From: Macrostomum hystrix
Taxonomy: Eukaryota; Animalia; Platyhelminthes
Direction: 5' to 3'
Length of the DNA: 64,000 bases
Assembly (NCBI GenBank): GCA_950097015.1
Contig: CATNEN010000011.1
Coordinates: forward strand, 62,001-126,000
Part shown: piece by piece, positions 1 to 64,000 of the stretch
How the letters are laid out: each line of letters begins with the position of its first letter
Position numbering within the stretch: position 1 is the stretch's first letter
Translations under genes and position numbers: made by a program
The notes under the pieces: generated by a model
What the model saw: the letters and a program-made list of their open reading frames with translations, nothing else
What the model was told of the DNA's origin: nothing
The model's database searches: none

Positions 1-3000
1 ACGCTGATACAGGAACAACCATAGAAAACAATCATGCTCCGTGTAGCGATATAGAACAGCTTTGCGCGTGCTTCTCGCACAGATCGATATATGCTGCTAT
101 TTCAGAACTAAGGAACTGTGTCTGTGAACTGGGCGCTGAGGCTATAATAAAAATTCCTTGATTGAAACGTGCGTTTGCACACTCTCAATCAGCGGGAATA
201 TAGAAACGCAGCTAGAGTTTCAGCTAGCTGCTCCTACAGATGTCAATATGCTGCTATGTTAGAACTAGGCTCAAACTTTTTGCAAATCACGCCGTACATG
301 AAAAAGCGAAAAGAACAACTTGATCTTCTTGCACGTGCACTAGAACAGCTTTGCACGTTCTGTTTGCAAAGATCAATTCATGCTGCTATTTAAGCATTTT
401 TATTAACAATCATGACAATAACAGCATTTAAGCATTTTTATTAACAATCATGATAATAACAATCATGATAATAAAAATTCCTTGATTGAAACGTGCGTTT
501 GCACACTCTCAATCAGCAGGAATATAGAAACGCAGCTAGAGTTTCAGCTAGCTGCTCCTACAGATGTCAATATGCTGCTATGTTAGAACTAGGCTCAAGC
601 TTTTTGCAAATCACGCCGTACATGAAAAAGCGAAAAGAACAACTTGAGCTTCTTGCACGTGCACTAGAACAGCTTTGCACGTTCTGTTTGCAAAGATCAA
701 TTCATGCTACTATTTAGGCATTTTGAAGGGACACTTAAGGCTGTAGCTAGTTTGCTTAAGTGAAAGTGCTCTTACTCTAGTCAAGAGGAAGATATGAACG
801 CAGCTAAAGTTTTATATCTAGCTGCTCCCACAGATGTCTTGTGCAGCAATATCAGAACCAATGATTGCTATTGCAGCTTACAGCTAGCATGCCTGACTTT
901 GAGAGGCGCAATGATGCACGCTGATACAGGAACAACCATAGAAAACAATCATGCTCCGTGTAGCGATATAGAACAGCTTTGCGCGTGCTTCTCGCACAGA
1001 TCGATATATGCTGCTATTTCAGAACTAAGGAACTGTGTCTGTGAACTGGGCGCTGAGGCTATAATAAAAATTCCTTGATTGAAACGTGCGTTTGCACACT
1101 CTCAATCAGCGGGAATATAGAAACGCAGCTAGAGTTTCAGCTAGCTGCTCCTACAGATGTCAATATGCTGCTATGTTAGAACTAGGCTCAAGCTTTTTGC
1201 AAATCACGCCGTACATGAAAAAGCGAAAAGAACAACTTGAGCTTCTTGCACGTGCACTAGAACAGCTTTGCACGTTCTGTTTGCAAAGATCAATTCATGC
1301 TGCTATTTAAGCATTTTTATTAACAATCATGATAATAACAGCATTTAAGCATTTCTATTAACAATCATGATAATAAAAATTCCTTGATTGAAACGTGCGT
1401 TTGCACACTCGCAATCAGCGGGAATATAGAAACGCAGCTAGAGTTTCAGCTAGCCGCTCCTACAGATGTCAATATGCTGCTATGTTAGAACTAGGCTCAA
1501 GCTTTTTGCAAATCACGCCGTACATGAAAAAGCGAAAAGAACAACTTGAGCTTCTTGCACGTGCACTAGAACAGCTTTGCACGTTCTGTTTGCAAAGATC
1601 AATTCATGCTGCTATTTAAGCATTTTTATTAACAATCATGATAATAACAGCATTTAAGCATTTTTATTAACAATCATGATAATAACAGCATTTAAGCCTT
1701 TTTATTAACAATCATGATAATAACAATCATGATAATAAAAATTCCTTGATTGAAACGTGCGTTTGCAGACTCTCAATCAGCAGGAATATAGAAACGCAGC
1801 TAGAGTTTCTGCTAGCTGCTCCTACAGATGTCAATATGCTGCAATGTTAGAACTAGGCTCAAGCTTTTTGCAAATCACGCCGTACATGAAAAAGCGAAAA
1901 GAACAACTTGAGCTTCTTGCACGTGCACTAGAACAGCTTTGCACGTTCTGTTTGCAAAGATCAATTCATGCTGCTATTTAAGCATTTTGAAGGGACACTC
2001 AAGGCTGTAGCTAGTTTGCTTAAGTGAAAGTGCTCTTACTCTAGTCAAAAGGAAGATATGAACCCAGCTAAAGTTTTATATCTAGCTGCTCCCACAGATG
2101 TCTTGTGCAGCAATATCAGAACCAATGATTGCTATTGCAGCTTACAGCTAGCATGCCTGACTTTGAGAGGCGCAATGATGCACGCTGATACAGGAACAAC
2201 CATAGAAAACAATCATGCTCCGTGTAGCGATATAGAACAGCTTTGCGCGTGCTTCTCGCACAGATCGATATATGCTGCTATTTCAGAACTAAGGAACTGT
2301 GTCTGTGAACTGGGCGCTGAGGCTATAATAAAAATTCCTTGATTGAAACGTGCGTTTGCACACTCTCAATCAGCAGGAATATAGAAACGCAGCTAGAGTT
2401 TCAGCTAGCTGCTCCTACAGATGTCAATATGCTGCAATGTTAGAACTAGGCTCAAGCTTTTTGCAAATCACGCCGTACATGAAAAAGCGAAAAGAACAAC
2501 TTGAGCTTCTTGCACGTGCACTAGAACAGCTTTGCACGTTCTGTTTGCAAAGATCAATTCATGCTGCTATTTAAGCATTTTGAAGGGACACTCAAGGCTG
2601 TAGCTAGTTTGCTTAAGTGAAAGTGCTCTTACTCTAGTCAAGAGGAAGATATGAACGCAGCTAAAGTTTTATATCTAGCTGCTCCCACAGATGTCTTGTG
2701 CAGCAATATCAGAACCAATGATTGCTATTGCAGCTTACAGCTAGCATGCCTGACTTTGAGAGGCGCAATGATGCACGCTGATACAGGAACAACCATAGAA
2801 AACAATCATGCTCCGTGTAGCGATATAGAACAGCTTTGCGCGTGCTTCTCGCACAGATCGATATATGCTGCTATTTCAGAACTAAGGAACTGTGTCTGTG
2901 AACTGGGCGCTGAGGCTATAATAAAAATTCCTTGATTGAAACGTGCGTTTGCACACTCTCAATCAGCAGGAATATAGAAACGCAGCTAGAGTTTCAGCTA

Positions 3001-6000
3001 GCTGCTCCTACAGATGTCAATATGCTGCAATGTTAGAACTAGGCTCAAGCTTTTTGCAAATCACGCCGTACATGAAAAAGCGAAAAGAACAACTTGAGCT
3101 TCTTGCACGTGCACTAGAACAGCTTTGCACGTTCTGTTTGCAAAGATCAATTCATGCTGCTATTTAAGCATTTTTATTAACAATCATGATAATAACAGCA
3201 TTTAAGCATTTTTATTAACAATCATGATAATAACAATCATGATAATAAAAATTCCTTGATTGAAACGTGCGTTTGCACACTCTCAATCAGCGGGAATATA
3301 GAAACGCAGCTAGAGTTTCAGCTAGCCGCTCCTACAGATGTCAATATGCTGCTATGTTAGAACTAGGCTCAAGCTTTTTGCAAATCACGCCGTACATGAA
3401 AAAGCGAAAAGAACAACTTGAGCTTCTTGCACGTGCACTAGAACAGCTTTGCACGTTCTGTTTGCAAAGATCAATTCATGCTGCTATTTAGGCATTTTGA
3501 AGGGACACTCAAGGCTGTAGCTAGTTTGCTTAAGTGAAAGTGCTCTTACTCTAGTCAAGAGGAAGATATGAACCCAGCTAAAGTTTTATATCTAGCTGCT
3601 CCCACAGATGTCTTGTGCAGCAATATCAGAACCAATGATTGCTATTGCAGCTTACAGCTAGCATGCCTGACTTTGAGAGGCGCAATGATGCACGCTGATA
3701 CAGGAACAACCATAGAAAACAATCATGCTCCGTGTAGCGATATAGAACAGCTTTGCGCGTGCTTCTCGCACAGATCGCTCTATATGGCTTTTCTGAACTA
3801 TGTTGGGGCGCTGAGGCTAGACATTGTTTCCTTGATTGGAACTGGCGCTTACACACTCTCCCAGTCAGCTGGAAGATATGAACGGAGCAAAAGTTTTTGC
3901 TTGCTGCTCCCGCAGATGTCATTATGCTGCAATGTTAGAATTAGTCTCAGGATTTTGCAAAACACGCCGTACATGAATAAGCGAAAAGAACAACTTGAGC
4001 TTCTTGCACGTGCACTAGAACAGCTTTGCACGTGCTGTTTGCAAAGATCGAGACATGCTGCTATTTAAGCATTTTGAAGGGACACTCAAGGCTGTAGCTA
4101 GTTTGCTTAAGTGAAAGTGCTCTTACTCTAGTCAAGAGGAAGATATGAACCCAGCTAAAGTTTTATATCTAGCTGCTCCCACAGATGTCTTGTGCAGCAA
4201 TATCAGAACCAATGATTGCTATTGCAGCTTACAGCTAGCATGCCTGACTTTGAGAGTCGCAATGATGCACGCTGATACAGGAACAACCATAGAAAACAAT
4301 CATGCTCCGTGTAGCGATATAGAACAGCTTTGCGCGTGCTTCTCGCACAGATCGATATATGCTGCTATTTCAGAACTAAGGAACTGTGTCTGTGAACTGG
4401 GCGCTGAGGCTATAATAAAAATTCAGCTTTGCACGTGCTGTTTGCAAAGATCGATACATGCTGCTATTTAAGCATTTTGAAGGGACACTCAAGGCTGTAG
4501 CTAGTTTGCTTAAGTAGTGAAAGTACTCTTACTCTAGTCAAGAGGAAGGTATGAACGCAGCTAAAGTTTTATCTAGCTGCTTCCACAGATGTCTTGTGCA
4601 GCAATATCAGAACCAATGATTGCTATTGCAGCTTACAGCTAGCATGCCTGACTTTGAGAGGCGCAATGATGCACGCTGATACAGGAACAACCATAGAAAA
4701 CAATCATGCTCGGTGTAGCGATCTAGAACAGCTTTACGCGTGCCTCTCGCACAGATCGATATATGCTGCTATTTCAGAACTAAGGAACTGTGTCTGTGAA
4801 CTGGGCGATGAGGCTATAATTAAATTCCTTGATTGAAACGTGCGTTTACACACTCTCACTCAGCAGGAATATAGAAACGCAGCTAGAGTTTCAGCTAGCT
4901 GCTCCTACAGATGTCAATATGCTGCAATGTTAGAACTAGGCTCAAGCTTTTTGCAAATCACGCCGTACATGAAAAAGCGAAAAGAACAACTTGAGCTTCT
5001 TGCACGTGCACTAGAACAGCTTTGCACGTTCTGTTTGCAAAGATCAATTCATGCTGCTATTTAAGCATTTTGCAAGGGACACTCAAGGCTGTAGCTAGTT
5101 TGCTTAAGTGAAAGTGCTCTTACTCTAGTCAAGAGGAAGATATGAACGCAGCTAAAGTTTTATATCTAGCTGCTCCCACAGATGTCTTGTGCAGCAATAT
5201 CAGAACCAATGATTGCTATTGCAGCTTACAGCTAGCATGCCTGACTTTGAGAGGCGCAATGATGCACGCTGATACAGGAACAACCATAGAAAACAATCAT
5301 GCTCCGTGTAGCGATATAGAACAGCTTTGCGCGTGCTTCTCGCACAGATCGATATATGCTGCTATTTCAGAACTAAGGAACTGTGTCTCTGAAATGGGCG
5401 ATGAGGCTATAATTAAATTCCTTGATTGAAACGTGCGTTTGCACACTCTCAATCAGCAGGAATATAGAAACGCAGCTAGAGTTTCAGCTAGCTACTCCTA
5501 CAGATGTCAATATGCTGCAATTTTAGAAATGGGCTCAAGCGTTTTGCAAATCACGCCGTACATGAAAAATCGAAAAGAACAACTTGAGCTTCTTGCACGT
5601 GTACTAGAACAGCTTTGCACGTGCTGTTTGCAAAGATCGATACATGCTGCTATTTAAGCATTTTGAAGGGACACTCAAGGCTGTAGCTAGTTTGCTTAAG
5701 TAGTGAAAGTGCTCTTACTCTAGTCAAGAGGAAGGTATGAACGCAGCTAAAGTTTTATCTAGCTGCTTCCACAGATGTCTTGTGCAGCAATATCAGAACC
5801 AATGATTGCTATTGCAGCTTACAGCTAGCATGCCAGACTTTGAGAGGCGCAATGATGCACGCTGATACAGGAACAACCATAGAAAACAATCATGCTCCGT
5901 GTAGCGATATAGAACAGCTTTGCGCGTGCTTCTCGCACAGATCGATATATGCTGCTATTTCAGAACTAAGGAACTGTGTCTGCAAACTGGGCGCTGAGCT

Positions 6001-7118
6001 ATAATAAAAATTCCTTGATTGAAACGTGCGTTTGCACACTCTCAATCAGCAGGAATATAGAAACGCAGCTAGAGTTTCAGCTAGCTGCTCCTGCAGATGT
6101 CAATATGCTGCAATGTTAGAACTAGGCTCAAGCTTTTTGCAAATCACGCCGTACATGAAAAAGCGAAAAGAGCAACTTAAGCTTCTTGCACGTGTACTAG
6201 AACAGCTTTGCACGTGCTGTTTGCAAAGATCGATACATGCTGCTATTTAAGCATTTTGAAGGGACACTCAAGGCTGTAGCTAGTTTGCTTAAGTGAAAGT
6301 GCTCTTACTCCAGTCAAGAGGAAGATATGAACGCAGCTAAAGTTTTATATCTAGCTGCTCCCACAGATGTCTTGTGCAGCAATATCAGAAGCAATGATTG
6401 CTATTGCAGCTTACAGCTAGCATGCCTGACTTTGAGAGGCGCAATGATGCACGCTGATACAGGAACAACCATAGAAAACAATCATGCTCCTTGTAGCGAT
6501 CTAGAACAGGTTTGCGCGTGCTTCTCGCACAGATCGCTCTATATGGCTTTTCTGAACTATGTTGGGGCGCTGAGGCTAGACTTTGTTTCCTTGATTGGAA
6601 CTGGCGCTTACACACTCTCCCAGTCAGCTGGAAGATATGAACGGAGCAAAAGTTTTAGCTAGCTGCTCCCGCAGATGTCATTATGCTGCAATGTTAGAAT
6701 CAGTCTCAGGATTTTGCAAGACACGCCACGCCGTACATGAATTAGCGAAAAGAACAACTTGAGCTTCTTGCACGTGCACTAGAACAGCTTTGCACGTGCT
6801 GTTTGCAAAGATCGATACATGCTGCTATTTAAGCATTTTGAAGGGACACTCAAGGCTGTAGCTAGTTTGCTTAAGTGAAAGTGCTCTTACTCTAGTCAAG
6901 AGGAAGATATGAACGCAGCTAAAGTTTTATCTAGCTGCTCCCACAGATGTCTTGTGCAGCAATATCAGAACCAATGATTGCTATTGCAGCTTACAGCTAG
7001 CATGCCTGACTTTGAGAGGCGCAATGATGCACGCTGATACAGGAACAACCATAGAAAACAATCATGCTCCGTGTAGCGATATAGAACAGGTTTGCGCGTG
7101 CTTCTCGCACAGATCGAT
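1..7118. repeat. Satellite array block 1 (mixed 593-bp and 577-bp units with half-unit duplications)
   Basis: Near-identical units recur (2058 to 2651 = 593 bp; 3568 to 4145 = 577 bp); extra periods of 309/324/362 bp in 1-3500 caused by AT-rich fillers. Confidence 0.97.
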
Positions 7119-7213
7119 TTAGTGACCAGCCAGACACAAAGAGACACAACGGGACAATTGGCGAGCAAGGCGAGCAACGCGCGGGAGGCGCATAGCGAAA
7201 AAGCGACCTCCAA
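7119..7213 (-). repeat. Ngaro-1 split direct repeat B2 (95 bp; partner B1 7486-7580)
   Basis: ttagtgaccagcc...gacctccaa occurs at 7119 and 7486; one substitution seen (gcatagc vs gcacagc). Confidence 0.95.
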
Positions 7214-7297
7214 GCTTTGTATTTTTTTTTAACGGGTTACAAAGAATTGAAAAAGGTAATATTTGTATTCGAGTTAAAAGCAGAAATTGAATTAAAA

Positions 7298-7449
7298 AAA
7301 ACTCAAGCGGAGAGCTGCGCGCAAATTGAATCCGAAAACGTGGTGAGAGGCTCACCTAAAAAGGCTAGCAGGCGGCGGGGGTGGGGGACGGCCCCACCCG
7401 ACACAGATGCACAGAGACAGCAAGGGGGCGGGCTGATCACTAAAGCCGG
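7298..7449 (-). repeat. Ngaro-1 split direct repeat A2 (152 bp; partner A1 11378-11529)
   Basis: aaaactcaagcgg...taaagccgg repeated at an offset of 4080 bp, apparently identical. Confidence 0.95.
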
Positions 7450-7621
7450 TTTGCACAGGCGCAAGCACCCATGCAAACCAAAGCATTAGTGACCAGCCAG
7501 ACACAAAGAGACACAACGGGACAATTGGCGAGCAAGGCGAGCAACGCGCGGGAGGCGCACAGCGAAAAAGCGACCTCCAAACCCCAAAGCGAGCAAGCGA
7601 ACAAAAGCAGAAGGCTGGGAG

Positions 7622-8607
7622 CTAAAACAAAGCAGAGACACCGCGGGCAAAAGTCACAGCAGCCTCCGCTGTCTGGTGAAACCGGGGGAGATAACGCTGC
7701 ACAGCTTCACTTCTCCAGTCACCAATGCGCATGATATCAGCCACTGGGAGGCCCAGCACAGACGCCCAGGTAGCTCCTCCTCGTCGCAGGCTGTGCGCGG
7801 AGTAAGATTCTGGTCGAACGCCGACTGCGGCAAACTTGTCACGGAGGAAGCAGTCCAGGTGCCTCCCAGTCAGCAGGCGCAAGCCGCCACTTCCGTCGGC
7901 GTAGGACCAGAGTGGTGACTCTGCTGACTTCAATTCGTTGGCGCGGATGTGTCGCTCGACTGCGCTAACCGGGCACAGGGCACGCTGCCGCGCCAATCTC
8001 GGCAGCAGTACCAGGTGGCTGCGCTCCTTGAACTGGATGGTCTTGCCGAACTCGCAGCGCAACACCAGACCCTTCGGATGCTGAAGCAGGTCGGCGCGCC
8101 GGGAAAGGGCCGGGCCCTTGCCAGTTCGTGGCAGAAAGCTGGACTTTCGCAGCATTCCCCACCAGCAGCAGATGGTCACAGCCCAGCAGGCCAGCTGCAG
8201 CCTGTCGGTCTCGTCAACTAGTCGTCGCATCTCCGTCAGCATTGTAGGCGACACAGGCCGCTTTCGGTTCACGCGCAGTCCGAGGACTCGTTTAGCGCCG
8301 CGAAGGAGAAGAACCGCTGAAGCGTGCTTAGTCAGGTCCGGCGACGAGTTAATTCGGAACCAGAGCGACAGAGAGCTGTAGACTGCCGAGATGCTGCTGT
8401 AGGCATGTAGCCGTGTGCCGATCAGACTGGCCAAATAGTTCAACAGGCTCGTGACGTTGCAGGACACTGGATCGCAGCCGGTTTGGCGGCAGAACTCCCG
8501 CCACTCACGGACGTGTCTGTTGACTGCCTGCGCCGACCTCGGTGCGTACGCAGCGCCTAGCAGCGATGTGGCGCGGCTGCTAAGAGAGTCTGACGCAGCT
8601 GGGCGGC
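7622..8607 (-). CDS. Tyrosine recombinase of Ngaro-1 (no nearby ATG; start placed at putative splice acceptor)
   Basis: Motifs WWGMLRKS (R), EFGKT (K), SAHSLRRGGA (HxxR), GDWRS (W), QRYL (Y); frame stays open upstream of 8467 to a TAA just before ttttcag. Confidence 0.9.
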
Positions 8608-10260
8608 CTGAAAATTAAGAAATGAGGCGGTCGCCAAGCCAAAAGCATGCTGATACAGTGATTGTAGAATGCTTGGGCATATAAAACCATACAAGCGGAG
8701 TAAAAAGTTTAAAAGCTGGCCTCGCTCATGCAACCGCGAGGCAGCGTCCGCAAAAATTTGAAAATCACCAGGCACATGAAACGCGCGAATGCTCATTCCA
8801 AAGCGCAAACACATCAGGGCCACCGTCTGCAGCAGCCGCTGCAACGCAGGACACTTTGAAACGCCTTTGTTGATGATGTGACAGGCCGTCTGGTTGTCGC
8901 AGTAGATGCTCACCTTGCAACCTTTGAGCACATCCCTCCACCTCATCACTGCCAGCAGAGGGACCAACGCTGCCTTGTAGTTGATCGGCAGGTTCGCGAA
9001 GGCTGATCCTGCATCCTTCTCCCAGTCCAGGTAGCACCAGTCAAACAGACCATCCTGGTCACGCAGCAGCGCCGCACCACCTCTGCCGCACGCATCGGAT
9101 TCCATCGCCACAACTCGATTGTAGCTCGGCCACAGCTGCACCCATCGGCACGCCTGCAACGCCACCTTCCACCAGTTCAGCTGACTGCGTAACCCGGAGT
9201 CGACCAGCGTTCGCTGTCCACGCCGTAAGGTGTTGCACCGCTCAATCAGCTCACGCAAGAAGGTCCTTCCGCAACTGATGACCTGCGCTGCCCACCCCAA
9301 CTTGCCAATGACCTGTTGGAGGGCCCGCTGACTAATCCTCACCTTGGCTAACTCGGCACCAACCAGGTTGATCAACTTCCTCGCCTTCTCATCCGGCAGC
9401 TTCTTGATTCCTTCCACAGTGTCGAACTCAATTCCAAGGAATGACATCCGCTGCGCCGGCGGCTGACATTTGGCCGGGTTGACGGTGAATCCCAGCCGAG
9501 TCAGCAAGTAAATCAGATCGACGTAGAAGCGCTGGCAGTTCTCCTGCGTCCCGCAGTAGGCAAAGTCGTCCAGGTAAGACTCGGTGTTGATGAAGCCTCT
9601 GCGCACCATCATCAGATGAATCGCATTGCTCAGGCGCTGAAAGCACGTGACCGAGGCTGCCGCCCCGAACGGCAGGCGTGTATCGAACATGTAGGTGGGA
9701 GTGGCGCAGCCAGGAAACTTGAACTTGAGACCGGTGTTGACGAAGTCTTCTGGGTGCACTCCACATGCGCGGTATGCTTCACTCAGGTCAACTTTAGTCA
9801 TATAGCAGCCTCTCGTTAACTTACTTGCGAAGTTTTCAGCGCTTGAAAACCGCAACTTCTCATTGCTCTCCCAGTGCGCGTTCACCGACAGATTGTCCGG
9901 CCGACTGCAATCGTGAATTAGACGTACCCGGCCGTCATCCTTCGGCAAGGCTCCCAGCGCACTCACAATCCGAGGCCGCCACCCATCCGAGCACCGACGG
10001 TAGCGGTCAAGGCGAATTTCCCTCAGAATTTGCGTTTGAACAGCTTCAGCGTAAACATTCACAGATTCATAGTTGCTGACCTCGACAGACTTCAGGTTTT
10101 CTCGCTGCACATTCGTAATCCGAAATCCCTCAGACACACCATTCAGGATAAATTGCTTTCTGTCCAGCGGCAGATCGATCGACTCCAACTCTTCCGTCCA
10201 TGCCTCCAGCTTCAGGTCAGTTGATAAAACAGAGGAAGTTAAAACCGGATCGACGCGCAG
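8557..10260 (-). CDS. Reverse transcriptase-RNase H of Ngaro-1
   Basis: RLIHDCS, KVDLSEAY, LPFG, YLDDF, FLGIEFD; RNase H motifs ESDAC, YCDN, ADAASR (expected Glu reads as Ala in NYKAAL). Frame open from 10260, directly after the ORF1 TGA. Confidence 0.93.
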   Translation of the reverse strand: MRVDPVLTSSVLSTDLKLEAWTEELESIDLPLDRKQFILNGVSEGFRITNVQRENLKSVEVSNYESVNVYAEAVQTQILREIRLDRYRRCSDGWRPRIVSALGALPKDDGRVRLIHDCSRPDNLSVNAHWESNEKLRFSSAENFASKLTRGCYMTKVDLSEAYRACGVHPEDFVNTGLKFKFPGCATPTYMFDTRLPFGAAASVTCFQRLSNAIHLMMVRRGFINTESYLDDFAYCGTQENCQRFYVDLIYLLTRLGFTVNPAKCQPPAQRMSFLGIEFDTVEGIKKLPDEKARKLINLVGAELAKVRISQRALQQVIGKLGWAAQVISCGRTFLRELIERCNTLRRGQRTLVDSGLRSQLNWWKVALQACRWVQLWPSYNRVVAMESDACGRGGAALLRDQDGLFDWCYLDWEKDAGSAFANLPINYKAALVPLLAVMRWRDVLKGCKVSIYCDNQTACHIINKGVSKCPALQRLLQTVALMCLRFGMSIRAFHVPGDFQIFADAASRLHERGQLLNFLLRLYGFICPSILQSLYQHAFGLATASFLNFQAAQLRQTLLAAAPHRC

Positions 10261-11366
10261 TCAGTGCAGAGGCCTGCTCACCTCAGCACCGTCATCCCTG
10301 TGCGCCATCGCCGCTGAGTGGCCAAGTCCACAACGCCGGCACCGATGAGCGAAACGGCAGTTCCACCTTGAACATCCAGTTTCCTTATTGAAATCAAAGC
10401 AGGGTGGCTGCAGGCTTTGTCTTGGCACCCGGTCAACTCTGGCAGTCGGTGCACTCTGTGGGGCCATCAGGTAGGTGGCAACTCGACCAAGGTCGGATCC
10501 GCGCAACTCCCATGACGTCTCGCCATCTTCACTCAGTCTGCACTCGTCATCAAACCTCATGACTCGAGCCTTGTCGAACCCGAGGTCAAATAGCTCACCA
10601 ATGCGCGCATTGTAGCGCAGGTAGTCTCGCAACTGTGACACATCAGGCTGGCCGCCCAGCCCGCTCTTCACCAACCTGCCATCATCCAGCAACTTCAGCA
10701 TGATTCGAGCATTCGCCGAGATCCAGTCTCCAAACGTCAGCGAGTCAACAACAGCTTTCCTCACTCTGAAGGTGACTCTTCCGGATTTGTCAATGGACTG
10801 AGTAACTCCTGCTTCCTGCTGCTTCCGCTTGTTAATAAACTCAGGTATTCGGTACACCTTGCCTACAAACCGACTGGGCTCTTGCTGGGCAGCATCTTCA
10901 TCGTCAGACCACAGGTTAATGAGCAACTCACAGGGATTCTTTGACGTCGCAGGCCTTCGCTGAAGTTGGCTGACTTCTGCCTGAAGTAGAGCGGCCTCCT
11001 TGCGTAGCTTTAGCAGTCGGAGCTGCTTCTCAGCCTCCACCAGCTCGTCGTCCAGGCCGCCAGCCGCGTCAGACTCTTGACCATGTTGTACCGACTCGTT
11101 CGCGATAGAAGGCAGTTGCCTCTCCGCCATACCGCCGTCTCTTCTCATACGCGTCGTCACTGCGGCAGCTTCATCTTGCTCCTCGTCCTCGTCGTCCGCA
11201 TTCTCAAAGTCGGAGGCGATACCCTCGAGGTGCGCCCTCAGCCGCAGTAAAAGTTCACATTTTTTGCCTTGTGTTGAAAGCCCTAGGCTCTGAAGCTTCT
11301 GACGTAGCGCCCTTACAGTGGTAGGCGCTTCGGATGCAAGTGGCTCGTTAGAGTTTGGCATGATTG
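10261..11366 (-). CDS. Ngaro-1 ORF1 (gag-like) with N-terminal SAP-like motif and C-terminal Cys/His knuckles
   Basis: 372-aa ORF in track; TVRALRQKLQSLGLSTQGKKCELLLRL is SAP-like; C-terminal CFDFNKETGCSRWNCRFAHRCRRCGLGH. Confidence 0.8.
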
Positions 11367-11538
11367 TGCGAAAAATCAAAACTCAAGCGGAGAGCTGCGC
11401 GCAAATTGAATCCGAAAACGTGGTGAGAGGCTCACCTAAAAAGGCTAGCAGGCGGCGGGGGTGGGGGACGGCCCCACCCGACACAGATGCACAGAGACAG
11501 CAAGGGGGCGGGCTGATCACTAAAGCCGGCTGATCACT

Positions 11539-14500
11539 CAATCAGCAGGAATATATAAACGCAGCTAGAGTTTCAGCTAGCTGCTCCTACAGATGTCAAT
11601 ATGCTGCAATGTTAGAACTAGGCTCAAGCTTTTTGCAAATCACGCCGTACATGAATAAGCGAAAAGAACAACTTGAGCTTCTTGCACGTGCACTAGAACA
11701 GCTTTGCACGTGCTGTTTGCAAAGATCGATACATGCTGCTATTTAAGCATTTTGAAGGGACACTCAAGGCTGTAGCTAGTTTGCTTAAGTGAAAGTGCTC
11801 TTACTCTAGTCAAGAGGAAGATATGAACGCAGCTAAAGTTTTATATCTAGCTGCTCCCACAGATGTCTTGTGCAGCAATATCAGAACCAATGATTGCTAT
11901 TGCAGCTTACAGCTAGCATGCCTGACTATGAGAGGCGCAATGATGCACGCTGATACAGGAACAACCATAGAAAACAATCATGCTCCGTGTAGCGATATAG
12001 AACAGCTTTGCGCGTGCTTCTCGCACAGATCGCTCTATATGGCTTTTCTGAACTATGTTGGGGCGCTGAGGCTAGACTTTGTTTCCTTGATTGGAACTGG
12101 CGCTTACACACTCTCCCAGTCAGCTGGAAGATATGAACGAAGCAAAAGTTTTAGCTAGCTGCTCCCGCAGATGTCATTATGCTGCAATGTTAGAATTAGT
12201 ATCAGGATTTTGCAAAACACGCCGTACATGAATAAGCGAAAAGAACAACTTGAGCTTCTTGCACGTGCACTAGAACAGCTTTGCACGTTCTGTTTGCAAA
12301 GATCAATTCATGCTGCTATTTAAGCATTTTGAAGGGACACTCAAGGCTGTAGCTAGTTTGCTTAAGTGAAAGTGCTCTTACTCTAGTCAAGAGGAAGATA
12401 TGAACGCAGCTAAAGTTTTATATCTAGCTGCTCCCACAGATGTCTTGTGCAGCAATATCAGAACCAATGATTGCTATTGCAGCTTACAGCTAGCATGCCT
12501 GACTTTGAGAGGCGCAATGATGCACGCTGATACAGCAACAACCATAGAAAACAATCATGCTCCGTGTAGCGATATAGAACAGCTTTGCGCGTGCTTCTCG
12601 CACAGATCGCTCTATATGGCTTTTCTGAACTATGTTGGGGCGCTGAGGCTAGACTTTGTTTCCTTGATTGGAACTGGCGCTTACACACTCTCCCAGTCAG
12701 CTGGAAGATATGAACGGAGCAAAAGTTTTAGCTAGCTGCTCCCGCAGATGTCATTATGCTGCAATGTTAGAATTAGTATCAGGATTTTGCAAAACACGCC
12801 GTACATGAATAAGCGAAAAGAACAACTTGAGCTTCTTGCACGTGCACTAGAACAGCTTTGCACGTGCTGTTTGCAAAGATCGATACATGCTGCTATTTAA
12901 GCATTTTGAAGGGACACTCAAGGCTGTAGCTAGTTTGCTTAAGTGAAAGTGCTCTTACTCTAGTCAAGAGGAAGATATGAACGCAGCTAAAGTTTTATAT
13001 CTAGCTGCTCCCACAGATGTCTTGTGCAGCAATATCAGAACCAATGATTGCTATTGCAGCTTACAGCTAGCATGCCTGACTATGAGAGGCGCAATGATGC
13101 ACGCTGATACAGGAACAACCATAGAAAACAATCATGCTCCGTGTAGCGATATAGAACAGCTTTGCGCGTGCTTCTCGCACAGATCGCTCTATATGGCTTT
13201 TCTGAACTATGTTGGGGCGCTGAGGCTAGACTTTGTTTCCTTGATTGGAACTGGCGCTTACACACTCTCCCAGTCAGCTGGAAGATATGAACGAAGCAAA
13301 AGTTTTAGCTAGCTGCTCCCGCAGATGTCATTATGCTGCAATGTTAGAATTAGTATCAGGATTTTGCAAAACACGCCGTACATGAATAAGCGAAAAGAAC
13401 AACTTGAGCTTCTTGCACGTGCACTAGAACAGCTTTGCACGTTCTGTTTGCAAAGATCAATTCATGCTGCTATTTAAGCATTTTGAAGGGACACTCAAGG
13501 CTGTAGCTAGTTTGCTTAAGTGAAAGTGCTCTTACTCTAGTCAAGAGGAAGATATGAACGCAGCTAAAGTTTTATATCTAGCTGCTCCCACAGATGTCTT
13601 GTGCAGCAATATCAGAACCAATGATTGCTATTGCAGCTTACAGCTAGCATGCCTGACTTTGAGAGGCGCAATGATGCACGCTGATACAGCAACAACCATA
13701 GAAAACAATCATGCTCCGTGTAGCGATATAGAACAGCTTTGCGCGTGCTTCTCGCACAGATCGCTCTATATGGCTTTTCTGAACTATGTTGGGGCGCTGA
13801 GGCTAGACTTTGTTTCCTTGATTGGAACTGGCGCTTACACACTCTCCCAGTCAGCTGGAAGATATGAACGGAGCAAAAGTTTTAGCTAGCTGCTCCCGCA
13901 GATGTCATTATGCTGCAATGTTAGAATTAGTATCAGGATTTTGCAAAACACGCCGTACATGAATAAGCGAAAAGAACAACTTGAGCTTCTTGCACGTGCA
14001 CTAGAACAGCTTTGCACGTTCTGTTTGCAAAGATCAATTCATGCTGCTATTTAAGCATTTTGAAGGGACACTCAAGGCTGTAGCTAGTTTGCTTAAGTGA
14101 AAGTGCTCTTACTCTAGTCAAGAGGAAGATATGAACGCAGCTAAAGTTTTATATCTAGCTGCTCCCACAGATGTCTTGTGCAGCAATATCAGAACCAATG
14201 ATTGCTATTGCAGCTTACAGCTAGCATGCCTGACTTTGAGAGGCGCAATGATGCACGCTGATACAGGAACAACCATAGAAAACAATCATGCTCCTTGTAG
14301 CGATCTAGAACAGGTTTGCGCGTGCTTCTCGCACAGATCGCTCTATATGGCTTTTCTGAACTATGTTGGGGCGCTGAGGCTAGACTTTGTTTCCTTGATT
14401 GGAACTGGCGCTTACACACTCTCCCAGTCAGCTGGAAGATATGAACGGAGCAAAAGTTTTAGCTAGCTGCTCCCGCAGATGTCATTATGCTGCAATGTTA

Positions 14501-17500
14501 GAATTAGTATCAGGATTTTGCAAAACACGCCGTACATGAATAAGCGAAAAGAACAACTTGAGCTTCTTGCACGTGCACTAGAACAGCTTTGCACGTTCTG
14601 TTTGCAAAGATCAATTCATGCTGCTATTTAAGCATTTTGAAGGGACACTCAAGGCTGTAGCTAGTTTGCTTAAGTGAAAGTGCTCTTACTCTAGTCAAGA
14701 GGAAGATATGAACGCAGCTAAAGTTTTATATCTAGCTGCTCCCACAGATGTCTTGTGCAGCAATATCAGAACCAATGATTGCTATTGCAGCTTACAGCTA
14801 GCATGCCTGACTTTGAGAGGCGCAATGATGCACGCTGATACAGGAACAACCATAGAAAACAATCATGCTCCTTGTAGCGATCTAGAACAGGTTTGCGCGT
14901 GCTTCTCGCACAGATCGCTCTATATGGCTTTTCTGAACTATGTTGGGGCGCTGAGGCTAGACTTTGTTTCCTTGATTGGAACTGGCGCTTACACACTCTC
15001 CCAGTCAGCTGGAAGATATGAACGGAGCAAAAGTTTTAGCTAGCTGCTCCCGCAGATGTCATTATGCTGCAATGTTAGAATCAGTCTCAGGATTTTGCAA
15101 AACACGCCGTACATGAATAAGCGAAAAGAACAACTTGAGCTTCTTGCACGTGCACTAGAACAGCTTTGCACGTTCTGTTTGCAAAGATCGATACATGCTG
15201 CTATTTAAGCATTTTGAAGGGACACTCAAGGCTGTAGCTAGTTTGCTTAAGTGAAAGTGCTCTTACTCTAGTCAAGAGGAAGATATGAACGCAGCTAAAG
15301 TTTCATCTAGCTGCTCCCACAGATGTCTTGTGCAGCAATATCAGAACCAATGATTGCTATTGCAGCTTACAGCTAGCATGCCTGACTTTGAGAGGCGCAA
15401 TGATGCACGCTGATACAGGAACAACCATAGAAAACAATCATGCTCGGTGTAGCGATCTAGAACAGCTTTACGCGTGCTTCTCGCACAGATCGATATATGC
15501 TGCTATTTCAGAACTAAGGAACTGTGTCTGTGAACTTGGCGCTGAGGCTATAATTAAATTCCTTGATTGAAACGTGCGTTTACACACTCTCAATCAGCAG
15601 GAATATAGAAACGCAGCTAGAGTTTCAGCTAGCTACTCCTACAGATGTCAATATGCTGCAATTTTAGAACTGGGCTCAAGCTTTTTGCAAATCACGCCGT
15701 ACATGAAAAATCGAAAAGAACAACTTGAGCTTCTTGCACGTGCACTAGAACAGCTTTGCACGTGCTGTTTGCAAAGATCGATACATGCTGCTATTTAAGC
15801 ATTTTGAAGGGACACTCAAGGCTGTAGCTAGTTTGCTTAAGTGAAAGTGCTCTTACTCTAGTCAAGAGGAAGATATGAACGCAGCTAAAGTTTTATATCT
15901 AGCTGCTCCCACAGATGTCTTGTGCAGCAATATCAGAACCAATGATTGCTATTGCAGCTTACAGCTAGCATGCCTGACTTTGAGAGGCGCAATGATGCAC
16001 GCTGATACAGGAACAACCACAGAAAACAATCATGCTCGGTGTAGCGATCTAGAACAGCTTTGCGCGTGCTTCTCGCACAGATCGCGCTATATGGCTTTTC
16101 TGAACTATGTTGGGGCGCTAGGGCTAGAATTTGTTTCCTTGATTGGAACTGGCGCTAACACACTCTCCCAGTCAGCTGGAAGATATGAACGGAGCAAAAG
16201 TTTTAGCTAGCTGCTCCCGCAGATGTCATTTTGCAGCAATGTTAGAATTAGTCTCAGGCTTTTGCAAATCACGCCGTACATGAAAAAGCGAAAAGAACAA
16301 CTTGAGCTTCTTGCACGTGCACTAGAACAGCTTTGCACGTGCTGTTTGCAAAGATCGATGCATGCTGCTATTTAAGCATTTTGAAGGGACACTCAAGGCT
16401 GTAGCTAGTTTGCTTAAGTAGTGAAAGTGCTCTTACTCTAGTCAAGAGGAAGATAAGAACGCAGCTAAAATTTTATCTAGCTGCTCCCACAGATGTCTTG
16501 TGCAGCAATATCAGAACCAATGATTGCTATTGCAGCTTACAGCTAGCATGCCTGACTTTGAGAGACGCAATGATGCACGCTGATACAGGAACAACCATAG
16601 AAAACAATCATGCTCCGTGTAGCGATATAGAACAGCTTTGCGCGTGCTTCTCGCACAGATCGATATATGCTGCTATTTCAGAACTAAGGAACTGTGTCTC
16701 TGAACTGGGCGATGAGGCTATAATTAAATTCCTTGATTGAAACGTGCGTTTACACACTCTCAATCAGCAGGAATATAGAAACGCAGCTAGAGTTTCAGCT
16801 AGCTACTCCTACAGATGTCAATATGCTGCAATTTTAGAACTGGGCTCAAGCTTTTTGCAAATCACGCCGTACATGAAAAATCGAAAAGAACAACTTGAGC
16901 TTCTTGCACGTGCACTAGAACAGCTTTGCACGTGCTGTTTGCAAAGATCGATGCATGCTGCTATTTAAGCATTTTGAAGGGACACTCAAGGCTGTAGCTA
17001 GTTTGCTTAAGTAGTGAAAGTGCTCTTACTCTAGTCAAGAGGAAGATAAGAACGCAGCTAAAATTTTATCTAGCTGCTCCCACAGATGTCATGTGCAGCA
17101 ATATCAGAACCAATGATTGCTATTACAGCTTACAGCTAGCATGCCTGACTTTGAGAGACGCAATGATGCACGCTGATACAGGAACAACCATAGAAAACAA
17201 TCATGCTCCGTGTAGCGATATAGAACAGCTTTGCGCGTGCTTCTCGCACAGATCGATATATGCTGCTATTTCAGAACTAAGGAACTGTGTCTCTGAACTG
17301 GGCGATGAGGCTATAATTAAATTCCTTGATTGAAACGTGCGTTTACACACTCACAATCAGCAGGAATATAGAAACGCAGCTAGAGTTTCAGCTAGCTACT
17401 CCTACAGATGTCAATATGCTGCAATTTTAGAACTGGGCTCAAGCTTTTTGCAAATCACGCCGTACATGAAAAATCGAAAAGAACAACTTGAGCTTCTTGC

Positions 17501-20500
17501 ACGTGTACTAGAACAGCTTTGCACGTGCTGTTTGCAAAGATCGATACATGCTGCTATTTAAGCATTTTGAAGGGACACTCAAGGCTGTAGCTAGTTTGCT
17601 TAACTAGTGAAAGTGCTCTTACTCTAGTCAAGAGGAAGATATGAACGCAGCTAAAGTTTTATCTAGCTGCTCCCAAAGATGTCTTGTGCAGCAATATCAG
17701 AACCAATGATTGCTATTGCAGCTTACAGCTAGCATGCCTGACTTTGAGAGACGCAATGATGCACGCTGATACAGGAACAACCATAGAAAACAATCATGCT
17801 CCGTGTAGCGATATAGAACAGCTTTGCGCGTGCTTCTCGCACAGATCGATATATGCTGCTATTTCAGAACTAAGGAACTGTGTCTCTGAACTGGGCGATG
17901 AGGCTATAATTAAATTCCTTGATTGAAACGTGCGTTTACACACTCTCAATCAGCAGGAATATAGAAACGCAGCTAGAGTTTCAGCTAGCTACTCCTACAG
18001 ATGTCAATATGCTGCAATTTTAGAAATGGGCTCAAGCTTTTTGCAAATCACGCCGTACATGAAAAATCGAAAAGAACAACTTGAGCTTCTTGCACGTGTA
18101 CTAGAACAGCTTTGCACGTGCTGTTTGCAAAGATCGATACATGCTGCTATTTAAGCATTTTGAAGGGACACTCAAGGCTGTAGCTAGTTTGCTTAACTAG
18201 TGAAAGTGCTCTTACTCTAGTCAAGAGGAAGATATGAACGCAGCTAAAGTTTTATCTAGCTGCTCCCAAAGATGTCTTGTGCAGCAATATCGGAACCAAT
18301 GATTGCTATTGCAGCTTACAGCTAGCATGCCTGACTTTGAGAGACGCAATGATGCACGCTGATACAGGAACAACCATAGAAAACAATCATGCTCCGTGTA
18401 GCGATATAGAACAGCTTTGCGCGTGCTTCTCGCACAGATCGATATATGCTGCTATTTCAGAACTAAGGAACTGTGTCTCTGAACTGGGCGATGAGGCTAT
18501 AATTAAATTCCTTGATTGAAACGTGCGTTTACACACTCTCAATCAGCAGGAATATAGAAACGCAGCTAGAGTTTCAGCTAGCTACTCCTACAGATGTCAA
18601 TATGCTGCAATTTTAGAACTGGGCTCAAGCTTTTTGCAAATCACGCCGTACATGAAAAATCGAAAAGAACAACTTGAGCTTCTTGCACGTGTACTAGAAC
18701 AGCTTTGCACGTGCTGTTTGCAAAGATCGATACATGCTGCTATTTAAGCATTTTGAAGGGACACTCAAGGCTGTAGCTAGTTTGCTTAACTAGTGAAAGT
18801 GCTCTTACTCTAGTCAAGAGGAAGATATGAACGCAGCTAAAGTTTTATCTAGCTGCTCCCAAAGATGTCTTGTGCAGCAATATCAGAACCAATGATTGCT
18901 ATTGCAGCTTACAGCTAGCATGCCTGACTTTGAGAGACGCAATGATGCACGCTGATACAGGAACAACCATAGAAAACAATCATGCTCCGTGTAGCGATAT
19001 AGAACAGCTTTGCGCGTGCTTCTCGCACAGATCGATATATGCTGCTATTTCAGAACTAAGGAACTGTGTCTCTGAACTGGGCGATGAGGCTATAATTAAA
19101 TTCCTTGATTGAAACGTGCGTTTACACACTCTCAATCAGCAGGAATATAGAAACGCAGCTAGAGTTTCAGCTAGCTACTCCTACAGATGTCAATATGCTG
19201 CAATTTTAGAACTGGGCTCAAGCTTTTTGCAAATCACGCCGTACATGAAAAATCGAAAAGAACAACTTGAGCTTCTTGCACGTGTACTAGAACAGCTTTG
19301 CACGTGCTGTTTGCAAAGATCGATACATGCTGCTATTTAAGCATTTTGAAGGGACACTCAAGGCTGTAGCTAGTTTGCTTAACTAGTGAAAGTGCTCTTA
19401 CTCTAGTCAAGAGGAAGATATGAACGCAGCTAAAGTTTTATCTAGCTGCTCCCAAAGATGTCTTGTGCAGCAATATCAGAACCAATGATTGCTATTGCAG
19501 CTTACAGCTAGCATGCCTGACTTTGAGAGACGCAATGATGCACGCTGATACAGGAACAACCATAGAAAACAATCATGCTCCGTGTAGCGATATAGAACAG
19601 CTTTGCGCGTGCTTCTCGCACAGATCGATATATGCTGCTATTTCAGAACTAAGGAACTGTGTCTCTGAACTGGGCGATGAGGCTATAATTAAATTCCTTG
19701 ATTGAAACGTGCGTTTACACACTCTCAATCAGCAGGAATATAGAAACGCAGCTAGAGTTTCAGCTAGCTACTCCTACAGATGTCAATATGCTGCAATTTT
19801 AGAAATGGGCTCAAGCTTTTTGCAAATCACGCCGTACATGAAAAATCGAAAAAACAACTTGAGCTTCTTGCACGTGTACTAAAACAGCTTTGCACGTGCT
19901 GTTTGCAAAGATCGATACATGCTGCTATTTAAGCATTTTGAAGGGACACTCAAGGCTGTAGCTAGTTTGCTTAACTAGTGAAAGTGCTCTTACTCTAGTC
20001 AAGAGGAAGATATGAACGCAGCTAAAGTTTTATCTAGCTGCTCCCAAAGATGTCTTGTGCAGCAATATCAGAACCAATGATTGCTATTGCAGCTTACAGC
20101 TAGCATGCCTGACTTTGAGAGACGCAATGATGCACGCTGATACAGGAACAACCATAGAAAACAATCATGCTCCGTGTAGCGATATAGAACAGCTTTGCGC
20201 GTGCTTCTCGCACAGATCGATATATGCTGCTATTTCAGAACTAAGGAACTGTGTCTCTGAACTGGGCGATGAGGCTATAATTAAATTCCTTGATTGAAAC
20301 GTGCGTTTACACACTCTCAATCAGCAGGAATATAGAAACGCAGCTAGAGTTTCAGCTAGCTACTCCTACAGATGTCAATATGCTGCAATTTTAGAAATGG
20401 GCTCAAGCTTTTTGCAAATCACGCCGTACATGAAAAATCGAAAAAACAACTTGAGCTTCTTGCACGTGTACTAAAACAGCTTTGCACGTGCTGTTTGCAA

Positions 20501-23500
20501 AGATCGATACATGCTGCTATTTAAGCATTTTGAAGGGACACTCAAGGCTGTAGCTAGTTTGCTTAACTAGTGAAAGTGCTCTTACTCTAGTCAAGAGGAA
20601 GATATGAACGCAGCTAAAGTTTTATCTAGCTGCTCCCAAAGATGTCTTGTGCAGCAATATCAGAACCAATGATTGCTATTGCAGCTTACAGCTAGCATGC
20701 CTGACTTTGAGAGACGCAATGATGCACGCTGATACAGGAACAACCATAGAAAACAATCATGCTCCGTGTAGCGATATAGAACAGCTTTGCGCGTGCTTCT
20801 CGCACAGATCGATATATGCTGCTATTTCAGAACTAAGGAACTGTGTCTCTGAACTGGGCGATGAGGCTATAATTAAATTCCTTGATTGAAACGTGCGTTT
20901 ACACACTCTCAATCAGCAGGAATATAGAAACGCAGCTAGAGTTTCAGCTAGCTACTCCTACAGATGTCAATATGCTGCAATTTTAGAACTGGGCTCAAGC
21001 TTTTTGCAAATCACGCCGTACATGAAAAATCGAAAAGAACAACTTGAGCTTCTTGCACGTGTACTAGAACAGCTTTGCACGTGCTGTTTGCAAAGATCGA
21101 TACATGCTGCTATTTAAGCATTTTGAAGGGACACTCAAGGCTGTAGCTAGTTTGCTTAACTAGTGAAAGTGCTCTTACTCTAGTCAAGAGGAAGATATGA
21201 ACGCAGCTAAAGTTTTATCTATCTGCTCCCAAAGATGTCTTGTGCAGCAATATCAGAACCAATGATTGCTATTGCAGCTTACAGCTAGCATGCCTGACTT
21301 TGAGAGACGCAATGATGCACGCTGATACAGGAACAACCATAGAAAACAATCATGCTCCGTGTAGCGATATAGAACAGCTTTGCGCGTGCTTCTCGCACAG
21401 ATCGATATATGCTGCTATTTCAGAACTAAGGAACTGTGTCTCTGAACTGGGCGATGAGGCTATAATTAAATTCCTTGATTGAAACGTGCGTTTACACACT
21501 CTCAATCAGCAGGAATATAGAAACGCAGCTAGAGTTTCAGCTAGCTACTCCTACAGATGTCAATATGCTGCAATTTTAAAACTGGGCTCAAGCTTTTTGC
21601 AAATCACGCCGTACGTGAAAAAGCGGAAAGAACAACTTAAGCTTCATGCTAGTGCACTAGAACAGCTTTGCACGTGCTGTTTTCAAAGATCGATACATGC
21701 TGCTATTTAAGCATTTTGAAGGGACACTCAAGGCTCCAGCTAGTTCCCTAAAGTGAAAGTGCTATTACTGTAGTCAAGAGGAAGATATGAACGCAGCTAA
21801 AGTTTTATCTAGCTGCTCCCAAAGATGTCTTGTGCAGCAATATCAGAACCAATGATTGCTATTGCAGCTTACAGCTAGCATGCCTGACTTTGAGAGACGC
21901 AATGATGCACGCTGATACAGGAACAACCATAGAAAACAATCATGCTCCGTGTAGCGATATAGAACAGCTTTGCGCGTGCTTCTCGCACAGATCGATATAT
22001 GCTGCTATTTCAGAACTAAGGAACTGTGTCTCTGAACTGGGCGATGAGGCTATAATTAAATTCCTTGATTGAAACGTGCGTTTACACACTCTCAATCAGC
22101 AGGAATATAGAAACGCAGCTAGAGTTTCAGCTAGCTACTCCTACAGATGTCAATATGCTGCAATTTTAGAAATGGGCTCAAGCTTTTTGCAAATCACGCC
22201 GTACATGAAAAATCGAAAAAACAACTTGAGCTTCTTGCACGTGTACTAAAACAGCTTTGCACGTGCTGTTTGCAAAGATCGATACATGCTGCTATTTAAG
22301 CATTTTGAAGGGACACTCAAGGCTGTAGCTAGTTTGCTTAACTAGTGAAAGTGCTCTTACTCTAGTCAAGAGGAAGATATGAACGCAGCTAAAGTTTTAT
22401 CTAGCTGCTCCCAAAGATGTCTTGTGCAGCAATATCAGAACCAATGATTGCTATTGCAGCTTACAGCTAGCATGCCTGACTTTGAGAGACGCAATGATGC
22501 ACGCTGATACAGGAACAACCATAGAAAACAATCATGCTCCGTGTAGCGATATAGAACAGCTTTGCGCGTGCTTCTCGCACAGATCGATATATGCTGCTAT
22601 TTCAGAACTAAGGAACTGTGTCTCTGAACTGGGCGATGAGGCTATAATTAAATTCCTTGATTGAAACGTGCGTTTACACACTCTCAATCAGCAGGAATAT
22701 AGAAACGCAGCTAGAGTTTCAGCTAGCTACTCCTACAGATGTCAATATGCTGCAATTTTAGAACTGGGCTCAAGCTTTTTGCAAATCACGCCGTACATGA
22801 AAAATCGAAAAGAACAACTTGAGCTTCTTGCACGTGTACTAGAACAGCTTTGCACGTGCTGTTTGCAAAGATCGATACATGCTGCTATTTAAGCATTTTG
22901 AAGGGACACTCAAGGCTGTAGCTAGTTTGCTTAACTAGTGAAAGTGCTCTTACTCTAGTCAAGAGGAAGATATGAACGCAGCTAAAGTTTTATCTATCTG
23001 CTCCCAAAGATGTCTTGTGCAGCAATATCAGAACCAATGATTGCTATTGCAGCTTACAGCTAGCATGCCTGACTTTGAGAGACGCAATGATGCACGCTGA
23101 TACAGGAACAACCATAGAAAACAATCATGCTCCGTGTAGCGATATAGAACAGCTTTGCGCGTGCTTCTCGCACAGATCGATATATGCTGCTATTTCAGAA
23201 CTAAGGAACTGTGTCTCTGAACTGGGCGATGAGGCTATAATTAAATTCCTTGATTGAAACGTGCGTTTACACACTCTCAATCAGCAGGAATATAGAAACG
23301 CAGCTAGAGTTTCAGCTAGCTACTCCTACAGATGTCAATATGCTGCAATTTTAGAACTGGGCTCAAGCTTTTTGCAAATCACGCCGTACGTGAAAAAGCG
23401 GAAAGAACAACTTAAGCTTCATGCTAGTGCACTAGAACAGCTTTGCACGTGCTGTTTTCAAAGATCGATACATGCTGCTATTTAAGCATTTTGAAGGGAC

Positions 23501-23673
23501 ACTCAAGGCTCCAGCTAGTTCCCTAAAGTGAAAGTGCTATTACTGTAGTCAAGAAAAATATATGAACGCAGCTAAAGTTTCATCTAGCTGCTCCCACAGA
23601 TGTCTTGTGCAGCAATATCAGAACCAATGATTGCTATTGCAACTTACAGCTAGCATGCCTGACTTTGAGAGGC
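11539..23673. repeat. Satellite array block 2 (577-bp sub-block about 11.8-15.3 kb; 590-593-bp sub-block about 16.4-23.6 kb)
   Basis: Unit starts 11823, 12400, 12977, 13554, 14131, 14708 (577 bp); 17684, 18277, 18870, 19463 (593 bp), then 592/593/590. Confidence 0.97.
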
Positions 23674-23829
23674 TGTGACGTTAACTTTTCTTCGTACCAC
23701 CCCATGGGGTCGGTGCTATAAATAGATGTGCGTAGTGCTGAGAGGCCGTGCGTTTTTTTGACCTCCGTGGCTCAACCTGGAGCTTGTGAATCGTGTCCCT
23801 CATTCTTACTTGATTAAAAGAATGCAACA
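23674..23829 (+). repeat. 5' LTR of Gmr1-like element
   Basis: tgtgacg...tgcaaca; matches 28327-28482. Confidence 0.95.
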
Positions 23830-26800
23830 TGGTGGCAGCGGTGCGGGCTCTAACCACCCGTACAACTTGCGCTCTAAAGACGGAGCGCCTGGTGAAGACT
23901 GTGAAGACACTACTGAAGAAGCCAGCGGAGTGCTGGAGCCGGTTTCACTGGAGGGCGCGAATCTAATGGAAAGCATGAAGTTTCTTCTGACGCACCAGAG
24001 TCGGCATCTTCAGGAATTGACTCGCGCGCAAGAGAGACAGTCAGCGTTCTACATGGATCAACTGGCGCGTCAGCAGGCGGAGTTCACGAGGCTGCTTGCC
24101 GAAGCCAAGCAACGGCCTCCAGCGGCGGAACCCAAGCTATTTAAGCTGACGGACTCTGATGACATCGAAGCATTCCTGATGACCTTCGAGAGGACTGCCG
24201 CATCGTGTGGATGGTAAAAGTCGGAGTGGACGATCCGGCTGGCACCGCTCTTGACAGGCGTCGCGCAGAGTGCATTCCACAGTCTGACGACAGCTGCGAG
24301 CGCGGACTACGACCTGGCGAAGGCGACTATCCTAGCGAGGTACGACATCGGCGAGGAGACCTACCGACAGCGATTCTGGTCTCTGCGGAAGTCACCCGAA
24401 GAGTCCTTCCAGGTGTTCGCAACGAAGCTGGAAGACCTGTTTGACCGGTGGATGACAGCTGGACTGGACGAGGACCAAAGAGAGGCGCTGTTAGGAGATG
24501 ACCCCATCGTCAAGCAGAAAGTGCTCCTGGAGCAGTTTACAGAGTCTGTGACAAGGGGACTGCAAGTGTGGATGCGAGAGAGAAAGCCGAAGAACATCAA
24601 AGAGGCTGCGAATCTGGCCGATGACTATGCAATGGCAAGGAACAACGACAAGACCGGTGGAACACCAGGACACCCGAACCAGAAGACTGCGGAAGGGGCT
24701 ACTGTGCCCAATGCTATCGCCCGACAAAGGACAGTTCAACGACCGCAAAGTCTCAAGCCTCCGAACAGCTGCTTCAATTGTGGAGGCCCCCACAAGAAGT
24801 TTCAGTGTCCCAACAAGCCTTCTAATGTCCACCTGGCCTCAGAAGCAAGAGCTATGGATGGGGCCTCGGACAGGTTCATCACCGGACAGGCAGACGGCAT
24901 GGAATTGCGATTCCTGTTGGACACAGGAGCAGATCGAACCACGATCCGACGCAGCTGCCTGCCTGAGCACATCAATTGGACAGGACACCACGCACTATTG
25001 CGCTGCTTTGGGGGCGACCTACACCGCCTTCCTATCGCTAAAGTGGAACTGCACCTAAACGGCTACACAGGAACTACCGAAGTCTGCGTGTCCGACTCAC
25101 TCCCAGTAAGCGCTTTGGCTGGACTGGATGTGATTAGCCGACTCCAGCCAGGGGTTGGAGGCACCCCTAGCACAGGACCCGGAGGAGAGGCGCGCAAGGG
25201 GGCTAAAGGCCTACCCCTCCCAGCCAATGAGAGTGAGGGGGTGGGTGCGCCACACCACCCAAAACCCCAGTTAAAGGGGGACGAGAGACTTCACGTGGAA
25301 GACATTGTGGCCAGCGGCCTAAACCAGATCGATCCGGAACCGGCTAATAAAGCAAAACCGAGAATGACTAGAGCGCAGGTGCGTAAACATCAGCGAGAGT
25401 ACAACAAGGCTAAACAGGAAACAGCAGTGCGCCCTGTGGCATTAGATTACCAGGCAGCCCTACTAGACGACAGTGAGCTTCAGGCGGCAGTACAAACCAG
25501 CGCATTGATAGCAGAAAGCAACGGCAGATTGTATCGACGTCAAGCAGTCGGCGAGGACCAACTGGTGCTTCCGAGAGCGTTGCGTGCTACGGCGCTGTCT
25601 CAGGCCCATGAGAGTGCGTTCGCTGGGCACCTGGGAAGAAAAAAGACCTATCAACGATTGGAACAGCGATTCTGGTGGCCGACAATGACCAAGGACGTGA
25701 AGGACTTCGTAGCAACGTGCGACAAGTGCCAGAAGACGGCTCGAATCCCGAGCAGCCACCGGGTGAAGCTTGTGCAAGTGCCTGGAGTGGAGGAGGCCTT
25801 TACACTAAAGTTGTCATCGACATCAGCGGGCAGTATCCAAGGACGGCGAGCGGTCACCAGTACATCCTGTCGGTAATCGATGCGGCTACTCGGTTTCCAG
25901 AAGGATTCCCACTGCGCAAGATCGACGCGGAGTCTGTGGCCAAGGCATTGATGGACTGCTTTGTGAGGACCGGCTTCCCGAAGGAGATCCAGAGCAACAG
26001 AGGCACTAACTTCTCCTCGGCACTGTTGCAAGCCCTGTACCGGTGCACCGGAGTGGAAGGCATCCAGTCGACACCGTACCACCCGCAAAGCCAGGCGCTG
26101 GTGGAGAGGTTCCACGGCACGCTCAAGACTATGTTGAGGCGGCTGCCAGCTCGCGAGAAAAAGAGGTGGGACCAGTACCTGCCTTATATACTGTTTGCCA
26201 TCCGAGAGGTGCCTAACGAGACAACTGGTTTCTCCCCTTTCGAACTGTTGTATGGACGGACCGTACGAGGACCGCTAGACTTGCTGCGACAGACCTGGGA
26301 CGAGCAACTCACCGAAGAGAAGAAAGACATCATCTCCTTCGTGCTGGCCAAGAGAGATCGGCTGCGTGCCGGTCAGGAAGCAGCACGAAGCAACGAAGAC
26401 GTAGCCCGGAAGCGCCAAAAGAGCTCTGGTACGACCGGAAGTCGCGGGAACGAGAGCTGAAGCCCGGGGATCAGGTGCTGCTGCTGTTGCCATCGACGGC
26501 CAAGAAGCTCCACGCTGAATGGCGCGGCCCCTATGAAGTACTGGAGAAGTGCGGCGACGTGAACTACCGGATCCGGATTGGCACGGCAACCAACACGTTC
26601 CACATCAATCTGCTCAAGAAATACAACGAGCGAGAGTAGATTCTGATGCAGCTGTCAGCAGCAACGCCGGTTGCTCCTGCGCTCTCCGACCGTCTGAGCC
26701 GAGACGAGAGGGACCGTCTCCAGCAACTGGTGCAGGGCTTCGCGAACGTCTTCAGTGAGATGTCGGGTAGGACCGACCTGGTGGAGCACCGAATCCGGAC

Positions 26801-28075
26801 GACACCGTGTTGTGCGCATCCGGCCGCGACGGGAGCCGCAGGCGCATCGACAGGTGCTCCAAGAGGAGATCCAACGCATGCTGGATCTCGGAGTGATCGA
26901 ACCGTCGGACAGTGACTACTGCTCCCCGGTCTGTCTAGTGGCCAAGAAGGACGGCTCGGTCCGATTCACGGTCAACTTCAAGGCGCTGAATGAGCTGGTG
27001 GCTTTCGATTCCTACCCAATGAAGAACATCGAGGATCTGCTGGAGCGAGTCGCCAAGTCCAAGTTCATATCCAAGCTTGATTGCTGCAAGGGCTACTGGC
27101 AGATTCCTCTGTCCGAGAACTCGAAGCGGCTGACGGCATTCGCGGCCGGTGGCAAGCTCTACCAATTCACCGTAATGCCCATGGGCTTAAACTGCAGCAG
27201 CGCAACGTACCAGAAGCTCATGGACAAGATGTTCCAAGGGCTGGGCAACGCAGACTCATACGTCGACGACATCGCCGTGTTCAGCGAGACCTTCGAGCAG
27301 CACGTCCACGACCTGAGAGAGGTGTTAGGACGCCTCCAGGCTGCCGGTCTGACGGTGCAGCCACGCAAATGCTACCTGGGCGGCAACTCGGCGGACTACC
27401 TCGGCTTCAAGCTCGGCGGAGGCCAGATCGGCACGAGCGAGGATCGAGTGCGGACTATCACGGCACTGGCTCGACCCCAGACCAAGGCCCAGCTGCGATC
27501 AGTGCTCGGAGTGCTCAATCACTACCGTCGGTTCGTGCCCGGCTACTCTGACAAGGTGGCAGCCCTGACTGACCTCACGAAGAAGTCGGCGCCCGAGGAC
27601 CTAAGAGCGGCCTGGGGAGAACAACAGACTCGAGCCTTCGAGACAGTAAAGTCTCTGCTGGCGAGCGAGCCGGTACTACGCGCGCTGGATTACAGTCGGC
27701 CATTCATTCTGGAGAACGCAAGAGTTCTCCAGAGTTCTCCTTCTGGTGCGGTGTTAACGCAAGAGTTCGAGGACGGCCACCATCCGGTGCTATTCGTATC
27801 GCGGCGTCTGACTTCGGCGTAGCGGAGCTATGCGACGATCGAGAAGGAGTGCCTTGCGGTGCGCTGGGCGGTCGAGAAACTGCGCCACTACCTGCTCGGC
27901 CGCCGGTTCGTCATCAAGTCGGACCACAAGCCGCTGCAGTACCTGCAGATGGACCACACCAACCCGCGGCTCCAACGGTGGGCCTTCTATCTGTCTGGCT
28001 ACGACTACGAGATCCGGTACCAGCCAGGCAGAAGCAATGCGGTGGCCGACGGTCTCAGCCGCATCTGGACTGATT
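23822..28075 (+). pseudogene. gag-pol of Gmr1-like element (SCAN-like gag, zinc knuckle, protease, integrase, RT, RNase H), broken
   Basis: In-frame TAA at 24215-24217; SCAN-like ETYRQRF...LEQF...WMRERKP; CFNCGGPHKKFQC; FLLDTGA; HESAFAGHLG...CDKCQ; IDAATRF...SNRGTNF...ERFHGTLK; KLDCCKGYWQ; YVDDI; several frameshifts and a TAG near 27820. Confidence 0.9.
23830..23843 (+). promoter_or_regulatory. Primer binding site, probably tRNA-Leu
   Basis: tggtggcagcggtg directly after the LTR is complementary to the typical eukaryotic tRNA-Leu 3' end (CACCGCTGCCA-CCA). Confidence 0.7.
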
Positions 28076-28326
28076 GATTGACCGAATGATTTAGTGACTG
28101 ACTCAACATTTTGTGACTGTCCACGCGATTTATCGTACCAGAAGGCTCAGTAACTGATTTCGCATTGCTGCTTGTTTAATCGATTTTGCAGTGCCGTAGG
28201 ATCAATTGATTTGTAGTGTCGTAGTTTAAGCGATTTTGCGTTGCCGATTTTGATTTAAGTTTTGCTGTTTCCTGCGATTCAATTCTGACCTGAATTTTTA
28301 TCCGGCTTCGTTCTTGTGGTGGAGGA

Positions 28327-28482
28327 TGTGACGTTAACTTTTCTTTGTACCACCCCATGGGGTCGGTGCTATAAATAGATGTGCGTAGTGCTGAGAGGCC
28401 GTGCGTTTTTTGGACCTCCATGGCTCAACCTGGAGCTTGTGAATCGTGTCCCTCATTTTTACTTGATTAAAAGAATGCAACA
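28327..28482 (+). repeat. 3' LTR of Gmr1-like element
   Basis: Preceded by purine-rich gtggtggagga; matches 5' LTR. Confidence 0.95.
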
Positions 28483-29431
28483 GAGGCGCAATGATGCACG
28501 CTGATACAGGAACAACCATAGAAAACAATCATGCTCCTTGTGGCGATCTAGAACAGGTTTACGCGTGCTTCTCGCACATATCAATATATGCTGCTATTTC
28601 AGAACTAAGGAACTGTGTCTGTGAACTGGGCGCTGAGGCTATAATTAAATTCCTTGATTGAAACGTGCGTTTACACACTCTCAATCAGCAGGAATATAGA
28701 AACGCAGCTAGAGTTTCAGCTAGCTGCTCCTACAGATATCATTACGCTGCAATGTTAGAACTAAGTACCGCTTTTTGCAAATCATGCCGTACATTAAAAA
28801 TCGAAAAGAACAGCTTAAGCTTCTTGCACGCGCACTAGAACAGCTTTGCACGTTCTGTTTGCAAAGATCAATTCATGCTGCTATTAAGGCATTTTTAAGG
28901 GACACTCAAGGCTCCAGCTAGTTCCCTAAAGTAAAAGTGCTTTTACTCTAGTCAAGAAAAATATATGAACGCAGCTAAAGTTTCATCTAGCTGCTCCCAC
29001 AGATGTCTTGTGCAGCAATATCAGAACCAATGATTCTATTGCAGCTTACAGCTAGCATGCCTGACTTTGAGAGGCGCAATGATGCACGCTGATACAGGAA
29101 CAACCATAGAAAACAATCATGCTTCTTGTAGCGATCTAGAACAGGTTTTCGCGTGCTTCTCGCACAGATCGCGCTATATTGCTTTTCTGAACTATGTTGG
29201 GGCGCTGAGGCTAGACTTTGTTTCCTTGATTGGAACTGGCGCTTACAAACTCTCCCAGTCAGCTGGAAGATATGAACGGAGCAAAAGTCTTAGCTAGCTG
29301 TTCCCACAGATGTCATTATGCTGCAATGCTACAACTAGGCTGAGGCCTTTGAAAATCGCACCGTAAAGAAAAAGTGTAAAGAACAATTTAAGCTTCTTGC
29401 ACGCGCACTAGAACAGCTTTGCGCGTGCTGT
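28483..29431. repeat. Satellite array block 3
   Basis: Same satellite resumes in phase after the TSD; more diverged copies. Confidence 0.95.
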
Positions 29432-29892
29432 TAAACCAGTGAGTCGAAGCCAGGCGGTTGGCACGGCGGGCGCAAGTTCGAACCTGGCCTTAAGAATCGA
29501 GCATTATCAATTTGCTAACCGAAATTTTATTTAAAGAGCGAGACGAAGGCAATTTAAAAGGGAAACACTATTCATTGTGAATTAAAAGCAGAAACATTGG
29601 CGCAAAAAAATCAATAAGCCTCTCGGAGTTATGCGCCGGCGCAAAGCGCGCCACGCTAAATAGGGCTGGGCAACCCCAAGAGGGGGGCGGCCCAGCGACC
29701 AGGCAACGCACATGCACCCCCGCACCAATGCACAAGCCCCCAACCCTCCGGTTTAACCTCCAACCAAGCTACGCTCGGTCGGACCAATAAACCAGTGAGT
29801 CGAAGCCAGGCGGTTGGCACGGCAGGCTCAAGTTCGAACTTGGCCCAAACCCAAAACGGAAAGGAGAAGCAGGGAACAGAAATTAGATTGCA

Positions 29893-30893
29893 TTAGATTG
29901 AGCGCCCAGGCGACGCGCCAGCCCATGCACGGCTGCCCTTGCATCCGAGTCCTGCATAGACAGATAGCGAAACAGAGCCGCTCTTCCAGTCACCTAGCTG
30001 CTTGATTACTGGCAGAGGAACACCGAGCTGCATCGCCGTCGTAGCGCCGCCACGCCGCAGCCCGTGGCCTGTGAAGACACGCGGCGAAAAACCTGCCGCA
30101 GCGCACAGAGTTCGGAGGCGGCCATCGAAACCGCTAGCTGTCAGGGCCGTCCACCGGTTCGCCGACCTGGTCGCAAAAAGATGAACAGGACCAGGGGCTT
30201 GATCCACCAGGTTGGCGGCCAGCTGCTGCTTCAGTGCTCGGTACGGGCAAATGGCCTCTAGCCCGCCATCCGGAAGCTTCGGAAGAAACACACGCTGAAC
30301 TCTGTCGCCAAACTGGTTCGTCTTGGAATGCTTCACTACCAGCTCACAGTCGCGCTCCGAGAAGGTGACACTCAACCCTGACAAATCGCGCACCAGATCG
30401 AGCTCCCCTACCTGCGTGGTGACATTCGCCTTTCGCAGCATTCCCCACCAGGCCGTCAGAATCGCCGACCAGAAAGCGATGTCTTTGCGTGATTTCTGGT
30501 CAAGATTGGCGTGCAGCTTGAGAAGATCGGCGACTCGGATTGGCTCCTTCGAGTGCTGTTGTCGACCGAAAAACTGGCGAAGGCCGCGAAGCACCCACTT
30601 GACCATCGGTGTCTCGCACGGGTCCTGCCGACCAATCGCTCTGAAGTACAGAGAGACTGCGTTCGCATACGCATGGCAACTGCGGAAAGCGGTTAGCCGA
30701 TTGGACAGCTCAGCCAGGTATTCAGCCACGTGTACCGGCTGCGCTCGGGCTGGTGTCAAGCGCTTGGAACTGCAGAAATGCAACCAGGACGCGAGCTGCG
30801 ACCGGTAACTCCGCTTCGTGTGGGGAGCGAATGCATTGCCGAGGAGAAATGCGCAGCGCTGGCTGAGGCGGTCGGGAGCCTGGCGCGGAGGGC
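29893..30893 (-). pseudogene. Tyrosine recombinase of Ngaro-2, frameshifted just before the catalytic Tyr
   Basis: WWGMLRKAN, HSKTNQ, TGHGLRRGGA, GDWKS; cgc tat ctg (RYL) lies in another frame near 29965. Confidence 0.85.
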
Positions 30894-30997
30894 CTGCAAA
30901 AAGAGAAACGCAAAAGAGAAGCAGAACGGCAGAAAGCGTGGCTTGCAATTTCAGTAGCGCTACAGTTAACTGTTCCATATACACGAAATAAAAAGTC

Positions 30998-31791
30998 TCA
31001 CATCTTGCACACAGTGTGCAGTCTAGAGCACGGATCTGAGAAAAGCTGGTACCAACCAGGCACATGAAACGCACGAACTTCGACACCGCGCCTAACTGCG
31101 ATTAGCATGGCAGTCTGAAAAAGCGGCTGTAACTCAGACTTGCGGCAGCAACCTCTATTAATCATGCCGACAGCGGCGCTTGAGTCAGAGTAGAACACCA
31201 CAGAACTATTATTAAGCAAAGCACTCCAGCGCACCATAGCCAGGAGAGGAACAATGGCTTCTTTGTACGTAATATGCATGGCCTTGAACACTCCTGCGGC
31301 ATCCAGTTCCCAGTTGACGTACAGCCAATCAACCATGCCGTTAGCATTACGCAAAATAGCGCCACCACCAACACTGCTGGCATCCGTCTCGATGACCCAG
31401 GAATTCGAATGACGCCTCCAAAGCTGAAACTCAGGAAACTGCAGAAGGGCGCTACGCCACCAGAATAAAATACGCACGGTGTCAGCGGACACGCGGATCT
31501 TGTGATGTGGCTTTTGAAGAGCATTTAGCAATTCGAACAGGGGCCTGAGGAAACAGCTCCCAGAATGCACCACCCGAACGAACCAACTGAGCTTGCCACA
31601 GAGCGATGAAAGCTGGCGCTTCGAGAGGCGCCTACGCTGCGAGAAGCTAAGCAGAGTATCGCGCAACACCTCACACTTCTCAGCCGGAATTCCGAGGACG
31701 CCACGCACGGTATCGATCTTAACTCCGAGGTACACCAGACATTGAGTTGGCTCCACCAGCTTGCTCCAGTTGACGCCAAATCCGAGTTCGC
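30998..31791 (-). pseudogene. 3' half of Ngaro-2 RT plus RNase H
   Basis: RELGFGVNWSK, YLGVKID, IETDASS, YKEAI, FYSDS; joins 37230-38013 as R-L-V-R-E once the insertion is removed. Confidence 0.9.
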
Positions 31792-32358
31792 GTACCAACC
31801 AAAGATTATTTATAGACAACTAGATCGCCAAACCCCACACCCCAAATTGTCGAAAATCTGACGCGCGGAAGTCTCACTATTGGCTGGCACGAAAGTGCAT
31901 TAGCGAAGCTCTGACCTCTCATTCAATGTACATGCTTAGAAGCTTCTAGGCTGCTCCTCTATTTTCCAATTGAAGTTGCATAAAATTAGCATAAAAATAG
32001 TGAAAAAATAATTCAGAGCGCTAGCGCCGTTCTTTTAAAAACATAAAATTGAGCTATTCAATAAAAAAGTTGAGACACTTTTATATTTTATTTGATAGAT
32101 TGATACAGGAATGCATTGATACAAAATAACGTTCAAAGAAGCACGGGCAGTATAAAAACTTAAATACCGAAGCATTGAAAAATAACTTTGCTTTTAATAA
32201 TCCACACGTTGTATTTAGAGAACCAGTGTTTCGATGCACAGAATAAAGTGAAATTACATGCAATGCACAACTATAAAAAACATAAATGCTGTACATGTAG
32301 CAAAAAATGTAGCAAAAAACTACCCGATAGAGCCTTATGCAAAAGACAGAAGGGACTG

Positions 32359-33750
32359 CTACTGGCCAAGAAAAATAATTTTCTTGGTTAGAGAATGGTG
32401 CACAGACCGTTTCGTAGCAATGTTGAGACTGCGAGCCGCGTGAGACAAGCGAATAAAAACGAATTTCTGGACAATCATGCGAATCAGATGGTACCTGTGG
32501 TTCTCATCAGCTGCCTCAATGCAGGCCAAGCTTGTGAATACACCTTGAAAAACTGCGGCACTCACAGAAGCATTGATCAACTTGTCAATTGTCACGCTGC
32601 TGAATGTCGCCAGCGAAATGCTCCTCCGGTGCTGCTCGCAGGTCTGCACACACTTGCAAAGGTCGGCTGAGGGTGCGAACAGACCACCACGATCCTTGAT
32701 TTGGGCGAGCCGCACGGTTTGCGTCTCAGCAACCAGAGCTTCCTTGCACGACATGCACTGCAGCTTCGTCACAATTTGCCGGCCAATGTAGCCAGCAATG
32801 TATCCCGCAATGTTGTGACCGATTACAGACAATGTCGCAATAGATGGAATCGGACAGGGAGGACAGGGAATCGGGTAGTTAGTAGGGTGCGCAAAAATTG
32901 AAACTTAAGCAACCTTTCCTTAAATTCGGTGAAATTTTCTGAATTTCAGTTCGCATCTTGCATGGGTCAAATTTCTGGATGCGAATTTCAAAATCTGCCT
33001 GCGTATGCACCCTAATCACGTAAAAACACAGTGTGTATTGAGTATACATTATGCTGCCCATGCCAGCAATGCAGAATTGAAGACAAACTTACCTTGAATT
33101 GAAAACGTCAAACATATGGTCCATGTTGCGTATGAAGGTCACGGTGGCTGCGCATCCGGCAAAGTCTGCTGAGCCAGCATCTCGCAGAAATTCCATTGCA
33201 TCAGCCACAGAAGAGCTGAGAGTTTGCACTGCCAAGGAGACGCGCATTTTGTGTCGTTGCCATTCCAGATGCTTGCTGCTCAATCGATTTGCCAGCCTTC
33301 CGCCTTCGTCTAGCTGATACTTGTGAAGCAGCTGCACATATTTCCAAGAAATGGTCCCTCCGTCGTGCACGAAGGTGCCCAGGTCCGACCATGAGTTTCT
33401 AACCAGCTTTATTAGATGGCAGTTGTCAAGGAAAACATGCACTGCATCGGTTTGACATTGAAGGAAGAACTTGGGCTGCTCGGGGATTTTCGCTCCCAGC
33501 AGTTTAAACGTAGATAAGTTCACGGAGGCACAGTCACTTGCTACAGCTCGAACAGTTGCACCAGATTGATTGAATTCCTTGATAACGTCAGCGATTAGCT
33601 GTGATTGATGCCGTGGAGTAACGCCAGCAGGTAAAATGTATGCCACGGGAATCTTCCAGGAGCTGCACATTCCCACTGCCAGAATAACCACTGCCTCTTC
33701 AGCAGTAATTTTTCATGTGCTTGTAAAGTATCCATAATTTATCAAACCAT
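32359..33750 (-). pseudogene. P-element/THAP9-like transposase fragments
   Basis: WDGLINYG..AEEAVVILAVG..WKIPVAY, VRAVASDCASVN, DNCHLIKLVRN, KMRVSLAVQTLSSSVA, DHMFDVFNSR (donor at 33092); C-terminal YIAGY..KLQCMSC..IKDRGGL..PS; in-frame stops upstream of 33700. Confidence 0.85.
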
Positions 33751-33769
33751 CCCAAATTTAAAATTTTAT

Positions 33770-34092
33770 GGCAAAATGAAAACAGTATGCTTATAAATGG
33801 TCAATGGGCAGTATAAATAACTGTAAATAAATAAAACAACTATAACTAAATTATATGACTATATTTTATGATATAAAATTATAAATGAAAGCAATAATAA
33901 AAGCATAATTTCCATATAAATAATTATGAATAAGAAATATATAGTGAAATATAATGATAAGGCAAAATAATAACAATATGCTTATAATGGTCAATGGGCA
34001 ATATAAATAACTGTAAATAAATATAACAACTATAACGAAATTTTATGACTATATTTTATAATATAAAATTATAAATGAAAGCAATAATAAAA
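33770..34092. repeat. AT-rich local duplication (about 190-bp period)
   Basis: tatgcttata...ggtcaatgggc...gaaagcaataataaaa at about 33781-33902 and 33972-34092. Confidence 0.8.
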
Positions 34093-34707
34093 ATAAATAT
34101 TAGGCATATTTATCCTAATTATTTTAATAATTATAACCATTTAATTATAATTATAATCATTTCCATTTTTGCTTAAATCGTTCAACCTGTAAGGTGTATG
34201 AACAGCAAAATAACATTTTGATGAAGTGGCTATCGACAGTTTTGAACAATGTCCGACGCTTTGAGTTTGGTTCACAGCAGGAATACCCACGCTTTCTATT
34301 CAAAATTTAACCCCTTCGTTTTTGACCAGTTTTTTATTTTGTGTAATCCTGCCTGTGACCAAATATGGGTTTGCCAATAACGATTAGGCTGTAAATATTC
34401 AGCTGAATTCTAAGGCACAATAGTTCACTGCAAAGTCGTATCTGATGGTTTCACGTACCTGTGGGTGTTCGACTGTTCATTGAATAGTAGGCTTCTCAAA
34501 AGTCTCATTTTCAATGGCAGCAAACAAAATCGGAGCGGCAAAGTATTTGTTTTGTTTTGCACTGCTTCATATCGTTCTCCCTAAATTCCTCAATTGCTTG
34601 ACTGTCTCCAGTACTCGTACGAGTAATTTAAAAAGTGATTTCTTTTTTTTTTATTTGCTCGAAAGTGTTCTATTCGTTTGATTAAGTACGAGTTTTGTTT
34701 TGTGTAG

Positions 34708-35518
34708 TATCAATGTAACCGTTAACCGCCGTGGTGGCGGCGTCCAAGGTGGCGGCCGAGGCGGCGGTGGCGGCGTCCACGGTGGTGGCGGCGGCGGTGG
34801 CGGCGTCCGCGATGGTGGTGGCGGCTACGGCGGCCGAGGCGGCGGTGGCGGCGTCCACGCTGGTGGCGGCGGCGGTGGCAGCGTCCGCGGCGGTGGTGGC
34901 GGCTTCGGCGGTGGCGGCGGCGGTAGCGGCTACGGCGGTGGCGGCGGCGGTGGCGGTTACGGCGGTGGCGGTCAAGGCGGCGGTGGCGGCTACGGCGGTG
35001 GCGTCTACAGCGGTGGCGGCGACGGCGGCGGTGGCGGCCTAGCGCCTTTCGGTGGCGGCTACGGCGGCAGTGGCGGCTACGGCGGCGGTGACGGCCGAGG
35101 CGGCGGTGACGGCCGAAGCGGTGGCGGCCGAGGCGGTGGCGGCTACGGCAGCGGTGGCGGCGGCGGCGGCGGTGGTGGCGGCGACCGAGGCGGTGGTGTG
35201 CGCCGTGTTTGTGGAGGTGCCAGCGCTGGCCGTTTATGTTAGTTTTCCATTTAGTTATCATTTGAATAGAGAATTTTTTTCATAGAGTGCATGGGTTTCT
35301 TTCTTTTTACTTTGGTTTTTTTATTTGCAGTATGCCATCGATGTTGCGGTCTCGGGCATGTTGCCCGAGACTGCAAAAAGAGAAGCCGCAGCCGCAGCCG
35401 CAGCGGCGCCCGCTGTGAAAACAGCAGCCGGCGCCATAAAAGCAGCAGTAGCAACAGCAGCAGCAGCAGTAGCAACAGCAAAAGCAGTAGCAGCAGCAGC
35501 AGCAAAAGCAGCAGTCGC
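34708..35518 (+). CDS. Spliced cargo ORF: Gly-rich region, CCHC zinc knuckle, RS/Ser-rich tail
   Basis: Exon about 34708-35237 (GGC-rich), 93-nt GT-AG intron, exon 35331-35518; phase-1 splice keeps the frame to CHRCCGLGHVARDC then KKRSRSRSRS; next donor gtaagt at 35519. Start not identified. Confidence 0.65.
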
Positions 35519-35737
35519 GTAAGTTTCAGCGTTCGAACAGAATTATATATTTTGTATTTAAAAAGGCAATAAATTTTCATATTACAAATGTAAGGTAATC
35601 CTCTTCAGCAGGAGCAGCCCCAGCAGCAGCAGGAGCAGCCCCAGCAGCAGCAGCAAGAGCAGCCACAGCATCAGATAAGGCCAAAGCAGCCCTGCGTCAT
35701 GCAGTAGGGGCAAAATTGAAATTGTTTAACAGAATAA

Positions 35738-36072
35738 GGGAATAGCTGATGGGGAATAAGGTAGTAGCTGATTGGGAATAATGTAGTAGCTGATTGGGAA
35801 TAAGGTAGTAGCTGATTGGGAATAATGTAGTAGCTGATTGGGAATAAGGGAGTAGCTGATTAGGAATAAGGTAGTAGCTGATTGGGAATAAGGTAGTAGC
35901 TGATTGGGAATAAGGTAGTAGCTGATTGGGAATAATGTAGTAGCTGTTTGGGAATAAGGGAGTATAGCTGATTGGGAATAAGGGAATAGCTGATTGGGTT
36001 TAAGGGAATAGCTGATAGGGAATTTGGGAATAAGGGAATTGCTGATGGGGAATTTGGGAATAAGGGAATTGC
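35738..36072. repeat. 22-bp minisatellite (gtagtagctgattgggaataak)
   Basis: About 15 tandem copies, degenerating to the right. Confidence 0.9.
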
Positions 36073-36421
36073 TGTGGATATTATTTTGGCGCAGGCCTGT
36101 GTTTGGCAATCCATGTGCCTCTGGATTTAAAAATGAGGTAATAATTTTGCCAACAGTATACTCTGTGCAGTTTATGCAAATGCAGACTGTGGGTATGCAG
36201 TTGTCGATATTTACCGTTAAGTAATAAATAAACAGCATAAATAACATGCTGCTATTTACCGTAACAGCATGTGGATTCTTATGGTTTGCATTTTCCCTCA
36301 ATCTACTTTCAATTTATGAGTCATTAGCTGTGCTGTTAATGGCTTATTTAAACTTTTCAGGCAAGAAATTTTGGGCAAAATACTCTGCTCTCTCATCTCA
36401 ATGAAGATCACATCTTCATTA

Positions 36422-36976
36422 CTAGCCTAGTCGGTTGCTAACGATTTGGAGCTTAACACTAACTGACAGAGCTCTTCTCTTGCACTTCAGAGTTGCAGCA
36501 TATTTCTTTGCTCGATTTACAAGCTTTCTACTGAGTGTGCGTTTCCGCACGCGATTCACCTTTAGCTGCTGCTTCTTCCTCTTTTTCAACTCCATCAGCG
36601 TTGCTAATTTGCGCTCCTCATACGTTGGATCCAATGAATAGTGGTGCAAAGTCGGCATCTCCGGCTCCTGGTTGTATGGGTGGAGGACCGGAGGCTCCAC
36701 TTTCCATTCTAAGTTTGGAATGGCTCCTGGACGAAGGCGCTTGCGACTTTTGCCTGGCGACTTTGCACCTTGTGAGACAACTATGTAGGACGTTGGACTA
36801 AAATGCAGATCGCAAAGATAGTTCACCTGACTTTCCAGAAATCCTGGGCGCGTTTCCACATTTGCTGTCCACTGCCTTCGAAGCTCTTGTTCATTCGGGT
36901 ATGCAAAAAATGATCGCTCTGGGTCGCCTTGAATTGATGTGCAGTTTATTGCAGAACACTTTCGATGTTTCTACAT
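36422..36976 (-). pseudogene. THAP DNA-binding domain exon of the P-like transposase
   Basis: Reads M*KHRKCSAINC...YPNEQELRRQW...YLCDLHF...RLRPGAIP (C2CH THAP signature); TAG at codon 2. Confidence 0.85.
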
Positions 36977-37229
36977 TCTTCGCTTCAGTTAGTCAGAGCA
37001 ACGAGCAAAGCGAATGAATCCACTGGCAATCGATTCTTGACTTTGCGCTAGTTTAAGAGGGGGTTTGTGGGGTAAGGAAAGGAAGGAAAGGAAGGAATTT
37101 GGTGGTGGGGGTGGCCCAGCCAATAGGAGAGAAGTGACCGCTTCGTGGGTCACATTTTCGACAAGTCCTCAGTGTACATTGGGGACACAGCGGCAATCTA
37201 GTTGTCTATAAATAATATTTGGTACCAAC

Positions 37230-38013
37230 CTGATCAGCTCGTTAAGGGCCTTCATGCACTCCTCCTTACTCTCCGCGGCAACCAGAAAGTCATCTAGGTA
37301 GACTGACACGTTGCTATGGCCACGCCGCACCATCATTCTCTTGACCGCCTGGGTCAGTCGGTAGAAAATCTCGACCGAGGCGCAGCTACCGAATGGCAGC
37401 CGTGTGTCAACGAGCCACGTCAGGTCTTGACTGCCTTTAAAACGCCACCCAATGCCAGTTGCCTGATAGTCGTCCGAGTGAATAGCAACACTTCTGTAGG
37501 CGTGGGAGAGATCGAGCTTAGCCATAAACCAGCCTTTTGCAATTGAAGACGCGACTTCCTTGACGGACTCGAACTTTGGGCTGAGCTTTTTCGAATAGTT
37601 GTCATTAACCGAGCAGCCTATGGGCTTGCTGCAGTCGTGAATAAGGCGAACTTTCCCATTGTCTTTAGCAATGGCGCCAAGAGGGCTCACCATAGTTGGC
37701 TTCTCGGCAACCACCAGATATCTACCATTGTCGATCTCCTCTTTAATCTGCAGCTCAACAGCACGATGATAAGCATTGGTTGACATGTAATTAGCATGAA
37801 AAGTTTCCTGAAGCACTTCGCCATCAGTAATGCGAAAACCATTAGCGATGCCATCTAAAATAAAATCGCGATCCGGATCATCCAACAGCTCCGACTTCCA
37901 CGAACAAAAACGCAGACTAGCTCCTCCACTCTGAGCAGTTGGATTGATAAAATTGATATTAAGCCGCTCACATGACGGGTTCTCGGGATTAAAATTGGGC
38001 ACCGCCGCTATTA
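37230..38013 (-). pseudogene. 5' half of Ngaro-2 RT
   Basis: DPDRDFILDGIANGF, RLIHDCS, KLDLSHAY, RLPFG, YLDDF. Confidence 0.92.
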
Positions 38014-39133
38014 GTTTTTTGTGGGGTGGTTGGCCTCCGGGTGGGCCTCAAAGCAGATGCGGTAGACGTGCCGGAATTTGCAAATTGACCGGAAGCAGCC
38101 CCTGCGGTTGAAATGCAAGCAGATTTACTCCCCGTCTGGGGTCCTGAGGCTCCTGGGGTCTATTGGCTTCTCGTTCTGAAAGCGCTGCTGCCGAGACTGC
38201 GATGCTGACTTATTTGCTGCCGGATTGGCAGGAGCTCCGGCTTTAATCAAATGCATCGCCACAAACTGAAAGGACTCCTTGCCCCAGCGCATGCCGGTCT
38301 CGGCCTGTTTGCAGCGATAGTCTTCGTCAAATCAGTTCACCTGAGCCAGGCTGAAGCCAGCCTCGAACAGCTCGCCAATCTGGATCGAATAGCGCAGATA
38401 ATTCATCAAATTGGTGGCATCAACAGATCCGTCCTTTTCAATCACTAAATCTCCATCCTTGATCATCTGCATCATCAGTCTGCAATTGCCGACCATGTAC
38501 CGCGCTGCTGAGATACTGTCAGGGCTCGGCTTTCTGCTCTTCTAAGTAATTCGCCCTCCGGCTCCATTAGCTAGGACCTCTTCCTGCTCAAAACCATCCA
38601 AGAAGTCGCGAATCAGAAAAACTTTGCGCCGGCAAGGGCACGCGGCACTCGGATTCGCCCTGTCCTGTAACAGCAGTCTTTCCAGCAGCTCATTGCGATT
38701 CTCTTGCTCTTGTTCCTGATAATCCCGCAATTCAAAGAGGCAATCAGGGTCAACAGGTCTGGTAAACTCACTGCGGCTATTCGACTGCGCGGTCGGACGC
38801 TCGCCTTCCACGCTGCCGATCTCCTTCCTCAGTTGAGCAGCTTCTTTGCGTAGCTGAAGCAGTCTGATCTTCTTCTGCGCCTTCGCGATGTCTTCGTCCA
38901 GGCCCACCGCCGACTCCCGAGCCGCCCCAGCCACGATCTCGTCATCTGCATTCGATCCTGTTGAGCCCCGCTCCAAGTTTTGCAAGACCTCTCTCTGTCC
39001 ATGACTGGTCCGGAGCCGCTAGTAGGGCGCTGACGAGTTCGGTCTTGTTACCGCGATTGCTAACATTTGCGCGTGTGCACAACGCTTGCAAGGCCGCCTT
39101 GCGAAGCTGCAGTAAGCTCTCACGGTCAGCCAT
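38011..39133 (-). pseudogene. Ngaro-2 ORF1 (gag-like), with stops and a frameshift
   Basis: ATG at 39133 (MADRESLLQLRKAALQALCTRANVSNRGNKTELV, SAP-like); similarity to Ngaro-1 ORF1 (LRKEAA, YLRY..IGELF, terminal C..C...H...C); TAG/TGA in frame. Confidence 0.8.
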
Positions 39134-39328
39134 GGAACAATAAATTATCAATAAGCCTCTCGGAGAGACGCGCCGGCGCACAGCGCGCCACACTAAATAG
39201 GGCTGGGCAAGGCCTACCCCAAGAGGGGGGCGGCCCCGCGACCAGGCAACGCACATGCACCCCCGCACCAATGCACAAGCCCCCAACCCCCGGTTTAACC
39301 TCCAACCAAGCTACGCTCGGTCGGACCA

Positions 39329-40662
39329 TTTGCAAAGATCGATACATGCTGCTATTTAAGCATTTTGAAGGGACACTCAAGGCTGTAGCTAGTTTGCTTA
39401 ACTAGTGAAAGTGCTCTTACTCTAGCCAAGAGGAAGATATGAACGCAGCTAAAGTTTTATCTAGCTGCTCCCACAGATGTCTTGTGCAGCAATATCAGAA
39501 CCAATGATTGCTATTGCAGCTTACAGCTAGCATGCCTGACATTGAAAAGCGCTTTGATTCACGCTCACACAGGAACAACCATAGAAAACAATCTTGCTCC
39601 GTGTAGCGATCTAGAACAGCTTTGCGCGTGCCTCTCGCACAGATCGATATATGCTGCTATTTCAGAACTAAGGAACTGTCTCTGTGAACTGGGCGCTGAG
39701 GCTATAATTAAATTCCTTGAATGAAACGTGCGTTTACATACTCTCAATCAGCAGAAATGTAGAAACGCAGCTACGCTCACACAGGAACAACCATAGAAAA
39801 CAATCATGCTCCTTGTAGCGATCTAGAACAGCTTTGCGCGTGCTTCTCACACAGATCGCGCTATATTGCTTTTCTGAACTATGTTGGGGCGCTGAGGCTC
39901 GAATTTGTTTCCTTGATTGGAACTGGCGCTTACACAGTCTCCCAGTCAGCTGGTAGATATGAACGAAGCAAAAGTTTTAGCTAGCTGCTCCCACAGATGT
40001 CATTATGCTGCAATGTTAGAACTAGGCTCAGGCTTTTGCAAATCACGCCGTACTTGAAAAAGCGTAAAGAACAATTTAAGCTTCTTGCACGCGCACTAGA
40101 ACAGCTTTGTGCTGCTTGCAAATATCGATACATGCTGCTAGTTAAGCATTTTAAAAGGACACTCGAGGCTCTAGATAGTTCCCTTAGTAAAAGTGCGTTT
40201 ACTCTAGTCTAGAAAAAGATATGAACGAAGCTAAAGTTTCATCTAGCTGCTCCCACAGATGTCTTGTGCAGCAATATCAGAACCAATGATTGCTATTGCA
40301 GCTTACAGCTAGCATGCCTGACATTAAAAAGCGCTTTGATTCACGCTTACACAGGAACAACCATAGAAAACAATCATGCTTCTTGTAGCGATCTAGAACA
40401 GGTTTGCGCGTGCTTCTCGCACAGATCGATATATGCTGCTATTTCAGAACTAAGGAACTGTGTCTGTGAACTGGGCGCTGAGGCTATAATTGAATTCGTT
40501 GATTGAAACGTGCGTTTACACACTCTCAATCAGCAGGAATATAGAGACGCAGCTACCGTTCCAGCTAGCTGCCCCTACAGATATCATTACGATGCAATGT
40601 TAGAAATAAGTACCGCTTTTTGCAAATCACGCCGTACATTGAAAAGCGAAAAGAACAATTTA
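39329..40662. repeat. Satellite array block 4, most diverged; array edge
   Basis: Same satellite with many variants (e.g. aaaagcgctttgattcacgct); ends near 40662. Confidence 0.92.
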
Positions 40663-40884
40663 ATTTTAGCAAAGAAACGCGCATGCTAGTTGTTGTTCCT
40701 TTCATGTATTATTAAACAGTTACCTAGTAAAAAGAAAAAAATGTGATTTTAGTGTCTATTACTAGCAAGTTTTGCCCCCTCTTCGGGGCGCAGAAATAGT
40801 TTTAATTCGTCCAGTATATACTTTTTAGCAGCTGTAGTTTCAGCTTTTTTAAAGCTACAATGATCCCCCAGTTGATGATCCCCC

Positions 40885-41174
40885 GCGTGCTGCAGCGCCA
40901 CCGCTGCCTGCCGGTGCGACCGACGAGGCCGACCGACCGCCGCCAAGCGCACAACGCGCCGCCGCCCTCCCCAGCCGTCGGCAACCGCCTCGCCAGTGCC
41001 GCCCGACGACTTTCGGAGCCTAGCTCGGTGCTGGGGGGAGCCCTGTGGCGGCCAGGTCTGCACGCGTCGCGACTCTAGGTGTATATGCACACAAACCCCG
41101 GGCCGCCTGACTGGGGGGTGGGTGCACCCGACCCACCGGCTCGCTAAGCCGGTGGGTTACGGACTCTCGCCACC
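40885..41174 (+). mobile_element. 3' remnant of a Gypsy element (pol tail, PPT, short LTR about 41044-41174)
   Basis: ccgcctcgccagtgccgcccgacgactttcggagcctag...ctggggggagccctgtggcgg resembles the minus-strand 3' end of the Gypsy at about 51.5-51.6 kb. Confidence 0.65.
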
Positions 41175-41276
41175 TTACGCGCACCTCCCCACGCTCCGAA
41201 GCGCTATTTAAGATTTGTTTGACTAATAAATAAATTTACCCTTTCTCGCGCACTGCATTTCATTTGCGAGACACTA

Positions 41277-41492
41277 AAATCCCCCATTTGATGATGAGTC
41301 CCCATTGATGATGATCCCCAGTTGACAATGATACCCCAGTTGACAATGATCCCCAAGTTGATAATGATCACCCAGTTGACATGATCCCCCAGTTGACAAT
41401 GATCCCCCAGTTGACAATGATCCCCCCAGTTGACCATGATCCCCTATTTGATGATGACTCCCCATTGATGATGATCCGCAGTTGACAATGTT
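41277..41492. repeat. About 18-bp minisatellite (gatcccccagttgacaat)
   Basis: About 12 imperfect tandem copies; two more at about 40858-40884. Confidence 0.85.
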
Positions 41493-41666
41493 CCTCAGTT
41501 GAATTTTTATATTAGCTGCTTTTGTAGTAAATTGAGAAGAACAACATTAAATGAATATTAGACACAATTATTAGCATACAAATATATATCATTGTGACGT
41601 TATACGATAACAAAACTTACGCTCGTAAATGTAGAGAATTCGATTAAAAAACAAAAGAAAAATTTT

Positions 41667-41878
41667 GCCATGATTCACACCCTGGTTTAGCCATGATTCA
41701 AACTCTGGTTTAGCCATGATTCAAACATTGGTTTAGCCATGATTCAAACTCTGGTTTAGCCATGATTCAAACTCTGGTTTAGCCATGATTCAAACTCTGG
41801 TTTAGCCATGATTCAAACTCTGGTTTAGCCATGATTCAAACTCTGGTTTAGCCATGATTCAAGCTCTGATTTAGCCAT
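41667..41878. repeat. 23-bp minisatellite (gccatgattcaaactctggttta)
   Basis: About 9 near-perfect tandem copies. Confidence 0.92.
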
Positions 41879-42015
41879 AAAGAATGGTAAAATCGGTTCA
41901 GCAGTTTTTTCTCTAATCAAAAGTGAACACACACACATTCAATCAGCTAGGGGCAATTTGACGATGCAATTCTAATTCAGTGGCAGTGAGTAAAATTCTC
42001 AATAGGCCAAGATGG

Positions 42016-42134
42016 TTTGACCTTTGAAAATTTTCAAAGGTCAAAAAGGATAAAAGTTCGAAAACCATGATTTTTTGCCCATTTTTTTTAATTTTTAAAA
42101 TGGGCAAAAAATCATGGTTTTCGAACTTTTATCC
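42016..42134. repeat. Adjacent perfect palindrome (30 bp) and 38-bp-arm inverted repeat
   Basis: tttgacctttgaaaattttcaaaggtcaaa at 42016-42045; arms 42048-42085 and 42097-42134 with an 11-nt loop. Confidence 0.92.
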
Positions 42135-42834
42135 CATTTAGAATGAAGCAATTTCTTAGCAAAAAGTTGTGTACCGTTGTCGTCAAATTTCGCATCTTTT
42201 GGCGAAAGAATGGTGAAAATCGGTTCAGTCGTTTTTTCTCTAAACTACGAGTATATATATATATAGTTTTGAATTTTAGTATAGGGAGGATTGAATTTTA
42301 GTATAGGGATTGTGAGAAGTCAATGCTGTGAGTCTGTGAAAACTTAGAAGTATAGACAGATAAAGGTAAGGTAGGAATGGCAAAAGATTGTACGTCGTAA
42401 TAACATGATGCTCGATGTAAAAAATATAATAACATTATCTTCACAAATTCAATTATATAACATGAGGGATTAACATAGTTAAAAATTTTGGTTTAAATAA
42501 ATCTATGAGAAATTACTTTTACATAGACAAACAAGCGCAGTTATGCATTTTCGTATATACTCGTAGGATTACACATTTAGCATGTAGGTCTTTAAAATGT
42601 AGAATGTAAAAATATGAAGCGCATTAAAAGAAAGTTTGAAAAATTTGGACAAAGAGTAACATTAGTACCAGAACTCTGATTGCGTCTCAATTAGGTCCAT
42701 GTCCCATGCGAACTAATTAAGATACATGTACCTCTTGTTGCAGTTGCATTCTAAAGTTGCATTTTTTGAACAATACTTAGGGTCTTTAGTCGGAAATTTA
42801 GCTAGCTTGACAGCCTAAATACGTGTCGAAAAGC

Positions 42835-45800
42835 TCATTCACTATTCAGTAGACTCTGGGGAATCTCGGGCAGCAACCTCGCCCACTCGATCAGATCGTT
42901 ATTCGCAATCTCAACTTCAGTGAGGAACCGCTGCACAAGCTTCCATTGCTTTATTGGACCATGCTTCTCGCCAGTCTTAGTGTTTACAAATCTGACTGAC
43001 TGCACTTTCATCTCCGCAAAGGTCAGTTCCTGGATGATGAGTTGAGTTGGATTTGACAGAATGTGAGCAGTTTTGTTAAATAGATAAGCCAGCTGTTAGT
43101 TGTTGGATAAGCCAATAGCAGAATAATAATAACAGCTTTACTGCCTCTACTGGCATATTTTTTCGTGAAGTAAGTAGTGATATAACTTAAGGAGAATTTA
43201 GCATTATTTTTCAAATCAACTAGTAGTAACTTGACTTTGAAAAGTAAGTGGTAGTAACTATAATTAATTCACTTCACATTTAAACTCTTACATTTTTTCT
43301 TTATATTTTTCTCATATAATCAATAATCTGACTAATCACGGGTTAAAAACTCTAAACTGCATACATTAGTCATACATTTTCTGGGAGACTTACCTTAAAC
43401 CGACAAAGGTTGGCAACATGGTTGCCGCAGTGACGGCACAGAAGAGCCACACCAAGCACTGTATAGTCGATGAAGCTTCTGCTTGGAAATTCGCGGCGCG
43501 CAATCAGTCGATTAGTTAACAGCTCAGCATCAAGAGCCAGCCGGTGGCAGCCCTGGGCCAGACGGAGCCGGTCACTCTTAGTGAGGTGAATTCCGCATTC
43601 CAGGCAGTCGACACTGAACTCAGAGTTACGGTTGGCTTCGGCGACAGTGGTATGACGGTCAAGCTGTTGGCGCGCTTCTGTGCGTAACAAGCACTGCTCC
43701 ACTTGGACCTTCACCACAAAAGTTTGTCGTTGTGGTCATTATACTATACCATAGAAAAAAGTAAATCGTAATTCGATGTAAAGTAAGGCATACGAGCTAA
43801 TTGTCATTACTTCCCCCTTCTCTCTGTGCTTGTTAAGGTTTGCGCGCCCTGTTATTGAACTTTCTTTTTTCCCACTATCTGTTAATAGAATTCTAGATAA
43901 TTACTGGAAGTGGTGGCTTTTTTAGACTTGATAAAAAGCGTACACAACCGGGCCGACTTGCTCAAACTGGCTTTATTTTCCCCACAAAACTTTATTATCA
44001 TGGGAACTCCGGGGGACTAGCGTTTTATGAGGGGTACAAAGGAGTTTTTTGGAGAGTAAGAGAGGTCTAGTAAAGATCGGGGTTTCGCACATTTTCGGGC
44101 CAGTAAGTACATACTAGCCAGGCCGGGCCTTGTTTGGGGCAGAAATTGAGTCTACAGACCTAACTAGCGCACATTTGGGAGCAGTGTTAAATAATTTTAC
44201 GGCTCGTAAATTAATTTTCCTTGCATTGTGGGAAATAACGAAGCGCTCAAGCTTTGGTATGACTTGACTAGCATTCTGAGACTCTACAAAGACTGCAAAT
44301 TCTCAATTCAACAATCTTTACACTAAATGGACTATATAACCCATGCACCAGCTACTTCGAGTCGAAGTGTCTTTCACGAACTTCCACTGCACGATGGAGC
44401 ATCTCAGGTTGTGCTGCCAGTCAAAGCAGACATTCCCCAGAATTTATCGTCTTTGCAATGATTCTAAAATCAACAAGCACGGCTTGCTATCAAACGCTGT
44501 TACACCAAGCTGACATGAAGCTGCCATCTATCAGACGATTGACTGCGATAGCTAGTCCTCTATCTCTGAGCCCTGGTGTCTCGGAAGAAAGGTATATTCA
44601 TTGAAGAACGCAAGATCTTTCAATCTCGAAGTGCAATTTAAATATGTTAATTTTTAATTCATCGTAGTCGAAGAATAGACAACTCCATCAGGCGCGATTG
44701 TAGGCATGCAAGAAGCTGCTCTACCATTGACTATGCTTTGCTTTATGGTTAAATCATTGCGGGAAATTTCGCGATGTTGTTAGGCTTTTCCCAGTAATCA
44801 AGCTAACTCAGGATATGCTGCGTTAACACTACCAGCGTGTTATAGAAATGCTGCATCTCACCAAGTTAGATATCGTGACGATCTTGGTAGATAATCATGC
44901 CGCTAACCGTGCATTTCTTGCTCACAAGCTGTCAGGGAAATATCCAATCTTGGATTCCTCACCCATTCGACGCCGGCAAGATAATTTTTCTCTTATTCGA
45001 TCCGACTCACACAGTAAAGAATATCTACAATAACTTTAGGAACAGTGTATTCTAGAGCTTCCTAATATAGAAAGTCAATTATTTGTTAACCAATCGACAA
45101 AAGAATCAGGGACTAACTTAATTATTGCCGATTTAAAAACATCAAAGAGTTATACGAGATGGAAAAGAACGCCGTTGAAGCTGGCTCTGAAGCTAAATGC
45201 AAGTGTGATTGAACCTAAAAGCATCCAGAAAACGTCCCCAAAGCTCGCACTGGCAGTTTTTTTGAAAACCGCAAGAGCGCTCTAGCTTTACTCTGAATTA
45301 TGTCTAACCGTGGTCTGGTACTGCGCTTTTTGTTTGGTCGACTTAAGCACGTTCTGAAAGTTAAGACGAGTACAATCGGCAAGCACAAGCGAGACAACAG
45401 TAGAGACCCCATTAGGTCCGATAACGATCCGATATAGAATATCTGAAAGATGTGGCGAGCTACTTGCGCGAGTGGAAGACCTGTAAAAGCAAAGGTTTGA
45501 GTGACGAAACCTCTCTGGCTCTTAGCCACACTCTGGATGCACTTGTTGAAACATACAGGCACCTGTTGAACAACTTCGCGTTTGAGTACGTTCTCTCAGG
45601 AGCGATGCAATCTGAACTAATTGAGGGCAGATTCGGATGGTATCGAATCGGACTGAACAACTACGTCTCATGTAAAGATGTTTTAGATTGTGAAAAGGCT
45701 GTTCGCTCTGTTTCGCTTCTAAAGTTTAGTTGTGTAGCACCTCAGGACATCCAGTCTCTTGCAACGGACAGAATTATCGATAGTCTGGGAATCAAAGAGG

Positions 45801-48800
45801 AAGCTGAGCAAATAGTGAGCCAACTAAATCTTGATCAGGAGATTGCGCCCGCCGATTCAAACATCACGTATTATGTCGCGGGCAAGTTTGCTATATCAAT
45901 GCTTCACAAAAGCAATGTCCTCTCAGCTCATTGCCTCTCAGCACAATGACCTTTCTGCTAACGCCGTCGACGTGTCGTCAATTTTTTTGCAACGTCAATC
46001 GAGGAGGCATATCTAGACCTTCTATTCTTGTTTTCAGAATTTGTAACGATGTATGGAAAGTAATCTTGCAGTTGCAGAGCAGCCAACAATTTATGGAGCC
46101 GCAACACCGCTACGTTGTTCTGTTCGATTCGATTTACTCAAGGATCTTCAAGGGGCTCCCGTATCTGCGATTTCGAACGCACTGCGAGTATTGACATCCG
46201 ATTTCGCAACTCCTGTGCCGGAAAATGTTTAACACTGCTGCAAAAAATTAGACTCGAAGGCTTTCGGCCTTGGCAACTCCTGCGAGAAAGCTTGCGAAAT
46301 TATACAAACAGTGACGTGTACGTTTTAATCTTTGGCCTATATAATTATCATCGTCCGATATTTCTACTATCTAACAGGTAAACTAAAAAAAAGGAGTTTA
46401 AGTTTTAATATTTGATATATCACGTACGTATTAGCTAATAAGAAGCAGCTATTTAAGTCGGCCCGGTTGTGTACGCCCTCCCCAAAAGCCTTCACTTCCA
46501 TTAGTAATCTAGAATTCTATGATCTGTTCAACTTGTTAGCTCTTTCCTTTCCCTCGTCTCTGGTTAGCTAGCAACTCGTCTCTTTTTTATCGTATCACTC
46601 CCCTTTCAGCTCATACTCTCTGGCCCGTCCTTACTTGTGTTCTTTCTACCTTCTGCCCCCTCCATATCTCTTGGTAAATATATTCGATTCTTCGGCCTGC
46701 CGTTTTCGATTCGTTCCGTGCCGTAAATACTGCGAAGACTCAATTCATTTTAAGTAGTCACTACAATAGTTACATCAGACGCATATGCTACTGGTAGTAT
46801 AAACCTATATAATAGTTATTTTCAGTCAAAATGAATTATAAGACTCACCATCTGTGCAAAGTCTTTAGTTGCAAGCCCGCTTAGTTTTGTCACAGCCTCA
46901 AGCATCATAGCGTCCCGGGCCTGATTAAGTCGCTCCTTCTCTCCAAGCCAGCTCATTTCGTTGGGCACAATCACGTGATACACACTGCCCTCAGCGCGGC
47001 CTCTGCCTCGACTTTGGACCATAGCAATCTCGTTAGTCACATGACAAAAACGAACAACGGTGTTGCACTTTTGCACATCAAGGCCTTCTTCTGTGACGCT
47101 GGTGCTAATAATAATTTTTACCGAACCGCGACGGAATTCACTTAGCAGATCCGACTGGCCAATTTGCGTAATTCCACCCTGGCGGAGTAGTGAGGTCAAA
47201 TATTAAATATAAAAAAGATTGCTAGAAAGAAGAAACACCAAATGTCAGATTCTCTATAGTCATGGGTTTCCTGAAAATTTTTTACTATATCAAATTAGAA
47301 ATTGACCCCCTGATCTGTCACACGAAAGACATTATTTTTCATTGCCTAAGCTCTCAAATGACCACGAGTCAGCTATTCGCAGATTTAACAGATTATTAAG
47401 CTTACAGAATCACTAGAAGCATTAGCTCCAGTTATGACGCCTGTTCGAATACCGGCCATACGTAACTCTGTTGACTCCACATCCAAAAAGTTTTTTACAG
47501 CAACAGTGAAGCAACGCTGCTGCACGAAGACAAGCGCGCGAGAATCCGGTTGGCGTTTGAATTGATCAGCCAAGATTTCACGCAGCTGCGCCAGGGCAGG
47601 ACTATGTCTTGCCGCTACAGGGTTCTCAGAACAGTGGGCTCGCATCTGGGGCAGCAGATTCTGATTTAGAAGATCGCGAAGCTGGGCGTCAAGCTCGCAT
47701 GTTGGCTGTCTGGTGTGGACAGAGAAAAAAATTATTAAGTCAAGCATTGCAAGAGAAACGAATCTGATTTAGAGTAAATAGACAGCAGTCCATTCCACAT
47801 TCAGCTTAATTTTATACCTACAAGTGAGAAAAAGCTGCAGTTTGGAATGCTGCTTTTGGTCACAATTGGTCTTAATATTAAGATATAAGACAATATCTTA
47901 ACTATGAAAACAGTGTTAAAAAAAATTGGGATACATAGGTAGAAGAATACTCCCTAATAGTTCAGCATCGAGTAATTCCCAGAAAACAAATCACTAGTTA
48001 AATAGAATAGTTGCAAGAACTATTAATTTTTACCAATTACTATTGCGCTATGTGTTATAGTGCTACGTTTAGTTTAGTTTATCAAGCTAAAACATAGGAA
48101 TACGGTTTCAAACTTTAAAGCGCACCTATCCGTTACATTAGTGTCGCACAGGTGTTCCTCGATGTAAGCTAAAGCGTCGGTACATCGAAACAGGCTCCAC
48201 AGAAGTGTGGCCACATTGCAGTGATGCAGGCGTCTCCAAACCGTGGCCGCTTCAACAAAGCGAGCAGATAAGCGAGAGCGCAGCTCACCGCAGAAGTTTG
48301 TATAGAGGAAAGTGTTGCGTGGCGGTGGAGTAAGCGGAGCAAGACCCATCCGGTCACAGGCCTCGGCCAAGCCCTGTGTGGTGGATCAGCTTAACAATAA
48401 GAATAGCAAGCTAAGAATAACAATTCGTTGGCTGCCTGCTAGTTAAAGCTGGCGCCCCGGCGGTGTTCCTCTGTTCACCCCTAATCCCTGCGGCGCGCCT
48501 AGTGAAACAGCATTTTTTCACTGACGTTTTTAAGGTATTGTTTTTGAGGTGCTGACATTTTATCGATGTGAAAAGTTAAATTGTTGTCTTACGAAATTTT
48601 CTGAATTGACTCGTACTTTGATGACCAATAAACGAAAGTGGTCAATAATTTGTCTTACTTATCACAAGTAATTGACTGTTACAACTACTGTAGCTTAAAG
48701 GTAAGTTTCTTTCATTTCTCGAAAGGACCATTGCAGATCATGCTGATCAGTTTTAAAGCTTATTTGCGAACCAAAAGTCGCAAGACTGCCAAGTTACACC

Positions 48801-51800
48801 GAAGTTTTGGATCTGAGATGCCTAGATGGTACTTTAAAGAAGCCTATACGATATGTAATTCCTGCATAATATCTGGAGTCACAATAAAGAGCATGGAAAG
48901 CTCTAGATTTTTAATACGCTGTAAGGTATGGTCCGTCTACGCTATGAACATTCTCGCAAGTGCATCGTGCAACGTGCTGGGTGTGTCGGCGCCACCTTAA
49001 ATTTTTAAATATAGATTGGCATTCAGCTAAGGATGTCTCTCAAGCGCTTCGTGTATACCTAAACGCTTGTCTTACAACGCACCTGCTCCGCCCGATCCAT
49101 AAGCTCATCGAGGCAGCGACGCACCGGATCGCGCTCCTTCCTATCTGTCTTGTGCAGTCGAAAATCCGGGTTGATTACGTGACTCTGGAGCGATGCAGCA
49201 CAATGGCGCACGGTGACCATGCGATGGCAGTCCAGACTGGCACACAAACGTAGAACATGTTTTTCTGCGTCTGTAGCTCTATGCGCCCGTCCGGTTCCTG
49301 GACTGGCAGTCAGGCCGACTATCTGGGGCAAGCGGGAACCGCTAGGCTTCTGCTCCTTGCACTGCGCAAAAGTAAGGGGGTTTGGGGGATAATGACATTA
49401 CAAGTACATGGGAAACCTTGCGTAACGCTTTTGAAAAGCTATGGAATCACTCGAAACTAGAATTGAAGAAAATAATTAGCTCGTATATCTCCCAGTGATA
49501 ATGTTTGACCGTACGTGTACGTGTATTTTATGGCTCTACGACATAAAACATAGTCATAGTCATAAAACATAGAGAATGAGTATTGCATTCTCGCTTTTGA
49601 GTAGCGGTAAAGAAATATACTTAAAAAATGGCTTTTTCGACAAAATAAGTCAGAATAAATATTTAAATCTGCAATTATTTCTCTGGATTCTAGCAAACGT
49701 CAGCTGGCAAACGGCAAACGATATTTAAAGTATTTAAAGTATTCAAGTATTTTATCAGGCAATGGGCTCGTCGCACAACATTAAGGTGCTTTCTGGTAAA
49801 TATAACTACTTTTTATCTTTTTCTTAAAGATGTAGCAGCAGAAATTACTACCTAGTATTTTTCATCTGCTTATTCACTTTTGATCTAGAAATAGATTTAG
49901 ACAAAAATCTGAAACTTTCGCGGCAAAAGTTGCGTTCGACAGATAATTAGAGGAGAACATAAATAGGCTTTGCTGTTGAATTTAGTCTTGTAGACCTCAC
50001 TACTTGTCCGGCGGTCAAATCTGTGCAGTTGCGAATTCTTTTGTAATGTGTTGCTGACAAAGTCTTTCTGTAAAGAGTTACTACAGCAATAACAAGTACT
50101 AAACAAAGTAGCAAAGTAGTGCAACTAATTACGAGTATTTTTTCCTCGCAGTATATCTTCAGAACAATATAATTCTTAAAATATTTTACCCGATTCATTG
50201 GTATTCACACCTGGAAGTAGAATTCCATGATCTTATTGGACGGATGATCCTTGGCGCAATGGTGACATTCGTCGAATATGATAAGGCGAAACTTTGTTAA
50301 ATCACCATTCAGTCCGTCCTCACACTTGTCCTTCAAGCTGTTAAGAAGAATTTGAGTGCTCATTATTAGCACAGAGTGGTGGCGCAGAAGAAAGCCGAGT
50401 GGGGCTCGATCGCCATCACCCCCAGTGACACAGACAATCCTGGGTTTGGCAAGAAAGGTGACGTTAAAATTTTTTTGACACTGGTTTGTTCGAATTTAAT
50501 GTTTTTATAAGCCAGTGGCCTACAAGTAGGGTGCGCCACAACGCATAAAATACACATAAAAACGAGACAAAGACAAGACGAAAAAACACTCATAGACCGT
50601 ATCATCATGAAGTTTCGGCGCCATTAAAATACTACGAAAAAATAATGTTTAGGCAATGGTAATAAGAAACTCTAAATAAATCTATTGGCTGCTATTGTTG
50701 TTAAGCAGGGGGCTAACCTGTCCTGGAACTCCATCGGCAGTTGAGCCTTAAAGGCAGCATATTGTTGCTCGACCAAATTCTTTCTATCGGCAAGAAAGCA
50801 CACTCGAGCAGTTCTCGTTTGGTCTTCCAACAAGCGAGCGGTAGCGATGCGGATGCTGACTAAAGTCTTTCCAGATCCTGTAGGCGCAATGATGACGCAG
50901 TTCAGGCCAGCTACTCCGCTACTAGCTAATTCTTCTTGATACACTCGCATCTGCAGCGTGCGAGACTCCCGCGAATCAGCGCCTTCATCCTCTTCTATGT
51001 TTTGGGTAAAGAATTAAGCGCGCCTTGTTGCGTATTAAACACGTAACGAGTGAAAACTTACAGAACTCACGCATTAGATTTTGACAGACGGAAACCCGAC
51101 TTCTAAACCAAAAATATGCTTTTTCGTAAATGTGAGAGCAGGACCCATGCTGAATGCAGATATTTTAAAACTATAAAAAGATTACAAAAAGCAAGGACTC
51201 TTAAATTTGCGATTGCCAATTTTTGCCTGTTCTGAAATGAGATACTATCCATATACCAGAAGCTAATCATGTGTTGAGAAATGTGTTACAGCATTGAATA
51301 AGAACTATTAAGAAAAATTCATAAAAGTCGTATTGTGGCGAGTTGAGCCACGTAAATTTTATTTGGCAGAAGAAGGGGCAAGGCGCATCACGTAAAGGTC
51401 TTAAGTTATATATGCCAGCGGTGTACACAGGGCAGCCAGTCAACGCACAGCGTTTATGCACATAGCGCCGGCCTTCCTGGCCGGGGTTGGGGTGGCTGCC
51501 GGAGCGCGCACGCGCGTGTGGCGTGACCGCCACATGGCTCCCCCCAGCGCTGGCCTAGGACCGAAACCGCGTCGGGCGGCACCGACGAGGCGGAAGCTGG
51601 CGGCGACCGGACGCTGGAGGCAGGGCCGCTTGCACCGGTGGGAGGCCTGTCGGTAGGTGCGCCGGCGGCGGCGCTGGCGGTTGTGCAGCTGCGACCGGGG
51701 GGTCTCCATCCCGTGGCAGTTGTGGACGGCCGTCCCGGCGGGGGCGGCCTCGTGGCCGCAGCGCCGGAGCCGGAATCGCCTCGCAGGGGTCGAGCACCGC

Positions 51801-54800
51801 AGGCTTGAGTCTGTCCACTGCCACGTGATCCTGCCGCGTGCCCAGGTCGAGGCGGAAGGTCCTGGCTCCGCGCTCAAGGACCTTGAAGGGCCCGAAGTAC
51901 GGCCGCTGCAGAGATGGCCGGTGGCCGTCGCGGCGGATGAAGACGTGCGTGCAGGACTCCAGGGCAGCAGGCACGGAGGCAGCGACGCGGCCGTGTCGCG
52001 AGGTTGGAGGCGGCCGGAAAGATTGCACCGCGTTGCGTAGCCGGGCCAGAAACTGGTCGTAGGAGCCCGCGTGTGGCGCCGCTTGCAGGCATTCTCCCGG
52101 TACCGTCAGCGGGGCGCCGTAGACCAGCTCAGCTGAGGAGACGCCGATGTCCTCTTTGGGAGCCGTGCGGATGCCCAGCAACGCCCAGGGTAGCTCGTCC
52201 GTCCACGTCGGTCCTGTCAGGCGCGCCATCAGGGATGCCTTGAGCTGGCGGTGGAAGCGCTCCACCATGCCGTTAGACTGTGGGTGGAAAGCGGTGGTGT
52301 GGTGCAGCTGCATGCCCAGCAGCCTCGACACGTTGGCCCAGAGCTCGGAGGTGAACTGGGAGCCGCGGTCGGAAGTGACATCGCTGGGCACGCCGAAACG
52401 GGCGATCCAACCGGCGATGAAGGTGGACGCGCAGGAGGCAGCGGAAGTGTCGGCCAAGGGGAAAACCTCCGGCCAGCGGGAGAACCTGTCGACGACGGTC
52501 AGCAGGTGCGTGAAACCGCGGGACTGCGGCAGCGGTCCGACTAGGTCGATGTGGACGTGTGCGAAACGGCTACCGGGCACCGGGATGCTGGTGGGCGGGG
52601 CGGTCACGTGGCGCTGCACTTTGGCCGTCTGGCAGGCGATGCAGCTGCGAGCCCATTGGCCGACGTCCCTGTTGATGCCCGGCCACACGAACTTCTCAGA
52701 CACTAGGCGCCGCGTACTGCGTACGGACGGGTGCGCCAGGCTGTGGACGGCGTCGAAAACGGCGCGGCGGAAGTTGGCGGGCACCAACGGGCGCGGGCGG
52801 CCGGTCACGATGTCGCAGATGACCTCCAGGCCCGGACGCAACGCCACGCGCTCGAGCTGCAGGCCGGTGCCGGCGAGCGTGGGAACGTCTGCCCTTTGTG
52901 CGCGTGCCAGGGCCGCGTAGTCGATTCCGGGGAGCAGCGGCTGCTCGGAGGCGATGGTGCAGCGGGACAGGGCATCGGCAACCGGATTGTCCTTGCCCGC
53001 CACGTGCCGGATGTCGGTGGTGAACTCCGACACGTATGCGAGGTGCCGCTGCTGGCGCGCTGACCAGGGGTCCGACAACTTGGCCATGGCGGCGACCAGG
53101 GGTTTGTGGTCGGTGTAAGCGGTGAAGATGCGGCCTTCCAAAAAGTAGCGGAAATGCCGCGTGGCCAGATAGAGAGCGAGTAACTCACGGTCGAAGGCGC
53201 TGTACTTTTGTTCAGCAGGTCGCAGTTGGCGGCTGAAGAAAGCTAGTGGCCGCCAGGCCTCGCCGGCACGCTGCTCCAGGACCGCCCCGATGGCGGTGTC
53301 CGAGGCGTCGACCGTCAGCGCCGTTGGGGCATCGGGCTCCGGGTGCGCAAGCATGGTAGCGTCAACCAGGGCTTGCTTCGTGCTGTTGAAGGCGTCCGTC
53401 AGCTCCGGTGTCCACCGAACGGTCTTGTCCTTGCTGGCCAGGACGCCGTAGATGGGGCGCAGCAGCTGGGCGGCTCGCGGCACGAACCTGTGATAGAAGT
53501 TTACCATGCCGGCGAACTCTTGCAGGCCCTTGACGGTCGCGGGCGGTGCGAATCGGGCGATGGCTTCGACTTTGTCTGGTAGCGGCACGGCGCCCCGGCT
53601 GTTGATGCGGTGGCCCAGAAAGTCGATTTCGCTGCGGCCAAACTGGCACTTGGCTGGATTGACGAGGAGGCCGTTGTCTGCCAGGCGCAGGAACAGCGTG
53701 CGCAGGTGCTCCAGATGCTGCTGAGGGCCGCTGCTCGCCACCAGGAAATCGTCAATATAGGCGAACACACAGTCCAAGCCCTGGCAGACCGTGTCAATCA
53801 GCCGTTGGAAGGCCTGGGCGGCGTTTTTGAGTCCGAATGGCATCCGGAGGAACTCAAACAAGCCGAATGGCGTGATGACGGCCGTCTTGGCGATGTCGGC
53901 TTCGGCAACCGGAATCTGGTGGTAGCCCCGCACCAGGTCGATCTTGGAAAAAATTTTGCATCCGGACAACCGCGCAGAAAAGTCCTGGATGTGCGGCACC
54001 GGGTAGCGGTCGGGCACCGTGGCGTCGTTGAGGCGCCGGAAGTCGCCGCAGGGCCGCCAACCACCGGAGGATTTTGGCACCATGTGCAGCGGCGAAGACC
54101 AGGGGCTGCAAGACCGCCGCACGATGCCAAGCTGCTCTAGGTTGCGGAATTCCTCCTTGGCCACCGCCAGCTTGTCAGGCGGCAGGCGGCGCGCCCGGGC
54201 GTGGACGGGGGGGCCCGTCGTAGGAATATGGTGTTTGACCCCGTGGAGCGGCCGGGCTTTCTGGAAACTCGGCTCTGTCAGCGTCGGGAACTCCGCGAGC
54301 AGCTGGCTGTACGGGTCCCCAGCGACTGCGGCGGCGAGCTGCGGGACCGGTCCGGACCCGAGCAGCAGGTGGGCGCTGGACAGCGAGCTAGTGTCGAGCA
54401 GCCGGCGGTTTGGCATGTCCACCAGCAGGCCGTGGTGCCGCAGGAAATCCGCGCCGATCAAAGGCCGCGAAACCTCGGCCAGGATGAACGGCCAGGTGCA
54501 GGTCTTGACGCCGAGGTCGAGCGTTAGCGTCCGGCTGCCGAACGTCCGGATCGGGCTGCCGTTGGCCGCGAACAGCGGCGGGCCGGGTGTGTGCGAGCGG
54601 GCGTCTGCACCAGAGACAGGGAAAATGCTCACCTCAGCTCCGGTGTCGACCAAGAAGCGCCGGCCCGTGGCTACGTCGGGGATGAGCAGGAGGTTGTTGC
54701 TGCCGGCCGTCGAGGCGATCACTGACGGCCGGCCGGCCCGTTTCCCGAGAACCGGCACGGCGGCTCGCAACGCCGGGCCTTGGCGCCGAACTTCCGGTGG

Positions 54801-56170
54801 AAGAAACAGATAGGGCCGTCAGCCTCCATCGGCTGGTGCTGCTGCGGCTTGGCGCGAGCTGGGCGGGCGGTGGCAGCAACTACCGGCGGGTGCTCTGGCG
54901 GCAGGGTGGCTGTGGCCACGGGCTGCGCCCGGCTCGCCCAGAGTTCATCCGCGAGTCGAGCAACTGCGCGCGGGTCTGCGAAATCCGCGGACACGAGTGC
55001 TAGGCGAATGTCGGTCGGCAGCTGCTGGCGGAACAGCTCCTCGAAGATCATGCAGGGCCGGTGGTTGCCGAGCAGGGCCAGCATTTCGTCCATGAGCTCG
55101 GACGGGCGGCGGTCACCGAGGCCGGCCAGGTTGAGCAGCCGGCTGGCACGCTGCTGCTGCGTCAGGCCGAAGGTGCCGAGGAGGCGGGCCTTGAGCTCGC
55201 CGTACTTGTTCTCCTCCGGCGGGTTCTCAAGCACGTCCAGCAGGCGCTCGGCGGACTGCTGGTCCAGCGCAGCTACGAGGTGAAAGTACTTGGTATTGTC
55301 CTGCGTGATGTTGCGGAGGACGAATTGCGCCTCTGCCTGGACGAACCAGGCGCGAGGCTGGCTGGCCCAGAACGTGGGCAGCTTGAGGGCCACTGCAGAC
55401 TCAGTTGACATACTGAGGAGTTCTTCTCAAACAGGCGGTTGAGAGTCGGGCTCACCAATGTGGCGAGTTGAGCCACGTAAATTTTATTTGGCAGAAGAAG
55501 GGGCAAGGCGCATCACGTAAAGGTCTTAAGTTATATATGCCAGCGGTGTACACAGGGCAGCCAGTCAACGCACAGCGTTTATGCACATAGCGCCGGCCTT
55601 CCTGGCCGGGGTTGGGGTGGCTGCCGGAGCGCGCACGCGCGTGTGGCGTGACCGCCACAGTATGGTAAAAAGATGAAAAAAATATCCGAAATTTCTAGCT
55701 GCCAATGTCACAGAGGGGATCGCCACTCCACTCTTAAATTTCCCAGACAAGACTGCGTGAACTGAAACGATTGACCCAGCAAGGCACAAGGCACTTGTTA
55801 TAAAAGAGCTCGAACTCAGAACTTAGTAATACACACAATAAAAGGACAGACGCCACCAGCTACTATAACACTAACCAATTGGGATTAAGCAGAGCTAGCA
55901 TAAGGATCTTTAAAAAACTTAGATTGTAAGATTAGAGAAAACATACCCCCGTAATCATTATCTTGCAAGCCCTCAGAAAGCTTTGGCTGCTTGCTGGCGG
56001 GTTCACTTAACAGTGGCAGCGCCGCCAATTTCATTACTTCATCATCGTGCCTCAGTCGTTGTGGTTGCTTTCGCTGCTGATCAGTAAGTGCTAATGCATT
56101 CTCGCCAGTAGGAACAAGACCATTGGCGCAAGCTCTGGTGAAATATTGGCAAGGCAAAGATGCATAGGTT
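42835..56170 (-). CDS. RIG-I-like receptor DExD/H helicase (DDX58/IFIH1 family), multi-exon; 5' end not resolved
   Basis: Exons (minus, some edges approximate): about 56165-55947, 50994-50718 ([13 protein letters not shown]), about 50480-50211 (IIFDECHH), 49361-49083 (GLTASPG), about 48370-48115, 47709-47406 (ALVFV), 47178-46849 ([19 protein letters not shown]), about 43710-43394 (CLEC...CRHC), 43029-42835 (KQWK, stop). Splice phases I checked are compatible. Confidence 0.88.
43884..46521 (+). mobile_element. Second P-superfamily DNA transposon, degenerate, in an RLR intron
   Basis: Imperfect TIRs (a/c)atagaattctagat...gcgtacacaaccgggccgactt (22-bp perfect block 43938-43959 / 46455-46476); atctgtt flanks both ends (7-bp TSD); frameshifted transposase [30 protein letters not shown]. 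Confidence 0.82.
51555..54746 (-). CDS. Gypsy pol (PR-RT-RH-IN), via -1 frameshift
   Basis: [55 protein letters not shown]; no stops in the 1071-aa ORF. Confidence 0.95.
54702..54746 (-). promoter_or_regulatory. -1 programmed ribosomal frameshift signal
   Basis: G GGA AAC (54746-54740), 6-nt spacer, 10-bp stem gccggccgtc/gacggccggc with 12-nt loop; pol is in the -1 frame. Confidence 0.85.
54719..55411 (-). CDS. Gypsy gag
   Basis: [15 protein letters not shown]...WFVQAEAQF; C-terminal [18 protein letters not shown]. Confidence 0.92.
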
Positions 56171-57622
56171 AACTTCAGGCTCAATAATAAAAATAATAAC
56201 TCATTGAACACTAAAGCTATAAAGAGTTAACCTAAAAAACTATTTACTGTATCTCTAGATTGGCCCACAGAAAATTCACAGAATGCTCAATCGTCTACCC
56301 GCCTGGCCTTTGGCCCGGCATCTCTCCCGGTTTTCATCCGCTTCCATCCGATTTTTGTACAATTTGCGGTCGAATAACATTGACCGGATGAAATCGTCCG
56401 GTTTTGTCCCGGATTTTGTTACCGGACCAAGAACCGGCAAGAAAAGCGGAACAATTGTCCGCCCGTCAAGAAAAATCAACCGGTTTTCATCCGCTTTTGT
56501 CTCCGATCTGTTGTCCGGCTAAAAACCGGACGAAAAAACGGCCATAAAACCGGATGAGTTCCGGATGAAATAATTTCAATTGCCCGCATTTTTGTCCGTT
56601 TCCTTCTCCGGTCGTTCGTCCGCCTGACTACCGGGCGAAAGGCGGACCAGAAATCGGGCGAAAACCGGTTAAACTTTCCGACGGCCTTGCCCTCCTACTA
56701 CTTACTTACTAAGTAGCTTTAGAATTCGTAAGGTATAGCGCTTTTCCAAATGATATTGGAAAATCAAGCAACTTACTTTTTGGTACTGTTCCGTCCCTCA
56801 ACATTTACATTTTTTGGTTCCCATTGGACTATTAACTCGTTAGTACATGAAGAACTGTAGTGTACTGATTTTTGAAATTTAAAAAGGTACGCAAGTTTGT
56901 GCAACAATTATAAAAGTAAGATCTGTCTGCGGTATTTAATTCAAGGATGTAATGCAATATGAATACCGGATGACATTTATTTTTGTTATTTGTCATACTA
57001 TAATTTACACATAATTGTGTTTCGTGTTTCATTCAGAATATTATTACTTTGATGCATTATTCATTACTAACTATATCCTCTTCCTGTTGGCCAGCGCTAT
57101 AAGGGTTGTTCGTCTCGTTTCGAATAAGCTCAGCTCTCGACTTGCTCATTTTACAATTCACTTAATTTAAAGCGTGTGCATGTAGGGCTAAAAGACAAGC
57201 AGCACCTGAATTAAATAGCTGATGACTTTATATATATCTTGCCAAAAAATTGCCTATATCTTGTCCATGTAGTCCAGGTGTGCTTGTGAGTTGGAAATAT
57301 ACTAGCTGTCATCATTGAAGTAAAAGTTCATAACCTTCTGCAGTCGCCAGGCTGGTGCCAGTGATCAATATACCGATATATCTATATGGATAACTCTAAG
57401 CTGCGCAGGCGACTGTATATGAAAGAGTACAGAGCCAGAGAAAGAATTTCTGCAGTCACTACGCCTAATGCTACAGGCACAAGGTCGCGCTCACGCTCCT
57501 TAATCCGTGCAGTTGAAGGCAGCTCCTCGTGCGCTGACGCAGGCGATGACGACGATGGCAGCTCCTCGCGCGCTGACGCAGGCGATGATGACGATGGCAG
57601 TTCCTCACGCGCTGACACAGGC

Positions 57623-60600
57623 AGCTTCCTCAAGTGGCCCAGCCTTCACGAGGCGGGAAGCGGACGGGGCATCAGCCCTGGCAAAAAGGACCACAACAAC
57701 AGAAGGGAGATGGAAGGAGGGAGTGGGCGCAGGCCCACCCCGAATCACCAACCCTTTTTGGCAACGACGACAGGAAGTAGCCGACCCTGGCGTCGATAAA
57801 ACTAAGGCCAACCAACCCTGGAGAAGAGGAGGAGAGCGGAGGACGGAGGGAGCAATGTGCAACGACGACGAGAGACGGGCAGCAGGAGAAATTAAATGGA
57901 GACTGGCGACAATCGAAAAGAACCCGGGACCTAAAACGGTGCAAGAGAGAAAAGCGAGACAGATTAGACGCAAAAAGAGGAGAGAGAGAAGGAGGACCAG
58001 ACGGAAAATCACAAGGAGAAACTGGGCCGGACAAGAAAATTTTCGAATATCGACCTGGAATGTACGAAGGGCCAACATATACGACAGTCGTTTCGGGGAA
58101 ATAATAAAGAAGACCATCATGGAAGGATGGCAGATCACTATGATCACCGAACTTAACGCCCGAAGCGAAGGGATAAAGACATACCACCACGGCGATAAAC
58201 AAGTAAGCCTGATCCATACAAAAAAGGTGGGCATCCTATTGGACGAAGACACAGCGAAGCTGTGGAACGACTCGGGGAGATATGTGAAATTCGCAGACAG
58301 AGCAATCTTCGTTAGAATCTATGACATGAGCCTGATAAGCGTGTATTACCCAGTGCAAGGCAGCAGCACATACCATGCAGAATTAAATAACCTCTGCTTC
58401 GAGATAGAGAGATACATACACATCGAAGCGAAGAACAAGCCGCTATTGATAGGAGGAGACTTTAATGCCCAGATAGGGCGATCACCCGAGGCAAACGGGC
58501 AACACAGGGGGAAGTTTGGCCTCCCGCAAACAAACAAACAAGGTGAGGACTTGATAAACTGGGTAACGGAGAATGAGTTGACTTGGCTGAATTCGTTCTG
58601 TAATGCAAAGAGGCGCGGAACCTGGAGGAACCCGTCCAACCACAGGTGGTACGAGCTGGACGGCTTCATCACCAGATCGAAGGACAGAACCCGACTGATC
58701 AAATCAATCAAACTACATCAAATTGGGGACCTCTCAGACCACGCCCCCAGAACGGTCATACTCAAAAAACTACTTCTACAGCCAGAGACCGAGGAAGAGC
58801 GCGCAAACAGACACAAGGCAAAGAAGAAGAAACGCGCAAACATCGACTGGCAAGTCCTCCACTCCCAGGAGAAGAGAGAACAACTCCAAGATGTGATGAC
58901 GAAACGCTACACAGAATCGACCGGTAAGACCTGGAAAGAAACAGCAAGGATCATAGTTGAAAGTGCTAAAGAGGTGTGTGGAACAAAAACCAAGCAAACA
59001 AATCCATGGATGATCGGGCACGAGGAAGAGTGCCAGGAGAACAACCGCGAACTAGCGGAAGCCCTGCACAGACGCAACGCGGCCAAAGAAGTCCAACCAG
59101 ACAACCTAAGAAGACAAGCCCTAGAACTCGCAAAACGGACCGTACAGGACGTTAGAAAAAGACACGAAGCAAACCTACGGAAATGGGAAGAAGAATGGTG
59201 GGACAAGCTGGCGGACGAGTGCAGAGAAGCAGCGGACCTAGGGAAAATAGGACTAGTCTATCAGAAACTAAGAATACTAGACCACAGAGGCAGCACCAAC
59301 AACTGTCAGACGGACACCATATTCAGCGAAAAATAATTTAAGGAACACATGGAAAAGGTGTCAGGTACGCGCTTTGAGAACGACCCGCAGACAATGATGG
59401 AACTGCTGAAATCGATCAAGGTGAGAAAACCAATTAACGGCGACATGACGTTGACCGAGTTAACCGCACCGATCACGGACGCGGAGATCGACAGGACAAT
59501 GATGGAGATGACGGACAAGGCCCCGGGGGAAGACGAAATAAGGATAAACTACCTCAAGTACGCGCCCACGGACATCCGGGCAGCGACACGGGAACACATA
59601 AGGTACCTATATCATCACCCAGCAACCGAATGGGAAGACGAAGAGAAGTTAGGGATAGTCATACCACTTTTCAAGAAGGGCGACCGCCGGGACCCAGCGA
59701 ACTACCGAGGGATCTGCCTATTACCAATGCTGAGCCGCATACTGGCCCGCATACTGGCGAAAAGAATCCGAAACTGGGCGGAAGCCCAAGAACTGTTTGA
59801 TGACAACCAGTGTGGCTTCAGACAAGGCCGGTCCACAGCGGACAGTGCCCAGATTTTTGTCAGGCTACATGAGGACATCCGCGAGTATCTAGCGGCCAAG
59901 GAAGGAGCGATGGACCAGAACATGGAACATGAAAACATCGCAATACTGCTGGACATCCAGAAGGCGTACCCAAGGATCTGCAAACCGCTTCTGTGGGAGA
60001 TGCTAAGACGCCTGAAGATGCCAGACGCCATAATCAAGAAGCTACAAGACCTCCATGAAGAAACAGCTTACAAAGTACAAGGAAGACAAGCGACGAGCGA
60101 GGCATGGTACCCGGAGAGAGGATTAAGGGAGGGCTGCCCGACCTCACCAGTCCTGTTTAACATCTACCATCAGATATGTATCCGGAGAGCGGAAGAGATG
60201 CGGAGGGAAGCGGCGGAGGCGAAAAACACACCATGCGGAATCGCATGGGCCTACCCTGTGGGAAACGCACTACCACCCCAACGCACAAATCAATTCAACT
60301 CCGAGATGAAACTACATCATTTCCAAACGTCCCTGTTCGCGGACGATACTACCCTGATAGGAAATCGCGACGAACTAAGGGAAGGCCTGGAGATCACAAA
60401 AAGATGTATGTTAGATTTTGAGGAGAAGACGAACGACGCTAAGGAGGAGATCATGAGACTGGGAACGGAGGAAGGCGGCAACATCAGAATGTTAGGCAGC
60501 TGGACGGACAGGAAACGCGACATGAAAGAACGGACTCAGAGAGCCATGAAGAGTTGGCGAGCAATCAAGAAACGGTTCTGCAGATGCAAACTGACCAAGA

Positions 60601-61651
60601 AAACGCAAGCCAAAGTGGTAGAGGCATGTATTGAGAGTGTGCTTCTCTTCCACGCAAACGTGCGCCCGTTCCACATTTCGGAGATGAAAGCGCTGCAAAG
60701 GAGCGTAGATAAGATATACCGCTACATATGGAGCGCAAAGGAAATGGAGCCCCTACGCGAGATGGAACAGCGCGGATACAACATGCAAGACATCAGGACC
60801 GAACTCAATGTAGGGACGATCAGAATGAAGATCGAAAAAGCCCATCTGATACGAATGGGACGCGTCCTCAGGATGCCCGACGACCGACAGACCAAGAGGG
60901 CGGTCTTGGGTTGGTTCAAGGGCCTGGAACACCTACCGAAACCCAGAAGAAGGAAAAATTACACCATAAATTTCTGGAGAAAACTCGCGAAGGAAGGGGG
61001 ACTTGAACCGACAGAAGTCGAACGTCTCGCCAAAGACAGGAAAAAATGGAAGAGCTGGGTGGCCGAGAGGATCCGACACATTGAGAAGTGGGATCACAGC
61101 CAAGGAAAACGGAGCACCGGCCCCCCACCGGAAAGCCGGTGTGCCCCGAGGAGAGAAGAGTCGAAGACCAGCGGATTCCAATGCGAGTATGAAGGCTGTG
61201 GCAGAATTTGTAAATCGAAGGCAGGACGCGCGATACATCAAAAAAGGATGCACACACGACCGGTATCCCCGGTAAGGTTCACGTGCCCAAGATGCGCGGA
61301 ATCTTTCCTACAAGAAGCCACAAGCAAGAACCACATGAAAGTGTGCAGAGGAGAGAAAGAAACATCAGATGGTAAAATGGAATGTACTAGCTGCAACAGA
61401 GAAATATCGAAGTCGAACATGGCTCGCCACAGACCAGCCTGCAAGAACCCGATGGGACAAACGGCCGGGACACAGGCACAACCCGACAACGGAGTGGTGG
61501 CACGCAAGCACATCAGGAAGAGGAAGGACTGTGACAGGTGCGGCAGGAACCTAACGGCCACTAACATGGCCAGGCACCAGCGCACATGCACAGGAAATTG
61601 ACAGGTTCTCCAGGGCCCCATACCTCACGGTGACAAAGGGCGAAAGAAGAA
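57623..61651 (+). mobile_element. RTE-like non-LTR retrotransposon (APE-RT-zinc fingers)
   Basis: 9-bp TSD gacacaggc (57614-57622, 61652-61660); short aagaagaa tail; STWNV, GGDFNAQIG, SDHAP; NYRGICLL, GLREGCPTSP, FADD. Confidence 0.9.
57855..61601 (+). pseudogene. LINE ORF (2A-like, endonuclease, RT, four Cys/His fingers) with one in-frame TAA at 59334-59336
   Basis: Track ORFs 57507-59336 and 59349-61601 are in the same frame (offset 1842). Confidence 0.85.
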
Positions 61652-64000
61652 GACACAGGCTATGACGACGATGGCAGTTCCTCCCGCACTGACACAGGCG
61701 GTGATGACGATGGCAGCGAGCAGGGCGAGGGCGGAGATTATGCCATTGAGGCTTCGAAGATGCCATTGACCTGGAGAGTCGCAGCGACGTCTCGTACACG
61801 TTTTGTTCAGACGGCTTTCTACTGTTCTCGTCGAGCAGCGTCGAAATGTGCCCCCTCTACATCATCATTAACGAGGTGCACAACAGATTAAAGCTGCGCT
61901 ATGTAGTCATATGTGGTGTGTGGGCCGGCAAACAGAAGGTTCACCCGCGAGGTTTTCTGCCAATTATCGTCAAGGCTTTAATCGTTGATCGTTAATTTAA
62001 TAATTTCAGTTGCTGTCATCGTGCGTGCGTCGCCACTTGCGTCTCCACCCTCTGCTGGGGATGTCTGACGCGCCGGCTCGGGCGGACGCCTTGTGCAAGA
62101 AGCGATATTCTGCAAAGTATGGGTGCGATAAATGTTACATTCAGACGACTCTTCATCCATCTGGATCTGGCCGAGTATTCAACGTCGTCATCACGCCGGC
62201 GATGCTCAATGAAGCTGCTCGATACGGATGCGTGCAAACCGCTGTCCGGTCTATGACCGACACGTGCACTCTCGCTGATCACCATGCAGCACACGTCCAC
62301 GACGCGAGGATGGACACGCTGGGTGTTCGCGGACATTCGCCTCTTGGCGAATTAGCCGGCTTTGACTTCGTACGGGCCTGTCCGCCATGCTATCTACACA
62401 AGCTGTGTTCTGGCCTTGTGCGCATGATGCTATACCAACTCTTCCTGGTGCGACACGACAAGCCGGACCGCGGCGCCACGAACTGTCCAGATCTGCACAG
62501 CCGTATCCCAGAGATTGATGCGCGTCTAGAAAGGCTCCGTTTGCCACGCTGTGTGCAGCGCCGGAGCGTGCGACCTCTTGTGGAACTCCGACACGCCAGA
62601 GGACACGAATTGGAAATGTTTATTCTCATCTTTGGGCCTCTGGTTCTTCGTGGCTTTCTCCCCGACGCACACTATCAACATCTGTGTCGTCTGTCATCCT
62701 GCGTTTTCTTGATGACACTTGAAGGAGGGCCAAGGAGCGAGTTGCGCCACGTGGAGATCGCTCTACGGCACTTTCATTCAATTCTGCGGCGCATGTACTC
62801 CCTAAGGGCTCTAACCTACAACGCACATCAGGTTTGCGCTCACATGGTCCCTAGCGTTCAGCTTGGGGGTCCACTGTATCGGCTGTCAACGGGGCTCTTC
62901 GAGACAATGCATTCGCGCCTCCGCCGTCGTGTTCACGGCTTACGGCGAAAGGACGTCGAACTGGTGGGAGCAGTAGAGCGCGAATTCGCCACTTTGCAGA
63001 CGAGGTTGGTCATTCAGGCCAACATCGTGCCTGATCATCCGCAACCGACGACCATGCGTCGTACGGAGACCTGTGAACTCGACGGTGTCGTCTTACGACG
63101 CCCGATCGGCCTCCTAAATGGTTGGCACAGTGCTACACTGCCTTCCGGTTGGCACTTCGACGTGTTCGAGCGACGTCAGGCTGAGTTAGAACCACAGTTT
63201 CGTTGGCGTCTGGAATCGTGCTTTGTCGCAATTGTAGGCCGTCGACCTACCGAATTAATTTTCGGGTGGGTCGAAGGTCTGCAATTAGTGATGGCCGACG
63301 TCCTAGCAGATCTCGTCCTGCTGCGGGTTCTGGAACCAGAGACGGACCCATTGGAAGCTCTGGCTGCTATTCCGTCAACGTCGCAAAATCGAGGCTGTGT
63401 TTGCACATATACGGAGGCTGGCGTGCGACCCTTTTGTCAACCAGCTAGACGGGCATCAGACAATGCGTGTCCGACTTGCCGACATCATTGGCACGTGCAT
63501 TCTGTCGGACACACGTCGCTCTAATGCCGCACCCCCAGACTGGCTTTGAGTAAGGACATTGCACCCTCTTCTATTTCTTTGACCTGTCAATGTTTTCGAA
63601 AGATGTATAGTTGCTGTATAACGCATATTTTCGCGACCCCACACGTGTCGACACGATCGGCGATCAATAACTCTGCTGTGTACGTTTGCGTGTCGTCATG
63701 CATAACCTTCCATATTCTGCTCTGCACTCACGCAGGCGACGTCTTGCAAGTACACAAACAAGTTATATCAGCTATTTATAGTCATTTGTGACAATTTAAA
63801 TAGCTACTGACTTGCTTCTCTCTCTTGGTGCAACGCCACCTGTTCTGCTTCCAATTCGACGATGAAGCTGATTCGGATGCTAACGACTGCGTTAACTGCT
63901 GTGGCACATAATTCCAGAAATTCTGCTGGTCGACCAGCCAATTTCGATCGAAATTATTTCAACTTTCAATAACCTATGGACTTCAACGATGGCTGCCGCG

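Follow-up and report, generated by a model that had tools for sequence, protein, structure and literature searches.

A conserved phase-1 splice-acceptor signal at the start of the Ngaro recombinase frame suggests a spliced Gag-recombinase message in Macrostomum hystrix

To our knowledge, the expression of the third gene in tyrosine-recombinase (YR) retrotransposons has never been settled. Ngaro elements carry a Gag-like ORF, RT/RNase H and YR in that order, together with split direct repeats (A1 ... B1-A2-B2); protease, integrase and methyltransferase are all absent, and the YR has been published as a separate ORF, possibly frameshifted or overlapping (PMC3783388, PMC8547959, PMC6681497). The Ngaro literature that we searched, a set without the original description by Goodwin and Poulter (2004), mentions no splice acceptor, Gag donor or Gag-YR fusion; it gives only overlapping or frameshifted YR ORFs, and spliced Gag-YR expression is undescribed in it. 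Here we analysed a 64,000-nucleotide stretch of Macrostomum hystrix DNA (the window) that holds two elements with the published ORF order and repeats; for these we propose an acceptor, a Gag donor and a Gag-YR fusion. We put the probability at about 70% that YR is made from a cis-spliced message that fuses the start and first domains of Gag to YR, a splice that we infer from the sequence features described below.

Both window elements are Ngaro-type YR retrotransposons on the minus strand. The features of the first (family 1) are as follows.

7119..11529, minus strand: full-length family-1 element, with limits set by BLAST alignment of further genomic copies to the one in the window
11378..11529, minus strand: A1 terminal repeat and start of the 5' leader, repeated as A2 at 7298-7449
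10932..11361, minus strand: predicted coding part of exon 1, with 143 codons plus 1 base counted from the ATG at 11361 and covering the SAP domain, an acidic stretch and the coiled coil
10926..10931, minus strand: proposed donor GTGAGT, phase 1, at Gag codon 144, after the SAP domain and coiled coil
10593..10598, minus strand: candidate donor GTGAGC of an earlier note on this DNA, phase 1, judged unlikely
10261..10263, minus strand: in-frame TGA between the Gag and RT frames, placed by frame arithmetic and kept in 7/7 copies
8557..10260, minus strand: RT/RNase H reading frame (Pfam RVT_1 in a 543-aa ORF)
8608..8630, minus strand: pyrimidine tract and CAG, the proposed 3' splice site (AG at 8609-8608)
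7622..8607, minus strand: YR exon (2 bases followed by 327 codons and the stop; first in-frame ATG at codon 122)
7119..7580, minus strand: 3' repeats (B1 7486-7580, A2 7298-7449, B2 7119-7213)

The features of the second (family 2) are the following.

38542..39133, minus strand: 5' part of Gag from the ATG at 39133, covering a SAP-like domain and a coiled coil; the window copy has one frame break
38766..38771, minus strand: GTGAGT, a candidate donor in phase 1 of the coiled-coil frame
37169..38002, minus strand: N-terminal part of RT (Pfam RVT_1, tblastn)
30998..31819, minus strand: C-terminal part of RT/RNase H (tblastn)
30894..30937, minus strand: long pyrimidine tract and CAG (AG at 30895-30894)
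29893..30893, minus strand: YR exon (Pfam Phage_integrase and a SAM-like N-terminal domain)

The family-1 element sits inside a satellite array of 577/593-bp units. BLAST among genomic copies revealed its split direct repeats (A1 ... B1-A2-B2), and RT/RNase H is followed by YR. The family-1 YR can be aligned with relatives, which we drew from metagenome and Logan contigs, and it keeps the catalytic-region residues conserved across them, including the H-x-L-R-R-G-G block. Pfam gave no match to a protease or DDE integrase domain in the Ngaro elements, nor to a methyltransferase domain, RVT_1 being the only hit on the pol ORF, and the gap between RNase H and YR is too small for an additional ORF. 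The missing methyltransferase domain sets Ngaro apart from DIRS1 and PAT. The SAP domain encoded by family-1 exon 1 scores 28.8 bits against a Pfam cutoff of 23.9; the SAP-like match in family-2 Gag reaches 20 bits and lies under its cutoff. In family 2, a P-like transposon insertion splits the N-terminal part of RT from the remainder, and a second genomic copy has an intact Gag open frame of 431 aa.

We found that a 3' splice-site signal is present, at the sequence level, directly before the YR ORF. On the minus strand family 1 reads cctcatttcttaattttcag/gccgcc, with the cag at 8610-8608 and the exon starting at 8607, and family 2 reads ttctgcttctcttttgcgtttctctttttgcag/gccctc, with the exon starting at 30893 in phase 1. 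When ORF 8467..7622 is extended upstream, the family-1 YR codons start at 8608, 8605 and so on; thus the boundary behind the AG falls between the first and second bases of a codon (phase 1). The earlier note had claimed that a same-phase acceptor opens an ATG-less recombinase ORF in both families and that the two sites occupy equivalent positions. Both claims were confirmed: each family has a pyrimidine tract and CAG at the given exon start, each is in phase 1 of the YR frame, and in a protein alignment the exon starts differ by one codon. The exon starts also match the natural N-terminus of relatives that are called with their own start. By score, the acceptor ranks first among 284 AGs in family 1 and first among 124 in family 2, and acceptor-like sites of equal strength number about 6 in 80 kb of the window. 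The acceptor at the YR start is far above chance expectation. Furthermore, seven young family-1 copies and two diverged ones (L009 and L010) retain it. Family-2 copies vary by a 5-nt indel within the pyrimidine tract, indicating that the tract is non-coding in the YR frame.

Conservation of the acceptor extended to other Ngaro elements, as site and phase are kept in every family examined in the genome. Across 14 independent elements, each offering 95-322 AGs, the acceptor was the top-scoring site in 10 and ranked 2-4 in the remaining 4. With a clear site defined as an acceptor score of at least 3, 29 distinct elements qualified, and the YR phase was 1 in 29/29. Among 47 metagenome loci from distantly related elements, the top site around the predicted N-terminus was in phase 1 in 39. 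The RT frame, taken relative to YR in the 29 elements, was -1 in 19, +1 in 8 and 0 in 2. Because phase 1 is constant while the RT frame varies, what is conserved is the YR phase and not an RT codon.

These frame relations bear on the idea that YR is the tail of a Gag-Pol-YR polyprotein, reached without splicing by frameshifting or read-through at the RT/YR overlap, the tract being coding sequence for the RT tail. In its favour, family 1 has an RT/YR overlap at 8614-8557, in which the last 17 RT codons lie over the YR exon. The RNase H motif HVPG precedes the acceptor by 171 nt, and the RT stop follows it by 48 nt. The prevalence of the -1 relation also fits, and one family (L061) has RT-RNase H-YR as a single 916-aa open frame, so the route is possible for some elements. 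However, the X_XXY_YYZ slippery heptamer is absent from the family-1 overlap (8614-8560, RT frame), and folding of 8606-8510 gave no stable downstream structure (z = -0.43 versus shuffles). Elements with a +1 or 0 relation nonetheless have their CAG in YR phase 1, the family-2 RT stop falls 107 nt before the YR start with the 5-nt indel lying between the two, and most elements have in-frame stops 2-40 codons 5' of the YR start. Taken as the way in which YR is made, the polyprotein is improbable.

The YR frame mostly lacks a start codon near the acceptor. An in-frame ATG occurs within 10 codons of it in only 2 of the 29 elements, and the first YR ATG is mostly at codon 80-140. YR codons 1-120 are conserved at the protein level, and the region just 5' of the YR start contains frame-breaking indels or the in-frame stops mentioned above. 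For family 1, the earlier note had reported a stop just upstream and no nearby ATG, and both details call for correction. The window copy does have a TAA at 8617-8615, but this stop is confined to some copies and reads TCA in 5 of 7 young copies. An in-frame ATG does exist at 8680-8678, 72 nt upstream of the exon start, and the frame is open from it into YR in 5/7 young copies; in the window copy the TAA separates the two.

This ATG leads to a second possibility, that the tract and CAG have some other function in cis (for instance, binding a protein in internal initiation or in replication) or simply reflect composition, and that family-1 YR could start at ATG 8680 wherever the TAA is absent. 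The open frame in the young copies is consistent with such a start. On the other hand, the ATG reads GTG in the diverged copies L008-L010, has no equivalent in 20 of the 29 elements, and lies about 2.8 kb into the transcript with many ATGs ahead of it. Moreover, a binding tract alone would not predict an invariant AG, a constant phase and a matching phase-1 donor. We regard this possibility as highly improbable.

As a donor, the earlier note had put forward the GTGAGC at 10598 in Gag. This site had to be abandoned: it reads GGCGAG in 3 of 6 near-identical young copies, where a synonymous change of GGT to GGC removes the GT, and at the homologous codon a public relative (L071) lacks a GT. A candidate that fits better is the GTGAGT at 10931-10926, 333 bases further upstream, which all of 6/6 family-1 copies keep intact. 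Of these, the five outside the window carry the consensus G at -1 (cccG/GTGAGT), whereas a T at 10932 is private to the window copy. The phase-1 GTGAGT is shared by three SAP-type Gags, those of family 1, family 2 and L071, and in an otherwise poorly conserved linker the three align within two codons. The motif occurs once in family-1 gag and 18 times in 128 kb, counting both strands. In another element (L075), the phase-1 GTGAGT in Gag is the best donor among 500 GTs upstream of the acceptor. Across distant elements, the density of phase-1 GTRAG in Gag is about 1.8 times that in RT, a modest enrichment, and 7 of 19 elements have no phase-1 GTRAG within the called Gag ORF. With a generic donor matrix several GTs in RT outscore the proposed donor, but they are in phase 0.

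Other family-1 donors were considered and rejected. GTAAGG at 11316, in early Gag, is strong but in phase 0, and there is no phase-0 AG near the YR start; joined to 8607, it would lead into the RT frame and a stop after 17 codons. The site at 11222 (GTATCG), right behind the SAP domain, is in phase 1 but weak and unconserved. The donor at 11435 (ttttag/gtgagc) belongs to a leader that, from 11529 to 11362, contains zero ATG in any frame.

The leader site is also part of a third possibility, in which the acceptor is real and is joined to a different 5' exon, either the leader or a trans-spliced leader, and YR starts at a non-AUG codon or, truncated, at the ATG of codon 122. Flatworms are a group with spliced-leader trans-splicing, which speaks for this possibility, as does the strength of the donor-like site in the family-1 leader. 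Several observations argue against it. The leader could supply no ATG, an AUG at the extreme end of a spliced leader would set the RT frame, which ends 17 codons later, and a start at codon 122 would lose the conserved domain in the first 120 YR codons. In addition, a leader exon leaves phase 1 in 29/29 elements unexplained. We therefore consider a different 5' exon quite improbable.

According to the preferred reading, that of a cis-spliced Gag-YR message, the full-length transcript would double as genomic RNA and Gag message, and in family 1 Gag-Pol would be made from it by read-through of the in-frame TGA. A fraction of the transcript would be cis-spliced from the phase-1 GTGAGT donor in Gag to the phase-1 CAG acceptor that opens the YR frame. 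In family 1 this would join the end of exon 1 at 10932 to the start of exon 2 at 8607 and take out 2,324 bases, comprising the C-terminal half of Gag and the entire RT/RNase H. Translation of the spliced message from the Gag ATG would yield a predicted product of 471 residues (143 from Gag, one from a split codon and 327 from YR). The fused N-terminus may bind DNA or chromatin via its SAP domain, and the coiled coil may allow oligomerisation of the recombinase, either with itself or with Gag, and so bring it to the cDNA complex. The choice of donor and the role of the fused N-terminus are likewise inferred. The window copy of family 2 is unable to make the fusion product because of its Gag frame break and inserted transposon. 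The suggestion in the earlier note of a spliced YR message that skips RT, perhaps as an ORF1-YR fusion, is partly supported: the conservation of acceptor and phase and a YR without ATG speak for it, whereas the donor given for it is replaced, and the splice itself stays a prediction.

We searched for spliced products in several collections. No Gag-YR fusion protein was found in large protein libraries when the two exons were queried separately, and the matches to the exon-1 protein were mostly unrelated SAP proteins. Likewise, no spliced contig was found among 80 metagenome loci and no spliced retrocopy among the genomic copies reached. Of the shortened copies, L019/L036 is deleted internally between 10502 and 7390, L023 is missing 527 bp flanked by CGAGTC microhomologies, and L058 is a YR-only copy in which the acceptor is still present. 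A YR with a 450-aa open frame at G000:C1:3359721-3360617 had no RT match in its vicinity.

Viewed across the group, it seems rather probable that splicing from a Gag phase-1 donor to a YR phase-1 acceptor is a clade-wide, ancient Ngaro strategy, with the recombinase always fused to the DNA-binding and oligomerisation module at the N-terminus of Gag. If true, the conserved splice would account for the frequent lack of a YR start codon. The active recombinase would then bear the SAP and coiled-coil module of Gag, which would change the design of expression constructs and assays, and annotators would gain a rule for predicting the true YR protein. Furthermore, the spliced RNA would retain both terminal repeat sets and could therefore be copied into short recombinase-only elements, suggesting a possible origin of the short recombinase-only Ngaro derivatives.

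The proposed arrangement can be compared with several known systems. Like the junctions used in programmed -1 ribosomal frameshifting, the RT and YR ORFs overlap and are related by -1 in most elements; unlike those junctions, they lack a slippery heptamer and a stimulatory structure, and their frame relation varies by family. The pol mRNA of foamy virus and the subgenomic RNAs of copia and BARE arise by splicing of the genomic transcript, which is used instead of frameshifting for gene expression or to set product ratio. Splicing of the genomic transcript as a route of expression is what we propose here as well. The products differ, however: foamy virus Pol carries no Gag portion, and in copia and BARE splicing removes pol and leaves Gag alone, unlike the proposed Gag-YR. 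In avian sarcoma/leukosis virus, the env mRNA is spliced from a donor in early gag to an acceptor before env, which has no start codon of its own, and the product starts with the Gag initiator and six donated Gag codons. The Ngaro elements would likewise join a gag donor to an acceptor before a start-less gene and use the Gag initiator. In contrast to the six codons of the virus, the Ngaro Gag would contribute about 143 residues with SAP domain and coiled coil, and its partner would be a recombinase, encoded by a non-viral retrotransposon, rather than an envelope protein.

The window elements satisfy the structural definition of Ngaro. Family 1 is complete, and family 2 is a broken copy in which a P-element/THAP9-like transposon interrupts the RT gene, thereby setting YR and the RT C-terminus apart from the RT N-terminus and Gag.

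Features of the two Ngaro elements and of neighbouring elements
11529-7119, minus: complete family 1 Ngaro, 4.4 kb
A1 11529-11378, B1 7580-7486, A2 7449-7298 and B2 7213-7119, minus: Ngaro-typical split direct repeats of family 1
ATG 11361 to TGA 10263-10261, minus: Gag-like ORF1 of family 1, N-terminal SAP domain
Ending at 8557, minus: RT/RNase H frame of family 1, Pfam RVT_1
Open from 8614 to 7622, minus: YR frame of family 1
29893-31819, minus: YR and RT C-terminal part of family 2 (broken copy)
~31900-37100, minus: P-element/THAP9-like transposon, ORFs 32359-32832 and 33089-33691 (Pfam TNP-like RNase H, GTP-binding insertion domain, THAP9_C)
37169-38002, minus: RT N-terminal part of family 2
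38542-39133, minus: Gag of family 2, one frame break
24251-27822, plus: Gypsy-type element, Gag with SCAN domain
51555-54770, minus: second Gypsy-type pol with RT, RNase H and integrase
57507-61601, plus: LINE with endonuclease and RT

The family 1 copy is enclosed by an extended satellite array with units of 577/593 bp (window 1-24000; several sub-variants, 60-100 % identity), where its insertion is visible as a jump of ~4,915 bp in repeat spacing. A pair of glycine/arginine-rich repetitive ORFs lies at 34700-35261. Elsewhere in the genome, the locus G000:C2:6768463-6772443 (L058) carries a family 2 YR in a full open frame, without RT or Gag upstream, and its homology begins ~35 nt upstream of the acceptor. 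We found that the family 1 Gag TGA (10261-10263, minus) shares its frame with the RT ORF, precedes a CTG and is retained in 7/7 copies, suggesting that Pol is probably made by read-through of this stop codon.

At the YR start of both families, a pyrimidine tract and CAG form a candidate splice acceptor, with exons beginning at 8607 (family 1) and 30893 (family 2). The acceptor sequences and coordinates in the earlier note were correct on re-reading, as was its assignment of phase 1, the CAG cutting a codon of the YR frame after its first base. Protein alignment placed the two exon starts one codon apart, in agreement with the equivalent positions proposed there, and both starts matched the N-terminus of distant relatives annotated with their own start. 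When every AG was scored by its pyrimidine tract, -3 base and +1 base, the YR-start site ranked first among 284 AGs in family 1 and among 124 in family 2. It was first in 10 of 14 independent elements (eight families of the same genome and six public contigs) and second to fourth in the remaining four. Acceptor-like sites matching the strength of the family 1 site occur about six times in 80 kb of the window. Among more distant relatives (80 metagenome loci, 24-37 % identity), the top site close to the predicted N-terminus was in phase 1 at 39 of the 47 usable loci. After deduplication, the 29 elements with a score of at least 3 all had the acceptor in phase 1 of the YR frame. The observation of an acceptor signal at the YR start holds, and it is far from random.

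In these 29 elements the RT frame relative to YR was -1 in 19, +1 in eight and the same in two. Because the RT frame varies while the phase of the CAG in the YR frame is constant, conservation of a glutamine codon in the tail of RT does not account for the site. The distance from the RNase H H-V-P-G motif to the acceptor CAG was 166-177 nt in nine of ten elements measured and 122 nt in the tenth (L076), and this near-constancy places the candidate 3' splice signal at a set position within the RT C-terminal tail. Ribosomal frameshifting into YR would leave the +1 and 0 frame relations unexplained, as well as the arrangement of family 2, where 107 nt separate the RT stop from the start of YR; moreover, in family 1 a slippery heptamer was absent and no downstream structure was found (fold z = -0.43).

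The YR ORF past the acceptor spans 317-371 codons in nearly all elements. An in-frame ATG lies within 10 codons of the acceptor in only two of the 29, the first YR ATG usually being at codon 80-140. Upstream of the acceptor, stops close the YR frame or indels interrupt it, one example being a 5-nt indel in the tract of family 2. The stop that the earlier note saw just upstream in family 1 is a TAA in the window copy but reads TCA in five of seven young copies, and its statement that no ATG is nearby overlooked an in-frame ATG at 8680. Translation of YR could start there; however, this ATG is not conserved, and in the window copy the TAA separates it from YR. One Ngaro family (L061, G000:C41:3647990-3651898) encodes RT, RNase H and YR in one open frame of 916 aa; its YR start nonetheless has a top-ranked acceptor in phase 1, and YR of this family may be made both as part of a polyprotein and by splicing.

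Since the acceptor is in phase 1, its donor should also be in phase 1 and downstream of an ATG. Two alternative sources of the 5' exon, a donor within the leader and trans-splicing of a leader, would both fail to supply an in-frame ATG. The donor proposed previously, at 10598, has the right phase, but GGC replaces GGT in three of six near-identical family 1 copies, and the homologous codon of L071, which is a complete element in a public read-set assembly (YR 47 % identical), lacks a GT; this candidate is probably wrong. A better one is the conserved GTGAGT at 10931-10926, intact in 6/6 family 1 copies spanning the site. Five of these read cccG|GTGAGT; the T at 10932 is private to the window copy. 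In alignment, this GTGAGT falls no more than two codons from phase-1 GTGAGT sites of family 2 (38771-38766) and L071, in an otherwise poorly conserved linker ~30-45 residues past the coiled-coil motif. GTGAGT is a rare motif, occurring 18 times in 128 kb (both strands), and exactly once in each of the window's two Gag genes. For L075, a distant element, the top donor among 500 GTs 5' of the acceptor was likewise a phase-1 GTGAGT in Gag. Over the 19 elements with callable Gag, phase-1 GTRAG density was 0.87 per kb in Gag versus 0.48 per kb in RT, and 12 had at least one such site in Gag; as GTRAG cannot stand in phase 2 inside an ORF, chance alone predicts about one half rather than one third. 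The donor evidence over these elements is only modest.

The comparative sequence evidence supports well, with a probability of roughly 0.7, the reading that YR is translated from a spliced Gag-YR message. The unspliced RNA would serve as genomic RNA and Gag message, and splicing would remove 2,324 bases (10931-8608) in family 1, joining 143 Gag codons and one base to two bases and 327 YR codons. The split codon would be TGC in the window copy and GGC in other copies, and the predicted product is a SAP-coiled-coil-YR protein of 471 residues, in which the SAP domain and coiled coil could plausibly supply the recombinase with DNA binding and with oligomerisation, with itself or with Gag. The spliced RNA would still carry A1 and B1-A2-B2, so copying of this RNA could in principle yield short recombinase-only elements. 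No Gag-YR fusion was found in the protein libraries searched, no spliced contig among the 80 metagenome loci and no spliced retrocopy among the genomic copies examined. Two family 1 copies carry internal deletions, neither of them at a splice site: L023 (G000:C32:843049-846304) lacks 527 bp of Gag, deleted between CGAGTC microhomologies, and in L019 (G000:C3:4432463-4435717) 10502 is joined to 7390, with RT and YR gone. At G000:C1:3359721-3360617 (+), a YR match lies in a 450-aa open frame, ~120 residues above the usual length, with no RT match nearby or upstream among the matches scored; this locus may have arisen by retrocopying of a spliced Gag-YR RNA.

Published descriptions of Ngaro give three ORFs, of which the YR ORF is possibly frameshifted or overlapping (PMC3783388, PMC8547959, PMC6681497). 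Splicing of Ngaro or DIRS transcripts was not mentioned in the literature searched, which did not include the founding Ngaro paper. Spliced messages are known from other retroelements: the donor of the ASLV env mRNA lies inside gag, so that Env begins at the Gag AUG, foamy viruses make a spliced pol mRNA, and copia and BARE have spliced Gag RNAs. These are the nearest analogues of the proposed Gag-YR splice.
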